From: Octopus vulgaris
Taxonomy: Eukaryota
Direction of reading: 5' to 3'
Assembly: GCA_951406725.2 (NCBI GenBank)
Contig: OX597814.1
Coordinates: 192,200,001 to 192,264,000 of the forward strand
Length of the DNA stretch: 64,000 nucleotides
Made by a program: the position numbers and the translations under genes. Positions 1 to 64,000 of the stretch are shown one piece after another. The first letter of the stretch is position 1. Every line of letters starts with the position of its first letter. The notes under the pieces are model-generated. The model did not search any database, was not told the origin of the DNA, and was given only the letters and a program-made list of their open reading frames with translations.

Positions 1-1346
1 ATTGGTAGTTTTATACAAAATCAGTTGTTATTTCACTTGTATATTTTCTCGGTATAATAACAAGTATATTAATCCAATCTGTTTTGCTCTTTATGCGAAC
101 ACATGTTAGTAAGATCAGTTTCATTCAGCTCTCTAACTTCGCTTTTATTACTAATAGCTACTTTTATTGGCAGTTTTCATTTATTACTAATAGCTACACT
201 TATATAAACAGTTTTCATAAAATTTCACTATAAGCAACTCAAAATGGAAAATGCTTCAATAACGATAGACATTTTAACAGAACTTTCATGTTAACATTTT
301 TTCCCCCTATCTTGCAAAATTGAAAACAGCTTCAATAAAAACAAGTTCACTGAACAGAATTTGCCATCTGCTAATGAGCTTCTTATATCAATCATTAACA
401 CTTGCTACTCTAGTTAGTTTGCTCTTGTTGACTAAGCTTAGCTGCTGCAGACAACAGAGATAATTAATTTTATTCTTTATTGTTCTAGCATTGATTTATC
501 AACTTTGTATTTTCAAATGATCGTGATTGGTAAAAATTTTAATGAATGGAAAAGATCAGTTTCTCATTCTTTTGTCACTTTATTTTATTTCCATGTGCAT
601 TTGTTAGTAATCTTCACAAACAGCTAAAAAAATTTGTTTCCCCTTTAGTTTTTTTAAAATATTAGTTCCAAGTTAAATATGTGTATATTTGCACTTTTTT
701 TATTTTTGCATTTGCATTGTATGTATTTCTGTGAAATGCTAAAATGAATTTTTTTTTTTTGTGATGATGATGATGTGTGTATACACTTGTAAATTATTCT
801 TTCTGTTTTTATAAATTTTGTAAGGAAAATAATTTAATAGAATATTCATGTTTTTACATATAATCTTTTACAGCTGAAACTGCTTTTATGAAATGATTTA
901 AATTAGTTTTGTAATAAAATACTTATATATCTCTAATTCAGTTGGCATAGCTTGTGTATATGCCTGCATGTTCATGTGCATGTATGTATACACAATGTAG
1001 TTTTATTTTTATTTTGAATATCTTTTATGGTAATGCAGTTTCTAAAATACTTTGTCTAACAGTCATTTTCTTCAGAAAGCATTAAATTCTAATGAACATA
1101 ATTTTTTTACTGTATATTCTCTATTATGCATTTAATTATTTACAGTGTATTTTTCAAACTATATTTCTTATCTAATATTTAAATTGTGTATTTTGATATT
1201 GAAATCTGATGTGATTTTTGTATAGTACTTTTCTTGGGATTTTTTTTCTTTCTACCACCAAAACAGATTAATTTTGTTGTGAAATATCCATTTAATGCTA
1301 ACATAATATATACACACTTTGAAATTTCGTGTTTTTCACTTTGCAG

Positions 1347-1688
1347 ACTGTTCAGCTATATTAATTCAAAGGAAGAAAATCCTAGAGAAAAAACAAAAAA
1401 ATGTGATATCCAATCACAAAGTAAACCCAATCACTAATAATGCTAAGTCAAGTTATTCACTTACAGCCGCTGCCAAGAACACTGGTCTCCAAAATAATTT
1501 GCCTGTTTTCTCAAAAACTCTTCCAGCTAATATTTCTCATAGCAATGATCTTAGTCATGGTCTTAGCTACAATCAAACTAACAGTAATTCTGTAAACAAT
1601 AATGAATTTAACAAGCCAACAGACTGGTATATAAAACGGGGCCTTAATGAGTCTAACACACGTTGGATTTCAAATCTGAAGAAAAAGG
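1347..1688 (+). CDS. Putative internal coding exon A (114 codons, Asn/Ser-rich, phase 1-1); gene assignment uncertain
   Basis: Acceptor ttttcactttgcag|AC, with an in-frame alternative ttcag| at 1355. Donor AAGG|gtataa. Open frame in ORF 1319..1870, ending RWISNLKKKG. Length 342 = 3n. Confidence 0.55.
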
Positions 1689-1943
1689 GTATAATTATTA
1701 TTATCGTTTGTAGCTTAGTTAACCCTTGCCTATTCAGTGAGTTTTTCATCAGCTTTGCACTAAAAATGATTTTTAACCTCTTCACCTGTTTTAAATTAAA
1801 ATTTTTTTTGTGTGTTTTTCATTTTAGCTTTTCCCTATATATTTTTAGTATTTACCCTAGTGCAAATTAGTTATTTTATAGACACTGATGTGGCTGTATG
1901 ATAAGAAGTTTGCTTCCCAGCCACATGGTTTCTGGTTCAGTCC

Positions 1944-2179
1944 AGAAAGGCGGCAAGCTGGCAGAAACGTTAGCACGCCAGGCGAAATGCTTAGCGGTAT
2001 TTCGTCTGCGTTACGTTGTGAGTTCAAATTCCGCCGAGGTTGACTTTGCCTTTCATCCTTTCGGGGTCGATAAATTAAGTACCAGTTACGCACTGGGGTC
2101 GATGTAATCGACTTAATACCTATGTCTGTCCTTGTTTGTCCCCTCTGTGTTTAGCCCCTTGTGGGTAGTAAAGAAATAA
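1944..2179 (+). mobile_element. SINE family B (ggcggcgagctggcagaa...ctttcatcctttcggggtcgataaa...taaagaaata) inserted in an older family A SINE
   Basis: 16-bp TSD gtttctggttcagtcc at 1928-1943 and 2180-2195. There are many homologous copies in the window. Confidence 0.85.
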
Positions 2180-2417
2180 GTTTCTGGTTCAGTCCCACTG
2201 CACAGCTACACAGGAAAGTGTCTGCTATCATAGCTCCAGGCTGACCAAATCCTTGTGAGAGGATTTGGTAGACAGAAGCTGAAAGAAGCCTGACAAATGT
2301 GTATGTGTGTGTATGAGAGTATGTATGTATGTGTATAAATGTGTGCAAGTGTTACTGTTCTCTTGTCTTGATATTGTATGACAGTTGTAAATGAGTGTCA
2401 CTGTCTTTCATTTCCAG

Positions 2418-2975
2418 GTCTTCATGGGTCTACCTCTTCCACAGGTTCCCTCTACTGCTAGGGTGTGACACTTTCACACAGCTGTCGTCATCCGTATGCA
2501 ACACATGACCATACCTGCAGTTGTCTCTCTTGCACACCACATCTGATGCTTCTTAAGTCCAACTTTTCTCTCAGGGTGCTTACACTCTTTCATGTATGCA
2601 CACTGACATTACACATCCAGCAGAGCATACTGGCTTTGTTCCTTGCAAGCTTATGCATGTCCTCAGCAGTCACAGCCCATGCTTCACTGCCATGTAGCAT
2701 GGCTATTTGTAGACATGCGTCATACAGTCTACCTTTTACTCTGAGCAAGAGACCCTTTGTCGCCAGCAGAGGTAGGAGGTCTCTGAACTTTGCCCGGGCT
2801 ATTCTTTTTCTAGCAACTACACTTTCAGAGCATCCACTGCCACTACTGACTTGGTCACCTAGGTAACAGAAGCTATCAACTACTTGTAGTCTTTCCCCCT
2901 GGAGTGTGATGGAAGGTGTTTTCTGCACATTTTCAGTGTTTATTGCTCCTGAGCATTTTCCATGCATATGTATAT
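2418..2975 (-). mobile_element. RTE-clade LINE ORF2 C-terminal fragment
   Basis: ORF 2590..3021 has VVDSFCYLGD...RIARAKFRDL...KGRLYDAC...MLHGSEAW, the RTE post-RT region. Confidence 0.8.
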
Positions 2976-3259
2976 ATAGCGTGCTGTGCCTGAGAGGACC
3001 CATTAAGCCAAGCGCACCCATGCTGGTGGCATGTAGAGATTACTTTTCGAGCATTGGACCTCACAGAGGCAAAGTGGTTGAGTTCCTTTTGAGCGTTGGG
3101 CCTCATGGAGGCAAAGTGTCTGTGTCCCTTTCGATTGTTGGGCCTTTGGCAATTATGTTGTGCTTGAGAAGAAATCCCATCAAGCCAAGCAAAATCATAA
3201 TTGTAGCAGATACTGGTGTCATGCAAATTGCCACATAAACACACCCTGATGTCACTCAA

Positions 3260-3458
3260 ATGGCACCCATGCCAGTGGCACGTAAAAGCACCCATTACAC
3301 TCTTGGAGTGGTTGGCATTAGGAAGAGCATCCAGCCATGGAAAACCATGCCAAATTAGACTGGAGTCTTGTGCAGCCCTCCAGCATGCCTGTCCAGTCAA
3401 ACCGTTCAACCCATGCCAGCATGGTTAACAGACGTTAAATGATGATGTTGATGATGAT
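3260..3458 (+). mobile_element. SINE-like family C 3' part (gttggcattaggaagggcatccagc...ccatgccagcatgg...ttaaatgatgatg)
   Basis: Repeated many times in both orientations (e.g. near 10240, 23960, 34650, 41520, 43230, 58200, 60590). Ends in a (GAT)n tail. Confidence 0.75.
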
Positions 3459-4010
3459 AAACATCTTACTTTTCATGTAGTCACTAATGATCATATAGAA
3501 CTAATTGTGACACTTAATCCTTCCATCTGGGCCACAAACATTTGAGATTTTCCAGATTTCTGCTCTGCAAAAGTAGAAACAAATTCAGGAAACTTGTTAG
3601 ATATATTGTTTTCTCTATCAGTGTTTTACAGCTCTAGTTACAAGCTCATTGGGATCGTCTCTCAAGTGGACGTGTATGTTTTGAGTGTGGATAAGTTTGA
3701 CGTACAAAGGATAGCATTTAGATAGATTTCATTTTGTAATTAAGTAGATATAAGAGCAAGTACTTTGAGTGTTTACGTTCCTCAGTACTGAAGTCAATAC
3801 AACACAAGTTTACAAATTAAGTTTTTATACCCCAGCACATATTTAGATACCAGCATTCCTCTTCCTGATCATCATCTCACTCTCACATCTATATATATAT
3901 ATATTTCGATGATGATGATTTCGTTTTTGGATTTGGTTTGCAAGATTCTTTATATGAGTTTGTGTGTTGAAGCATATTCTGTTGTGTCTGGGGAGAGTAT
4001 ATATGTCTGT

Positions 4011-4329
4011 GTGTGTGTGTGTATATATATATATACACTGTTGTGTCTGGGAGAGTCATTTTCTTTTGTGCTTTATGATTTAACACACTCACCGGTAAAA
4101 TTTCCACTTATTTCTTATTTTTATTTTCCTAAAATTTTCGTTGCGTCTTGCAACCTTTTCAATAGTCTTGACTCAATGTATTTATGTATATATGACTATT
4201 GAAAAGGTTGCAAGGCGCAACGAAAATTTTAGGAAAATAAAAATAAGAAATAAGTGGAAATTTTACCGGTGAGTGTGTTAAATCATAAAGCACAAAAAGA
4301 AAATGACTCTCCCCAGACACAACAGTGTG

Positions 4330-4362
<33 letters not shown>
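4011..4362. repeat. Long near-perfect inverted repeat (about 155-bp arms, 26-bp spacer); probably inverted Penelope-like terminal fragments
   Basis: 4011-4167 is the reverse complement of 4194 to about 4362. Flanked by (TA)/(TG) microsatellite. Confidence 0.85.
4196..4232 (+). ncRNA. Minimal type I hammerhead ribozyme-like fold, U3-A8 variant (mirror copy on the - strand at 4129-4165)
   Basis: CTA-TTGAAAA-G-GTTGC-AAGGC-GCAAC-GAAA-ATTT-TAG. Stem I CUA/UAG, stem II GUUGC/GCAAC, palindromic stem III AAUU. Confidence 0.4.
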
Positions 4363-4363
<1 letters not shown>

Positions 4364-4786
4364 TAAATAATGTAGTAATGATAACAGTTATATAAATATC
4401 AAATTTTGTTCTCAGTGTGAATCAGATAATAATAATAGAGATAATTATGTAATTAGTTCTATTTGTTCTAATGGCAATTCTCCCCATGTTCCTCTTACTT
4501 TATCATTTCTAAATAAGAAGCATTTTCTTGTAAGAAGTCTAATTTCTTAGAGAAATTATTATTGTTGTCTTTTGAATCTTTTCTTTACTCGTTTAATTTA
4601 CAATATTCATTTTCTTTTGTAATTAGAAATAAATAATTTATTTTGCATTAGTTTTAATTATAGAAATATCTAACATAATTAACATATTTGTTTTCAACCC
4701 AGATTAGTTTTATTTTCTTAACTAATTAATGTTTTTTTTCTCATATTTCCTGAACTGCCTATAACTTAACGATTTACCAATTTCAG

Positions 4787-5470
4787 TTCGTCGGCTATCG
4801 GCGTTTTCCTTTCCTGTGATGACATCTTCCAAGTCCAGCTTTGAAATCACACCAAATATGCAATATTCTTCTCAAACATCTTCAGTGCCTCAACATTCTC
4901 CTAACCAATATGTAGCCCACTTAAAAACAACAAAAGCAGATACATCACCATCATCGTCCCATTATGCATCACCAGTGTCTCATCAGAATAAGAGCTCTGT
5001 TATTATTAACAAACCTGAAAAGACTCAGCAGATGGAATCAGAAATTATCACTACTCCATCTTCTAGAATTAATCAAGATATCTCTAATGATATAAGTAAT
5101 ACTAGCCTTACTAGCTCTGATAATTATCTGTCTCCCTATCAGTATTCTAAACCATATTCTTCTCAGAGTGTTGAGAATAATATCAATGTTCCCTCAGCAG
5201 TACCAGCACCACCATTGATTGAACAGATCCAAGCCAATTTGAAAAAGCTAAAACATAGTTCTCCTAAAATGGCCAAAGCTAGGACTAGCAGTGGAAATAA
5301 ATCCAACTTGAAAATTATTCAAGGTTCTCCTTACCATACGTCATCGAAAGCGGCCAAAACACTAGAACAGCAGCTTCATTGTCTGCGCAAGACCTCAATC
5401 AACCGTAAGACTACATCTTTCGAACCTTCGGCACCAGTCTCTGAATGGAAACAGAAGTTGAAAATGGATG
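4787..5470 (+). CDS. Putative internal coding exon B (228 codons, Ser/Pro-rich with two WH2-like motifs, phase 1-1)
   Basis: Acceptor tttcag|TT and donor GATG|gtatac. A 684-nt open frame in otherwise stop-rich DNA. Motifs LIEQIQANLKKLKHS and LEQQLHCLRKTS. Confidence 0.65.
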
Positions 5471-7964
5471 GTATACAATGCACAGTTATTAGTTTTAGAG
5501 TTTTGTCGTTGGCACTTTGCATAAGCGTATAATTAATTACAGAATTTCCCATCTTCTTGAACACTCACACAAACATGTTACCGCCTTGCAAAACTAGTAT
5601 TCAGTAAGAACTAGCTAACTTTTTATAGCTGTGTTTATCTCTCTCTCTCTCTTATTTATAAGTTGTTTATAATTTAACCTTTAAAGGTATTTTTTAATAT
5701 GCTGACCATTGATAAAATTTTTTTTCGAAAAATTTTATCCTACATTAGATATATATATATATTACTTTATATAATTACAAGTATAATTATAATTAGGGTT
5801 CAGCAAAATAAAAAATTTGCTTTGCCACATACCGAGCTTTTAGAAATAGCAGCCAGAGAACTTAGCTATTTCTTCTACTGTAAGAAAGATCTCCCAGACA
5901 ATGTATACTCAAAAACTATTCACGTAGGCATAGAGGAAAAAATAACAAAAATTCACCAAACAAGAATATTATTGATAGTAACTTCAAAGTCACTATCAAC
6001 AATGTTCTTGCTTAAGACTAATAAACTCTACAAAAGTATAGAGTAACCTCTGAGATTAATGTAAAATTGTTTTTATTACAAGTAAACATAAAAACAACTA
6101 TTATGGACATGGCTACATGTCTCAAGCTGGTGTCATGAGAAATGCTTCTTGTACACTATGTAAGGTGGATGGTGCTAAGAAGGACATCCAGCCATAGAAA
6201 CCAAGTCAAAACAGAAACCTGAGTGAGAGGAGGTCTTCCAACCCTCTAGGCAAGCAGTGCTCCTGAGTATATGCTGACTCAGACCATGTGATCCATCTAC
6301 CCCATGCTAGCATGAAAAGCAGACATAATATGACATATATGTATATAAATATATATATATGTCGTCATATTATATAATATTATATAATAATCAGTTGCTG
6401 GAAACAAACAGCAAAGTTGGTGCTAATGTACCCAGCATGATGAGTCAATTAATTTTAATTAGTTAAAAATTTCCTTGCTCACTACATTGTATATGTATGT
6501 GTGTTGATGCCTTCTTTACTATTTTTGTTATTTCTGTTGACTGAGAAAAGGCTTTTTGATCAGACTTATGGTAAATGTAATGCTATGAACTGATTGATGA
6601 ATGGTTTTTCTTTCAAAAGCCTTTAAAATAATTTATCCTTATGAATATGAATATTTTCCATGCTGTACCAAAGTTTTCTGTGTGATCTACAATGTGTTGG
6701 TTTATAAACCTTCGCAGACATAATTGATAAATCTCAAGTGTGTTGGATTGGCAGAATCGGACAAAATACCTTTGTGCTGTTTAGTTGCATACAACTCTTA
6801 ATGTTCCGAGTCTAAATCTTGCTGAGATCAGCTTTGCCTTTCTATCAAGGTGAATTAACTAAATTACCAATTGTGTACTAACGTTAATAGTATTGACTAA
6901 ACCCATCCCTTCATAATGGCTGTTCTTTTGCCTTCCGTAGAAATAATTATTTATATACTTAAAAAACCTTGTGAACAATGTGTTCATAATGCTAAACCAA
7001 CAAGATTGATGTTTACCCTTTTAATTTCAGTATCAGTTTATCTTAATGAGAAATAATTTAAGCTACAAGTAATAAAGATTTTAATATTATTTTATTTTAA
7101 GGATAGTGAGTGACTAAAACAACAGAGAGAGAGAATGATGGATTAACTATTTTGTAGTATTTAGTTACACAGTTTTATATTTGAGTTCAAATCCTTCCTA
7201 AGCCTTTTCGCCCTCCTAGGGTTAAAAAACTTATTTACCAGTAGATACTGTTGTCAGTTTAGCCATTCCTACCTTCTTCCAAAATCTGTGGGACTGAACT
7301 TGTCAGAAATCAACATAAATTTATTATTGATTTTTCTTTTAATTAGTATGTGTATGTAATTTTTTTTGCTTGGTACATCATTATAGAAACTTTGGAAGCT
7401 GTAGACTTTTCAAAGTGTGACTGATTTCTTTGCCTGTGTTAGTAGATGCTAACATATGCCCACCACACTGACATGTCAACATAGCAGCAAAAGATTTAAT
7501 GCCAGCTTTAAAGACTTAATAACTACAGATTCCCATAAAGTTTTACACTAAGAAATTGTTCAACCTATTATCTGTATCATTGGTTCTAAATCATTTTTTG
7601 CCTATAGTCCCCTTTCACTTTACTGAACCTCCATTGCCATTCAATATGTATTTAAAAAAATCCTTCTGTATTTTATAATTAAATGTTATTAGGAACTACA
7701 TAAAAAAAGTAAAGTATTTTGTGCATTGTAGAAGTGTAAACAACTTATTATTCATAAATTTTAACAACAAAATCTTACATGAATTCCCAAGAGTCATGTA
7801 GACCCAATTGAGAACTATTGGTCTATATTGTTGTGGGCTTTTTTTTTTTTTTTTTTGAAACAGTAGTAATTAATTTAAAGCTTATAGAATTGAGAATCTA
7901 TGTTTTTATAATCTACCTCTCTGTTCTCTTTTTGATTATAATTTGAATAATTTAAAATTTTCAG

Positions 7965-8765
7965 CTCCCAGTTTCCATAGATTTTCTGCTTCCCGTTTGA
8001 ATATTCGCCAGCCTGGAACTCCCCGGCATCGTTCTGCAGCTATGTCTCATTTTAGACCTGTAGCTTCAACAAACACTCCGAACACTTACAATTTGACTAA
8101 ACCTTCTTCAAATATTGTTGCAACTAACTCCACTAATGTTTTAACTGTTGCTGCTAAATTTTCTAACTTCGACCAACAGCAAGTATATCCAAAAGAGACT
8201 AAGAAAGAATGTATCATCTACGAAAAACCTCAACTGTCCTCCCAAAAGTATAAAAGTCCAGTAACTAGTATTTATGAATCTGCAGCAGTTTTTGAACAAC
8301 CCAAAAATTCAGCATACAAACTACCTAAACAGTTTTCACAACAATCTACAGTATCACAAACAACTTCTGAGGAAAAACCGGCAGAATTTCTGGAAGTTAC
8401 TCTGAAATCAACAAAGTTTTCAACTTTATTTTATGGTGCTAAAAAAGATCCCAAGAAGGATTTCACACCATTCGGAAATTACAACCGATCACCTTACGGG
8501 AACCCGTCTTTATTTAAGAGTAATAATAATCTAAACCCGTATGCAAGATCCGTTTCCTACCATGGGCTACTTTCAGAAGCTTCCTACTCAAAGTCTTCAC
8601 AAAGCTCAGGCAGTTATTTCCAACCAATTGGTTCATTCTTCCAGCCTTCGTTTATGTCCCATTCTGAGAGAGGATATTCAGAAAATACCTATCAAATGTC
8701 AGCTTCGGCACCATCACTGGTTCAAAATCGTATCAAATGGGCACGGAACATGTCTTCATTTGATG
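7965..8765 (+). CDS. Putative internal coding exon C (267 codons, Ser/Tyr-rich, phase 1-1)
   Basis: Acceptor aattttcag|CT and donor GATG|gtattg. An 801-nt open frame within ORF 7943..8977. Motifs EFLEVTLKST and SLVQNRIKW. Confidence 0.65.
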
Positions 8766-9678
8766 GTATTGTTCCTGTTGTGTTCCTTCCCCTTATGCAC
8801 ATAGTTTCCTTCTGCTATACAGCTCATTTCTACCCACTGTTTTGCATACAATCTAAAGGTTTAGTGGCAAAGCTTCAAACTCTGGCACCGAAAAGAGGGG
8901 GGGGAAAATACCAAAAAAATCACATAAACAGACCCAAGGTTGACTTCATGTTTTCACTCATAAAAAGTAATTTATAATTAATTATATCGTTATTGAGGTT
9001 AATAAGGATGTTGGAGTATCATCATTAAAATTGAGGTTATTTAATTGCATTCTTTTCTAATCTGAGCAAAAATCATGATTAAACCGACTTACCCATGAGT
9101 TGATTAGATAATTATTTGTAACATAGTAAAATACCCTGAGTTGGCAGAATTGTTGGCATGCTGGGCAAAATGCTTAGTGGCACTTCATTAATTCTTTTAT
9201 TCTTGTGACTGCGGCCATGCTGGGGCACTGCCTTTTAGTTGAGTAAATCGACCCCAGGACTTATTCTTTGTAAGTCCAGTACTTATTCTATCAGTCTCTT
9301 TTGCCGAACCGCAATGGACTTCCATACAGTTTCTGTCTACCACTCACAAGGCATTGCTCAGTCTAAGGCTATGGTAGAAGGTACTTGCCCATAGTGCTGC
9401 ACAGTGGAACTGAACTCAAAACCACATAGTTGCAAAGCAAGCTTCTTTACCACATAGTCATGCTTATTGATAAAATGTCTGTAATGCTGCTATGGTAACC
9501 TTCTCTCTCTATATATATACCAGAGATCTTGTGTAATAATTAATGCGTCCTCCCTCCAAAGGTAATAGCTGACTTAAAATGGTTATGACTGAATCATAAC
9601 CATGCTTTGGCCTTCACTTGCGGTCTCTTTACAATTATTGATTGGTGCCTGTTTAATATTACTGGCTGTCTCAATACC

Positions 9679-9902
9679 TATTTCTTTACTACCCACAAGG
9701 GGCTAAAAACAGAGAGGACAAACAAGGACAGACAAACGGATTAAGTCAATTATATCGACCCAGTGCGTAACTGGTACTTAATTTATCGACCCTGAAAGGA
9801 TGAAAGGCAAAGTCGACCTCGGTGGAATTTGAACTCAGAACGTAGCAGCAGACAAAATATGGCTACGCATTTCGCCGGGCGTGCTAACGTTTCTTCCAGC
9901 TC
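9679..9902 (-). mobile_element. SINE family B
   Basis: Reverse complement of the 1949-2179 element, with TSD-like ctcaatacc on both sides. Confidence 0.8.
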
Positions 9903-10788
9903 AATACCAGTTGTGCTAGGTTGTCACTGATTGATAAGTGTAACTAGTAGTCTGTGCCTTTCTATATACAGTGAGGTAAAATGAACTGGCAAGAGTTAAG
10001 TACTCTTGCATGAGAGATGTTTAAGTGCTAATGATACATTATGAGCCATCAGTTGCTCATGTCCATTTGACTTCATTTACTTCTCTCACTTCAATTGATA
10101 TACAAGAACAACCAATTGTATTAGATTTGTGATTCACCATTGATGGTTTAAATGATTAATTCTAAGCCAAAATTAATCGACGTGTTTAACCAGCCAATTG
10201 CCAATTGATTAAAAAAACATTAGTTGGAAAATGAGAATCATCATCATCGTCATTTAACGTCCGCTTTCCATGCTAGCATGGTTGGACGATTTGACTAAGG
10301 GCTGGCGAACCAGATGGCTGCGCCAGGCTCCAATCTGATCTGGCAGGATTTGTACAGCTGGATGCCCTTCCTAATGCCAACCACTCCAAGAGTGTAGTGG
10401 AACTCTGAGAGTGTAGTGGCACTCCGAGAGTGTAGTGAATATAAAAATAAAGCAGTTAAGTAAAGAAATCTGAAAATTATATTTATATCAAGTAGTTTGT
10501 TGATGGTCACTAAGGAGCAAGGAATAAATTCCCACCCTGCTTCTCCGAGGACATAGTTTCAATTCCATGTAGAAACTAATTCATTCATGTGTGTGTAATA
10601 GACAATAAGCAAAATAAGAGATGACAAGGGTGGGACAAGTTTTAACAAATGTATTCCTTTGACATTTAAAAGGAAGAGAAAGAGTCTTGATGTTTCAGAC
10701 ATTAATCCATCTTTAAAAAATATAAAAATTGTGGGAAATGTGTGTGTGTGTGTGTGTGTGTGTGTTCGTGCATATGTTTAGATCCACA

Positions 10789-11170
10789 GGCGCAGGAGTG
10801 GCTGTGTGGTAAGTAGCTTGCTAACCAACCACATGGTTCCGGGTTCAGTCCCACTGCGTGGCATCTTGGGCAAGTGTCTTCTGCTATAGCCCCGGGCCGA
10901 CCAATGCCTTGTGAGTGGATTTGGTAGACGGAAACTGAAAGAAGCCTGTCGTATATATGTATATGTGTGTGTGTTTGTCCCCCCTAGCATTGCTTGACAA
11001 CCGATGCTGGTGTGTTTACGTCCCCGTCACTTAGCGGTTCGGCAAAGAGACCGATAGAATAAGTACTGGGCTTACAAAGAATAAGTCCCGGGGTCGATTT
11101 GCTCGACTAAAGGCGGTGCTCCAGCATGGCTGCAGTCGAATGACTGAAACAGGTAAAGAGTAAAGAGTAA
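10789..11170 (+). mobile_element. Full-length tRNA-derived SINE family A (about 380 bp)
   Basis: Head ggcgcaggagtggctgtgtggtaag...gggttcagtccc with Pol III A/B-box-like motifs, an internal TA/TG tract and a (gtaaaga)n tail. More than 10 copies in the window. Confidence 0.85.
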
Positions 11171-11785
11171 TGTATTTTCATTGATACTATTTAGCTAATA
11201 GTGATGACTTTTAATTCCGACATAAGTAAGCAAAAATATGTCACTTTAACAGTTCATGTGAAGTTGTGGAATAGTTGGCTTCATTTGTAAAAATAAGTGA
11301 GGGTCAATATTAGAAAGAGCTTCTAATCATAAAATGCTGCCTCTACAAGTCTTTTCTAATTCAAGCCAACATGGAAAAAGTAGTCATAAAAACGATGGTG
11401 ATGACTGATAGATATCAAGAGTGAAGAAGGAAAACCTATATACATGATCACGTGATTGACCAGACTATTGAATGTTGTACATTGCTGGTCACAATGCACT
11501 TTGCATTGTTTTAGCTTTCAAATAATGCCTCCTCGCTGGTTAGGTGAGCAGGCCAATATTCCTTCTGATCAGACGACTAGTCCATCACAGGGTTATTCAT
11601 TTACATCTTACATCTGAGTAGATTGGTGTGTTGTGAAATTATGCGTTTTGCTCAAGGACACAACATGCCACCTGGTTCGGGAATCAAACCCACAATCCAG
11701 CAATCATGAGTGTTATGCTCTAATCACTAGGTCATGCGACTTTATTCATATGTAAATAACAATTAGATTCAATAATAGTAGTATT

Positions 11786-12290
11786 GTGGAGGCGCGTGGC
11801 TTAGTGGTTAGGGTGTCAGCATCATGATCATAAGATTGTGGTTTCGATTCCTGGACAGGGCGACATGTTGTGTTCTTGATCTAAACACTTCATTTCACAT
11901 TGCTCCAGTCCACTCAGCTGGCAAAAATGAGTAACGCTGCGATGGACTGGCTTCCCATCCAGCTGGGGAACACATATACCATGGAAACCGGGCCCATGAA
12001 CCTGGCTAGGCTTTAAAAGGGCACACTTGTGGAGGCGTATGGCTTAGTGGTTAGGGTGTCAGCATCATGATCGTAAGATTGTGGTTTCGATTCCTTGACT
12101 GGGCGACGTGTTGTGTTCTTGATCTAAACGCTTCATTTCACATTGCTCCAGTCCACTCAGCTGGCAAAAATGAGTAATGCTGTGATGGACTGGCGTCCCG
12201 TCCAGCTGGGGAACACATATGCCATAGAAAAAAAGGAAACCGGGCCCATGAGCCTGGCTAGGCTTTAAAAGGGCGCAAGAAAGAAGAAAG
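11786..12290 (+). mobile_element. Head-to-tail dimer of tRNA-derived SINE family D
   Basis: Two monomers of about 245 bp start gtggaggcg..tggcttagtggttagg at 11786 and 12029. A single TSD aatagtagtatt lies at 11774-11785 and 12291-12302. Confidence 0.85.
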
Positions 12291-13790
12291 AATAGTAGTA
12301 TTAGTGAGTTACAATGTAGACAAAATTGAATTCAACTTATTAGCCTCATTAATTTAACAAAATTAATCAAACAAATACCCACTGCCCAAACTCTTATTGC
12401 CATGTAGTGTTAGATTCACTAGATTTAGTAAATTCAGTTCAGTGTTTTCTAAATTCTCTGTGTTCTGAATTGATGAAATGTGTTGCCGTATTTGATTTGA
12501 ACCTAACACTTCCCTTTCACTTCTTTGCAGCTTAGATACCCACCTGAAAAGCAGTACCACCCGTTTCAGGGAAAGCACTGTTGTATAGATCAGTGGAAAT
12601 AGTTTTGATTTACTTATGCACTTTAGACCTTTTTTTATTCGATTCTGATTTCTCTGTTTTATAATAACTTTTTATTGTTAAGTGATGTGTGAGTATTGAT
12701 TACTGATAAAATAATTTTTATTTATTATTTGCATTTTTTAAACTTACATTGTTTTGTCTGTAATTTTCGTATTTATATCTGGTAATTAATATTAAATGAC
12801 ATATTTCTGGTATTTGAAGAATTGTATTTAGTGAACGATATTCTCTGCCCTTGAGAACTGTTTTGATTTTAAGTTGTCTTCTCGATTTTTGTTTTATTTA
12901 TTTATTTCAATTTTTTAATCATTAGTATTGTTATTTGTACTCTAAATAATTTTTTAATTGAAAATTCTTTTTATAGCAAAAATGTACATTATTTATAATT
13001 ATATCTTACTTGTAGTCATGAAATAGTATTATAAAGTTATCTCCCTTGTGACAGATTTGCTTCCCTTTTAGGCTGTCAGCCATGTTACCATTCCACTTTT
13101 TGTAAGTGGATCATTCCAAAATACAAAATATATACAACTTGTAGTATCTGAAATTCAGAAATGATTTGTGTTTAATATTTACAGCCACTTACTTATACCA
13201 CAAAATAATGCTGACTGAAGAAATGGTATAAAATGCCGTGAGCTAAACTGTATAAATTAATGTATCTAGATCAAGGTTAAGATTCTTAGTTCTCCACAAG
13301 ACTTCAGGTTTCATCGCCAAATGCACACCTCCAATTATTTTTAATACCTAATAGAATAGGAATTATTAATTGGTGCCTTGTAGTAGGTAATACTGTATGA
13401 TAGTAATTATTTTGGCTGGGAATAAAGTTTGTGATCCCATTTATAATCTCCAAATAGAAACATTGTTTCCAACTTGGATGAGGCATAAATGTTACAAATT
13501 TCCTTTTCTGAATCAAGCTAAAGCTTTTTATTTTTATTTAATTGTTGCCTGAAGTCAATCACTCTATCTGCAAACAGAGAGGTTGTGACTTGTAGGGAAT
13601 TGATATGGTTAATTTTGGTTTTAAGATGTTGGAGATTATTTTGTTGAGAAATAGTTATTGGTTCGAAAGACTATGTGTAAACGTTTGATGTTGAATGTAA
13701 TGAAAAAGGGGACAAGAAATAGTCCTAATGATCTGAGTTTTTCTCTTTAGAAGTAGAAGAAGCAAATATTTGAGCATAATGACACATTAA

Positions 13791-14011
13791 CCCTTTCATT
13801 ACTGTATTTATTTTGAGACGCTTTGTTTTTCTTTCGATTAATTTTAAATATAACAAAGAATTTAGTAAAATAACTTAGTTATCATTAAGCTAGTGTTAGG
13901 AACATAAATTGTGACTAAGATTTGGTGGAAGATTTTAATTCAGAACTTATGAAAACAAGACATTTTTACTCAGAGCCAGAGCCAGTTTCAGCCGTTTTGG
14001 TAATGAAAGGG
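13791..14011. mobile_element. piggyBac-type MITE (TTAA TSD)
   Basis: TTAA-ccctttcattac ... gtaatgaaaggg-TTAA, with homologues at 37795-38524 and 38843-39053. Confidence 0.8.
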
Positions 14012-14261
14012 TTAAAGATTGGTTTTTAATGATGTTGGTGTGCGGCTAGTCACACAGATGATTTCTGAATATGTAATATTTTGCCTTCTAACTTTGACTC
14101 TCTTCTAGAATTTTATCTTTGATTTTAATATTTACATGACAATATTCTATAATTTAAGATATGTTTTAACTCACTGTGCATGGCGTTTTCTGTAAAATAT
14201 AGATTTTCTTCTAAATCTTCTTTTTCCCTATCAGTATCTTTGGACCATTTCTTCATTGCAG

Positions 14262-14351
14262 CTAATCAAAGTACAGATACAAAAGATGATACAGTCCGAT
14301 CTTTGGTCAAAGACCGTATCAACTCTTGGGGAGGACATTATAAAGATGAGG
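14262..14351 (+). CDS. Putative internal coding exon D (30 codons, phase 1-1)
   Basis: Acceptor ttcttcattgcag|CT and donor GAGG|gtataa. The peptide ANQSTDTKDDTVRSLVKDRINSWGGHYKDEG shares SLVxxRIx(x)W with exon C. Confidence 0.5.
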
Positions 14352-15756
14352 GTATAACTGACTTTATCTTCTAAAGTTTTGATGTATCAGTAGCAATGGT
14401 CACAACAGGTAGTTAGTTGCACCTGCATGTATATGTTCAGTAAAATATGTTTATCACTGAATATTGCCATAGTTTTCTCCCACAATTTGGTTCTACAGCC
14501 TTTTAAGTTAATTATGTAATCACCTGCTCACTAATGAGATTCCTCTCCTGAACATCTCACACATATATACTATAGCACTTAAAAAACCTTGGCTCAGTAT
14601 TTAGTATAGAACTAAATATTCTAAATAACTACTGCTTAAATGAAATACTTAATAGGAAACTATTAATAAATGTAATCAATAATGTTCAGTGTTAAATGAC
14701 CTGCAGATGAGTTGCTAATATTGTATATTAGTGTACTGTACAATATCAGATATTTGAGAAAATAACTAGAAACCTATATATCTTACAAATAGTTCTGGAT
14801 GAAAGTTATTTAGAAGTTAATATTGTGATAGTTAATTAAGGTCAATAGAAATTGTTAATCTGGTACTAACCTCAAGTCATTATTTTAGATTTCTAAGAAG
14901 TATTCATAGGATTGTAATGAATATATGTAAATGTAGCTTAACCAGAACTTGTTAATATTATTTAAAATGTTTCAACAAAAATAGTAAATGAACGCTGTAG
15001 AAAATCAGTATGGCTATAGAAAAGAAGTGTGCCTCATGATGTTAAATTTTGATTAGGAAATTTTAGGCATTTGAAAATTATAACTAAATTTTTTTTTTAT
15101 CAGTTTATAATATTTAAGTCCAAATCTTTTCTTTTCTCATTTTTTCTTTCTTTTTTTTTTTTTTTTGTACCTGTACTATCAAATAACTCTTGCTTGAAAA
15201 TATTAGTCATTAATTATTCAATTTATAGATAAATATTTTTTTTTCAGATTCTCTCTTTCATAATACCTTAAACAACACCCATTGACATAAGAAATAATAG
15301 TTATTTTTCTATTTCATAAACAGTTTATGAAATTCCACCTACTTAGAATTCTTTTAAAAATACTAACAAATTTTTCTGGCTACTGTCTATATGTCTATAT
15401 ATATAAGGTGCATTATAGAAGTCAAGGCATGACAGGGATCTGGTGATAGTAAAAGATTACAGAAAACAAGCACAATGTCAGGAAAGCTATTTTCATACCT
15501 AATTCCTATCCTGTTCCCCCTTTTCTGTCGTCACAATATTTTTTTTTTGTTCACTTTCATTTGTTGTCTTATGGTTATTGATGTTTATACTGTTTAATTT
15601 TTATTTGCTTTATCATAGTAATGATATTGCGTATCATTTAGTTATATACACCATATTTACTTGTGTATAAGTTTCACTATTTTACGCTTGATTTTAACTG
15701 GAAAAACTGCAGCAACTTACACACGAGCCTGACTTATACACATGTAATTATGGTGT

Positions 15757-15759
<3 letters not shown>

Positions 15760-15812
<53 letters not shown>
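15760..15812. repeat. (TA)n microsatellite
   Basis: Direct reading. Confidence 0.95.
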
Positions 15813-15818
<6 letters not shown>

Positions 15819-17105
15819 TTCCTTTATTTTGCTGCTGTGATATATTTATTTTTCTCTCCCTACTTTAGTCATTAATTTTATTTCATTATTTTTCAGTAAT
15901 TTGCATGCTAATTATATATGAATTCTAATAATGTTGATTCTTATCTTCATTGTATGTCCAGAAAAGAAACAAAAAAATGCATTTTCCTTCCGTTTTGATT
16001 TTATATATATATATGTTGTGAATTATTGTTAAGTGGTGAACTATTGTTTTACTGAGAGGATGAGCTATAATCTAGTCAAAAAGTAATTTGTGATTTTGTT
16101 TCAGTTTTCAGTGTTTTTTTGTTTTTCTTTAAATGTCTATTCAGAATTGCAAGACTATTGTAGCATCTTTATTCTTCTATATATACAAAGAGAAATCATG
16201 TCATCATCATCATTTCCAGCATCATTATTTCAGTTGTCATACTTTTTTTTTATTACTGCATAATTGTGTTTCTATGTAAGCCTTGGATTCGCTCAGTATT
16301 CTTTTTATCTTCATGTATTGAAAAATACTCTGTGCAACATGTGGGGAGTGTCTTTTACATCAGTGTTATTATCTCTCCATACATTGTGTCACCATCACCA
16401 CCACCACCACCATCATCATCATCATCTGTGTATCATTGTGAATATGCTGTATCATTTGTCCCCAATTGTTTCCCCCCCCCTTGTTATTGATCAATAATTG
16501 AGTCATTATGATTTGAGAAATCATTAAGCAGGCATTGGTTACCTTTATGTAACATCTACCTTATATGTTAAACTGTTGACTTAGTTCTGTATTTAGCAGA
16601 TTAACTGGATCACATATTGATGTTACTACTTAATGTGATTTACTATTACCTGAAGATTAATTTAGAGTATTCATAAACTGCTTTCAGTTGACAGAAAGAT
16701 AGTTAGCTACATAGGTATCTAGATAAATAGCAACTAAAAATTGTATCTATGTTAATTTTATTCAATGTTTTGGTGTATGTTCGGCCATTTTCCAGAAAGT
16801 TGTTGCTGATAAGGGATCAGGGTTCTCTTGTGTTTGTTGTTGTTTAGTCCCAGGTCAACAGCAGTCAAGTAAACCTATGATAAAAAGGCTCACATAAGGG
16901 CTCCCTTGTTGGGATGTGTCCTTGGTTTGTTGTGTATAGATATTGCCAACAGAAATAATTGTGTTTCTGATATTTGTTCACATATGGCTGTGCAGTTAAA
17001 AAGCTTAAGCTTGGAGTTCAATCCTACTGCATTCCCCTTTGAGTAAATGTTTCCTACTATAAATTGGGTCAACCAACACTTGATGAGTGCTTCTAATAAA
17101 TTGCG

Positions 17106-17335
17106 GCATGCTGGCAGAAACATTAGCACGCCAGGCAAAATGCTCAGCAGTATTTTGTCTGCCGTTAGATTCTGAGTTCAAATTCCACTGAGGTCGACTT
17201 TACCTTCCATCCTTTCGGAGTCGATATATTTAGTACAAGTTATGTACTGGCATCGATGTAATCGACTTAATCCCTTTGTCTGTCCTTGTTTGTCCCCTCT
17301 ATGTTTAGCTCTTTGTGGGAAATAAAGAAATAAGA
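17106..17335 (+). mobile_element. SINE family B
   Basis: Homologous to 1949-2179. Confidence 0.8.
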
Positions 17336-18574
17336 AACTATATAAAATATATACAGACGGTGAACACTCTGTAGGATGAAAAACAAAACCTGTCAAAGGA
17401 TGAACTCAGTAGAGTCCATGGCCGTCCAACATCTGGGTGTGAGAGACCCCCTAGTCTTCATTTAAACATCTTTCTAGGTGAAGGAAAATTCAGATGTAAA
17501 ACCTGTGGTTTTGTTTGCATCCAATGATGTAGATTAGTTCTTCTTTTTGGGGAAATGCACACATTGTTCACAGAGTGGGGTTGGTCCTGTGCAAAACCTT
17601 TAAAAAGCTTCAGGCATAGGCATCCCTTGATTGTTAATATATCTAGTAACCTCCCTGAAGGCACATGGCTCAGTAGTTAGAACATGTGACTCACAATCAT
17701 GAAGTAGTGGGTTCAATTCCTTTTCAGGGTATGTGTTGTGTTCTTGAGCAAAACACTTTATTTCACGTTGTTCCAGCTCACTCAGCCATAGAAATGCGAT
17801 GTGACATCACTGGTACCAAGCTGTGTCGGCCTTTGCCTTTCCCTTGGATAACATCAGTGACATGGGTGACTACTGGTCTTCCATAAACAACCTTGCCCAG
17901 ACTTGTGCTTTGGAGGGGAACTTTCTAAGTGCAGTCCCTTGGTCATTCATGACCAGGGTGTAGGGGGTCTTTAATAATCTCCCTATTGTGTGTTGCATAC
18001 TATGGTTAGCCATAGCCAAAAAGTTAGGACAGTTATGGCTGGAATGACTTTAGTTCTACTTGATTCTGGTTGACTTAGGGCTACACATCAAAAAGGTATA
18101 GTCTACCAACAAGTACAGGCACTACTTTGCAGACACACACACACACTCACAACAAATCGACCCCAGGACTTATTCTTTGTAAGCCTAGTACTTATTCTGT
18201 CCTAGTACTCTTATCCACACATCCATGCCTAAAATTCTGTTACAAAAGTAAAAATTTAAATATCAAGGTTACTAACATTTATAATGGTGTTTGAACCTTT
18301 TTGAAAAAGGGTTGTTAAAATTCCTCATAATAATCTGGCTGTCTAGTAATAGTAGTAGTAGTAGCAGAAGCAGCAGCTGCTGTATGTGAGGCTGCTTTCC
18401 AAGCAATTCTTATATGCTCATTGCAAATGGGAAATCAATAATATTTTGTTTTCTGTAGATCGCTAGAATGCTGATAGACAGCACAGGACCCAAGGGTGTT
18501 GTGTGTGTGTGTGCGCGTACATATATGTATGTATGCATGCATATGTGTATATATGTATATATATCATCATCATC

Positions 18575-18721
18575 ATCGTTTAACGTCTGTTCTCCATGCT
18601 AGCATGGGTTGGACGGTTCGACCAGGGATCTGGGAAGCCAGAAGGCTGCACCTTCTGGCTTCCCAAATCCCCGGTCGAACCGTCCAACCCATACTAGCAT
18701 GGAGAACAGACGTTAAACGAT
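18575..18721. repeat. Fold-back hairpin made of a family C SINE 3' end (71-bp arms, 5-nt loop)
   Basis: atcgtttaacgtc...ccagaagg CTGCA ccttctgg...gacgttaaacgat. Confidence 0.9.
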
Positions 18722-18749
18722 ATATACATATATATATATATATACATAT

Positions 18750-19065
18750 GAAGGTGTGTGGCTTAGTGGTTAGGGCATTCGGCTCATGATCATAAGGTCA
18801 TGAGTTCAATTCCTGGTGACCTGTTGTGTCCTTGAGCAAGGCATTTTATTTCACATTGCTCCAGTCCACTCAGCTGGCAAAAATGAGTAGTATCTGTATT
18901 TCAAAGGGCCAGCCTTGCCACATTCTGTGTCACGCTAAATCTCCCTGAGAACTATGTTAAGGGTAGACGTGTCTGTGGAGTGCTCAGCCACTTGCACATT
19001 AATTTCACGAGTAAGCTGTTCCATTGATTGTATCAGCTGGAACCTTCATCGCCATAACAAATGGA

Positions 19066-19068
<3 letters not shown>
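18750..19068 (+). mobile_element. tRNA-derived SINE related to family D
   Basis: Head tggcttagtggttagg...gagttcaattcc, plus the core cacattgctccagtccactcagctggcaaaaatgagta shared with the 11786 element. Confidence 0.7.
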
Positions 19069-19100
<32 letters not shown>

Positions 19101-19103
<3 letters not shown>

Positions 19104-19259
19104 AGAAATGAGGTACTCAGAAATCTGGATGGCTTTATATTTACAGATATTTATTAGTATGTTACATGTTTTTATAAATCACATATAAAAACATGTAACA
19201 TACTAATAAATACCTGTAAATATAAAACCATCCAGATTTCTGAGTACCTCATTTCTTCT
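19101..19259. repeat. Fold-back hairpin (76-bp arms, 7-nt loop, 2 mismatches) embedded in (TA)n
   Basis: agaagaaatgaggtactc...tttttata AATCACA tataaaaa...gagtacctcatttcttct. Confidence 0.9.
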
Positions 19260-19290
19260 AATATATAATAGCTGTACATCATCTCCAAGC

Positions 19291-19331
<41 letters not shown>

Positions 19332-19862
19332 TGCTCATGCTAGCATGGAAGGTGGTCGTTAAATGATGACGATGATGAAGGTGAATATATAGATACATGC
19401 ATATGTGTGTGTATTAATGCTTGTTTTTATGTCAAATTATAATAAAAACAGTTTACTATTCTTTTCTACTCTAGGCACAAGGCCCGAAATTTTGGGGTAG
19501 GGTGGGGGCCAGTCGATTAGATCTACCCCAGTATGCAACTGGTACTTAATCTATTGACCCCAAAAGGATGAAAGGCAAAGTCGACCATGGCAGAATTTGA
19601 ACTCAAAACATAAAGATACATGAAATACTGCTAAGCATTTCGTCTGGCGTGCTAACATTTCTGCCAGCTCACCACCTTAAAACAACTTAATATTAAACTG
19701 ATTGAATTGCTCAATACTTTTTTCCTGGGGCACATATTTATTAAACTTTTACTAGAAGAGGTGTAACAGCTACTTTGATGTTTTGGCCTGCAAGTCTTCA
19801 TCAGACTTTTAAAAGTCTAGTATTTGCATGCACACACACACACACATGTTAGTGTGTAACAA

Positions 19863-20070
19863 TCAGCACGCTGGGTGAAGTGCTTCGTGGTATTTCGCAT
19901 GTCGCTACATTCTGAGTTCAAATTCTGCCGAGGTCGACTTTGCCTTTCATCCTTTCGGGGTCGATAAATTAAGTACCAGTTACGCACTGGTGTCGATATA
20001 ATCGACTTAATCCCTTTGTCTGTCCTTGTTTGTCTCCTCTATGTTTAGCCCCTTGTGGGTAATAAAGAAA
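19863..20070 (+). mobile_element. SINE family B, 5' truncated
   Basis: Homologous to 1949-2179. Confidence 0.8.
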
Positions 20071-20550
20071 CGGTAACAATCAGGAGAAGTACTCAATGCA
20101 AACGTGGAGTGCAAAGGTTTATACAGACCTGTCTACAAGCTTGTTAATTAGGAGTTTCTGCAGAGTGTAGACTTGTCTGAAGAACTGGCTACATACTGCA
20201 GAAACTCCAGAATTACACACAACCGCCCCGACCCCCAACTCCCCACCCCCACCCATTGGATTGGCCTAAATAAACAAAAGCAACAATGACTGCGATGATT
20301 GGGGGGGTGATAGTTATGGTTTCCAGGAGGTAGAGACCTAATGAAGTTTTCAGTTCCTGCTACTGTTGCCTTGTTCTGTTAATGAAATATCACTTGTCAG
20401 CTGACTGCGCATCTGTTGACAGCAGGTGACAATTGACAATTATAGTTACATAGTTACTACTGTCGGTCCACAGTTGTCATTGTGTGTGTGAGCATGCAAG
20501 TATACACCTTCGTTGTAGGAAATAGCGTTTAGATCATAGACACAATTATA

Positions 20551-21369
20551 ATGAGTCATCCCATAAATAATGTGTTTTTTTCGTATACTTTTTTTATTTT
20601 TCAAAATTAAGATAAACAAAGTTCATTTTTAATCTAAAATATACTCTCTTTCATTTTCTATTATGCTCTTCCATCTATCTGGTAGACTTCCAAAATTCAC
20701 TTGTCCATGACAAAAAATACTCCTCAAGTACTGTTTTGACCACATCTACAAAATTCATATTTTTTCCGTCCAAATGATTTTGAAGACTGCACACATTCTC
20801 TCTCTGTGCGCGATTAGACTCGGAAAGTTTGTGAGGAACTCATTGACCCAATTTGCTGTCGTTTCCAATGGCACACAGGTGTCACTGAATGGTTGAATGA
20901 CCAAATCCAAGCTTCTCTGCAAGTTCCTCAACAGTTTCAGTGGGTTTTGTTCCATCAGAGTTTGCAGGGCATCCTCATCGAACTCTACAAGTCTTCCAGA
21001 TGAGGCTCATCTTCTAGGCTGTAGTTACCAGCTCAGAATTTCCGGAACCACCATTGACACTGGCTTACACTTATTGTCCTATCCCCATATACTGCATTAA
21101 TATTTCACGCACTTTCCGTTGCATTGTTGCCTTTATTGAACTCATAAAGCAAAGTATGCCAAATATGCTCCTTTGTCACTTCCATTATAGCTTCAAAAAA
21201 ATATCTCTTAAAATCGAACTGCACTCTTCAAAACTTGCACTAAGAGTACAGACAAGGTAAAATTACTACCTGTTTTTATAGCAAGATCATGCAAGTAGTT
21301 TATCCTGTCCCACTCTGACTTTAAGTTCATACAATTGAAAAAAACTGCATTATTTATGGGATGACCCAA
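20551..21369 (-). mobile_element. Internally deleted, decayed Tc1/mariner element
   Basis: TIRs gtcatcccataaataatg / cattatttatgggatgac flanked by TA. The minus-strand remnant CQWWFRKF*AGNYSLEDEPH resembles the mariner HTH linker. Confidence 0.8.
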
Positions 21370-22791
21370 TATATACAGCATAATAGAGATACATATCTAA
21401 ACTTTTGTACTTGTTTTTACACACACATACACATCTGTGTATGCAAGTGTGTAAATACAAGTGTGTATTATTAATTTTCTGTTCATTGCCTTCTGTGTTC
21501 AAATCCTACCAAGGTCATCTTCATCTGTCATCCCTCTGGGGTTCAAGCAATCAGCTAACCTCCTACAGCCAACTTACTGGTCTTGTGCCTGTATTAGAAA
21601 TTACTACTTATTATAGGTGAACATACACATTTTTGCTCTGTAATGCTAAGTGTGTATGTTGTTATTTAGCTTGTGGTCAACCAATGAATGCAAGCATTCT
21701 TTCCAGCCATGGCCATCCTGCCTTTTAGTGATATCTACAACAACAATATATAATGTATCCCTTCTTTAATTAAGATGGTAAAAACTTTGAGGTAAATTTG
21801 GCTGGTATTTTTAGCAAATTAAGCAACCACATAGAAGCTCTATATTGTATTGGCATCCTTTCTGTCTCGGGAGACAATGGAGTTGTGCATGAAGTAGTCT
21901 AGTCCGGCTTTTATATTTCATGTCCTGATACATTTCCTGCTGTGGCTGTGTAGTCCTATCCTGGACAAACACTCCCTCTGGCAGGTACCGCAAATGTAGC
22001 GAAGACTGGTCCTGGCTGGTTGTAGTGCCATAGTCTCTTGTTTACGTCTCTTCCTTTCTTTCCATTTCTCCTCTCTCTCTCTGTCACTCTTTTGTATTCC
22101 CTCTTTTACTGTACGTCGCCATTCTCCATATATTTACTATATATATTCTCTATATATTTACCTTAAAAACCTAGGTATGTGGAACTGATATCTTAATAAA
22201 TTGTGTAATCTAGATATTCAGTCAAGAAACTTTTAGAATAAAACTGTTGAGTCAGTTTTATTTATTTGTTTGTTTATCTATTTAGTCAGTTGTTTCCATT
22301 CTGGTGTTGGTTTATCATCATCATCATCATTATTATTGAGTGAGAGAGCAGTGCATGCCATCAAAGTGACACTGGGGCACAATTATATGAAGCCCTGTAT
22401 ACCCATCATGACTACCCGTCTGATAAGGGTACACTAGGCACATGCATCACAACCATATGTGCGCGACATGGTGGTCTCATATCAAGATAAACAGCGCATG
22501 ATCTTGCAGGTGGGGCCCAGTTAGAATTTTCTTCTGGTTGAGTAACCCATCCTGCTCAAAGGGTCCCTGAATAAGGGTTGTTTAAGGATGTTGAACGAAA
22601 CACCCATGTTTCCAGAGGTGAATTATTCAAACCCCAAAGAATCCCTCTGAATACATTATTATTTTTATTATTATTATTATTATTATTATCAGTATTATGT
22701 ATAACTTGTTCTTCTTTGTTTGACATTGCTTTGTCTTGTGGTTTACTTGAGCAACTTTATCTGAATTACAAAGCCTTCCAGTTTCCTTTTA

Positions 22792-23005
22792 GCTCTGTGG
22801 TTCTCAACCGGGGTCCATATGGCCCTTAGTGGGGTTCTTATAAAGTTCTGTTATTAAAATTTATCCACAATAAATTGGTTATACTTCTACAGTACACAAA
22901 ATATTTTAAACTATGATAGTTTTTAGACATGGAATGGCTGGTAGGGTTCATCCAGGTAAAATAGGAATTAAAGGGGTCTGCAGATAAAAAATAGTTGAGA
23001 AACAT
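22792..23005. mobile_element. Possible hAT-type MITE
   Basis: The ends gtggttctcaac ... gttgagaaacattg resemble the CAGTGGTTCTCAA TIRs of hAT/Charlie MITEs. Confidence 0.45.
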
Positions 23006-24549
23006 TGTGTTAGCTATTCTATACGTTAGAGCAGTGGGCTTACTTCATCAGAAGGTATCACATGCTTATATTGTAACCTCTAGCATAGCTAGAGTGTGTG
23101 CTACCTGGAATGGCCATTCCATTTGCAGCCCCCAGACCCCACAAAAAAACCACATATTGCCTACAGCAGACCCAAAAGAACTGCCCCATTAAAAGTGCTG
23201 CCCATGACGGGCCGTCCCCCACCCCCACTACGCTAGTGATTGTAACTTCTCCGTCCTCTTTTTGGGATTTGGTTTGGGAGAACAGGCTATGTCTTTGGCC
23301 TTTGTATGGCCCTCTGACACCAGTGAACCCAATGTGGTTAATATTCTTCTTGAACAGTTACGAGTTAACAGTAGTGCTCTCCTCATTCGAGGGGCTCTTG
23401 AGGAAGCAAGTTACTTGGTGGCCTCACTGGTGCCAGTGCCGTGTAAAAAGCACCCAGTACACTCTGTAAAGTGGTTGGCATTAGGAAGGGCATCCAGCCA
23501 TAGAAACCACACCAAAGCAGACATTAGAATTTGGCACAGAACCTGCAAGCATGGAAAATGGACATTAAATGATGATGATGGTGGATGAGAGGAAATTCCA
23601 GAGAACCAATGTTCTGGGGAGGAAGAATTGTACATAGTGGTTTGTGTGAGTCTTGGGAAAGTGTTCACAAAATCCAACCCAAAATTTCTGTCCTTGTGCT
23701 TATATTAGATAATTTTTATTATCCTCTTCCTCCTACTAAAATTGCTAGACTTGTTCCAGAGCTGGCAGAATCATTAGCATGCCAGACAAATTACTTGGCA
23801 GCATTTCTTCCAACTTTGTTCTAAGTTCAAATTCTGCTGAGGTTGATTTTTGCCTTTCATCCTTTTGTGGGGGTCAATAAAATAAGTATCACTCAAGAAC
23901 TGGAGTTGATGAAATCATCTCTTCCCTTTCCCCACAAATTTTGGGCCTTGTGCATATAGTCATCATCATCATCATCGTTTAACGTCCCTTTTCTATGCTA
24001 GCATGGATTGGATGGTTCGACCGGGGTCTGGGAAGCCAGGAGGCTGCACCAGGCTCTAGTCTGATCTGGCAGTGTTTCTACAGCTGGATGCCCTTCCTAA
24101 CACCAACCACTCCGTGAGTGTAGTGGGTGCTTTATACGTGCCACCAGCACAGGGGCCAAAGGAGGCTGGCAAACAGCCACGATCGGTCGGTGCTTTTTAT
24201 GTGTCACCAACACGAACGCCAGAAAGGATTATTATGGATGCTTTGGATCTTCAGTTGAAGATCATCTAAACTGGATCTAAATGGTGTGGTCAATATTCCT
24301 GGAAATAAAGAAAAGCAAAGCCAGTCAATTGAACTTCTTCAGGTTTCTGGAAACATTCTTGGAAACATCCTGCTCATTCATGTTAGTGAACTGTTGGAAT
24401 AGCTGACAAATTAAGCCTAGATTTTCCAAATGTATTGAGGTGGACTTAGGCCCAGTACTTTAGGCCATCCAAATCATATTTAGAAACGGTTTTCGTTTGA
24501 TTAGTGGAGAGGAATAATGTCAACATACACAGATTCCGAGTTAGTGGTT

Positions 24550-24932
24550 TTTACTCTTTTACTTGTTTCAGTCTTTTGACTGTGGCCATGTTGGAGCACC
24601 GCCTTTAGTCGAGCAAATCGACCCCAGGATTTATTCTTTGTAAGCCTAGTACTTATTTTATCGGTCCCTTTTGCCGAACCGCTAAGTTATGGGGATGTAA
24701 ACACACCAGCATCAGTTGTTGGGTGGGGGGGGACAAACATATACACACACATTCATACATACATACATACATATATACGACAGGCTTCTTTCACTTTCTG
24801 TCTACCAAATCTACTCACAAGGCTTTGGTCGGCCCGAGGTTATAGTAGAAGACACTTGCCCAAGGTACCGTGCAGTGGGACCGAACCCGGAACCATCATG
24901 TGTTTGGTAAGCAAGCAGCCATTCCTGCGCCT
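24550..24932 (-). mobile_element. SINE family A
   Basis: Reverse complement of 10789-11170. Confidence 0.85.
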
Positions 24933-25399
24933 ATGAGTGGCTACAGACTAACTTGGATAAAACTCAAATGAATATCCAGTTTCTGGGAACTATACGTTTT
25001 CCTCCAGACACAGAAGACTTACAGGACCTGATTATTACTATAGATTTTAATTAAAATTAATAATTGCTGTTGTTTAGTCCCCAGACCAACTTGATAAAGT
25101 AGACCTATGAGCAAAAATATTCCAACCATGACTACCGCATCTGTCTTCCGGGTACCGTGCCGTAAGGGAAATTTAGCTACTGTTTCTTGTTGGTCGAACT
25201 AATTCACTCTGCACGCGGGGTTTTCTAGATTTAAAAAGAAAAATTAAATGTAAAAGTGAGAAATCTATTTTAAAGAATCGTCATTTCACCCTGAATCCTG
25301 TATCAAGTTTCTTGAAATTCTTGCGACAAAACACAAATTTATTCTAATAGTGAACGTCTCCCTCTCCCTCACCTCCACTAGCTCCTGTTCGCATAACCA

Positions 25400-26426
25400 T
25401 CCAACTTTTACCTCCACCTCTACGTGTATGTGTGTGTGTGTGTATTTATCTACCTACTTAGTGAGCGGTGTTATTTCAAGTAGTTATGTATTTTCCGTCC
25501 ACGTACCGTTGTAATACCGTAATCATGTTTTCATCCTCCTCTTTAACTTCACAAAACTACTGCCAGCAGTTTCATATTTTGTTTTATGAAAGTATCTCGT
25601 GTTAGAGAGAGAGAAAGCGAGTCAGTCAGTCAGTCAGTCGGTGAAAAAAGAGAGAGAAGCTATTCAAATTATCCAAGCAAGCAATGTTATTTAGTCTTGC
25701 TTTTCTAGTATTGCTTTCGTTTTCGATGAAGGAAACTCACTAAGTTAATTAGACAATAAAGGTGTTCTTTCATTTCTCTTTCTCTCTCATTTTTTTTTTT
25801 TTTCTCACTAGCAGTCGATGAACTTATTTTCTCTCTCTCATCATCAGAGCTATATGCATCGCATCTTTTTCATCGTCTGTGCATTACACCACATCTCGCT
25901 AGCTTTCAGTCTTTTTGTACCTCTCTTAGCTAGTATGCACCTTTTTCAAATAAATGTGCGCACAAACACATACACATACACACACCGCAATCTCTCTCTC
26001 CCGTATACACACGGATTTACCTCTCAAGACTGCTTGTTACTATTAAATAATAAGAGACCTGCTTACTATTAAATAAATAACACACAATAACAGGAAGCTT
26101 GACTTCCAACAGTAATAACTGAAAGTTGGCTTATTACCACCGACTATCATAGATCGATACGTGTACCCACCTTTCCCATACACACACACAGACACACATA
26201 CACACAAGCACACACTTTCTTCTACCTTAGTCGTCGTAGTAGTTTCTTTTACAATATCGTTGATACACGCGTACACGCTGCTGCTGTGTAATATAAATCG
26301 TAACTGGACACATGAGCTCAGCTGAGTTACTATCAACACCACCACTTGTCTACTACTACTGCTGTCTGCCGTCCGTTTGTTTTACCCGAAAAACTTGAGA
26401 TCTTCAACATAAACACTGCTGGATGA
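25400..26426 (+). promoter_or_regulatory. Candidate promoter / first exon of the WIPF gene, ending in ATG-A|GTGAGT
   Basis: Transposon-free, relatively CpG-rich stretch with GA and CAGT simple repeats. It ends at ggATGA|gtgagt (ATG 26423-26425, consensus donor 26427-26432), whose phase 1 matches exon 33663. Confidence 0.45.
26423..26426 (+). CDS. WIPF: Candidate first coding micro-exon (ATG A) of the WIP/verprolin gene
   Basis: Splicing ATG A to 33663 gives the open frame MSKKSNDSSPRGGGGFPP... The donor is GTGAGT. Confidence 0.45.
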
Positions 26427-27319
26427 GTGAGTGATAAATTACTTCTATTTCATTCATTCATTGTTGATATTTCACCCAACCCCCTGTTCGAACAGGTCTA
26501 GCTAGGATCACAAGCTTTTCAAGCCTGTCGCTTTGAGACTAAGCGTATCTAGCAGTATCATTTATCCGATGTCCTGCTGTATTTATTTATTTATTTATTT
26601 ATTTATTCGGATGGCTGGGTGTGGTTTGAATGATATTGGTTGTCATTTCTAGCATATCTAAAGGTCATGTAAATACCCCTTGCTGCTTAATTTTCTGTTC
26701 ATATTTTTATCATTCTTAATCTCCGTATTTTTGTCTTTGCAGCTCACGCTTTTTTTGCGATATAATCTTTTACTTTATAACTACATAACTCTAGATGTTC
26801 CTCTATGCATGCCTGCATACGTAAATGTATGCATGCATGCATGTAGTATGCATTTGAGCATGGTTTCATACATGTATATTGTATTTATATATGCATCTAT
26901 GTATGCATGTTTGCATACATAGAGCATACATAGATGTATATATTACTTACACGTATGCATGTTTGCATACGTGTATGTAATATGTGTAAACGTATCCGTA
27001 AAAGTGCGTACATGAATGTAGTCGATATGTGTACATGCATTTATGTGTATATGCATACATAGATGTCTTTTTTTTTTAGCCGCAGGTCACCACCGACCAA
27101 GTAAACTCATGGCCAAAGATACTCGATTATCCTTGACCGACCCGTCTTTTATTCAGACACACAATTACTTTTTACAACATTAGCCAACGTGCCTATATAT
27201 ATATATACATACATACACACATTAAAAAAACACTAGGCTGTGATTTTAGAAGATTTAGCTGCTATTTCTATTGTCAAACTGTCTTGTAAAGGCTTCTTTA
27301 TTGGTTTCATGTATACTGG

Positions 27320-27369
<50 letters not shown>

Positions 27370-27827
27370 CTGGGGAACTGTAGATCCCTTTTAACTATAC
27401 ATATCGGGTTGTGTTGCTTACTGTATCTATAGTTATGTGTGTGCATATTATGTGCCGTTATGTATTTGTCTACCAATATTCTACTCGTGCCTCTGTCGTC
27501 TTATCTTCAATACCGCCTCTCTCTTATTCTTTCAAATGTAAACTATTTCATTTATTTATAGTTCGGCTATTATTACCGTTCCCTATTCATTTTCATTTTT
27601 TTTTTCTTTCTTTCTTTCTTTCTAGCAGAAAAAGCCATATATTATATTACTATATAATTTAGGCGCGAGCGAGCGAACCTCTTAGATTTGGCATAGATAA
27701 TTTTGTCTTTGTGCCCTAACAGTAGAAAAGTGTTGATGACTACATTCCAGTAGTCGTTCATACAATTCCTTAACTCAGCCCTAACAATCCTCCACATCCA
27801 AGTAACTCCTCTATTGTGGTTGGTATA

Positions 27828-27955
27828 ACTGTGTGTATGTATGTGTGTATATATGTATGTATGTATGTGTATATATATGTATGTATGTGTATATATATGT
27901 ATGTATGTATGTGTATATATATGTATGTATGTATGTGTATATATATGTATGTATG

Positions 27956-27998
<43 letters not shown>

Positions 27999-28207
27999 GT
28001 GTGTATGTATGTATGTGTATATGTATGTATGTATGTATGTGTGTATGTATGTATGTGTGTATGTATGTATGTGTATATGTATGTATGTGTATATATATAT
28101 GTATGTATGTATGTGTATATATATATGTATGTATGTATGTGTATATATATGTATGTAAGTATGTGTATGTGTATATATATATATATATGTATGTATGTAT
28201 GTATGTG

Positions 28208-28238
<31 letters not shown>

Positions 28239-28401
28239 GTATATATATATATATGTATGTATGTATGTGTATATATATATATATGTATGTATGTGTATAT
28301 ATATATATATATGTATGTATGTGTATATATATATATATGTATGTATGTGTATATATATATATATGTATGTATGTGTATATATATATATATGTATGTATGT
28401 G

Positions 28402-28432
<31 letters not shown>

Positions 28433-28443
28433 GTGTGTATGTG

Positions 28444-28474
<31 letters not shown>

Positions 28475-28479
28475 GTGTG

Positions 28480-28520
<41 letters not shown>
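27828..28520. repeat. Compound (TA)/(TATG)/(TG) microsatellite, about 700 bp
   Basis: Direct reading. It is the source of the spurious YI/YVCM ORFs. Confidence 0.95.
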
Positions 28521-28523
<3 letters not shown>

Positions 28524-29461
28524 AGATAGGGGTACGTTACGCCGCAATAATATATGTATAGAAATTAAATATAAATTACAAAGTGGGACAAGAACGCAAA
28601 AACACACAAAGAGACGACACAAAAAAAAACAAAAAACAGACGGGTCACTCGAAGCCTCTAATCTTCAGTCGGGAACCACCGGATCATCTTATGTATATAT
28701 GTATGTGGTAATATTTTGACAATTGTGCTAAATAAAAATTTTTCACATTGTCAAACTGCTGAACCTGTCAGCAAGTCTATCTCGAGGTGGCAACCGAATC
28801 TGTTACTAAATTTATGTAAGCATTTATTTTGCTACTACCGCGTGTCTCTTATGCCTCTCCTCTATCCTACATGTAAATATATATGTGTATGTTTATATAT
28901 GTACACACTCACACAGCAGTCCTTTAAGAATTGCAGTGTGTGTGTGTGTATGAATCGAAATTCCAATTCTTCAAGGTTCTTGTCAACAGTACAGTTGGCA
29001 ATTAAAAAAATTGATATTGTAATTTAAAGGGTGTAGTAATTATAATGGAAAGAGAAATATAGTTGTTTGTGATTGTGGGATTTGTGGTGGGAGGAAGGTA
29101 TCCAACTTCATTTTGCATTTAAACTTTTTCTTCAGAGACAAAATATCTTCAAGAAAACAACTTTGCATTTGAAATTTATAAATTTCTTCACCAGATTCTG
29201 GGACTTGTCCAAAAAAACAAGTTGGAAAGTGTGTGTGTGTTTATGGTGAGTAGGAAGACATCTTCACTATAATACATGGCATATTCGACATTTCTGGCTG
29301 AATATTCCTCAGCAAATTCTCTGATACTTACAAAGAGAATTAATTGGACAAGGTGATGCAAAATCACATGTTTTTAAGTCATCTGAATTTTACAGTTCAA
29401 CTAAATTATGCAGAGACGTGAATCTGTGTATATTATTATTATATATCCGTATTATTATATA

Positions 29462-29858
29462 GGTGTAGGAGTGGCTGTGTGGTAAGTAGGTTGCTTACGA
29501 ACAACTTAGTTCTGGGTTCAGTCCCATTGCGTGGCACCTTGGGCAAGTGTCTTCTACTATAACCTCGGGCCAACCAAAGCCTTGTGAGTGGACGGAAACT
29601 GAAAGAAGCCCATTGTATATATGTATGTATGTGTGTATATGTTTGCGTATCTGTGTTTGCCCCCCCCCCCCCAACATCGCTTGACAACCGATGCTGGTGT
29701 GTTTACGTCCTTGTAACTTAGCGGTTCGGCAAAAGAGGCCGATAGAATTAGTACTAGGCTTACAAAGAATAAGTCCTGGGGGTCGATTTGCTCCACTAAA
29801 GGCAGTGCTCCAGCATGGCCACAGTCAAATGACTGAAACAAGTGATAGAAAAAAAGAG
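29462..29858 (+). mobile_element. SINE family A
   Basis: Homologous to 10789-11170. Confidence 0.85.
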
Positions 29859-30778
29859 TTTCTATAGCCTGTGCTGTATTGTTTATTTTTTGGCTGTCAG
29901 CCTTGTACTATTATATAAATATGTTTGCACTGAACCATGCTTGTTTACTTTTTAATAAGTATCTTTCAGAAGCAAATGATGATGAAATATTAATTAACAG
30001 TCAAACTGGTTGGTTCCTCTGTCATTCTAAGCTGCCAAAAAAGATCCCTCATGGGTCTAATTTCACAGCCAGTTTAAATACATAAGGAACGTGGGAAGGG
30101 GGTTTTCAATCCACTCTCTCCCACCTCTGGGACAAAGACATTTTTGACTCCCCCACTTAAATTAACAGGTGTGAAAGGTGAGAGGAATTCTTATGACCCT
30201 TCACATCTGCAACATGTGATGGTGAGCAACTATTTCACGGTCCTCTCTTGCTGTGCATGCCTCAGAATATTTTTATTTGTACTAAATATACTTGGATGGC
30301 CACACCTAGGTTTTTTCCCCTTCATTTCTTCCATTCAAGTCATTGATCTTTTCTTACTGGTTGAATAGGGTTGACTATGTTAATCAACTGGACGTAATTA
30401 CAGATAACTGAACCTAAAAGCCTACAAGGATGTTTGAACATGAACATTGGACTTGCTAGTAATAGCAGCTAAATCTCCCTGAAATTTCAAATAGCCTGCT
30501 TGTAAAAAAAAGAGGTGGGGGTTCCTGTCACATTGAGAAATGTAACTTTAGATACACTAATTCGAATAAAACTTCGAATGGTCATAGGTGTGCTTGATCA
30601 GGGTTTCCCTCAATCTTAACAACAACAGCTATGAAATTAGGACCTAAACTGAGATTTTAGTAAAACCTAAGCTTAAAAAGAGACAATGGGTAAACATGTA
30701 ATGTGGTCGATGGATACGGTTTTTAAAAGAGGAAGGAAGACAAGTTGGATAATATAAACAGAGATAATCTCTCTCTCC

Positions 30779-30844
<66 letters not shown>

Positions 30845-30845
<1 letters not shown>

Positions 30846-31056
30846 GTTAATCCAAACAAAAAAGCACAAAAAAACACAACAACGCGAGGACATGGAACAA
30901 ATATAGTATTATTGGATGCTCAGGAAAGGAGGAGGGTTTAACGTTTTGAGCGGAGCTCTTCGTCGGAAATATAGGAGAAGGGAAGACAGAGGGAAAAAAA
31001 AAAAAATTCGCCAGCGGTACTCACGAGGTCACATATTGAAAGACCGGAAGTAGAAA
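30845..31056 (-). mobile_element. (TA)n-embedded Penelope-like short repeat; inverted paralogue of 33092-33294
   Basis: Its reverse complement aligns with 33092-33294. It carries a degenerate hammerhead core at 30936-30970 (AAAA replacing GAAA). Confidence 0.6.
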
Positions 31057-31115
<59 letters not shown>

Positions 31116-31930
31116 TGGTTACAAATCAACTTCTTAACCATGTAGCCATAGCTGTGCTTCTGTTTGGTGTTCTGTGCTCCATTCTCTGCACCTCTTTCCT
31201 TATACACTCTGTGGATGAGCAATTGTTGTTTGTATTTTAATTGCTCTCTTAGGTCTGAAGGAAGAGGCTGGGCCCATAGCTTTTGGAAAACCCTCCAAAA
31301 CCAAGACTTTCTAATTGTTCTGCTATGTGTGCAAGACCAGGGACAGATTAGACTCTACTATACATGACGGGCTTCTTTCAGTTTCCGTCTACCAAATCCA
31401 CTCACAAGGCTTTGGTCGGCCCGAGGCTATAGTAGAAGACACTTGCCCAAGGTGCCACGCAGTGGGAATGAACCCAGAACCATGTGGTTGGTAAGCAAGC
31501 TACTTACCACACAGCCACTCCTGTGCCTATTAATCATTTTTGTTTATTGAGAACTATATTATCAGATGTGTCCTTATATTTAAGGTAGTGTTAAGAGGTG
31601 ATTTGTGGAAGATTTGGCTGCTGTTTCTGGTACTGTGTTGGTACCTGAAGCTGAGTCAGATCTGCACTGTATCATGTATACACATAGCAAAACACCTAAA
31701 ATTTCCTGCTCTTGGAGAGCTTGCAAAGGCTATGGACTCAGGAGCCCTTTCCTCAGATCTAGCTAAGAAAATAAGAAGCTGGTGTACTCTTTAGCACCAT
31801 GTTGCATTGTGAGCCGGATCAATTGGGAAAAGGTGGGAAAATCCTTGAGCTAAGGCTGTTTAGTTATCTCCCTTTATTTTCTTGGTTCAAATCCTGCAGC
31901 TGTTGATTTTACAGCTCATACTTCCATATC

Positions 31931-32235
31931 GTGGAGGCACAATGGCCCAGTGGTTAGGGCAGCGGACTCGCGGTCGTAGGATCACGGTTTCGATTCCCAG
32001 ACCAGGCGCTGTGAGTGTTTATTGAGCGAAAACACTTAATGCTCCACAAGGCTCCGGCAGTGGGTGGTGGCGATCCCTGCTGTACTCTTTCGCCACAACT
32101 TTCTCTCACTCTTTCTTCTGTTGGCCTGCTCGCTTAGCCAGCGGGGTAGCATTATCTGAGGGCTAAAACATTGTGAAGCGCATTGTGACCAGCGATGTGT
32201 AGCAACATCTGATAGCCTGGTCGGTCACAGTGATC
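31931..32235 (+). mobile_element. tRNA-derived SINE family E
   Basis: tRNA-like head tggcccagtggttagg...ggtttcgattccc and TSD acttccatatc at 31920-31930 / 32236-32246. An inverted copy lies at 40293-40576. Confidence 0.85.
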
Positions 32236-32254
32236 ACTTCCATATCAGTAGATA

Positions 32255-32464
32255 CAATAATCCCTCGACTATTGCGGGTGTTATGTTCCAAAACCACCCT
32301 GCGATAGGTGAAAATCCATGAAGTAGAAATAGTACTGAACTGTATATTTTTTTTCCATTATTTTTATAATTTGTAAATATTTATTTTATTATAAATGCAA
32401 ATCAACCCCACAGAGGAATCGATGAAAATTGAATAATAAACCGCGATATGGCGAGGGATTACTT
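32255..32464. mobile_element. Tigger/pogo-type MITE
   Basis: Imperfect TIRs TA-caataatccctcg ... cgagggattactt-TA. Confidence 0.65.
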
Positions 32465-32753
32465 TACATGACATAAATGCTGTCAAGTATTTGGGTTCAG
32501 TTTGACCCCCACAAACCCCAAAATATGTGGCTCTGTATTTGTGTTAATCATTATTTCATCATCAGGAATATAAAAATATATTAAATTTCAAATATCTTTC
32601 CTTTTTTTTGCTTTTTTTTTTTGCTTTTTCATTGAAATTTACATAAAGCAGTTTTGTTATCATGATAATGATATCTCGTTATCATTAATGATATACTATT
32701 ATCATTAATGATAAATTAGAAACCGTTTTCTTTCTCTTTTTTCCTGTTCCCCT

Positions 32754-32793
<40 letters not shown>

Positions 32794-33059
32794 ACACACA
32801 CACACACACACACTTGCTTTTAGAACATTTTGAAATTCATCAGCATCATTTTCTGCATTCCTCATTCTCTTTGTGTGTATGTGTGTGTAATCTAAATTTC
32901 ATTCTGTATTCATATCTCTATTTTTCCATCACATCTGTCCTCATTCACTCTCTCTCTCCAAAAAAAAAAATGTAATTTTTACTCTGTGCATATAAAAGAG
33001 AAAATAAGAAGAGGGAAAATGTGTTGATTTCTTTGTAATATGTTTGATTTAATCTACAA

Positions 33060-33091
<32 letters not shown>

Positions 33092-33294
33092 GTATGTGAC
33101 CTCGTTGTATCACTAGCGATTTTTTTTTTCCCCTGTCTTCCCTTCTCGGGATCTTTCCTTCTCCTATGTTTCCGACGAAGAGCTCCGCTCGAAACGTCAA
33201 ACCCTCCTTCTTTCCTGAGCATCCAATAATACTTTATTTGTTCCATGTCCTTGCGTTGTTGTTTTTTTGTTTTTGTTTTCTGTTTGGATTAACA
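33092..33294 (+). mobile_element. (TA)n-embedded Penelope-like short repeat
   Basis: Second copy of the 30845-31056 repeat. Contains a hammerhead-like core. Confidence 0.6.
33168..33202 (+). ncRNA. Minimal type I hammerhead ribozyme-like fold (U4C variant)
   Basis: GTTT-CCGACGA-A-GAGC-TCC-GCTC-GAAA-CGTC-AAAC. Stem I GUUU/AAAC, stem II GAGC/GCUC, palindromic stem III ACGU, GUC cleavage triplet. Confidence 0.55.
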
Positions 33295-33662
33295 ATATAT
33301 ATATTTATTTATTTATATATATATATATGTATATTTTTTTTTTGAGCGCAACACATTTTTCTGTTGCTCTCATAGTAAATTATTTAATATGAAATCTCCA
33401 AAGGATTTGCAGGAGTAACATTTTGTTCATGGAAATTTTTTATTTACATTTATTTTTTTTTACATATCATTCTATCTTCTGTTTCATTTCTTACTCTTTA
33501 TTTCATTGCATATTAATCTTTTTTCTCCCTCATTTCTTGTTCTAAAGAAAACAGTCATGAGCAAGTATATTATTATCATAGTATATTTCAATGATTTTTT
33601 TTATTTTCAATTGTAATAATTTCCATTTTAATTATTAACGCTTTCTTTAATGTTATCCCCAG

Positions 33663-33800
33663 GTAAGAAATCAAATGACAGCTCACCACGAGGTGGCGGA
33701 GGTTTTCCTCCAAACAAAATTGGAGGCATGGCTGGCGAGTTATTCCCTGGAGGAATACCAAAATTTGCAAACAAAGGTCAAAAACAGAGAATACCAGCAG
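33663..33800 (+). CDS. WIPF: WIP/verprolin family exon (Gly-rich with the GELFPGGIPKF motif); absent from the ORF track
   Basis: Acceptor ttatccccag| and donor GCAG|gtaagg, 138 nt. Translates xKKSNDSSPRGGGGFPPNKIGGMAGELFPGGIPKFANKGQKQRIPA, matching the WIP-family GGLFxGGMPKL second actin-binding motif. Confidence 0.8.
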
Positions 33801-35357
33801 GTAAGGTTTTAATAACTTAAGGATCTAGTCATGTTAACAATATATCAGTATGTACGCTTGCATCTACAAAAATAGTCATCATCGTTGTCATCATTTAATA
33901 TCGATTTTCTATGCTGGCATCAGTTGAACAGTTTGACAGGAGTTGGCAAGGCCAGGGGCCGCATCAGGTTTCATAGTTTAGGCTTGGTTTCTACAACTGG
34001 ACGTCCTTCCTAGCACCAACCATTTTACAGAGTGGACAGAGCATTTTTTGTGGCACTAGCACCAGTGCTTTTTGCATGGCACCATCACCAGTGCTTTTCA
34101 CATGGTACCATCACCAGTTCTTTTTACATGGCACCATCACCAGTTCTTTTCCAGACCCCAGTCGAACCGTCCAACCCATGCTAGCATGGAAAACGGATGT
34201 TAAACGATGATGATGATGATGATGGGAGATGTGCTGTCTTCTGACTTCATAGAGGTGCTGCTCTTAGTAATTCATCTTCTATGCATGTGTGATAGCTCTT
34301 TATGCTGTTGAATATAATGCTTTGACATTCTTGTTTTATGTTGATGACTAGTATACAGGTAAACGGTTTATGTATCATACCTATCTTTTACTTGTTTCAG
34401 TCATTGAACTGTGGCCAAGTGAGGGCACTGCCTTGAAGGGTTCTTGTTAACCAGATTGACCATAGCACTTAAGTCTGACATTTATTGATATCCTTTGCTG
34501 AACCTCTAAGTAAACAAACCAGTACCATGTCAAATGGCAGTGGGGGACATACATACACATACACACACGTGGATTATGATGGGTTTCCACACAGTTTCCA
34601 TCTACCAGATTGATTTAGTGCCGCTGGACTGCCTCCTGTGCAGGTGGCACGTAAAAAGCACCATTTGGGCATGGCCGTTGCCAGTACCACCAAACTGGCC
34701 CTTGTGCCGGTGGCACGTAAAAGCACCCGCTACACTCTCAGAGTGATTGGCGTTAGGAAGGGCATCCAGCTTTAGAAACTCTGCCAGATCAGATTGGAGT
34801 CTGGTTCGCCAGACCTCTGTCAAATCGTCTAACCCATGCTAACATGGAAAGCGGACATTAAATGATGATGATGATGATGATGATAATCAGCCCAAGGACT
34901 GAACCTAAAACCATGTGGTTGTGGGTGAAAAGTGAGTTTCTTAAGCATACAGCCATACCTGTCAAAATACTCAGATACTATTTCTAAGACAGAAAAGTAT
35001 TTATTTCTGTCTTGTAAAGCATCATTAGTCATTTGACTTCAACCTTTGAAGTTTGAGTATATTCCAGTCCTGACAAGGAAACCTAACTTTTGTGGTGCAA
35101 TTTTGAGGTTGATGTGGATTCACCGAAAGATACTCTTTGTTTGACCCTACATCACCTATTCACTAACCTCAGACATAGCTAGAACTGCATTATCTGATAT
35201 ATCCTTCCATTTGTATGGTGGTAGATCTGATTTGAAGAAGATTTGGTTTCCATTTCTAGCAGGGCAACCAACACTGTAGAGGCTCTCTCTCCCATTAGAT
35301 CAACCATAGGAGGTTGCTGGAAATAGTAAAAGGTAGCTCGTGGTAAGATGTGATGAT

Positions 35358-35560
35358 CTCTCTTTACTCTTATCCTTGTTTCAGTCATTTGACTGTGGCC
35401 ATGCTGGAGCACTGCCTTTAGTCGAGCAAATTGACCCCAGGACTTATTCTTTGTAAGCCTAATACTTATTCTATCGGTCTCTTTTGCCGAACCGCTAAGT
35501 TACGGGGACGTAAACACACCAGCATCGGTTGTCAAGTGATGTTGGGGGGGACAAACACAG

Positions 35561-35599
<39 letters not shown>

Positions 35600-35782
35600 T
35601 ATATAAATATACATATATACGACAGGCTTCTTTCAGTTTCCGTCTACCAAATCCATTTACAAGGCTTTGGTCGGCCCGAGGCTATAGTAGAAGACACTTG
35701 CCCGAGGTGCCACACAGTGGAACTGAACCCAGAACTATGTTGTTCGTAAGCAAGCTACTTACCTCACAGCCACTCCTGCACC
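35358..35782 (-). mobile_element. SINE family A
   Basis: Reverse complement of 10789-11170. Confidence 0.85.
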
Positions 35783-36451
35783 TGAGTATTTATAAAAAGA
35801 AAAGAAAAAAAGGCAACATATGAGTTGGCAACCATTGTATCTGTGCCAGAATCAACTCATTAGCTTTCAGATTATTCTGTCAAATGTAATGCTTATTTAT
35901 GCACATAGCTTTGAATTAATCATCTTGTAGCTTTGAAAATTTGATGATGTGATTGCTTAGCTTTAGAATGGAATTGTAAGGTATGTATGAGGAATTGGAT
36001 CTGGGTAGTTTGAGTGTGTGTGTGTGTGTGTGTGTGTGTATAATAACAATAATAATGAAATTATTGTGTATAGTGCACAGGTGCACTACAACACATCAAA
36101 GGTGGATGTACGGTACATAGAATTATGTACAAAAGTCAGGAAGGTACTATGTACTGTACTGGCACCTTCAATGTATTGTAGTGCACCTGAGCACTATACA
36201 CAATATATATACACATGCACAACAGGTTTCTTTCAGTTTCTATCAAATCTTCTCCCAAGGCTTTTTGTCAACTTGGGGCTATAATAGAAAACTTAACCCC
36301 TCCCCTGAAATTGCTGGCCTTGTGCCAAAATTTGAAATTATTATTAATTTGGGGTCTGGTTCATAAATTAGCATGGAATTTTGGTGGAAGGCTTTAATTT
36401 CAATAACTTCAAAACTAGAAGTTTTTATCATAGAACTAGGGTCAGTATGAT

Positions 36452-36931
36452 ATGCATAAGATCTGGTCATCAAATCTAAGTAGAGACTTCAAACTTAAAA
36501 TCTTCAAAGCCACAGTTGAACCAATTCTACTATATGGCTCAGAAATCTGGACGTTATCAAAGAAGCTTGAAAGGCGGTTGGATGGAACTTACACTCGCCT
36601 CCTTATGAGAGCTCAAAATCTCTCGAGGAAGCGTCATCCAACCAACGTACAAATATATGGGAAACTACCACCTGTATCATCTCTTGTGAAAGGTAGAAGA
36701 GTCCAGTTTGCTGGACATTGTTGTAGAGCTGAAAACGAGATAATTTCTGCTCTTCTCCTCTGGAAGCCATCTACTCGTGATACCAGAGGGCACACACTCT
36801 CCTACCCTGATGTAATCTCCAGGGATACAGGCATCCAGCAACAGGACCTCCGTAATGCTATAATGGACCGTGAAGTCTGGTGTAGCATAGTAAATTCCAT
36901 TGTCTCGACCACGGTCAAACAATGATGATGA
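36452..36931 (+). mobile_element. RTE-like LINE 3' fragment with (GAT)n tail, ending about 120 bp before a WIPF acceptor
   Basis: KLKIFKATVEPILLYGSEIWTL...RRVQFAGHC...DREVW, followed by a stop and tgatgatga. Confidence 0.85.
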
Positions 36932-37049
36932 AAATTGTCAGTATCAGGTGAGCTGGTATCAAAAGGGCTGAAAACCTGTAACATTTTCTTCTTCAGTTTC
37001 AGAAAAATGGTTGTCGTGATTTTGAAATTTTCCTTTTTTTCTGTATCAG

Positions 37050-37772
37050 GTAATTCATCTCCAAAACCGGTGCGCTTACCAAATGGACCTACCAATCCGA
37101 CTGATTTCAGATCCCAACTCAATAAAAATGTATCAAACGGTGGCTCGGTGATCAATGATAACAAGACTTTGCCACAACGGAACGTACCTGCAACTCGTAA
37201 ATTTCAGCCTCCAACTCCTCATCCTGTAAACACTAGCAATGACATCAACAGCAACATCACCAACAATAACCACTCTGTTAATGTTAATACAACCCCCAGC
37301 CCATCGCAACACACTGCTGGTGGCATTGCAATGAACGTTGGCGGAGGACGTCGGATGCCAGGATCACATCCGCCTCCACCTCCCCCACCACCTCCAGGTC
37401 GTCCTCCCTCTCTGCCCAACAACCGAACACCAAATAAAAACCGGCCATCCAGCATGATTGGAAGGCCTTTACCTCCACCTCCAACATTATCTTCTTCCTC
37501 CTCCTCGTCCTCTTCAAGCTCTTCCTTAAACCGAGCCCAGCCTCCACCACCACCACCACCACCCACACGAGGTCCACCACTCCCTCCCGAAAGGGTAGCC
37601 AGTAGCAGTGGGACACTACCAAGGTCAAAACCTCCAGCTCAGAGGCCTCCTCCTCCACCTCCTACAAGACCACCTGCAGGCCCTTCCCGGGTAATGATCC
37701 AAAATCAAGAAGGCCCAAGTCCTCCACAGCGAACATCAAGTAATCTTAGTTCGAGCAGCAACATGAGCATGG
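37050..37772 (+). CDS. WIPF: WIP/verprolin family proline-rich exon
   Basis: Acceptor ttttttctgtatcag| and donor ATGG|gtaagt, 723 nt, phase 1-1. Contains polyproline tracts, RPLPPPP, GPPLPP and PSPPQR. Confidence 0.88.
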
Positions 37773-37794
37773 GTAAGTTTGCTTTTAACCTTAA

Positions 37795-38524
37795 CCCTTT
37801 CGTTATTGTATTTATTTTGAGATGCTCTGAGTTTCTTTCAATTATTTTAAATATAACAAAGAATTTAGTAAAATAACTTAGCTATCATTAAGCTTGTGTT
37901 AGGAGTATTATAATAATAATAATAATAATGAAATTATTGTATACAGTGCTCAGGTGCACCACAAATTGTCAAAAGTGCATATAAAGAATATGCAGTAATG
38001 TGCAAATGTCTAGAAAGTGAACAGTGTATGAGTCAGATACATGCTTGCCTGTGTATGGAGGGGAGAAAATGAGGTGTAGTGTTGGCGAATCTCAGGAAGC
38101 ATGGAAGTTTTGAAGGATGCAGTGCTCCGACAACTAACAACTGATGCCAGGAGTCTGTTCCATGCTTCAGCAACTCTTAGCGTGAAAATATGTTTCCAAA
38201 AGTCATGGGAGCTGTGCTGTTTTCTGACTTTGTAAACATGTCCACGAGTGTTAGACAGATGGAGTTTGAAAAAGTGCTCAGAGTTATTGTTTGTAAGATG
38301 GTTAATAATTTTATGGGTGTCTTCCAAGTCAGCTGCCAGACATCGGAGTTTCAATGTGTCCATGCCCAGGGAAGTAAGGCTTTCAGAATATGGCAAATGC
38401 CTGATGTATGGTATTCTCTTGGTTGCACAAGGTTTGGTGAAAGATTTTTATTCAAAACTTATGGAAATAAGACATTTGTACTACAGAGCCAGAGCCAGTT
38501 TCAGCTGGGTTGGTAATGAAAGGA
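37795..38524. mobile_element. piggyBac-type MITE interrupted by a CR1-like LINE fragment
   Basis: The left half (37795-37903) and right half (38428-38524) match the 13791-14011 MITE. TTAA at both ends. Confidence 0.75.
37906..38427 (-). mobile_element. CR1-clade LINE 3' fragment with (ATT)n tail
   Basis: ORF 38010..38396 has LGMDTLKLR...NTRGHVYKV...FTLRVAEAWNRL, the CR1 ORF2 C-terminus. Confidence 0.85.
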
Positions 38525-38842
38525 TTAATCCTTCTTGCTCTTACCGTGTAATCTTTTGTTGATGAATTTATTAGTTTTTGCTTTTATGTAATTCAACTTC
38601 TTTCACTTTGTTTCAGAGACAGTCTTACTTTAATTATTTGCTTTTGATGCTTTATAATCTGAGGTTTCTTGAAAAATAATGTTGAGAAGAATTATTTATT
38701 TTATAATTTTTGGTTACTGTTTTTAAAGAAAATATCTTGTGAGATAATCAAAACAAAAAACAAAAAAGAAGCTTACAAATCTGCTTGTCATTTTGAAATA
38801 TTTCAGAATACCTTGCAGTTGAATGCCAGTCAGCTCTGTTAA

Positions 38843-39053
38843 CCCTTTTGTTACTGTATTTATTTTGAGATACTCTGTGTTTCTTTCAATTAAGTTTGAA
38901 TATAACAAAGAATTTAGTAAAATAACTTAGTTACCATTAAGCTAGTGTTAGGAACATAAATTGTGACTAAGGTTTGGTGGAAGATTTTAATGAAAAACTT
39001 ATGAAAACAAGACATTTGTACTCAGAGCCAGAGCCGGGTTGCTATCAAAAGGG
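38843..39053. mobile_element. piggyBac-type MITE
   Basis: TTAA-cccttttg ... caaaaggg-TTAA, homologous to 13791-14011. Confidence 0.8.
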
Positions 39054-39402
39054 TTAAGGGTCCCAAATAACAAAAGCATAAATCTCATATCCACTGGTTA
39101 TTTTAGATATGAATTTCTTGAAAAAAAAATAATTTTCTGATTAAAAAATGTTTGTTTGTATGGATTTTCATTTTTCTTACTTTTTTTTTTTTTGCATTAA
39201 ATAAAATTTCATGAGCAATTCATCATCATATTCCATACTCCATGCTGGCATGGGTTGGCTAGTTTGACAGGATGCAACTTGCCTGTGGGTTGCATTAATC
39301 TCCAATGTCGGCTTTGGTGAGGTTTTACTATGGCTTGATACCCTTCCTAAAGCCAACTGCTTTACAGAATTTACTGGGTGCTTTTTTCATGGCATTAATA
39401 TC

Positions 39403-39710
39403 TCTCTTTTACTTGTTTCAGTCGTTTGACTGCGGTCATGCTGGAGCACCACCTTTAGTCGAGCAAATCAAGCCCAGGGCTTATTCTTTGGAAGCTTAAT
39501 ACTTATTCTATCAGTCTCTTTTGCCGAACCGCTAAGTTACAGGGACATAAACACACCCCCATTGGTTGTCGAGCGATGTTGGGGGGACAAACACAGACAC
39601 ACAAACATATATATACATATATATGACGGGCTTCTTTCAGTTTCCGTCTACCAGATCCACTCACAAGACTTTGGTCAGTCCGTGACTATAGTAGAAGACA
39701 CTTGCCCAAG
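39403..39710 (-). mobile_element. SINE family A, 5' truncated
   Basis: Reverse-complement homology to 10789-11170. Confidence 0.8.
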
Positions 39711-40268
39711 ATTGGTGGCAGTTTTCTCTACTGCTGTGCGTATCACATGATGAAGGGTTATCACAAACAGTGAGATATTGTCATCCAACCCATCCCAGTA
39801 TGGGAAAAAATAACTATAAAATAACGATATGGTGAACCACTAGGTACTTTGATGAAATTTCTTAATGATGAGCTCATTATTTAGAATTCTTGTTGAAATG
39901 CAAATGACCAGAGTGATTATGAATACTTGGTTGTGCTATATGCAGCCTTGCAATTTATCATCAGCCCTTAGTTTAATTCCAAGAGCACTTACACATCAAT
40001 AATCTCCCTTTCACCCACTCCCCAGTGACTACTAGAAAACACACAATTTTCTCTCTTTCCCCTCCTTTTTCTTCTTTTTCTTTTTCCATTTACTATTTAC
40101 TATCTCTACTCAGATCACCTATTCTGCATTTCATATCCACTCTGATTATTGGAATATGAAATTCAAATAACTAGATATGAGGTGCCAGCTGTCGCAGCCA
40201 TAAATAACTCTTTCTCTTTGGCATTAAGTAGTTTTCAACTTCTTGCCTATGTATACTATGTATGGATG

Positions 40269-40292
<24 letters not shown>

Positions 40293-40299
<7 letters not shown>

Positions 40300-40575
40300 A
40301 TCACGTGACCGACCAGACCATCAGATGTTGTTACACACATCGCTGGTCACAATGCGTTCGCATTGTTTTAGCCTTTGAATGACGCCACCCCACTGCCTAA
40401 GCGAGCCGGCCAACAGAAGAAAGAGTGGTGAAAGAGTACAGCAGGGATCACCACCCCCTGCCGGAGCCTCGTGGAGATTTTAGGTGTTTTCGCTCAATAA
40501 ACACTCACAACTCCCGGTCTGGGAATCGAAACTGCGATCCTACGACCGCGAGTCTGCTGCCCTAACCACTGGGCC

Positions 40576-40576
<1 letters not shown>
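40293..40576 (-). mobile_element. SINE family E
   Basis: Reverse complement of 31931-32235, with a tcacgtgatcacgtgac tail. Confidence 0.8.
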
Positions 40577-40618
<42 letters not shown>

Positions 40619-41251
40619 CATGCATGTATACACACGCTCATTATATACTCTATCGAAACTCACTTTACAAAATTTTAAATAATATATTTATTCTTTTTTA
40701 TATCTTATAAAAATGAATTTCTGTTTCTTTATTGGAGAATTTTGTTTCCAAATTTCACTATTATCATCATCATCATCATCCTCATTGTCGTCGTCAAACC
40801 AGCAACCTGGCAGAGTCATTAGCATGTTGAGCGAAATGCTTAGTGGTATTTCGTCTGCTGCTATGTTCTGATTTCAAATTCCGCCAAGGTCAATATTTGC
40901 CTTTCATCCTTTTGGGGTCAATAAAATAAATACCAGTCAAGCAATAGGGTTGATGTGATCGATTGTCCCCCTCCCCACAAAAATCCAGTCCTTGTGCCTA
41001 TAGTAGAAAGGATTATTATTATTATTATTTAGGTGGCAAGCTGGCAGAATCATTAGCACGCTGGACGAAATGCTTAGCAGTATTTTGCCCATCACTATGC
41101 TCTGAGTTCAAATTCCGCCAATGTCGACTTTGCCTTTCATCCTTTTGGGGTCAATAAATTAAGTACCAGTGAAACACTGCGGTCAATATAATCAACTAGT
41201 CCACTCCCATCAAATTTCAGGCCTTATGCCTATAGTAGAAAGGATTATTAC

Positions 41252-41286
<35 letters not shown>

Positions 41287-42370
41287 TATAGTGCAGAATA
41301 AAATGTCGAAAATCAATTTTTATCAACCAACATTTTTTCTACTTATACTACATGTTATTTTCCAATCTCAGTAAATTTTAACATAAACCAAGTTATTTCC
41401 CTTGAAATGGGTAAAGCTTTCAATTTTGTTTCGCTATCATTCAAGAGATCACTAACTAGATGGATTTAAAGCTTCATAACTAGTTGCTTATAATTCTGGT
41501 ATACCTTTGTACTCGGTCAGTTTTCTCACTCTCTTCCATCTATAAAAGCCTTGTTTGTATGTCATCATCATCATCGTTTAACATCCGCTTTCCATGCTAT
41601 CCTGGGTTGGACGATTTCACTGAGGACTGGCAAACCAGATGGCTGCACCAGGCTCCACTCTTGATCTGGCAGGGTTTCTACAGCTGGATGCCCTTCCTAA
41701 CGCCAACCACTCTGAGAGCGTAGTGGGTGCTTTTACGTGCCACCGGGGGCCAGTCAGGCGGTACTGGCATTGACCTCACTCGAATCTTTCTACACATCCC
41801 ACTGGCACAGGTGTCAGTAAGGCGATGCTGGTAATGATCACACTTGAATGGTACCTTTTACCTGCCGCCGGCATGGAAGCCAGTTAGCTGCTCTGGCAAT
41901 GATCATGCTCAGATTGGTGCTCCTATCACCCTACTAGCACGGGGCTCAAGTGCCAGTAAGGCGACGCTGGTAACGATCACACTCGAATAGTGCCTTTTAT
42001 GTGCCACTGGCATGGGCAGTAACTTTTCCTGAACATCCTCCAGGAATGGACATCTTTGACAAACAGTACAATAAATGTTTGATGTGATTTCATTCAACAG
42101 CACAAAATCCATTTACTAAGCATGTCAGTGAACGTAAACTCATGTCATAGTCTGTTCTACTTGTGAGAAGAAATACAATTCACCTCATTCTTTACAAATG
42201 CCAAATCTTTCTATATATGACAATCTCCTTTAAAGGCTACAGACTCCACCTAGCCAAGACCACATTACAAAGGTTTAATTTCCTCTTCATAGCCAGGTGA
42301 AACGGTAGCAATGAACAGCTGGCCCTCCAGCATTACAGTATTGATTGCATACATAGGAGAGGACACCACC

Positions 42371-42435
<65 letters not shown>

Positions 42436-45204
42436 AGATAAATTCAATGCCATCTCTTTTATAAACAATGAGAATTATAAACAAATGAATTGCTAGAGAG
42501 AACCTAAAGGGGTCTGTGGCCCATGTGTTCTTGGTGATCCATTATACCCATAATCCAAGCACTTTACTTTCAAGGCCTAAGTCCACCTTGCTCTGAGTAT
42601 AAATACTGCTCGGTGGTTCAATTCGGGGACACCACTGCAGGAACAAAATGACTTGCAAGTGACATTTGTTCCACCCCTCTGTGATCTGAGTTCAGACCTT
42701 GTCAAAATCAACATTGCATTTCTCCCTTTCAGGGTCACCAAAAGAAAAAGTGTTAATCCAGGACTGTGGATTGACTCAACTATTAGAGGATCAGGCAAGA
42801 TGCTTTGCCCTATCGCTTCCAGTCCTTTGTATTCTGACAGCAGCACTTGCTACAACATTGGTGTCAGTCCAAGTTGGTGGCCTTTCCCCTGTATAGACAT
42901 CAGTGGCATAGACAGGAAAGATTTTTGAGAACATGCATGGTCAACATTCTGCACTCACATGAGTTAGAGAGACAGTATTGTCTGTTGTCATTTCCATTGA
43001 CAAATCATCCTTTTGCTCTGCACATTTGAAGACAAATGGAATGGAAACTTTGTTGCTTGATAAAACAGATATGGGTTAGTAGCAGGAAAACTGTAAAACA
43101 ATGCCTTAAGTATATGTATTCATCTAACCCATGCTAACACAGAAAAACAAAGGAATATATATAGTCCTAGCACCTGTGCCATTGGCATATGTAAAAAGAT
43201 TCAAGCGAGGTTGTTGCCAGTACCACCTGACTGGCCCCCGTGCTGGTGGCACGTAAAAGCACCCACTACACTCTTGGAGTGGTTGGCATTAGGAAGGGCA
43301 TCGAGCTGTAGAAACACTGCCAGATCAAGACTGGAGCCTGGTGCAGCCATCTGGTTTGCCAGCCCTCAGTCAAACCGTCCAACCCATGCTAGCATGGAAA
43401 GAGGACGTTAAACAATGGTGATGATGATGATGATGATGATGATGGGTGTGGTTGTGTGGTTGAGATTATTTCCCGACCATATGGTTCCTGGTTCAATGCC
43501 ACTGTGTGACACCTCAGGCAAGTGTCTTTTTCTGTAGCCCCAGGCTGACCAAAGCCTTGTGAGTGATTTTTCTAGATGGAAACTGAAAGAAGCTCATCAT
43601 ATGTGTGTATGTGTATCATTTGGTGTCTCCTTGTCTTGTCATAAAAACATGTTTGGCCATAGGGAAATATTGCCTTACTCAGTAACTGGTGAGGGTTGGT
43701 GACAGGAGGGGCATCTAGCTGTAGAAAATCTGCTCTCATCAAAACGTCCAACCCATGCCAGCATGGAAAACAGACATTAAATGATGATGATGGTTGATAT
43801 ATATATATATATATCCCTCTCTCTTTCGGAGAGGCACAAGCAGCTACATGCACATATACACACACGGCAGTAACTTCCGCCTACCAAATTCTATCACAAA
43901 GCTTCGGTTGGCCCGGGGCTATAGCAGAAGACGCTTGCCCAAAGTGCCATGCGGTGGGACTGAACCTGAAACCATGTAGCTAGAAACCAAGCTCCCTACC
44001 ACACAGCCATGATGATGATGATGATATATATATATATAAAAATTAAATGAATATAAAATTAGCTTAGTTATGACCTTGTTATATTTTCTCTTAGGCATCA
44101 CACGTTTATTAAATATTCCACATATTCTGTATTCAACCACAAGGCCTTTTATTTACTTATCCATTACGTATTTATTCAATATATCTTTTATTTACTACAA
44201 CTTGTTTACTGTAATGAGCTATAATTTTTGTTTACATAGCTGTTGATTGTTTATATATACATCGCATCCAGTTTTATTTACTTAACAGTAAACTGTTCAT
44301 TTACTGTAACCTGCTTATTCTTCATATGTAACTATGCTCCATTTTAATTATTTCAATATGTTTCATTTGCTTAATTATGACCTGTTTTACTTACATACAT
44401 CTGACCTGTTTTCTTCTAGTTCCTCTTGAATATATCCTCTTTAATATTTTGTCATCATCATAATGTTATTGTCCAGTTTTCCTTGCTTGCATAAGTCAGA
44501 CATTGAGGTAGATTTTCTGCTGTCAATACTCACCTGTTTCCAAATCAGGTAATATTTCCCCCATGGCTAGACATGTTTTCACAGAAAACCAGTGATGAAT
44601 GACAATGCTTATATTATGCAATATCAAGACAAAGAAAAATAAGCATACGAGCATACACACACACATACAATGAGCTTCTTTCAGTTTCTGTTGACCAAAT
44701 CCTCCCACAAGTCTTTGGTCAGCCCAGGGCTATACTAGAAGACATTTTTTGAAGGTGTCAGTAGGACTGAACCCAAAGCAGTCTGGCTGGGAAGCCAACT
44801 TCCTAACTACACAGCCATGCCTGCACTAACTCCTCCTCTGAATTTGGAGCAACTAATTTGTGTCACACCAACAGGATATATTTGTCAATAGATACCATCT
44901 TGCTAAATCACTGTCATGGGACATATCAAATGTACAGTCCTCTTTCCATGACTCACTTGATTTTTCTGAAACTAATCTATGCTTAAGGCAGCAAGTTGAT
45001 AGAACCATTAGCATACCAGGCAGAATGCTTAGCAGTATTTTGTCGGTCTCAACATTCTGAGTTCAAATTTCGCCAAAGTTGACTTTGCCTTTCATCATTT
45101 TGTGGTTGATAAAATAAGAGTACCAGTTGAGCACTGGGGTTGATGTAATTGATTTAACTACTCTTGGGTATGAGTATAAAGGTGGGGCAAAAAATTGCAT
45201 CCTT

Positions 45205-45425
45205 CTTATTTCTTTATTGCCCACAAGGGGCTAAACATAGAGGGGATAAACAAGGACAGACAAAGGGATTAAGTCAATTACATCGATCCCCAGTGCGTAA
45301 CTGGTATTTATTTATCGACCCCAAAAGGATGGAAGGCAAAGTCGACCTCAGCGGAATTTGAACTCAGAACGTAACGGCAGACGAAATATTGCTAAGCATT
45401 TCGCCTAGTGTGCTAACAATTCTGC
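45205..45425 (-). mobile_element. SINE family B
   Basis: Reverse complement of 1949-2179. Confidence 0.8.
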
Positions 45426-47201
45426 ATCCTTCTGTCAATCTATGTTGAGCCAGTGTAACAGAGTAGGCTCATCAAACCAATATGATCTCATGTTCAAATT
45501 CACAGCCTAGACATCAGACCATGGTTGGTGGAGAGAGCATGCTGTGGCCCTCATTCTGCAGTGAACTGAATATGGGCAGTCCAATCCTAATCCGAATCTG
45601 TGTTTACATAATAAATGTGGCTACATTATCTCACTGAAGTCAGCACTTGTTTCTGTTGCTTCAACCTTCTTTATTTGCTGTATCTTTACATTGTTAGAGT
45701 TGTCTAAACTTAAAAACCTTTTAGTTGCAATCCCTGTCCCATTCACTTACATAATTATTTTTTTAATCCCACATTACCCTTAATCTTTCACTTGATTTCT
45801 AAAGATTTGGAGCAGTATACTTCATCACAGGCCTATGAAACAGCATCTACACATTTGCTTAAACCACTAGAAACAGCAGCTAAATCTCTCTCAAACAACA
45901 CCTTTATGAAACATGCAAGGACGCATTGGATGATGGAATCCTAAATAGATTATACCTAAAAATAAAATGACGGGTGGCTTGGTCTAGGCTGGAATTATCA
46001 TCATCTCATCATTGTTTAACATCTGCCTTCCATTCTAGTATGGGTGAGATGGTTTCACAAGAGCCAGCAGGCAGAAGCCTGCACCAGACTTCTGTGACTG
46101 TTTTGGCAGGGTTTTTACAGCTGGATGCCCTTCCTAACAGTAACCACTTTGCAGAGTGGAATGTTTAAAATATTAAGTCTGTTCATCCAGTGTTGATCTT
46201 TAAGGGGATTGTTTTGTAGGTAGACATTATTATTATGGCTGTGTAGTTAAGAAGCTCACTTCTCAACCATGTGGTCTCAAGTTCTGTCCCACTGTGTAGC
46301 ACCTTGGGCAAGGGTCTTCAATGTTGCCCCCAGAATTGAACAGACTGAAAATGAAAGAAGACTCTGTGTGTGTGTGTGTACTTTTGTCTTGACATCATGT
46401 GATGGTTTTAAACAAGCATCACTGTCATACAAGCAATATTACCTTGCTTGGAAGCAGGTAAGAGTTGGTGACAGGAAGGGCACCCAACTGTAAAAACCTG
46501 CCTCAACGAATTCCAACTGACCCATGCTAGCATGGAGAAGTGGACATTAAATCATATTTGTATGTCCCACTAATCACTTGTCTTGTTTTATTGGCAATCA
46601 TCATTAGGTCAAGCTTATTTGGATTCCTTTGACTCTGGTCATTCACCCATCACATGAAATAGTTCTTCTGTGACTGAACAATGCATATCTTTGCTGAGTG
46701 ACCAATGCTATTGCTACTATGTTATCTACCCATCAACTAAACAAAGCTAGTCTCAAGAACAAGCTGCTATTTATTCTGATAGTTTGCATCAGCATGAAAT
46801 AAAAACAGCAAAATTGCATGTTTGAGAGACAAAATGATAGTTAGGCTTCATGTATTGCCCTTTGTTAAAGATGGGGAATAAAGAAAACATTTGTATGTTC
46901 ATTTTCAAAAAACATTTCACCAGAGATTTTCGTGGTCTTCTATAAACATGTGATCTGCTGCAATATCCATAGTCCATGGTACTGTAACGTACAATCTGCT
47001 ACTAAGACCTTACTTGATATTGATTATTAAGGCAAATCAACAAAGACTCTATCTGACCTGATCTAATAAAAAGGTAATCAACAAATGCTGAAATTTTAAT
47101 CCCCCTAAAGTTCAAACCAATATCACTAGACTTAGCACAGTTTTCTCTCTCTAATGCAATTGAAAGATTTTGGTAGAGGTATGACATTAACAGAAGACAT
47201 T

Positions 47202-47729
47202 ACTCTCTTTACTCTTTTACTCTTTTACTCGTTTCAGTCATTTGACTGTGACCATGCTGGAGCACCACCTTTAGTTGAGCAAATCGACCCCAGGACTTAT
47301 TCTTTGTTAGCCTAATACTTATTCTGTCGGTCTCTTTTGCTGAACTGCTAAGTTACAGGGATGTAAACACACCAACATTGGTTGTCAAGCGGTGTTGGAG
47401 GGACAAATACAGACACACAAACATATACACACACATGCATATATATATACGACGGGCTTCTTTCAGTTTCCGTCTATCAAATCCACTCACAAGGCTTTGG
47501 TCGGCCCGAGGCTATAGTAGAAGACACTTGTCCAAGGTGCCACGCAGTGGGACTGAACCTGGAACCATGGTTGTCCAGTAGTGGTGGAGGACAAACACAG
47601 ACACAAAGGCACACACACACACACACATAAATCAGGCTATAGTAGAAGACACTTGCCCAAGGTGCCATGCAGTAGAACTGAACCTGGAACCATGTGGTTG
47701 GGAAGCAAACTTTTTACCACACAGCCACC
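47202..47729 (-). mobile_element. SINE family A with a partially duplicated head
   Basis: The segment aggctatagtagaagacactt...ggaaccatg occurs twice (about 47509 and about 47634). Confidence 0.75.
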
Positions 47730-47844
47730 AGTTCTGATCATTTACTAACCAAATCTTAAATGTCACCTACAATAGATTACTGCTAACTTACTGGGGACAC
47801 AGGTCATTCACCTGATTTACTCATTAATATGGTATAACACTGGC

Positions 47845-48061
47845 AGAAACGTTAGCGCACCGGACGAAATGCTGAGCGGTATTTCGTCTCTCTTTACGTT
47901 CTGAGTTCAAATTCCGCCGAGGTCGACTTTGCCTTTCATCCTTTCGGGGTCGATAAATTAAGTACCAGTTACGCACTGGGGTCGATGTAATCGACTTAAT
48001 ACCTATGTCTGTCCTTGTTTGTCCCCTCTGTGTTTAGCCCCATGTGGGTAATAAAGAAATA
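47845..48061 (+). mobile_element. Young SINE family B insertion
   Basis: TSD ggtataacactggc at 47831-47844 and 48062-48075. Confidence 0.85.
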
Positions 48062-48480
48062 GGTATAACACTGGCTCTATTTGGGGTTTTTTGTTTTGTT
48101 GTTGTTGTTTTTTTCTGTCTCTTCTATTACTGCTACGACAACCTACCTCTGTTCTTCTGAACCAACTTGATGCATTCCACTCCGTTTCATCCAGCTCAGC
48201 CTGACACCTGTCTCTTCTCTTCCAATCATTCCTTTTGTGCCTTTGCTCCAAAATTCCACTTAAACACTTTGTCCAATTTTCATTTGCCATAATTATAACC
48301 TTCGAGTACTCTCAATAACTCACATCTGTTGTGGTCATATTAGGTGTGTGTGACAAAATGTAGAGCAAACTGTGTGTTGTCACATTTTTTATGAAAATAC
48401 AGTGTATTTTTAATTACTTCTAGATTTGTTAATCTATGTTTCTAGTTTACCCTTTCTTCCAGTTGCTAAAACAACTCACT

Positions 48481-48528
48481 ATGATAATCCTTATATCACA
48501 GTTGATTTATAGCTCCAGATTATATGTA

Positions 48529-48581
<53 letters not shown>

Positions 48582-49047
48582 ATGTATGTGTATGTATGTA
48601 TGTATGTATGTGTATATACATATATATGATAATCCTTATATCTCAGTTGATTTATAGCTCCAGATTATATGTATGTATGTATGTGTGCATGTGTGTATAT
48701 ATATATGTATGTATGTATGTATGTATATATATATATATATATGTATTATGTATGCATGTGTGTGTATATATATATATATATGTATTATGTATGCATGTGT
48801 GTGTATATATATATATATATGTATTATGTATGCATGTGTATATATATATATGTATGTATGCATGTGTATATATATATATGTATGTATGTATGTGTGTATA
48901 TATATATATGTATGTATGCATGTGTATATATATATATGTATGTATGCATGTGTATATATATATATATATGTATTATGTATGCATGTGTATATATATATAT
49001 GTATGTATGCATGTGTATATGTATGTATGTATGTATGCGTATATATA

Positions 49048-49082
<35 letters not shown>

Positions 49083-49265
49083 GTGTATATATATATATGT
49101 ATGTATGTATGTGTGTATATATATATGTATGTATGTGTGTATATATATATATATATGTATGTATGCATACATGTATATATATATATATATGTATGCATGT
49201 ATATATATATATATACACACACAGACACACACACTCACATACATTTTTATGTATGTACATACATA
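48481..49265. repeat. Compound TA/TATG microsatellite with a duplicated ~50-bp unique flank
   Basis: atgataatccttatatc.cagttgatttatagctccagattatatg occurs at 48481 and 48626. Confidence 0.9.
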
Positions 49266-50083
49266 TAAAACACTTGTGACTTCATTTTCCATTGATTGTA
49301 TTTATAAATCAATGCAAAATAGACGCTTCAAAGTTTGTTGACTTTAAAATTTTATTGCTTTATCTATATTGTCAGTGACTTCACTGTCAAGCTGCATTAA
49401 TTCTTACCAAGTCTCACAGCAGAATATATATACTGTTACCATACATATATTTGTTCAGCTGTTGTCTGTTGTTATTTTCTCTATACTAGCTTTGGCAGAC
49501 TTTGAAGGCTTCTGTAAGCTGGATAATCTCATATCTAGTTAATCTATGTATAATAAGTAGGCTCGCCTTAAATCTTGCTCCTCTAATAACCGTGCGCATG
49601 TTCATCCACAGATTTAGGATTATAGTAGGAGGAGGAATGCCAGACACTCTGTGAGTTAAAATATATCACCGAGTCAAGTGAAACAGTCTGAAAATTCATG
49701 TTGTTCTATGAGGATACAAAGACAAATTTCTGTTGATGGAACTATCATTTTTTGCATCGTTCGACACATTCAAACTGGATTTGTAAAATGTTAACCAACT
49801 TATTTTTATTTCCATTATCAAGTTACATTTTCTTTCATATGTAATCTAACAAACGAAAGCCGTAAAGGTGGGGGGAAAAAAATAGATGTTTTACTGTTAT
49901 ACTTTTCTTTGTTTATTTTTACATTCATTTACTTTGTTGTCTGTGACTTCTGTCAGATCTTCTTCAAATATTGCTATCTTTAATACTGGAAATATTCTTA
50001 TAAACGAGACTAAAAATATATTTCTTGGATGTTATTCATCTGAATGATTTCCCTGCTTTAAGTGTTCCAGTTCACTTGCACCG

Positions 50084-51325
50084 ATGAATAACAATCCTCA
50101 GTTTTCTCATTCATATAGCAACCTAGCTAATGGTTACTATAACTACCCCGCTAACCAATGGTACCAGCCGGTTCCTTATAATATTACTCCCAATGGCAAT
50201 GTCCCATCTCTGGTTACCTCAAGTAACTCCTCTACAAATACCAATTCCAAAAACACCAACAATAATTCTAACAGTTCCATTAATGCCATACAGCCAAGCG
50301 CACCTCCCCTGCCCCCTCCTCCCCCATATACTGTATACCCATCTAATACCCAACATTCAGACACCAGGGCCCATTCGGCACCACCTCCTAGCTACTATCA
50401 ATCTCTCAGCTTCTCACTTCCTCCGGCTACCCAGTTCTCCCCTTCCAACTTCTCTCCTCCCCCCATCAACCAAAGTTTCCCCACCGGCCCCACTAACCAA
50501 TGTTCCCCTACCAGCTTCTCTCCTCCTCCACCCTATAACCAATGTTCCCCTCCTGGCTTCTCTCCTCCCTCTTATAATCAACGTCCTCCTACCAGCTTCT
50601 CTCCTCCTCCTAACCAATATTCCTCACCCAATGTCCAACATTCTTCTTCAAATGGTAATCTCAGTAATTGCTCAACTCCACCTTCTCCCACCCACACTCA
50701 GTATCCCCCATCACCTACCCACTACTACCCTTATCCCTATGGCTATCCTTCTCTTATCAATCATTTTGCCACTTATCGACCTCCACCCCCTCTTGACTAT
50801 ATTCCCAAATATATTGATGATCAATGGAAAGAAAGGATATGCAAATTTTTGGACTTACCTTATGACCCCCGAGCCAATACTAATAATAACCCTATCTTAA
50901 AAGGGGGCTATTACGGGACTGTTTATTCTGTAATGAGTGATGGCAACTGTTTTTTCCGCTGCATCAGTCAGGAGTTGACAGGACAACAGACGTATCATTC
51001 CAAATTACGAGCAAAATTGTGTGAGTTTATCGAAAGCCATAGAGAAAAATTTGAAGCTTATGTCGACTGCAGCTTCTCAAAACATCTTCGGAGAATGAAA
51101 AGAGACAGTACATGGGCAACTCATGCTGAAATATTCGGCATGGCAACTCTTCTTGGTTGTTCCATTTATGTCAACACAAAATATGGTTTCACAACGGAAT
51201 GGCTGCAGCATGACCCAGTGTTTCAGTATCACACGCCACTGCCAGGCTACCATCGACAGCCAGCTCTGGGGAAAATCTATGTGATTCATGTCGGAGAAGT
51301 ACATTTTAATCTCTTCGTTGTGTGA
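50084..51325 (+). CDS. Intronless OTU-domain deubiquitinase-like protein (413 aa) with a Pro/Tyr-rich N-terminus, nested in a WIPF intron
   Basis: Uninterrupted ATG-to-TGA ORF. OTU Cys box SDGNCFFRCIS (Cys codon 50948-50950), middle motif WATHAEIFGMATLL, and His box VHFN near the C-terminus. Confidence 0.85.
   Translation: MNNNPQFSHSYSNLANGYYNYPANQWYQPVPYNITPNGNVPSLVTSSNSSTNTNSKNTNNNSNSSINAIQPSAPPLPPPPPYTVYPSNTQHSDTRAHSAPPPSYYQSLSFSLPPATQFSPSNFSPPPINQSFPTGPTNQCSPTSFSPPPPYNQCSPPGFSPPSYNQRPPTSFSPPPNQYSSPNVQHSSSNGNLSNCSTPPSPTHTQYPPSPTHYYPYPYGYPSLINHFATYRPPPPLDYIPKYIDDQWKERICKFLDLPYDPRANTNNNPILKGGYYGTVYSVMSDGNCFFRCISQELTGQQTYHSKLRAKLCEFIESHREKFEAYVDCSFSKHLRRMKRDSTWATHAEIFGMATLLGCSIYVNTKYGFTTEWLQHDPVFQYHTPLPGYHRQPALGKIYVIHVGEVHFNLFVV
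50430..50625 (+). repeat. Imperfect coding tandem repeat, about four 36-42 nt units (xSPxxFSPPP(Y)NQ)
   Basis: Units FSPSNFSPPPINQ, CSPTSFSPPPPYNQ, CSPPGFSPPSYNQ and RPPTSFSPPPNQ. The DNA core ttctctcctcc recurs. Confidence 0.75.
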
Positions 51326-51780
51326 AGAAGAATTTTCAAGAAACGGATTAAATTTACTCATTCTCCAGTCGTAATCAACCATCTTACCTGTTTTTCGCAC
51401 AAAAGTAAGAGTTGCTTTACACTCTGCTGTTATTCATTTTCCGTAACAAAACCATTTATCCGGACTCTTCCTGGTCTGTTTCATGCTCGTCTCCAAATTA
51501 TAAACTTACTGTGAATATCATTACAAACTCTGTACTCGTTTGGCTGCTGTAGTGTTAATTGGAATTTCTTTATGAAGAACCAGGAATGTTGTAATTAACC
51601 TCTCTGTCTATAGAAATTTTTAAAACAAGAAAAAAAAAAATAGAAAAGGTTCATAGTGAGTTGTAATTTATTCTTTCTTTAAAATTCTAAGCATTATATT
51701 CTTATAACTTAGTTTATTATAAAATTTAAGTTAACTTTGTTGCTTTATAATTGAAGTCTACTGTTATGACTTTTGCTTAT

Positions 51781-52000
51781 ATCATCATCTTCATCATCTT
51801 CATCATCTTCATCATCATCATCTTCTTCATCATCTTCTTCATCATCATCATCATCATCATCATCTTCTTCATCATCATCTTCATCATCATCATCTTCATC
51901 ATCATCATCATCATCATCTTCATTATCATCTTCATCATCATCATCATCATCATCATCTTCATCATCATCATCTTCTTCTTCTTCTTCATTATTATTATTA
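51781..52000. repeat. (ATC)/(TTC) trinucleotide microsatellite
   Basis: Direct reading. Confidence 0.95.
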
Positions 52001-52804
52001 CCAGTTCAATGTTACTCAAATTCTTGTTAATGTCTGACCAGGTAATACTAACTTCAAATTGTAGTGTTGAATTAAAGCATCCATTATGTAGAAATGAATT
52101 GCTCTGACCAATAAATTTAAACTTTTAAAGCAATGAACTGTCAGGTTGTGATACACACAGTGGTAAATTTGATGTAAGACCTTCAGGTATAATTTTTTGT
52201 TGTTTGCATGTATCCAGACATTTATCATTTCTGAATATGTGCAGATGACAGCATCATTTCACATAACGAATGCTATTTTTCAACTCTGCGGGTCAAAGTT
52301 AGTATCGCTTGGTCAAACATTAACAAGAGTTTGAGCAACCTTGAATAGATTTGTTCTTCTAAAAATCATTTCTCTATTATTATATCATTATTATTATTAT
52401 TAAGATTATATCGTTAGCATGCCACACATAATGCTTGATGGCATTTCATTCACCTTTATGCTCTAAATTCAAATTTCACCAAGGTAGACTTTGCTCTTTA
52501 TTTTTTCAGGGTTACATCAACCCCAGTTGATCACTGGGGGTTGATGTAATCAACTTACCCAACTCCTCTGAAAATACTGTACTTGTGCCAAAATTTGAAA
52601 CATTATTATTATTACTACTACTACTTATTTTTAATTTGCATGCTGTTACAATCACTTGCCAAAACACACCCAGCATCCTAGGGCGAGTGAAGGCTAAGAA
52701 ATGTTACAGTATGATTGAAAGCTTGGAGAGGGGAAGTGGTAGGGGCAGTAGTGAAATATATCTTCATGTAATACAATACAGACATTTAAATTGATAGCAT
52801 TTTT

Positions 52805-54250
52805 CTAAGGATGTCGGCAGAACTTATTAGCACAATCTTTTGGATTTCTCTGAGACATGGTTTTAATGAGATGTTGTCTAGATGTTTCTGACATCCTTTT
52901 TTTTATCATATCAAGAGTACCTACAACAACAGGAACAGTTCTTGCCTCTTGTATTTCAATTTCCAGGTCCTTATATTTACTTATTTTGTCAAATTCTTTG
53001 ACAGATATATTTTTATCAGGAGGAACACTTACATTTATTTGTCTACAAGTATTTTCTTCCCTGTTTTTAATCACTGTCTGGTTGATTAGCCTGGATCATT
53101 TTGTTGGTGTTGACTGGAAAATCTCAAAGGATAGTGACATTTTTACCTTCAACGACCGGCTCGGGATGATGTTCATACCAATAAGCAGAGGTGTTGGCTT
53201 TGTAGTGTTTACATATTTTCCAATGTAAATACCGTCCTCCCCTATTGTGGAAATTTTTGTATTTGTTTGGTATCAGCACTGGACATCCCTAGATTAGATG
53301 GTCTATTGTTTCTTCAAATGTGTCACAGAATCTGCATTTGGGGTCAGAACCATTTTGAAGAACATTAGCCTAGGTGTTTTTGGTAAGCATGCTTTAATCT
53401 TGTGCCACCAATATGAAACCTTCAGTCTCTGCTTTCAGTCCTGAGCTTCTCAGGACTGAAAGTTTGGTCTACATCAGCATTTCGGCTTCTATGATGAAGC
53501 TTCTGGCTCCACTGTTCCTCAGTTTGTTTCTGCCAGTTCTTTTTTGCAGTCTGTTTAATCCATTTTGCTTATTTGGTGGCAGTGGTTTCAAGTTCTTGGT
53601 CTAATTTAGAGTTAATGCCGAGTTCCCTTGCGAATTTCCAAGCTTCTTTGACAATAGAATGTGATGTTCTGCTGCTTTCATGTTTGCACACAAGCCACAG
53701 CATCCAGTCCTCTGTATTAGATAAGTATCTGTTCATTGCTATTGTGGAGGTCCTATAGCACAGTTCTACCTGCATCATTCCTCTTCCCCTAATACTTCTA
53801 GGTAGGTACAGAGGATCAACGTCTGCATTTGGATGGTGCATGTTCTTAGATGTTAGTAGTTTTCTTGTCGTCCTGTCCAGGTTTTGGAACTCTGTAAAAT
53901 TCCAGTTAATGATGTTAAGACTGTATTGGACTACTGGAAGTGCCAGGGTGTTAATGGCTTCAATGCAATTCTTGGAGTTGAGTTCAGTTTTTAGTATGAG
54001 TCTTATTCTCCTGTAATATTCCTTTCTTATTTTTTCCTTCATAGTAGCATGTTGTATACTATCTCCATTTATCCCCATGTATTTATAACTTTCTTGTGGG
54101 TCAAGCTCCTTGATGGTAGTGTCGGTATCTAATTTAACAGAAGCTGTTTGCTTGAGCTTGCCACTTACAAAAGTTGCTTTAGCACACTTATCAAGGCCAA
54201 AATCCATTCCAATGTCATTACCGAATTCCTTAACAATTGATAACAGCCCT
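52805..54250 (-). mobile_element. Decayed restriction-like-endonuclease non-LTR retrotransposon (R4/Dong-like), 3' portion
   Basis: RT end FGLDKCAK...YKYMGI...RGRGMMQVE, CCHC knuckle CRFCDTFEETIDHLI*GCP at about 53280-53340, and REL region INVSVP...KISKYKDLEIEI. Contains frameshifts and stops. Confidence 0.8.
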
Positions 54251-54575
54251 GCTATCAATAAAACAAGTACCAGTTGAACATTGGGGTCACTGTAATTGAG
54301 TCATCCCCTCCCCCAAAATTGCTGCCCTTGTGGAAAAATTTGAAACCATTATTATTATTATTAAGGCGGTGAGCTGGCAGAGTCATTAGCACTCTGGACT
54401 ACATGCTTAGCGGTATTTTGCCCCTCGCTTTGTTCTGAGTTCAAATTCTGCCAAGGTTGACTTTACCTTTCATCATTTCAGGGTCAATAAAATAAGTACC
54501 GGTTATGCACTGGGGTTGATGTAATCAACTTCATCCCTTCCCCCAAATTTCAGGCCTTGTGCCTCCAGTAGAAAA

Positions 54576-54611
<36 letters not shown>

Positions 54612-56116
54612 AAAGGTTTAGTGGTATTTCATCTGTCTTCATGTTCTGACATCAAATGCTGCTGAGGTTGACTTAGCTTTTCATTGTTTTAGGGTTTGTA
54701 AAATAAGCACCAGTTGATCACTGGGGTTGATGTTGTCGACTAGCCCCTCTCAGTGAAATTTCAGGCCTTGTGCCTATAGTAGAAAAAAATCATCATCATC
54801 ATTGTCAGATTTAGCTAATCTGTATCATAGATTATGTTTCAGAGAAGAAACGGCCCAAAAGATATCAGTCACATGGAAAAATAGTGTTAATTCATTCAAT
54901 GTAGGAAACATCGAAAAGCTAATTAGGAATAATTATGTAATGAGAAAACAACACTTCCATGCTATCATGATGAATGACATTCTGGATTGACGATAAACAT
55001 TTTCTATTTAGCTGACATTTGTCACCAAAGGTGTGCAGTGATGGCACACTGAATGAAAGGAATTTAAGCCACAGAAATGTAAATACATGGTTCTAGTCAG
55101 AGAAAGTGGGAGAAAGAGAGAGAGAGAGAGAGAGAGAGTCAGACAGACAGACAGAGAGGGGTTGGGTGTAGTAAACTCTGTTCATTGTCTTATTTCTGTT
55201 TTATTCCATTCAATAACTTCTACCATATTTTTCTGTTTGATATAGGAAATATGGAAAAGGTATTTAAGGGAATGAAATTAATGAGAGAAAATGAATTAAT
55301 TCATTAAGCATCTCTCTCTCTCTCTCTCTCTCCCTCCCATCACTCACTCACTCACACACACACACACTTGTAAAGCATTTACATTTTTACTTCTTTATGG
55401 TTTAAATTTATTTGATTGGCTTTCCTATCTCTGCACACTTTCTGATAATGTCAATTAGTTAAATTGAAAGTATCACAAAATATAATAATAATAATAATAA
55501 TAATCAAATGGTGGTGCCCCAGCATGGCCACAGCTCGTGAGCTGAAACTAGATAAAATAAAATAAAATAAAAAATAAAATAATAATCCTTTCTAGTGGAA
55601 TAATAATGATATTGATAATAATATTAACAAATATCAATAATAATGATATTAATAATAATCTTTTCAACTGGAAGCACAATGCCTCAAATTTGTGGGGAGG
55701 GGATGTGTCAATTACATCAACCCCAATGTTTCACTGGTGCTTAATTTTATCGACCCTGAAAGGATGAAAGGCAGAGTCAATCTCGGCAGAATTTGAATTC
55801 AGAACATAGCAACAGGCGAAATACTGCTAAGCGTTTCATCCAGCATGCTTACAACTCTGCCAGCTTGCCACCTTATTCATAATTATAATAATTATAATTA
55901 TTTCAAATTTTTGCCACAAGGGCAGCAATTTTGGGGAAGTTGGGGTGAGTTAATTACATCGACCCCAGTGTTAAACTGATACTTATTTTATTCACCCCTC
56001 GAAAGGATGAAAGGCAAAGTTGACCTTGGCGGAATTTGAACTCGGAATATAACAGCAGACGAAATACCACTAAGCATTTCGCCCGGTGTGCTAACGATTC
56101 TGCCAGCACACCGCCC

Positions 56117-56147
<31 letters not shown>

Positions 56148-57683
56148 AATATTAATAATCCTTTCACAAGGTTAGTTGATTACATTAACCTCGGTGCTCA
56201 ACCGGTACTTATTTTATTACCCTGAAAAGGATTAAAGTTAACCTCAGCAGGATTTGAACTTTCCATAAAAGCCAGAAGAAATGTCGCTAAGCATTTTTCG
56301 TCTGATGTGCTAACGATTCTGACTGTAATAATAATCATGGTTTCAAATTTTGGCTCAAGGCCAGCAAGTGTGGGGGTGGGGGTACTTATTTCACAACCCT
56401 GAAAGGATGAAAGGCAAAGTCAACCTTGGCCAAGTAATAAAACATAATGTTTGTTTTTACATAATTTCTTTTATATTTAGGTGTAATGTTACAAGAAACA
56501 TTAAACTTCATTGTATACTATTGTTTCATTCTTTAGTGGGTGGTAGAAAGATAGATTTTTAGTCTGGACTTAAATTTCAAATGGGATTAACAATGATTTT
56601 TATCCAGCTGAAAAATATGAGATTTTCACATATTCTGTGACATGAAGTATTCCAGATTGCAAGGCAACGTGCTAAAGAGAATTGAGACATTGTTGGGGAA
56701 AAGTATATTTGGAATGGTAATGGCACATTGGCCCTTGCTGATACTGAAAACAAAAGGACCTGGAAGTGCTACTGAGAAGTTGTTGAATGAGGATAATGCA
56801 TGGAGAGAGGTGGGGTTACTCGAAATAAACCCAACAGAGATACCAATCATTGAAGTTACCAGGCATTGATCATCATCATCTTCATTTAATATCCGTTTTC
56901 CATGCTGACATGGTTTCTACGGCTAGTTGCCATTCCTAATACCAACCACTCTAAGAGTGTAGTGGGTGCTTTTTACACGCCAGTGGCACAGGTGCCAGTG
57001 ACACAACACCGGCATTGGCCATGACTACAATTTCATTTGGCTTAACAGATTTTCTCAAGCACAGTATATCGCCAAAGGCCTTGATCATTTGTCACTGCCT
57101 CCATGAGGCCCAATGTTTGAACAGTGTTTTTAATGTGCCAGTTAGGCAACACTGGTATTGGCTTTGACTACAATTTCACTTGACTTGATGGGTCTCCTAA
57201 GGTCTCAGTCACTTGTCATTGTCTCTGTGAGGCCCAACATTCAAAGATCATGCTTCACCACCTCGTCCCATGTCTTCCTGAATCTACCTCTTCCACAGGT
57301 TCCCTCCACCATGCAGCTAAAATCAAATCTTGTTTCTGCATTTTAAAGTAACATAATTTTTCCTTGCTTACTTTCCTCTTTGTTGAGTCTTAAGGGTATT
57401 GGCCATGGAATGGTTCATCTGTTTATTCTGTAGACTTATGTCTTCTTTTGCGTGTATCCTTTCAATTACCTTGTCATTATTGAAATATTTTCACTTAATA
57501 TTTTTTCTCTTTTATGCTGGGTGAAATGCTTAGCAGTACTTCGTCTGCCGTTACATTCTGAGTTCAGTTCTGCCGAGGTTCACAGAGCACAAACAGCCAG
57601 AAGAAATGCCTTCAAGCATTTCACCTTATATGCTTACAGTTCTACTAGCTTGCCTAAATAATAATAATAATAATAATAATAAT

Positions 57684-57773
57684 ATGAGAAAGCAACCATA
57701 CCATGGGGATGTGCCAATACATACAGATAGAGAAATTAAGGCCAATAGGCCAGATATAGTTGTCAGAGATCAT
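57684..57773 (+). mobile_element. Short R4/Dong-like REL endonuclease fragment next to (TAA)n
   Basis: Translates PIHTDREIKANRPDIVVRD (the RPD motif of REL endonucleases) and follows an (AAT)n tract. Confidence 0.6.
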
Positions 57774-59011
57774 CTAGGTTAAATAAGTACCAGTTACGCA
57801 CTGGGGTCAATGTAATTGACTTAATCCCTTTGTCTGTCCTTGTTTGTCCCCTCTGTGTTCAGCCCCCTGTGGGCAATAAAGGAATAAATATTTTTTCTCT
57901 TTATTAAAAAAGTTGCTATACAGTTAAGAAGGTTGTAATGCAAACACATGGTTTCAGGTTCAATACTACCACATGGCCCAAAACCTTGCCAGTGGATTCA
58001 GTAGACGAAAACTAAAAGACACCTGTTATATGTATATGTGTTTATATATGTGTGGGTTTGTGTGTGTGTGTGTGGCTATTTATGTTTCCTTGTCCAGAGA
58101 GTGTGTTAATTGTAAATAAACATCATACAAACAGTGTTACTTGTGTGCAACCTTCCGCAAAAACATGTCCAGCCATTATACTGTAAAAAGCTTTCAGTTC
58201 ACTCTGTAAAGTGGTTGGCATTAAGAAGGGCAACCAGCTGTAAAACCATTCCAAAACAGACAATGGAGCTTGGTGCAGTTCTCTTGCTTGTCAGCTCCTG
58301 TTAAACCATCCAGCCCATGCCAGCATAAAAGACAGACATTAAATGATGATGATGATGATGATGTAGTAGCAGTTTGGTTCTCATCCTGGACCCAATACAA
58401 CTGACCACGTATTCACTTTATGGCAGGTCTTTGAGAAATCATGGGAATATTACCAAGTAGTGTACATTTGCTTCGTAGACCTCAAAAAGGCTTACAACTG
58501 CATGTTGTGAGGCATGCTGTGGAGGGTTTTGGAGGAGTTCATTTTTAGTATTCTTGTTTGTGAGAGCAGTCGTGTTTATTTTAGATATTTTCATTTTAAA
58601 AATCATCTCCGGCTAATCATTGAGAGGATGTTGGTGTTGCCTTGGCGGAGGTTTGCATTCTCTGAGTGTTCTTGTTTGTTATTTATTTTATCAATTAACA
58701 AAAAGCTAGTCAGCCTTGGCATAAACCAGATGGTATTAAATACTGCAAACCCTGTTTTGTTTTGTTTTTTTTTGTTACATTCAACAATTTCATTCATCTC
58801 ACACCAAGATATATAGATTTTTATTTCATTGCTTTTTTTTCATTTTTGTTCTTTCCTTCTTTGTCTAAGTCAGTTATAACCCCCTTCGTATCTAGGATGC
58901 TATATGGGAATGCAATGATAAGAATACTTCTGATTTAGTTATCACTGGTAACGATTTGATAGAGTTGGAAGATGGATACAAGAACAAGTAGTTTGCGTAA
59001 ATGTGTAAATA

Positions 59012-59577
59012 TTGGGTTGTCCGGAAAGTTTGTGCCGAATTTTAAAGGATAGAAAAAGATCAATAAATACTTGCCATTACATTTTTAATCAACCAAATAT
59101 GAACCATTTTGTTGTACAATGCGTCTTCATCTTTCCTTTAACTTGAAAATACCCTCTTCCCAGAACTTAGGTGGTTTCATAGCAAAGAATTCATCAAGGT
59201 ATCTTTTTACGGCATCCAAGGAATTGAAATTTTTACCATTAAGACTATTCTGCAGAGACCTGAATAAGTGGAAATCCGAAGGAGCAATATCTGGTGAATA
59301 TGGAGGGTGGGCTAACACACCCCAGCCGAGCTGCAGAAATTTTTGTCTGGTTCCCAAAGCATCAAGTGCCAAAAATGAACTTTCTTATCTTCCAATTTAA
59401 AGGGTTACAGAATTAACACATGTTATAGGAACATAAACCTTCCTCCACAAAAAGATAGCTTAAACTGTGCTCTAAATAGAGGTGTAGTCAAATCCTATTT
59501 TATGGACTCAACCATGTTCTAAAATAAGTCGAAAGGTAAGCTACTATAAATTGGCACGAACTTTCCGGACAACCCAA
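59012..59577 (-). mobile_element. Internally deleted mariner transposon
   Basis: TIRs TA-ttgggttgtccggaaagtt ... aactttccggacaacccaa-TA. Remnant HPPYSPDIAPSDFHLFRSLQN in ORF 59127..59372. Confidence 0.9.
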
Positions 59578-60170
59578 TAGAACCAGGCACAGAGTAGGAT
59601 CATTTCAATAGTGTGTTGGCGATAGTAAATGTTTCTGTTGGTACTGATAAGATGAAATTTGTTAACATCTACTCATTTCAAGAACTTTTATACCAGAAGC
59701 GCTGACAGGGCTCTGCCTCACTTCTGTCCTTGAAGACTTGCATACCCACCTACCTCCAACCCACCTACCTCTTTCTCTCTATACATAATGGACTAACCAA
59801 CAGCAGCTCATTTGCTCAACAGAACACATAGAATTAATTTTATGCTGACCCCTTTTTCCTTATTGTTTTAAATATGCTGAGGTGCATGATCTAGTGGTTA
59901 GGACATTGCATCTGTAATCGTGAGATTGTGGTTTCAATTCTCAGACTTGATGGTGCATTGTATTCTTGAGTAAAATACTTCGTTCAGCATAGCTCCAGTC
60001 CACTCAGCTGTAAATGAGTTACCCTGTGAAGGACTGGCACCCCTTACATGTGGCATATTGTGATCTTGATCTCACACCAGGTCCTAGGAGTCCTAGAGAC
60101 ATTAATATCCAGATGTTGTTGATGATGATGATTAACTGTTTTTACATATTTGTCTTTTGTTCTCTTCTAG

Positions 60171-60275
60171 ATATTACAAAACGTGGCCATTTCCATGATG
60201 TATATGAATTTCCACCTCCTGAGCCTTTTAGTGGGTGTGCAAAGACATACCCTAGTCGTAATTCAAGAAATGCTG
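60171..60275 (+). CDS. WIPF: WIP/verprolin family exon encoding the WASP(WH1)-binding domain
   Basis: Acceptor ttctcttctag| and donor GCTG|gtaagt, 105 nt. DITKRGHFHDVYEFPPPEPFSGCAKTYPSR matches the WIP WBD pattern FH-x(4)-[LF]PPPEP-x(5)-KxYPS. Confidence 0.9.
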
Positions 60276-60710
60276 GTAAGTCAACTAATACACATTCTTT
60301 TTGTGTGTGTGCGTGCGTGTGTGTATGTGCGTTTGCCTCTAGCACCAAAAAGTACTGTCTCCAACACCGGTCAGTTGTCCAGTCAGCCATGCCTACTTGT
60401 CTGTGTCCAAACAGCTGGACCCAGTTATTTCATTCTGACCTGTTGATGTAGAGTCATCCATTTCATTTGGAAAAAAAAAAAGACAATGCCTAGATTTTTT
60501 TTCAATTTTTGTCATGGCCGATGCCAGTACCACTTGACTGGCACCTGTACTGGTGGCACATAAAAAGCACCATTCGAGCGTGGTCATTGCCAGTGCCACC
60601 TGACTGGCTCCCATGCAGGTGGCATGTAAAAAGCACCCGCTACACTCTCAGAGTGGTTGACATTAGGAAGGGCATCCAGCTGTAGAAACCTTGCCAGATC
60701 AGATTGGAGC

Positions 60711-60932
60711 CTGGCAGAAACGTTAGCACGTCGGGTGAAATGCTTAGCGGTATTTCGTCTGCCATTACGTTGTGAGTTCAAATTCCGCCAAGGTCGACTT
60801 TACCTTTCATCCTTTCGGAGTCGATAAATTAAGTACCACTTATGCACTGGGGTCGATGTAATCGACTTAATACCTGTGTCTGTCCTTGTTTGTCCCCTCT
60901 ATGTTTAACCCCTTGTGGGTAATGAAAAAATA
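60711..60932 (+). mobile_element. SINE family B nested in a family C element
   Basis: Family C sequence breaks at attggagcctgg and resumes at ggtacagccttctggc. Confidence 0.8.
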
Positions 60933-61082
60933 GGTACAGCCTTCTGGCTTGCCAGCCTTGAGTCAAACCGTCAAACCCATGCCAGCATGGAAGGCAGACG
61001 TTTAACGATGATGATGATGAACATATTCTAGGTGCTGGCCACACAGCTGGGGTTCTTTGACAATTAGCATAATCTTTATGTT

Positions 61083-61285
61083 ACTCTTTTACTTGTTTCA
61101 GTCATTTGACTGCGGCCATGCTGCAGCACCGCCTTTAATCGAGCAACTTGACCCCGGGACTTATTCTTTTGTAAGCCCAGTACTTATTCTATCGGTCTCT
61201 TTTACCGAACCGCTAAGTAACGGGGACATAAACACACTAGCATTGGTTGTCAAGCAATGCTAGGGGGACAAACACAGACACACAA

Positions 61286-61322
<37 letters not shown>

Positions 61323-61483
61323 CATATATACAACGGGCTTCTTTTCAGTTTCCGTCTACCAAATCCACTCACAAGGCTTTGGTCGGCCCGAGGCTATAGC
61401 AGAAGACACTTGCCCAAGATGCCACATAGTGGGACTGAACCCGGAACCATGTGGTTGGTAAACAAGCTACTTACCACACAGCT
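61083..61483 (-). mobile_element. SINE family A
   Basis: Reverse complement of 10789-11170. Confidence 0.85.
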
Positions 61484-61822
61484 GCAGCATGTTTCATTTG
61501 TCTTGGTTAAACACTACTGGGCATGTTTTCAGCTTGAAAAAAATGGTTCTGTTTGTAGTCCTGAAAAATTTCCTACACTTTGGATTGCCCTAAAGACAAC
61601 AATTAAAAGCTGCTGCATAAATATCAGTTCAAAAACGACAAAAAAAAAACGAAAGATGGAGACTGTAGAGGGAACAACAGACATGGTTTATAAGTTTCCC
61701 TCTCAGGAAATCTGGAAGACTTCTTTGATGCTTCGAGCCTATGCTCATCTACAGAAAGGAATGAGGGGAGGAAAAAATGGAATGGGGAAAAAAATATGTG
61801 TCTGGATTAACGATTAACTATA

Positions 61823-62225
61823 GGCGTAGGAGTGGCTGTGGTAAGTAGCTTGCTTACCAACCACGTGGTTCTGGGTTCAGTCCCACTGCGTGGCACCTTG
61901 GGCAAGTGTCTTCTGCTATAGCCTCAGGCCGACCAAAGCCTTGTGAGTGGATTTGGTAGATGGAAACTGAAAGAAGCCCGTCGTATATATATATATATAT
62001 ATATATATGTTTGTGTGTCTGTGTTTGTCCCCCCAACATCGCTTGACAACCGATGCTGGTGTGTTTACATCGCCATACCTTAGTGGTTCAGTGAAAGAGA
62101 CCAATAGGATAAGTACTGGGCTTACAAAGAACAAGTCCCGGGGTCGAATTGCTCGACTAAAGGCAGTGCTCCAGCATGGCCACAGTCAAATGACTGAAAC
62201 AAGTAAGAGTAAAAAAGAAAGAGTA
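61823..62225 (+). mobile_element. SINE family A
   Basis: Homologous to 10789-11170. Confidence 0.85.
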
Positions 62226-62249
62226 ATTGCACATGTAGAATTTATATTC

Positions 62250-62592
62250 TTTTACTCGTTTCAGTCATTTGACTGGGGCCATGCTAGAGCACTCCCTTTT
62301 AGTCAAAAGAAATTGACTCCTGGACTTATTCTTTGTAAGCCCAGTACCTATTCTATCATTCCTCTTTGCCAAACTGCTAAGTTATGGGGACATAAACATA
62401 CCAGCATCAGTTGTCAAGTAATGACAGTGGGGGTGAGGTCAAACACAAAGACACACACATAAGTATATACATATGTATACGACAGGCTTCTTTTAGTTTC
62501 TGTCTACAAAATCTGCTCGCAAGGTTTTGGTCAGCCTGAGGTGGGACTGAACCTGGAACCATGTGGTTGAGAAGCAAGCTTCTTAACACACA
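62250..62592 (-). mobile_element. SINE family A (older, internally deleted)
   Basis: Reverse-complement homology, tail-to-tail with 61823-62225. Confidence 0.75.
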
Positions 62593-63319
62593 ATCACACT
62601 GCTGACCAGAACTCCATATTGGACAAGAAGCTTTTTTTCTGTTCTAAACCTTTCTATCTAATTCTTTAGCATTTTGACTTAATGTGTTGCAAAGTTACCA
62701 CATTCTCAGGGGGTATCCTACATAATGAACACAAATGTTACCATTTCATATCACCACAGATCTATGTATTCCACTAAGCATTTCACCCAGTGTGCTAATA
62801 TTTCTGCCAGCTCACTGCCTTGTGGTACCTATTTTATCAACCCCCAAAAGGATGAAAGGCTAAGTCAACCTTGACAGAATGCAAAAGTGGATGAAATGCT
62901 GCTGGCATGCTAACAGTTTTGCCAGCTCCTTGCCTTTAGTGTTCAGATTATTCTATCAAACATAATGTTTATTGATTCACATTGATTTGAATTAATCATA
63001 CTTTATCTCATATCTTCAAGATCTTGATGGTGTAATTACTTAATGTAGAATAACATTGTAGGGTAGGTGTGAGAGCCTGGATCTGGTCAGTTTGATCATA
63101 AAACAGATTAAATATTTTGGCCGGTTTAAATACTAAAGGGTTAATCAATAATAATTGTTTTTAATTTTGATACAAGGCCAGCAATTTTTTAGAGGGTGGG
63201 TAAATTGAGAACATCAGCCCCAGTAGTCAACTGGTACCAAAACATTGTTTCCAAATATTTACCAATTCTTATGTATAAATCTGACTATAGTCCTTTTTTT
63301 TTTTTTATTTATTTTGCAG

Positions 63320-63378
63320 CTGGAAATCGCCGGGCTCCGCCACCTCCTCCTCCCCCTCCAATTTCTGCGGTGCGATGA
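63320..63378 (+). CDS. WIPF: WIP/verprolin family terminal coding exon (AGNRRAPPPPPPPPISAVR*)
   Basis: Acceptor tttattttgcag|CT in phase 1, with stop TGA at 63376-63378. The R-x-APPxPP C-terminus is typical of WIP proteins. Followed by 3'UTR-like sequence. Confidence 0.85.
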
Positions 63379-64000
63379 ATACTGCCATGGCCTCTTTTAC
63401 AACATGCAATATCTCAGCTCCAAAGCATCTCCATTCTGCTCCAGTTTCTCCATTCTCTTCCTTGTGATATCACAGACGGACGAATGAATGGACGGATGGA
63501 TGGACGGTGCTACTGCTGAGGATTCCAAGACTCCAGCATCAATCTACTTTATACTGTTGATAGCATATGTTGGATTTTTGTTTGAGAAAATTCTACATAC
63601 GAGGTTCTATGTGTATGTATATGTGTGTGTGTGTATGTATGTGCATGTGTATGTTTGCGCGTTTCTATGCATGTCTCCGCTACCCTTTCTTACTTCCTAG
63701 TTTACGCCTAAAACCATTTCTTTTATTCTTTTTGTTACCTTCCCCTTCCCTATTCCCTTCTTTTTAATTTTCCATTCGTAATTTCTAACCATGTTCTTCT
63801 AATGGAAATTTGCTACGGTGTAATGGGTTTCATCCTACATGACAGAACATAAGCTGGTATTCTACTTTATCTATCTATCTGCATACATTTATAAAAATGG
63901 AATAGATTTCTATAACAAACCTCGACTTCAAAAAATAGTGCCACCAGATGATTGTTCTGGAAATGTGTATTTTTTTTTCTTTTCATATGGAGTAAATAGC

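Follow-up and report, generated by a model that had tools for sequence, protein, structure and literature searches.

The 64-kb stretch of octopus DNA analysed here (the window) carries exons of a WIP gene, and the longest open frame of the window lies within one of the introns of that gene (Table 1). The WIP exons are phase-1 and run to the stop codon at 63378; they begin with a WH2-like exon, presumably the first of the gene, which is recognised by its motif and lies ~8 kb upstream of the window (locus L123). Exon 60171-60275 matches the WASP-binding peptide of WIPF1 (E = 8.4e-6), and the host intron, read from the sequence as 37773-60170, has GT..AG borders. The open frame (50084-51325, 413 aa, protein P0001) runs on the WIP strand inside this intron. 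The original prediction had claimed both its fully open 413 codons and this placement; our reading of the frame confirmed the first, and the intron borders together with the WIPF1 match bore out the second. Three further candidates for alternative WIP exons, large, open and symmetric in phase 1 (342, 684 and 801 nt), also lie on the WIP strand (1347-1688, 4787-5470 and 7965-8765, the second with WH2-like motifs).

Table 1 Features of the WIP-OTU locus, in window coordinates.
Feature	Position	Strand	Basis or detail
Upstream Pro-rich WIP exon, 5' border of the host intron	37050..37772	+	Join to 60171 deduced from phase and GT/AG borders
Transcribed exon carrying the ORF	49400..51655	+	Unbroken from 49653 (run X1) and 49400 (run X2); 5' end as covered
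OTU-family predicted deubiquitinase ORF, 413 codons	50084..51325	+	ORF reading, Pfam, structure model
Low-complexity N-terminus rich in Pro/Ser/Asn/Tyr, aa 1-217, four PPxY	50084..50734	+	
Block aa 218-238, conserved across four aligned orthologs, directly ahead of the pre-OTU module	50735..50797	+	
Pre-OTU module, aa 239-258, predicted helix, common to Ginger1 and Helitron OTUs	50798..50857	+	
OTU catalytic core	50921..51322	+	D286, C289 (codon 50948-50950), H407 (51302-51304), N409
Intron spliced out of the OTU transcript, GTGAGT ... TCTAG, starts 330 nt past the stop	51656..60170	+	
WIP exon for the WASP-binding domain, spliced to the OTU exon; would be 3' UTR there	60171..60275	+	WIPF1 match
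Last WIP coding exon, up to the stop at 63378	63320..63378	+	Read from sequence

Residues 285-367 of P0001 matched the Pfam OTU domain (PF02338) at E = 1.1e-14 and 55.5 bits, against a curated cut-off of 23.3. The catalytic motifs read D286-G-N-C289, W344-A-T and H407-F-N409, confirming the earlier claim that they are intact, and the triad C289/H407/N409 is retained in all four aligned orthologs. A predicted structure of aa 225-413 had a mean pLDDT of 88, with OTUD5, OTUD1 and OTUD3 as its top solved folds. By Pfam score, triad and predicted fold, P0001 is a member of the OTU cysteine protease family and is predicted to cleave ubiquitin. The model has the OTU fold and Cys-His-Asn/Asp triad of human OTUD1, OTUD3 and OTUD5 (PDB 4bop, 4bou and 3tmp; TM-score 0.57-0.59); however, structural identity is 16-21%, P0001 has no Pfam UIM/UBA-type domain, and its pre-OTU helix has no overlay on these structures (137 columns aligned with OTUD1, rmsd ~10 with OTUD5).

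The N-terminal tail contains PPxY motifs at aa 79, 101, 148 and 161 (4 versus 0.8 expected, p = 0.006). This enrichment is limited to P0001 and its ortholog P0003, with none or one motif in P0004-P0007, and a 39-42-nt internal tandem repeat (50494-50610) supplies two of the four motifs; we thus treat it as a weak lead. A PSAP late-domain-like motif at aa 71-74 was rejected because it is lost in P0003 and in the related organism B. Past the TGA at 51323 the frame stays open for 62 codons (51326-51511), and ortholog P0005 has Trp where P0001 has its stop. A GTAAGA donor at 51405 lies in that open frame, with a phase that fits the WASP-binding exon after 26 open codons, and an ATTAAA occurs at 51347, just past the ORF stop.

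Conservation of the ORF

A DNA search of the genome matched the ORF at one place, and a protein search returned P0001 itself plus three other matches at 33-35% identity. The gene is thus single copy and not one of many near-identical transposon copies, an outcome that the original prediction had named as contrary to it. No close parent gene above 35% identity to P0001 was found in the same genome, in a search that short diverged exons could escape. Over aa 235-413, the orthologs P0003, P0004 and P0005 are 97%, 74% and 73% identical to P0001, and P0006 and P0007 are further orthologs; outside the orthologs, the best identity is at most 46%.

Comparison with run X9 (from organism B) gave 11 differences in the ORF among the 12 of 13 differing letters listed, 10 of them silent and one a replacement. 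With ~220 silent and 758 replacement sites, dN/dS is ~0.03 (p = 3e-6), which is far from the contrary value near 1. The ORF is thus under purifying selection, which implies that it is translated. In organism E, the whole 2.5-kb stretch lies in a single contig that ends short of any WIP exon; 11 of the 12 indels listed there, out of 20, fall outside the ORF and the one inside is 3 nt, which agrees with selection, although we did not count it as a test.

Splicing of the OTU exon onto WIP

Three of the four RNA-type runs (X1, X2 and X3, from two studies) contain the splice join 51655|60171. Single contigs of X1 and X2 cover 49653-51655 and 49400-51655, respectively, and X3 ends at the same base, 51655. 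In all three, the 30 letters past 51655 are identical to 60171-60200; this is one letter fewer than the 31 that we require for a bridge, and that the runs are RNA is itself a guess. The genomic letters fit a splice at this point: GTGAGT follows 51655, and a pyrimidine tract and AG precede 60171. Three large runs of unstated kind that we read as DNA-type (X15, X17 and X18) continue to 51740 without a joint, and the organism B contigs end short of 51655 (X9 at 51427, X13 at 51635) and are uninformative on the join. These results demonstrate that the ORF exon is spliced onto WIP exon 60171.

The OTU gene therefore uses exons of WIP rather than simply lying inside one of its introns. An independent nested gene has no exon in common with its host, and here the OTU exon joins exon 60171; the original description of an intronless nested gene thus holds for the coding sequence, which is intronless, but not for the gene. 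Because the stop lies 330 nt ahead of the join, the WIP exons would serve as 3' UTR and no fusion protein would result. A WIP-OTU fusion protein was likewise rejected on the grounds that the join is past the stop and that the WIP frame upstream of the join has no ATG after its last stop. The covered 5' part of the exon (49400-50083) contains 11 ATGs; these, and a stop codon that precedes an exon junction by 330 nt, make it likely that output is tightly limited.

No splice into the OTU exon from upstream was seen, as X1, X2, X3 and X9 have no loose end ahead of the exon, and it is likely that this exon is driven by a promoter of its own inside the WIP intron. We also considered that it might act as an internal (poison) cassette within the WIP pre-mRNA and truncate WIP, with an acceptor upstream of 49400 and the OTU translated from another, rarer RNA. 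A pyrimidine tract and AG at ~49350-49377, just 5' of the start of X2, would suit such a cassette, and the RNA contigs mark no start site. A stop ahead of an exon junction is the layout of decay targets in vertebrates, and this exon has that layout. The lack of a loose end in all four runs argues against a cassette, as does selection on the ORF, which implies translation; on the layout, the only thing that this reading concerns, we judge it unlikely.

Synteny aside, the locus has the features of a domesticated gene (i.e., it is single copy, intact, expressed in runs inferred to be of RNA type, and under purifying selection). None of the outcomes named beforehand as contrary to the original prediction (orthology to a spliced OTUD gene, many transposon copies, or no expression together with dN/dS near 1) was observed, and a spliced transcript is present.

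Relationship to transposon OTUs

Two profile searches yielded 80 and 114 proteins, and a metagenome scan yielded the best 80 loci of 185 relatives. OTUs of Ginger1 and Helitron transposons have a common F-x-P...C-x-x-L-x-L module ~45 residues ahead of the catalytic Asp. A profile of this module from 22 transposon-linked OTUs scored P0001 at 13.8 bits, a value reached by 0 of 1000 shuffles, while a family of mollusc OTUs (family A) and cellular OTUD3-like rows scored at most 0.6 bits with the same 22-row profile. P0001 ends 6 residues past the catalytic His407, compared with 7-15 residues in Ginger, 36-1034 in Helitron (measurable in 12 of 16) and 28-56 in family A. The original prediction had likened the pre-OTU segment to Helitron modules: the module is real and common to transposon OTUs, but Helitron is not its best match, and the C-terminus of Ginger1 fits better. 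Sequence comparison thus makes Ginger1 the more likely donor. Five of the six members of our Ginger set have an integrase and H2C2 by Pfam and the sixth by alignment; one of the set, L051, has 98-nt terminal inverted repeats, in agreement with the description of Ginger1 in PMC2836005.

With five-sequence profiles of equal size, Ginger was chosen for P0001 in 20/20 and 15/15 draws. Held-out rows were sorted correctly in 20/20 (Ginger), 150/160 (Helitron), 180/180 (family A) and 40/40 (cellular) cases, and 28 outsider OTUs went to family A (17), cellular (4), Ginger (2, always) or mixed assignments (5). P0001 scored 111-117 bits with Ginger profiles versus 75-79 with cellular profiles, and 111 bits compared with 141 for held-out Ginger rows. 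When profiles were restricted to the core, P0001 was assigned to Ginger in 10 of 15 draws and P0004 in 14 of 15. All of these comparisons draw on rows (98-row and 53-row sets) hand-picked from hits fetched by likeness to P0001, with no metazoan OTUD1/4/5/6 among them.

In a 53-row tree that includes the columns of the module itself (i.e., the trait under test), P0001 fell in a 93/87 clade with 6/6 Ginger and 8/9 Helitron rows. The core alone did not fix its placement: its sister there was a Solemya protein at 63/70 (unstarred), and core-only AU tests rejected no grouping of P0001, whether with cellular OTUs (0.37), bivalve family B (0.34), family A (0.29) or Ginger as one clade (0.069, the least favoured). 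A cellular or old molluscan origin is thus compatible with the core-only trees.

Searches for remnants of a donor element bore out the earlier statement that no Rep, helicase or terminal inverted repeat is nearby. When 23 transposon proteins were compared with the 64-kb window, matches were confined to 50813-51322, with no integrase, Rep or helicase remnant; a full-length Ginger profile and tblastn likewise matched only the OTU part. No terminal repeat pair flanks the ORF among the 25 longest of 888 inverted repeats in the window. The locus is not a Helitron, with no Rep/HUH or PIF1 helicase adjoining and an OTU that is not internal to a long ORF. It is also not a Ginger1 element: P0001 resembles Ginger1 (PMC2836005) in its pre-OTU module, its DGNCFFR..WAT..E core and an OTU at the very C-terminus, but it lacks YPYY, the H2C2 zinc finger, DDE, GPY/F and 40-270-bp terminal repeats, is single copy, has a Pro-rich N-terminus and is joined by splicing to a host gene. 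We rejected a donor element from within this genome, as no OTU lay within 8 kb of an integrase relic at the 10 examined of 63 integrase matches. A viral origin was rejected too, since viral contigs (3 loci at 25-31%) and predicted viral structures (12-23% identity) came no closer than cellular OTUs. Sequence-cluster searches with P0001 returned generic OTU clusters only.

Other repeats and OTU sequences were seen along the way. Fragments at 36440-36925 (+), 53569-54300 (-) and 38010-38447 (-) resemble decayed ends of non-LTR retrotransposons, with only a weak DUF6451 match. Eighteen of 25 own-genome OTU matches (among L007-L029) are one decayed OTU-bearing repeat family of a different sequence style. 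A 247-codon OTU frame at L004:1144-1884 (G000:C8) has its catalytic Cys replaced by Ser and may be a pseudo-deubiquitinase without activity; the segment ahead of this domain gains no score for the module.

Family A (L002 and L003 in this genome; P0087 and P0088 in Argonauta; also Mercenaria, Haliotis, Patella and Lottia) has 35-41% core identity to P0001 and is single-ORF here, but unlike P0001 it lacks the module, has a conserved 28-56-residue C-terminal extension and forms its own clade (97/81). L002 and L003 (G000:C2:78.84-78.86 Mb) are single-ORF genes on opposite strands, separated by 17 kb; both have orthologs in Argonauta, and L003 is 90% identical to an Argonauta protein. In the module tree, family A clusters (91/83) with P0051, in which an OTU is fused to an IS1595/Merlin transposase, and this family may itself be another, older domestication. 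As L002, L003 and L015 (OTU1/YOD1-like by its architecture) are also single ORFs, the lack of introns in P0001 adds little evidence about its origin.

Discussion

We lean, with slightly better than even confidence, towards the following explanation: P0001 is a single-copy, transcribed and conserved predicted OTU deubiquitinase, the last ~175 residues of which come from the C-terminus of a Ginger1 transposase, and it is encoded by an exon with its own promoter that is spliced to the WASP-binding exon of WIP. A Ginger1-type element would have inserted in the WIP intron, or its OTU part would have moved there; the inserted element would have lost its integrase, and the OTU part would have gained a Pro/Tyr-rich disordered N-terminus and come to use the last WIP exons as 3' UTR. 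From OTU enzymology, the protein would cleave ubiquitin from its targets via Cys289-His407-Asn409. More tentatively, the N-terminal tail might dock the enzyme on WW- or SH3-domain partners, and the upstream ATGs and downstream junction might repress output. The position of the gene gives a weak hint of a link to WASP ubiquitination. Single copy, a spliced transcript, purifying selection and a transposon-type pre-OTU module all support the original prediction that a mobile OTU domain gave rise to a host gene. That it is lineage-specific is not established, because Solemya and other bivalves carry stand-alone OTUs with the same module. These proteins (the group of P0105, P0106 and P0115-P0152; ~190-270 aa) are kept across species and are candidates for further domestications.

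The bivalve proteins raise the question of whether P0001 instead represents, in octopods, an ancient family of stand-alone molluscan OTUs (Solemya P0105/P0106, perhaps the bivalve P0121 family) and later moved into the WIP intron, with any transposon origin being older than the bivalve-cephalopod split or with the module having passed from such a gene to transposons. P0105 has the same module, an FFRCIS motif, a short C-terminus and 37% core identity, it is the sister of P0001 in the core tree, and members of the bivalve family are 69-75% conserved among themselves. However, the 63/70 support is unstarred, the pair is no longer sister once the module is included in the tree, the Solemya protein sorts with Ginger in every draw, and no gastropod or chiton ortholog with the module is named among the 80 + 114 hits, so we regard this history as unlikely. 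We find a Helitron (Helentron) donor, as first proposed, improbable: Helitron OTUs are internal, with their 36-1034 residues past the His, Helitron profiles won 0/20 and 0/15 draws for P0001, the 18 decayed OTU repeats of this genome are of another style, and a Helitron-only module profile fails to separate P0004 from its shuffles, even though it scores P0001 at 5.7 bits, above all 500 shuffles (maximum 3.4). The Helitron L052 does have a Trp-type module, and PMC9741609 describes Helitron OTUs and, in molluscs too, the related VTD elements. Origin from a cellular OTUD gene (of OTUD1/3/5 type or mollusc family A) as a retrocopy or duplicate that is old and diverged, with a convergent module, would account for OTUD1, OTUD3 and OTUD5 being the closest solved relatives by sequence, for the best single-sequence score going to family A (88.9 bits, compared with 79 for the Solemya protein and 78 for a row of Helitron type) and for other OTU genes of this genome being single ORFs, and the AU tests do not reject a cellular grouping. 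The gap between Ginger and cellular profile scores, the absence of a genome parent above 35% identity, and the missing module and conserved C-terminal extension that set family A apart from P0001 make such a copy improbable.

The Ginger1-derived gene that we favour has partial precedents. Bao, Kapitonov and Jurka (2010, PMC2836005) describe Ginger1 with a C-terminal OTU, the mollusc Aplysia included, Ginger elements are known in molluscs (PMC10294476) and OTUs are known in Helentrons (PMC6431247). In the accessible parts of these sources, the host genes of PMC2836005 derive from transposase/integrase, and the domesticated transposon deubiquitinases of PMC9741609 have the VTD fold, not OTU. P0001 resembles the Helitron/Helentron OTU and VTD descendants of that article in that a transposon deubiquitinase domain was freed and kept as a host gene, but it differs in its OTU fold, and a shared-exon layout is not among the cases described in the part available. 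Searches for literature on this gene (octopus OTUs or deubiquitinases, nested or domesticated genes, domestication of Ginger or Helitron OTUs), which mostly did not reach subscription journals, found none. Domestication of VTD-fold transposon deubiquitinases is thus already known, and what is probably new here is an OTU of probable Ginger1 type with a shared-exon layout.

A more far-reaching reading, to which we give very little credence, is that the recruited OTU is an alternative first exon of WIP that controls ubiquitin on the WIP-WASP actin machinery, and that it is one of several molluscan domestications of the same module. At its most speculative, ribosomes reading through the TGA at 51323, combined with splicing from the 51405 donor, would physically link the enzyme to WASP; this has no RNA support, as X1 and X2 run unbroken across the donor.

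The activity of transposon OTU domains was untested as of 2022, according to the accessible part of PMC9741609. A small, single-copy, selected Ginger1-type OTU that is predicted to fold well offers a direct route to test both this activity and its use by a host. Furthermore, because the two genes share 3' exons, they may be conflated in gene models and RNA counts of octopus WIP.

Follow-up and report, generated by a model that had tools for sequence, protein, structure and literature searches.

A predicted OTU deubiquitinase nested in a WIP-family intron carries a highly conserved Pro/Tyr segment and a set of late-domain motifs that is not conserved

The stretch of DNA analyzed here (64,000 nucleotides; the window) is animal-like, with repeats of octopus-like appearance, and contains an intronless open reading frame (ORF) of 413 amino acids (aa) at positions 50084 to 51325 of the forward (+) strand, which comprises a Pro/Ser/Asn/Tyr-rich arm (aa 1 to 245) followed by an OTU domain. 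This OTU ORF lies inside an intron of a WIP-family gene and on the same strand, between an upstream Pro-rich exon (37050 to 37772, +) with a phase-1 donor at 37773 and a downstream exon (60171 to 60276, +) with a phase-1 acceptor. The downstream exon encodes the segment through which WIP-family proteins bind WASP and matches PDB entries 9s9x_B (E 8.9e-6) and 2ifs_A (E 1.1e-4), in agreement with the proposal of an earlier note on this DNA that the host is an actin/endocytosis gene, here a WIP-family actin regulator. Searches of the window ORFs and exons against Pfam and PDB revealed no WH2 domain in the host gene. The ORF at 4765 to 5532, which carries a PSAP motif, has a stretch that we take to be WH2-like, with no match in Pfam or PDB. 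This ORF and two further long Ser/Pro/Asn-rich ORFs (1307 to 1870 and 7874 to 8977, all +) had no significant Pfam match, and all three could belong to the WIP locus as upstream exons. ORFs at 53569 to 54300 (-), 36440 to 36925 (+), 38010 to 38447 (-), and 2590 to 3039 (-) resemble decayed non-LTR retrotransposon fragments; a weak DUF6451 match in 36440 to 36925 was the sole Pfam result among these four.

Transcript contigs from four of 24 runs (X1, X3, X8, and X10, whose RNA nature is a program's guess) were mapped across 36500 to 56400, an interval that ends before the downstream exon at 60171 to 60276. One 2,033-nt X1 contig covers an exon at 49653 to 51655 (+) with a single difference, and a GTGAGT donor follows at 51656. 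The X3 contig ends at the same base, 51655, and the X1 and X3 contigs each carry 30 further letters. In the same two runs the contig of the upstream WIP exon stops 30 letters past its own donor (37772/37773), and these equal remainders past both donors suggest a common downstream exon. The contig ends thus indicate that the OTU and WIP donors are probably joined to one downstream exon, likely the one at 60171. In X8 and X10 the WIP exon contig continues for 420 to 423 letters, and the OTU contigs listed for these runs fall short of 51655. The OTU stop codon lies 330 nt before the 51655 donor, and the leader region (49600 to 50083) contains nine upstream ATGs; together these features could limit protein output, and the stop so far ahead of a splice makes the OTU transcript a possible NMD target.

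A different product, a WIP-OTU fusion protein, would arise if the OTU ORF were a coding exon to which the upstream WIP exons are spliced. The position of the ORF inside the WIP intron on the same strand would allow this, as would an acceptor-like site at 50063 from which the frame is open to the ATG, and the homologue P0003 has 22 extra N-terminal residues that resemble the in-frame stretch before the window ATG. However, the upstream WIP donor is in phase 1, whereas every acceptor-like site within the open frame is in phase 0 or 2, and contigs from three of the four runs (X1, X3, and X10) cross 50063 unspliced. Because of the phase mismatch and the unspliced contigs, we consider a fusion highly unlikely.

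The 413-aa ORF matches PF02338 with an E value of 1.1e-14 and 55.5 bits, against a gathering cutoff of 23.3. In the catalytic core (50936 to 51322, +), which contains the D-x-x-C loop, residues D286, C289, H407, and N409 are identical in all four sequences compared (the window protein and homologues P0001 to P0003). The catalytic Cys aligns to that of OTUD1, and we take H407 and N409 to be the catalytic His and Asn from the H-[FY]-[ND] motif. The intact motif predicts an active OTU deubiquitinase. AlphaFold2 modeling of aa 196 to 413 with an 84-row alignment gave a mean pLDDT of 85, with aa 246 to 413 mostly above 90, and with a 4-row alignment only the pLDDT was 36. The model predicts an OTU fold over aa 246 to 413 with an unfolded arm, and its top Foldseek match was OTUD1 (4bop; E 1.4e-8, probability 1.00). 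No C-terminal UIM was found in the window OTU, which stops at aa 413, six residues past the catalytic His, and the 413-aa protein lacks Gly2 and any transmembrane-like window, with no 19-mer exceeding 1.25 in hydrophobicity.

Homologue searches returned three real relatives among 7,931 candidates (P0001 to P0003) and one distant OTU. P0001 is a full-length homologue with 87% identity to the window protein, and P0002 and P0003 show 73 to 74% identity across the C-terminal half; the three homologues amount effectively to two lineages, with P0002 and P0003 being presumed orthologues. Searches aimed at longer and at shorter homologues found none, a metagenome scan found relatives in none of 121 stretches, and the ESM Atlas held generic OTU clusters only, with no match to the arm.

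The earlier note described six motifs of the ESCRT late-domain classes in the arm, and we found all of them: PSAP (aa 71 to 74; 50294 to 50305), PPPY within PLPPPPPY right after it (aa 79 to 82; 50318 to 50329), PPSY at aa 101 (from 50384), PPPY at aa 148 (from 50525), PPSY at aa 161 (from 50564), and YPSL (aa 221 to 224; 50744 to 50755), all on the + strand. The description of two PPxY motifs as parts of an internal tandem repeat was likewise correct, as TRF reported a 39- to 42-nt repeat at 50494 to 50610 that holds the last two. A wider family of degenerate 39-nt (13-aa) repeats, with seven copies across 50384 to 50643 (+) that match the reference at 63 to 100%, also takes in the second PPxY. 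Three of the seven units carry PPxY (50384, 50525, and 50564) and four lack the Tyr; of the four PPxY motifs, two to three are copies of one 13-aa repeat. This repeat, the source of the PPxY motifs that the note called amplified, occurs only in the window protein and P0001 and is not evident in P0002 or P0003.

Four shuffling schemes, with 10,000 permutations each, served as the background for motif counts over aa 1 to 250; the motif set had been picked after the sequence was seen, and the values should be read accordingly. The probability of at least one PSAP was 0.08 to 0.10 and that of at least one YPxL was 0.14 to 0.20, while at least four PPxY motifs arose with a probability of 0.017 to 0.018 under global shuffles and 0.07 to 0.134 under dipeptide shuffles. 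All three classes occurred at least once with a probability of 0.007 to 0.018 (0.006 to 0.030 over aa 70 to 226), and the exact observed set with 0.0001 to 0.002. With the repeat cut out, at least two PPxY motifs had a probability of 0.12 to 0.36, and the joint value was 0.0007 to 0.014. In this shuffled-composition check the co-occurrence of three classes stood above the shuffles, but the single classes were not clearly above chance when dipeptides were kept. Charged residues are scarce in aa 1 to 240 of the arm, with a single Lys and two acidic residues, and each of the distant arms (P0002 and P0003) also has one Lys, which suggests that the composition of the arm is retained while its sequence is not.

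Conservation above background had been set beforehand as the refutation test for these motifs. PSAP was present in none of the three homologues, the aligned place reading PTAA in P0001, PPTL in P0002, and PPSL in P0003. PPxY counts in P0001 to P0003 were 4, 0, and 1, which is not above background. P0001 keeps all four, one with an altered x residue, and the survival of all four has a probability of 0.37 given the rates at which Pro (35/38) and Tyr (11/12) are conserved in the background. The distant pair lacks the PPPY beside PSAP, and the shuffle means are 0.8 to 1.4 for P0002 and 1.7 to 2.4 for P0003, so both counts are below expectation. YPxL was kept in all three homologues (as YPAL in P0002 and P0003), and each of the four sequences has Gly at position -1. 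The three classes occurred together in none of the homologues. These observations argue against the claim of a three-class late-domain architecture, and on the sequences compared the OTU protein is not a conserved three-class late-domain adaptor. The more general picture, of an OTU gene that lies within a WIP gene and has late-domain motifs in an arm predicted to be disordered, was supported.

The most conserved segment of the protein is aa 216 to 243 (50729 to 50812, +), which includes PYPYGYP, YPSL, and PPPPL and is predicted not to be folded. Over aa 217 to 243, all 27 residues are identical in P0001 and 24 of 27 are identical in each of P0002 and P0003; identity to the distant pair is thus higher here than in the OTU core (98/129) or in other arm segments (5/30 to 15/40). 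AlphaFold2 pLDDT values were 48 to 61 for aa 196 to 245, 48 to 58 for aa 216 to 243, and mostly below 50 for YPSL, and these low values may stem from there being only four informative alignment rows. A PYP..YP arrangement resembling the type-1 ALG-2 motif is present in all four sequences, as PYP-x2-YP in the window protein and P0001 and with several spacings in P0002 and P0003, and it overlaps the ALIX-like YPxL. According to passages of a review, PMC5037681, PYP may stand in for PPYP in weaker type-1 motifs. Like the window protein, the type-1 ligands treated there (ALIX, annexin A7/A11, and TSG101) have a Pro/Tyr-rich region where YP comes after PYP; the PYP-YP spacing is 2 in the window and 4, the canonical value, in ALIX, and ALG-2 binding by the window protein is putative. 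The residue preceding YPSL is Gly, not Leu. The same passages give LYPXnL in Gag and syntenin and YPXnL in PAR1 and P2Y1, and since the motif of these two receptors has no leading Leu, the Gly is compatible with ALIX. Judging by its motifs, aa 216 to 243 has its best candidate partners in ALG-2 (PYP..YP) and the ALIX/Bro1 V domain (YPxL). That either one is the real partner is less likely than not; a partner of either kind would still put the deubiquitinase beside ESCRT. Two PPSPTH motifs (50678 to 50722, +), duplicated in the window and P0001 and with one copy invariant in all four sequences although the arm around it has diverged, are a candidate proline-directed phosphorylation site.

An HMMER scan with aa 216 to 413 against 1.84 billion representatives returned 3,546 proteins at an E value of 0.001 or less, of which only P0001 and P0002 fell below 1e-30. 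The next match, P0005, is a fragment of a PIF1 helicase that contains three OTU domains, and transposon-linked proteins are prominent among the best nonorthologous matches. Sixty matches, selected for length or an N-terminal extension from 148 others listed, were scanned for domains; 13 contain a domain of Helitron, PIF1, VTD, integrase, hAT, or endonuclease type, and UCH was found in 4 others. In P0066, P0080, P0132, and P0141, the OTU domain lies inside a UCH (USP) span, giving two deubiquitinase classes per chain. OTU domains of Helitron and Ginger elements are described in passages of PMC11417382 and PMC2836005, and these, together with parts of PMC9741609, identify Helitrons and Ginger1 elements as known OTU carriers. 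The OTUs of Helitron/Helentron RepHel and Ginger1 proteins share with the window OTU a PF02338 core and a W..IC..L.L helix 35 to 45 residues before the catalytic Cys. In the window this pre-OTU extension occupies approximately aa 241 to 259 (50804 to 50860, +), with a confidently predicted helix at aa 246 to 255. A profile of 11 upstream segments, from seven transposon-linked proteins, scored the window extension at 15.9 bits, a score reached by none of 2,000 shuffles, in a test that is partly circular in that the query held the extension and the segments were hand-picked; the extension is our own working definition and is unpublished. Four transposon-linked matches lack it.

Unlike the transposon OTUs, the window OTU is a stand-alone ORF with a long Pro/Tyr arm, its core is strongly conserved, and it has no RepHel, integrase, or endonuclease. 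A RepHel or integrase domain was found neither in the OTU ORF nor in nine other window ORFs or exons scanned, a search for longer homologues found no fused form among 91 candidates, which is weak evidence, and no terminal repeats were present among the 25 longest of 423 inverted pairs listed for 48000 to 53500. In a careful tree of the OTU core (54 rows chosen from 160 domains, 135 columns, with no named OTUD rows), a long branch holds the four sequences and separates them from the extension-bearing clade (100/99) as well as from the cellular-like clade (100/99). FastTree and quick trees did not place them among the extension-bearing OTUs either, and an AU test did not reject their union with that clade (p 0.171). 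Domestication of the OTU gene from a transposon, which the tree neither shows nor rejects, is likely on domain content and the extension. A viral origin was dropped, as the viral fold matches were generic OTUs with 10 to 24% identity and were weaker than OTUD1.

The gene might instead have diverged from a cellular deubiquitinase gene of the OTUD1 kind after copying. In PDB, both the sequence and the fold match OTUD1 best, the four sequences are not nested among the extension-bearing OTUs in the tree, and human OTUD1, in passages of PMC9952104, is likewise encoded by a single exon, with a long disordered Pro-rich N terminus and a C-terminal OTU domain. However, the UIM of OTUD1 described in the same passages is missing from the window OTU, structural identity is 19%, and the PDB matches begin after the pre-OTU extension, leaving it unmatched. 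The arms also differ in composition, that of the window being rich in Pro/Ser/Asn/Tyr and that of human OTUD1 in Ala/Pro/Gly. With the same core query, OTUD1 reaches 44.5 bits, a score exceeded by 137 of the 152 proteins retrieved (the three close homologues included), and the separation of the four sequences from the cellular-like clade, in a tree without named OTUD rows, also argues against this origin, which we regard as unlikely relative to domestication of a transposon OTU. For the arm, ARRDC1 and LITAF are late-domain proteins, and a membrane-targeting unit is typical of Gag, ARRDC1, and LITAF. The arm resembles these proteins in having PSAP beside PPxY, plus YPxL, in a Pro-rich segment, and it could be read as a platform that binds TSG101, NEDD4-family ligases, and ALIX together and brings the deubiquitinase to ESCRT sites. 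The presence of every motif, the low joint shuffle probability even with the repeat collapsed, and the placing of PSAP five residues ahead of PPPY are consistent with such a platform, and MLV Gag has PSAP, LYPAL, and PPPY in the passages seen of PMC8402826. However, PSAP is lost in all three homologues, even in the 87% identical P0001, the PPxY counts of the distant pair lie under the shuffle means, and PSAP also appears in another Ser/Pro-rich ORF of the window (one of four scanned). The window protein differs from Gag, ARRDC1, and LITAF in that its motif set is not conserved, it contains a deubiquitinase domain, and it lacks a membrane anchor, a lack compatible with indirect membrane recruitment. 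We judge a three-class platform to be very unlikely.

A narrower proposal is that expansion of the repeat, in the lineage that includes the window protein and P0001, made functional PPxY sites for the recruitment of a NEDD4-family ligase, forming a deubiquitinase-E3 pair like CYLD-ITCH. The retention of all four PPxY motifs in P0001 and their excess over global shuffles would fit, as would the binding of ITCH by CYLD via PPxY (in parts of PMC9362849) and the stabilization of ITCH by the OTU enzyme YOD1 (in parts of PMC5882221). The survival of all four is nevertheless expected, dipeptide shuffles reach the count at 0.07 to 0.13, four of seven repeat units have no Tyr, and the distant pair has at most one PPxY, so that ligase recruitment appears doubtful. 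It is also conceivable, if improbable, that the OTU was domesticated in WIP as an alternative first exon that borrows the WIP 3' exons, with ALG-2/ALIX docking and with PPxY and PSAP added later in one lineage; the product would then be a Ca2+-recruited, ESCRT-side deubiquitinase coexpressed with the WASP-WIP endocytic machinery.

The explanation that we favor, and consider reasonably probable, is an intronless, transposon-derived OTU deubiquitinase in the WIP intron that is aimed by aa 216 to 243, with the PSAP and PPxY repeats as by-products. A transposon OTU domain would have been domesticated as an intronless gene inside the WIP-family intron, and its transcript would be spliced onto the next WIP exon, the WIP 3' exons serving as its 3' untranslated region. 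The conserved Pro/Tyr segment of the otherwise disordered arm would direct the deubiquitinase to substrates, perhaps folding upon binding a Pro/Tyr-reading partner, and PSAP and the PPxY repeats would be lineage-specific by-products of arm composition.

The OTU gene is real and lineage-restricted, and the deubiquitinase that it is predicted to encode is probably domesticated. The three-class claim would have been striking, but two of its three motif classes fail the conservation test. This leaves a lineage-restricted OTU under strong constraint, with a probable transposon origin, nested in WIP and apparently sharing its exons. Our search of the open-access literature returned no description of this OTU gene, as a cephalopod or a domesticated-transposon gene, with one paper on VTD deubiquitinases (PMC9741609) as the sole relevant match. 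In passages of that paper, domesticated VTD deubiquitinases provide a precedent for transposon-borne deubiquitinase domains turned host genes, although they have a VTD fold and the window protein has an OTU fold. The same passages state that transposon OTU domains had not been assayed for activity as of 2022, and a copy that stands alone and has been retained by its host would lend itself to such an assay. The 27-aa segment, being more conserved than the catalytic domain, offers one precise target for partner finding. At the other end of the arm, the first 26 residues (50084 to 50160) show the same pattern in all four sequences, made up of Asn-Pro-Gln, Gly-Tyr-Tyr, and Gln-Trp, and 14 to 15 of the first 40 residues are identical in the distant pair. 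This N-terminal 26-residue element is a second candidate binding element.
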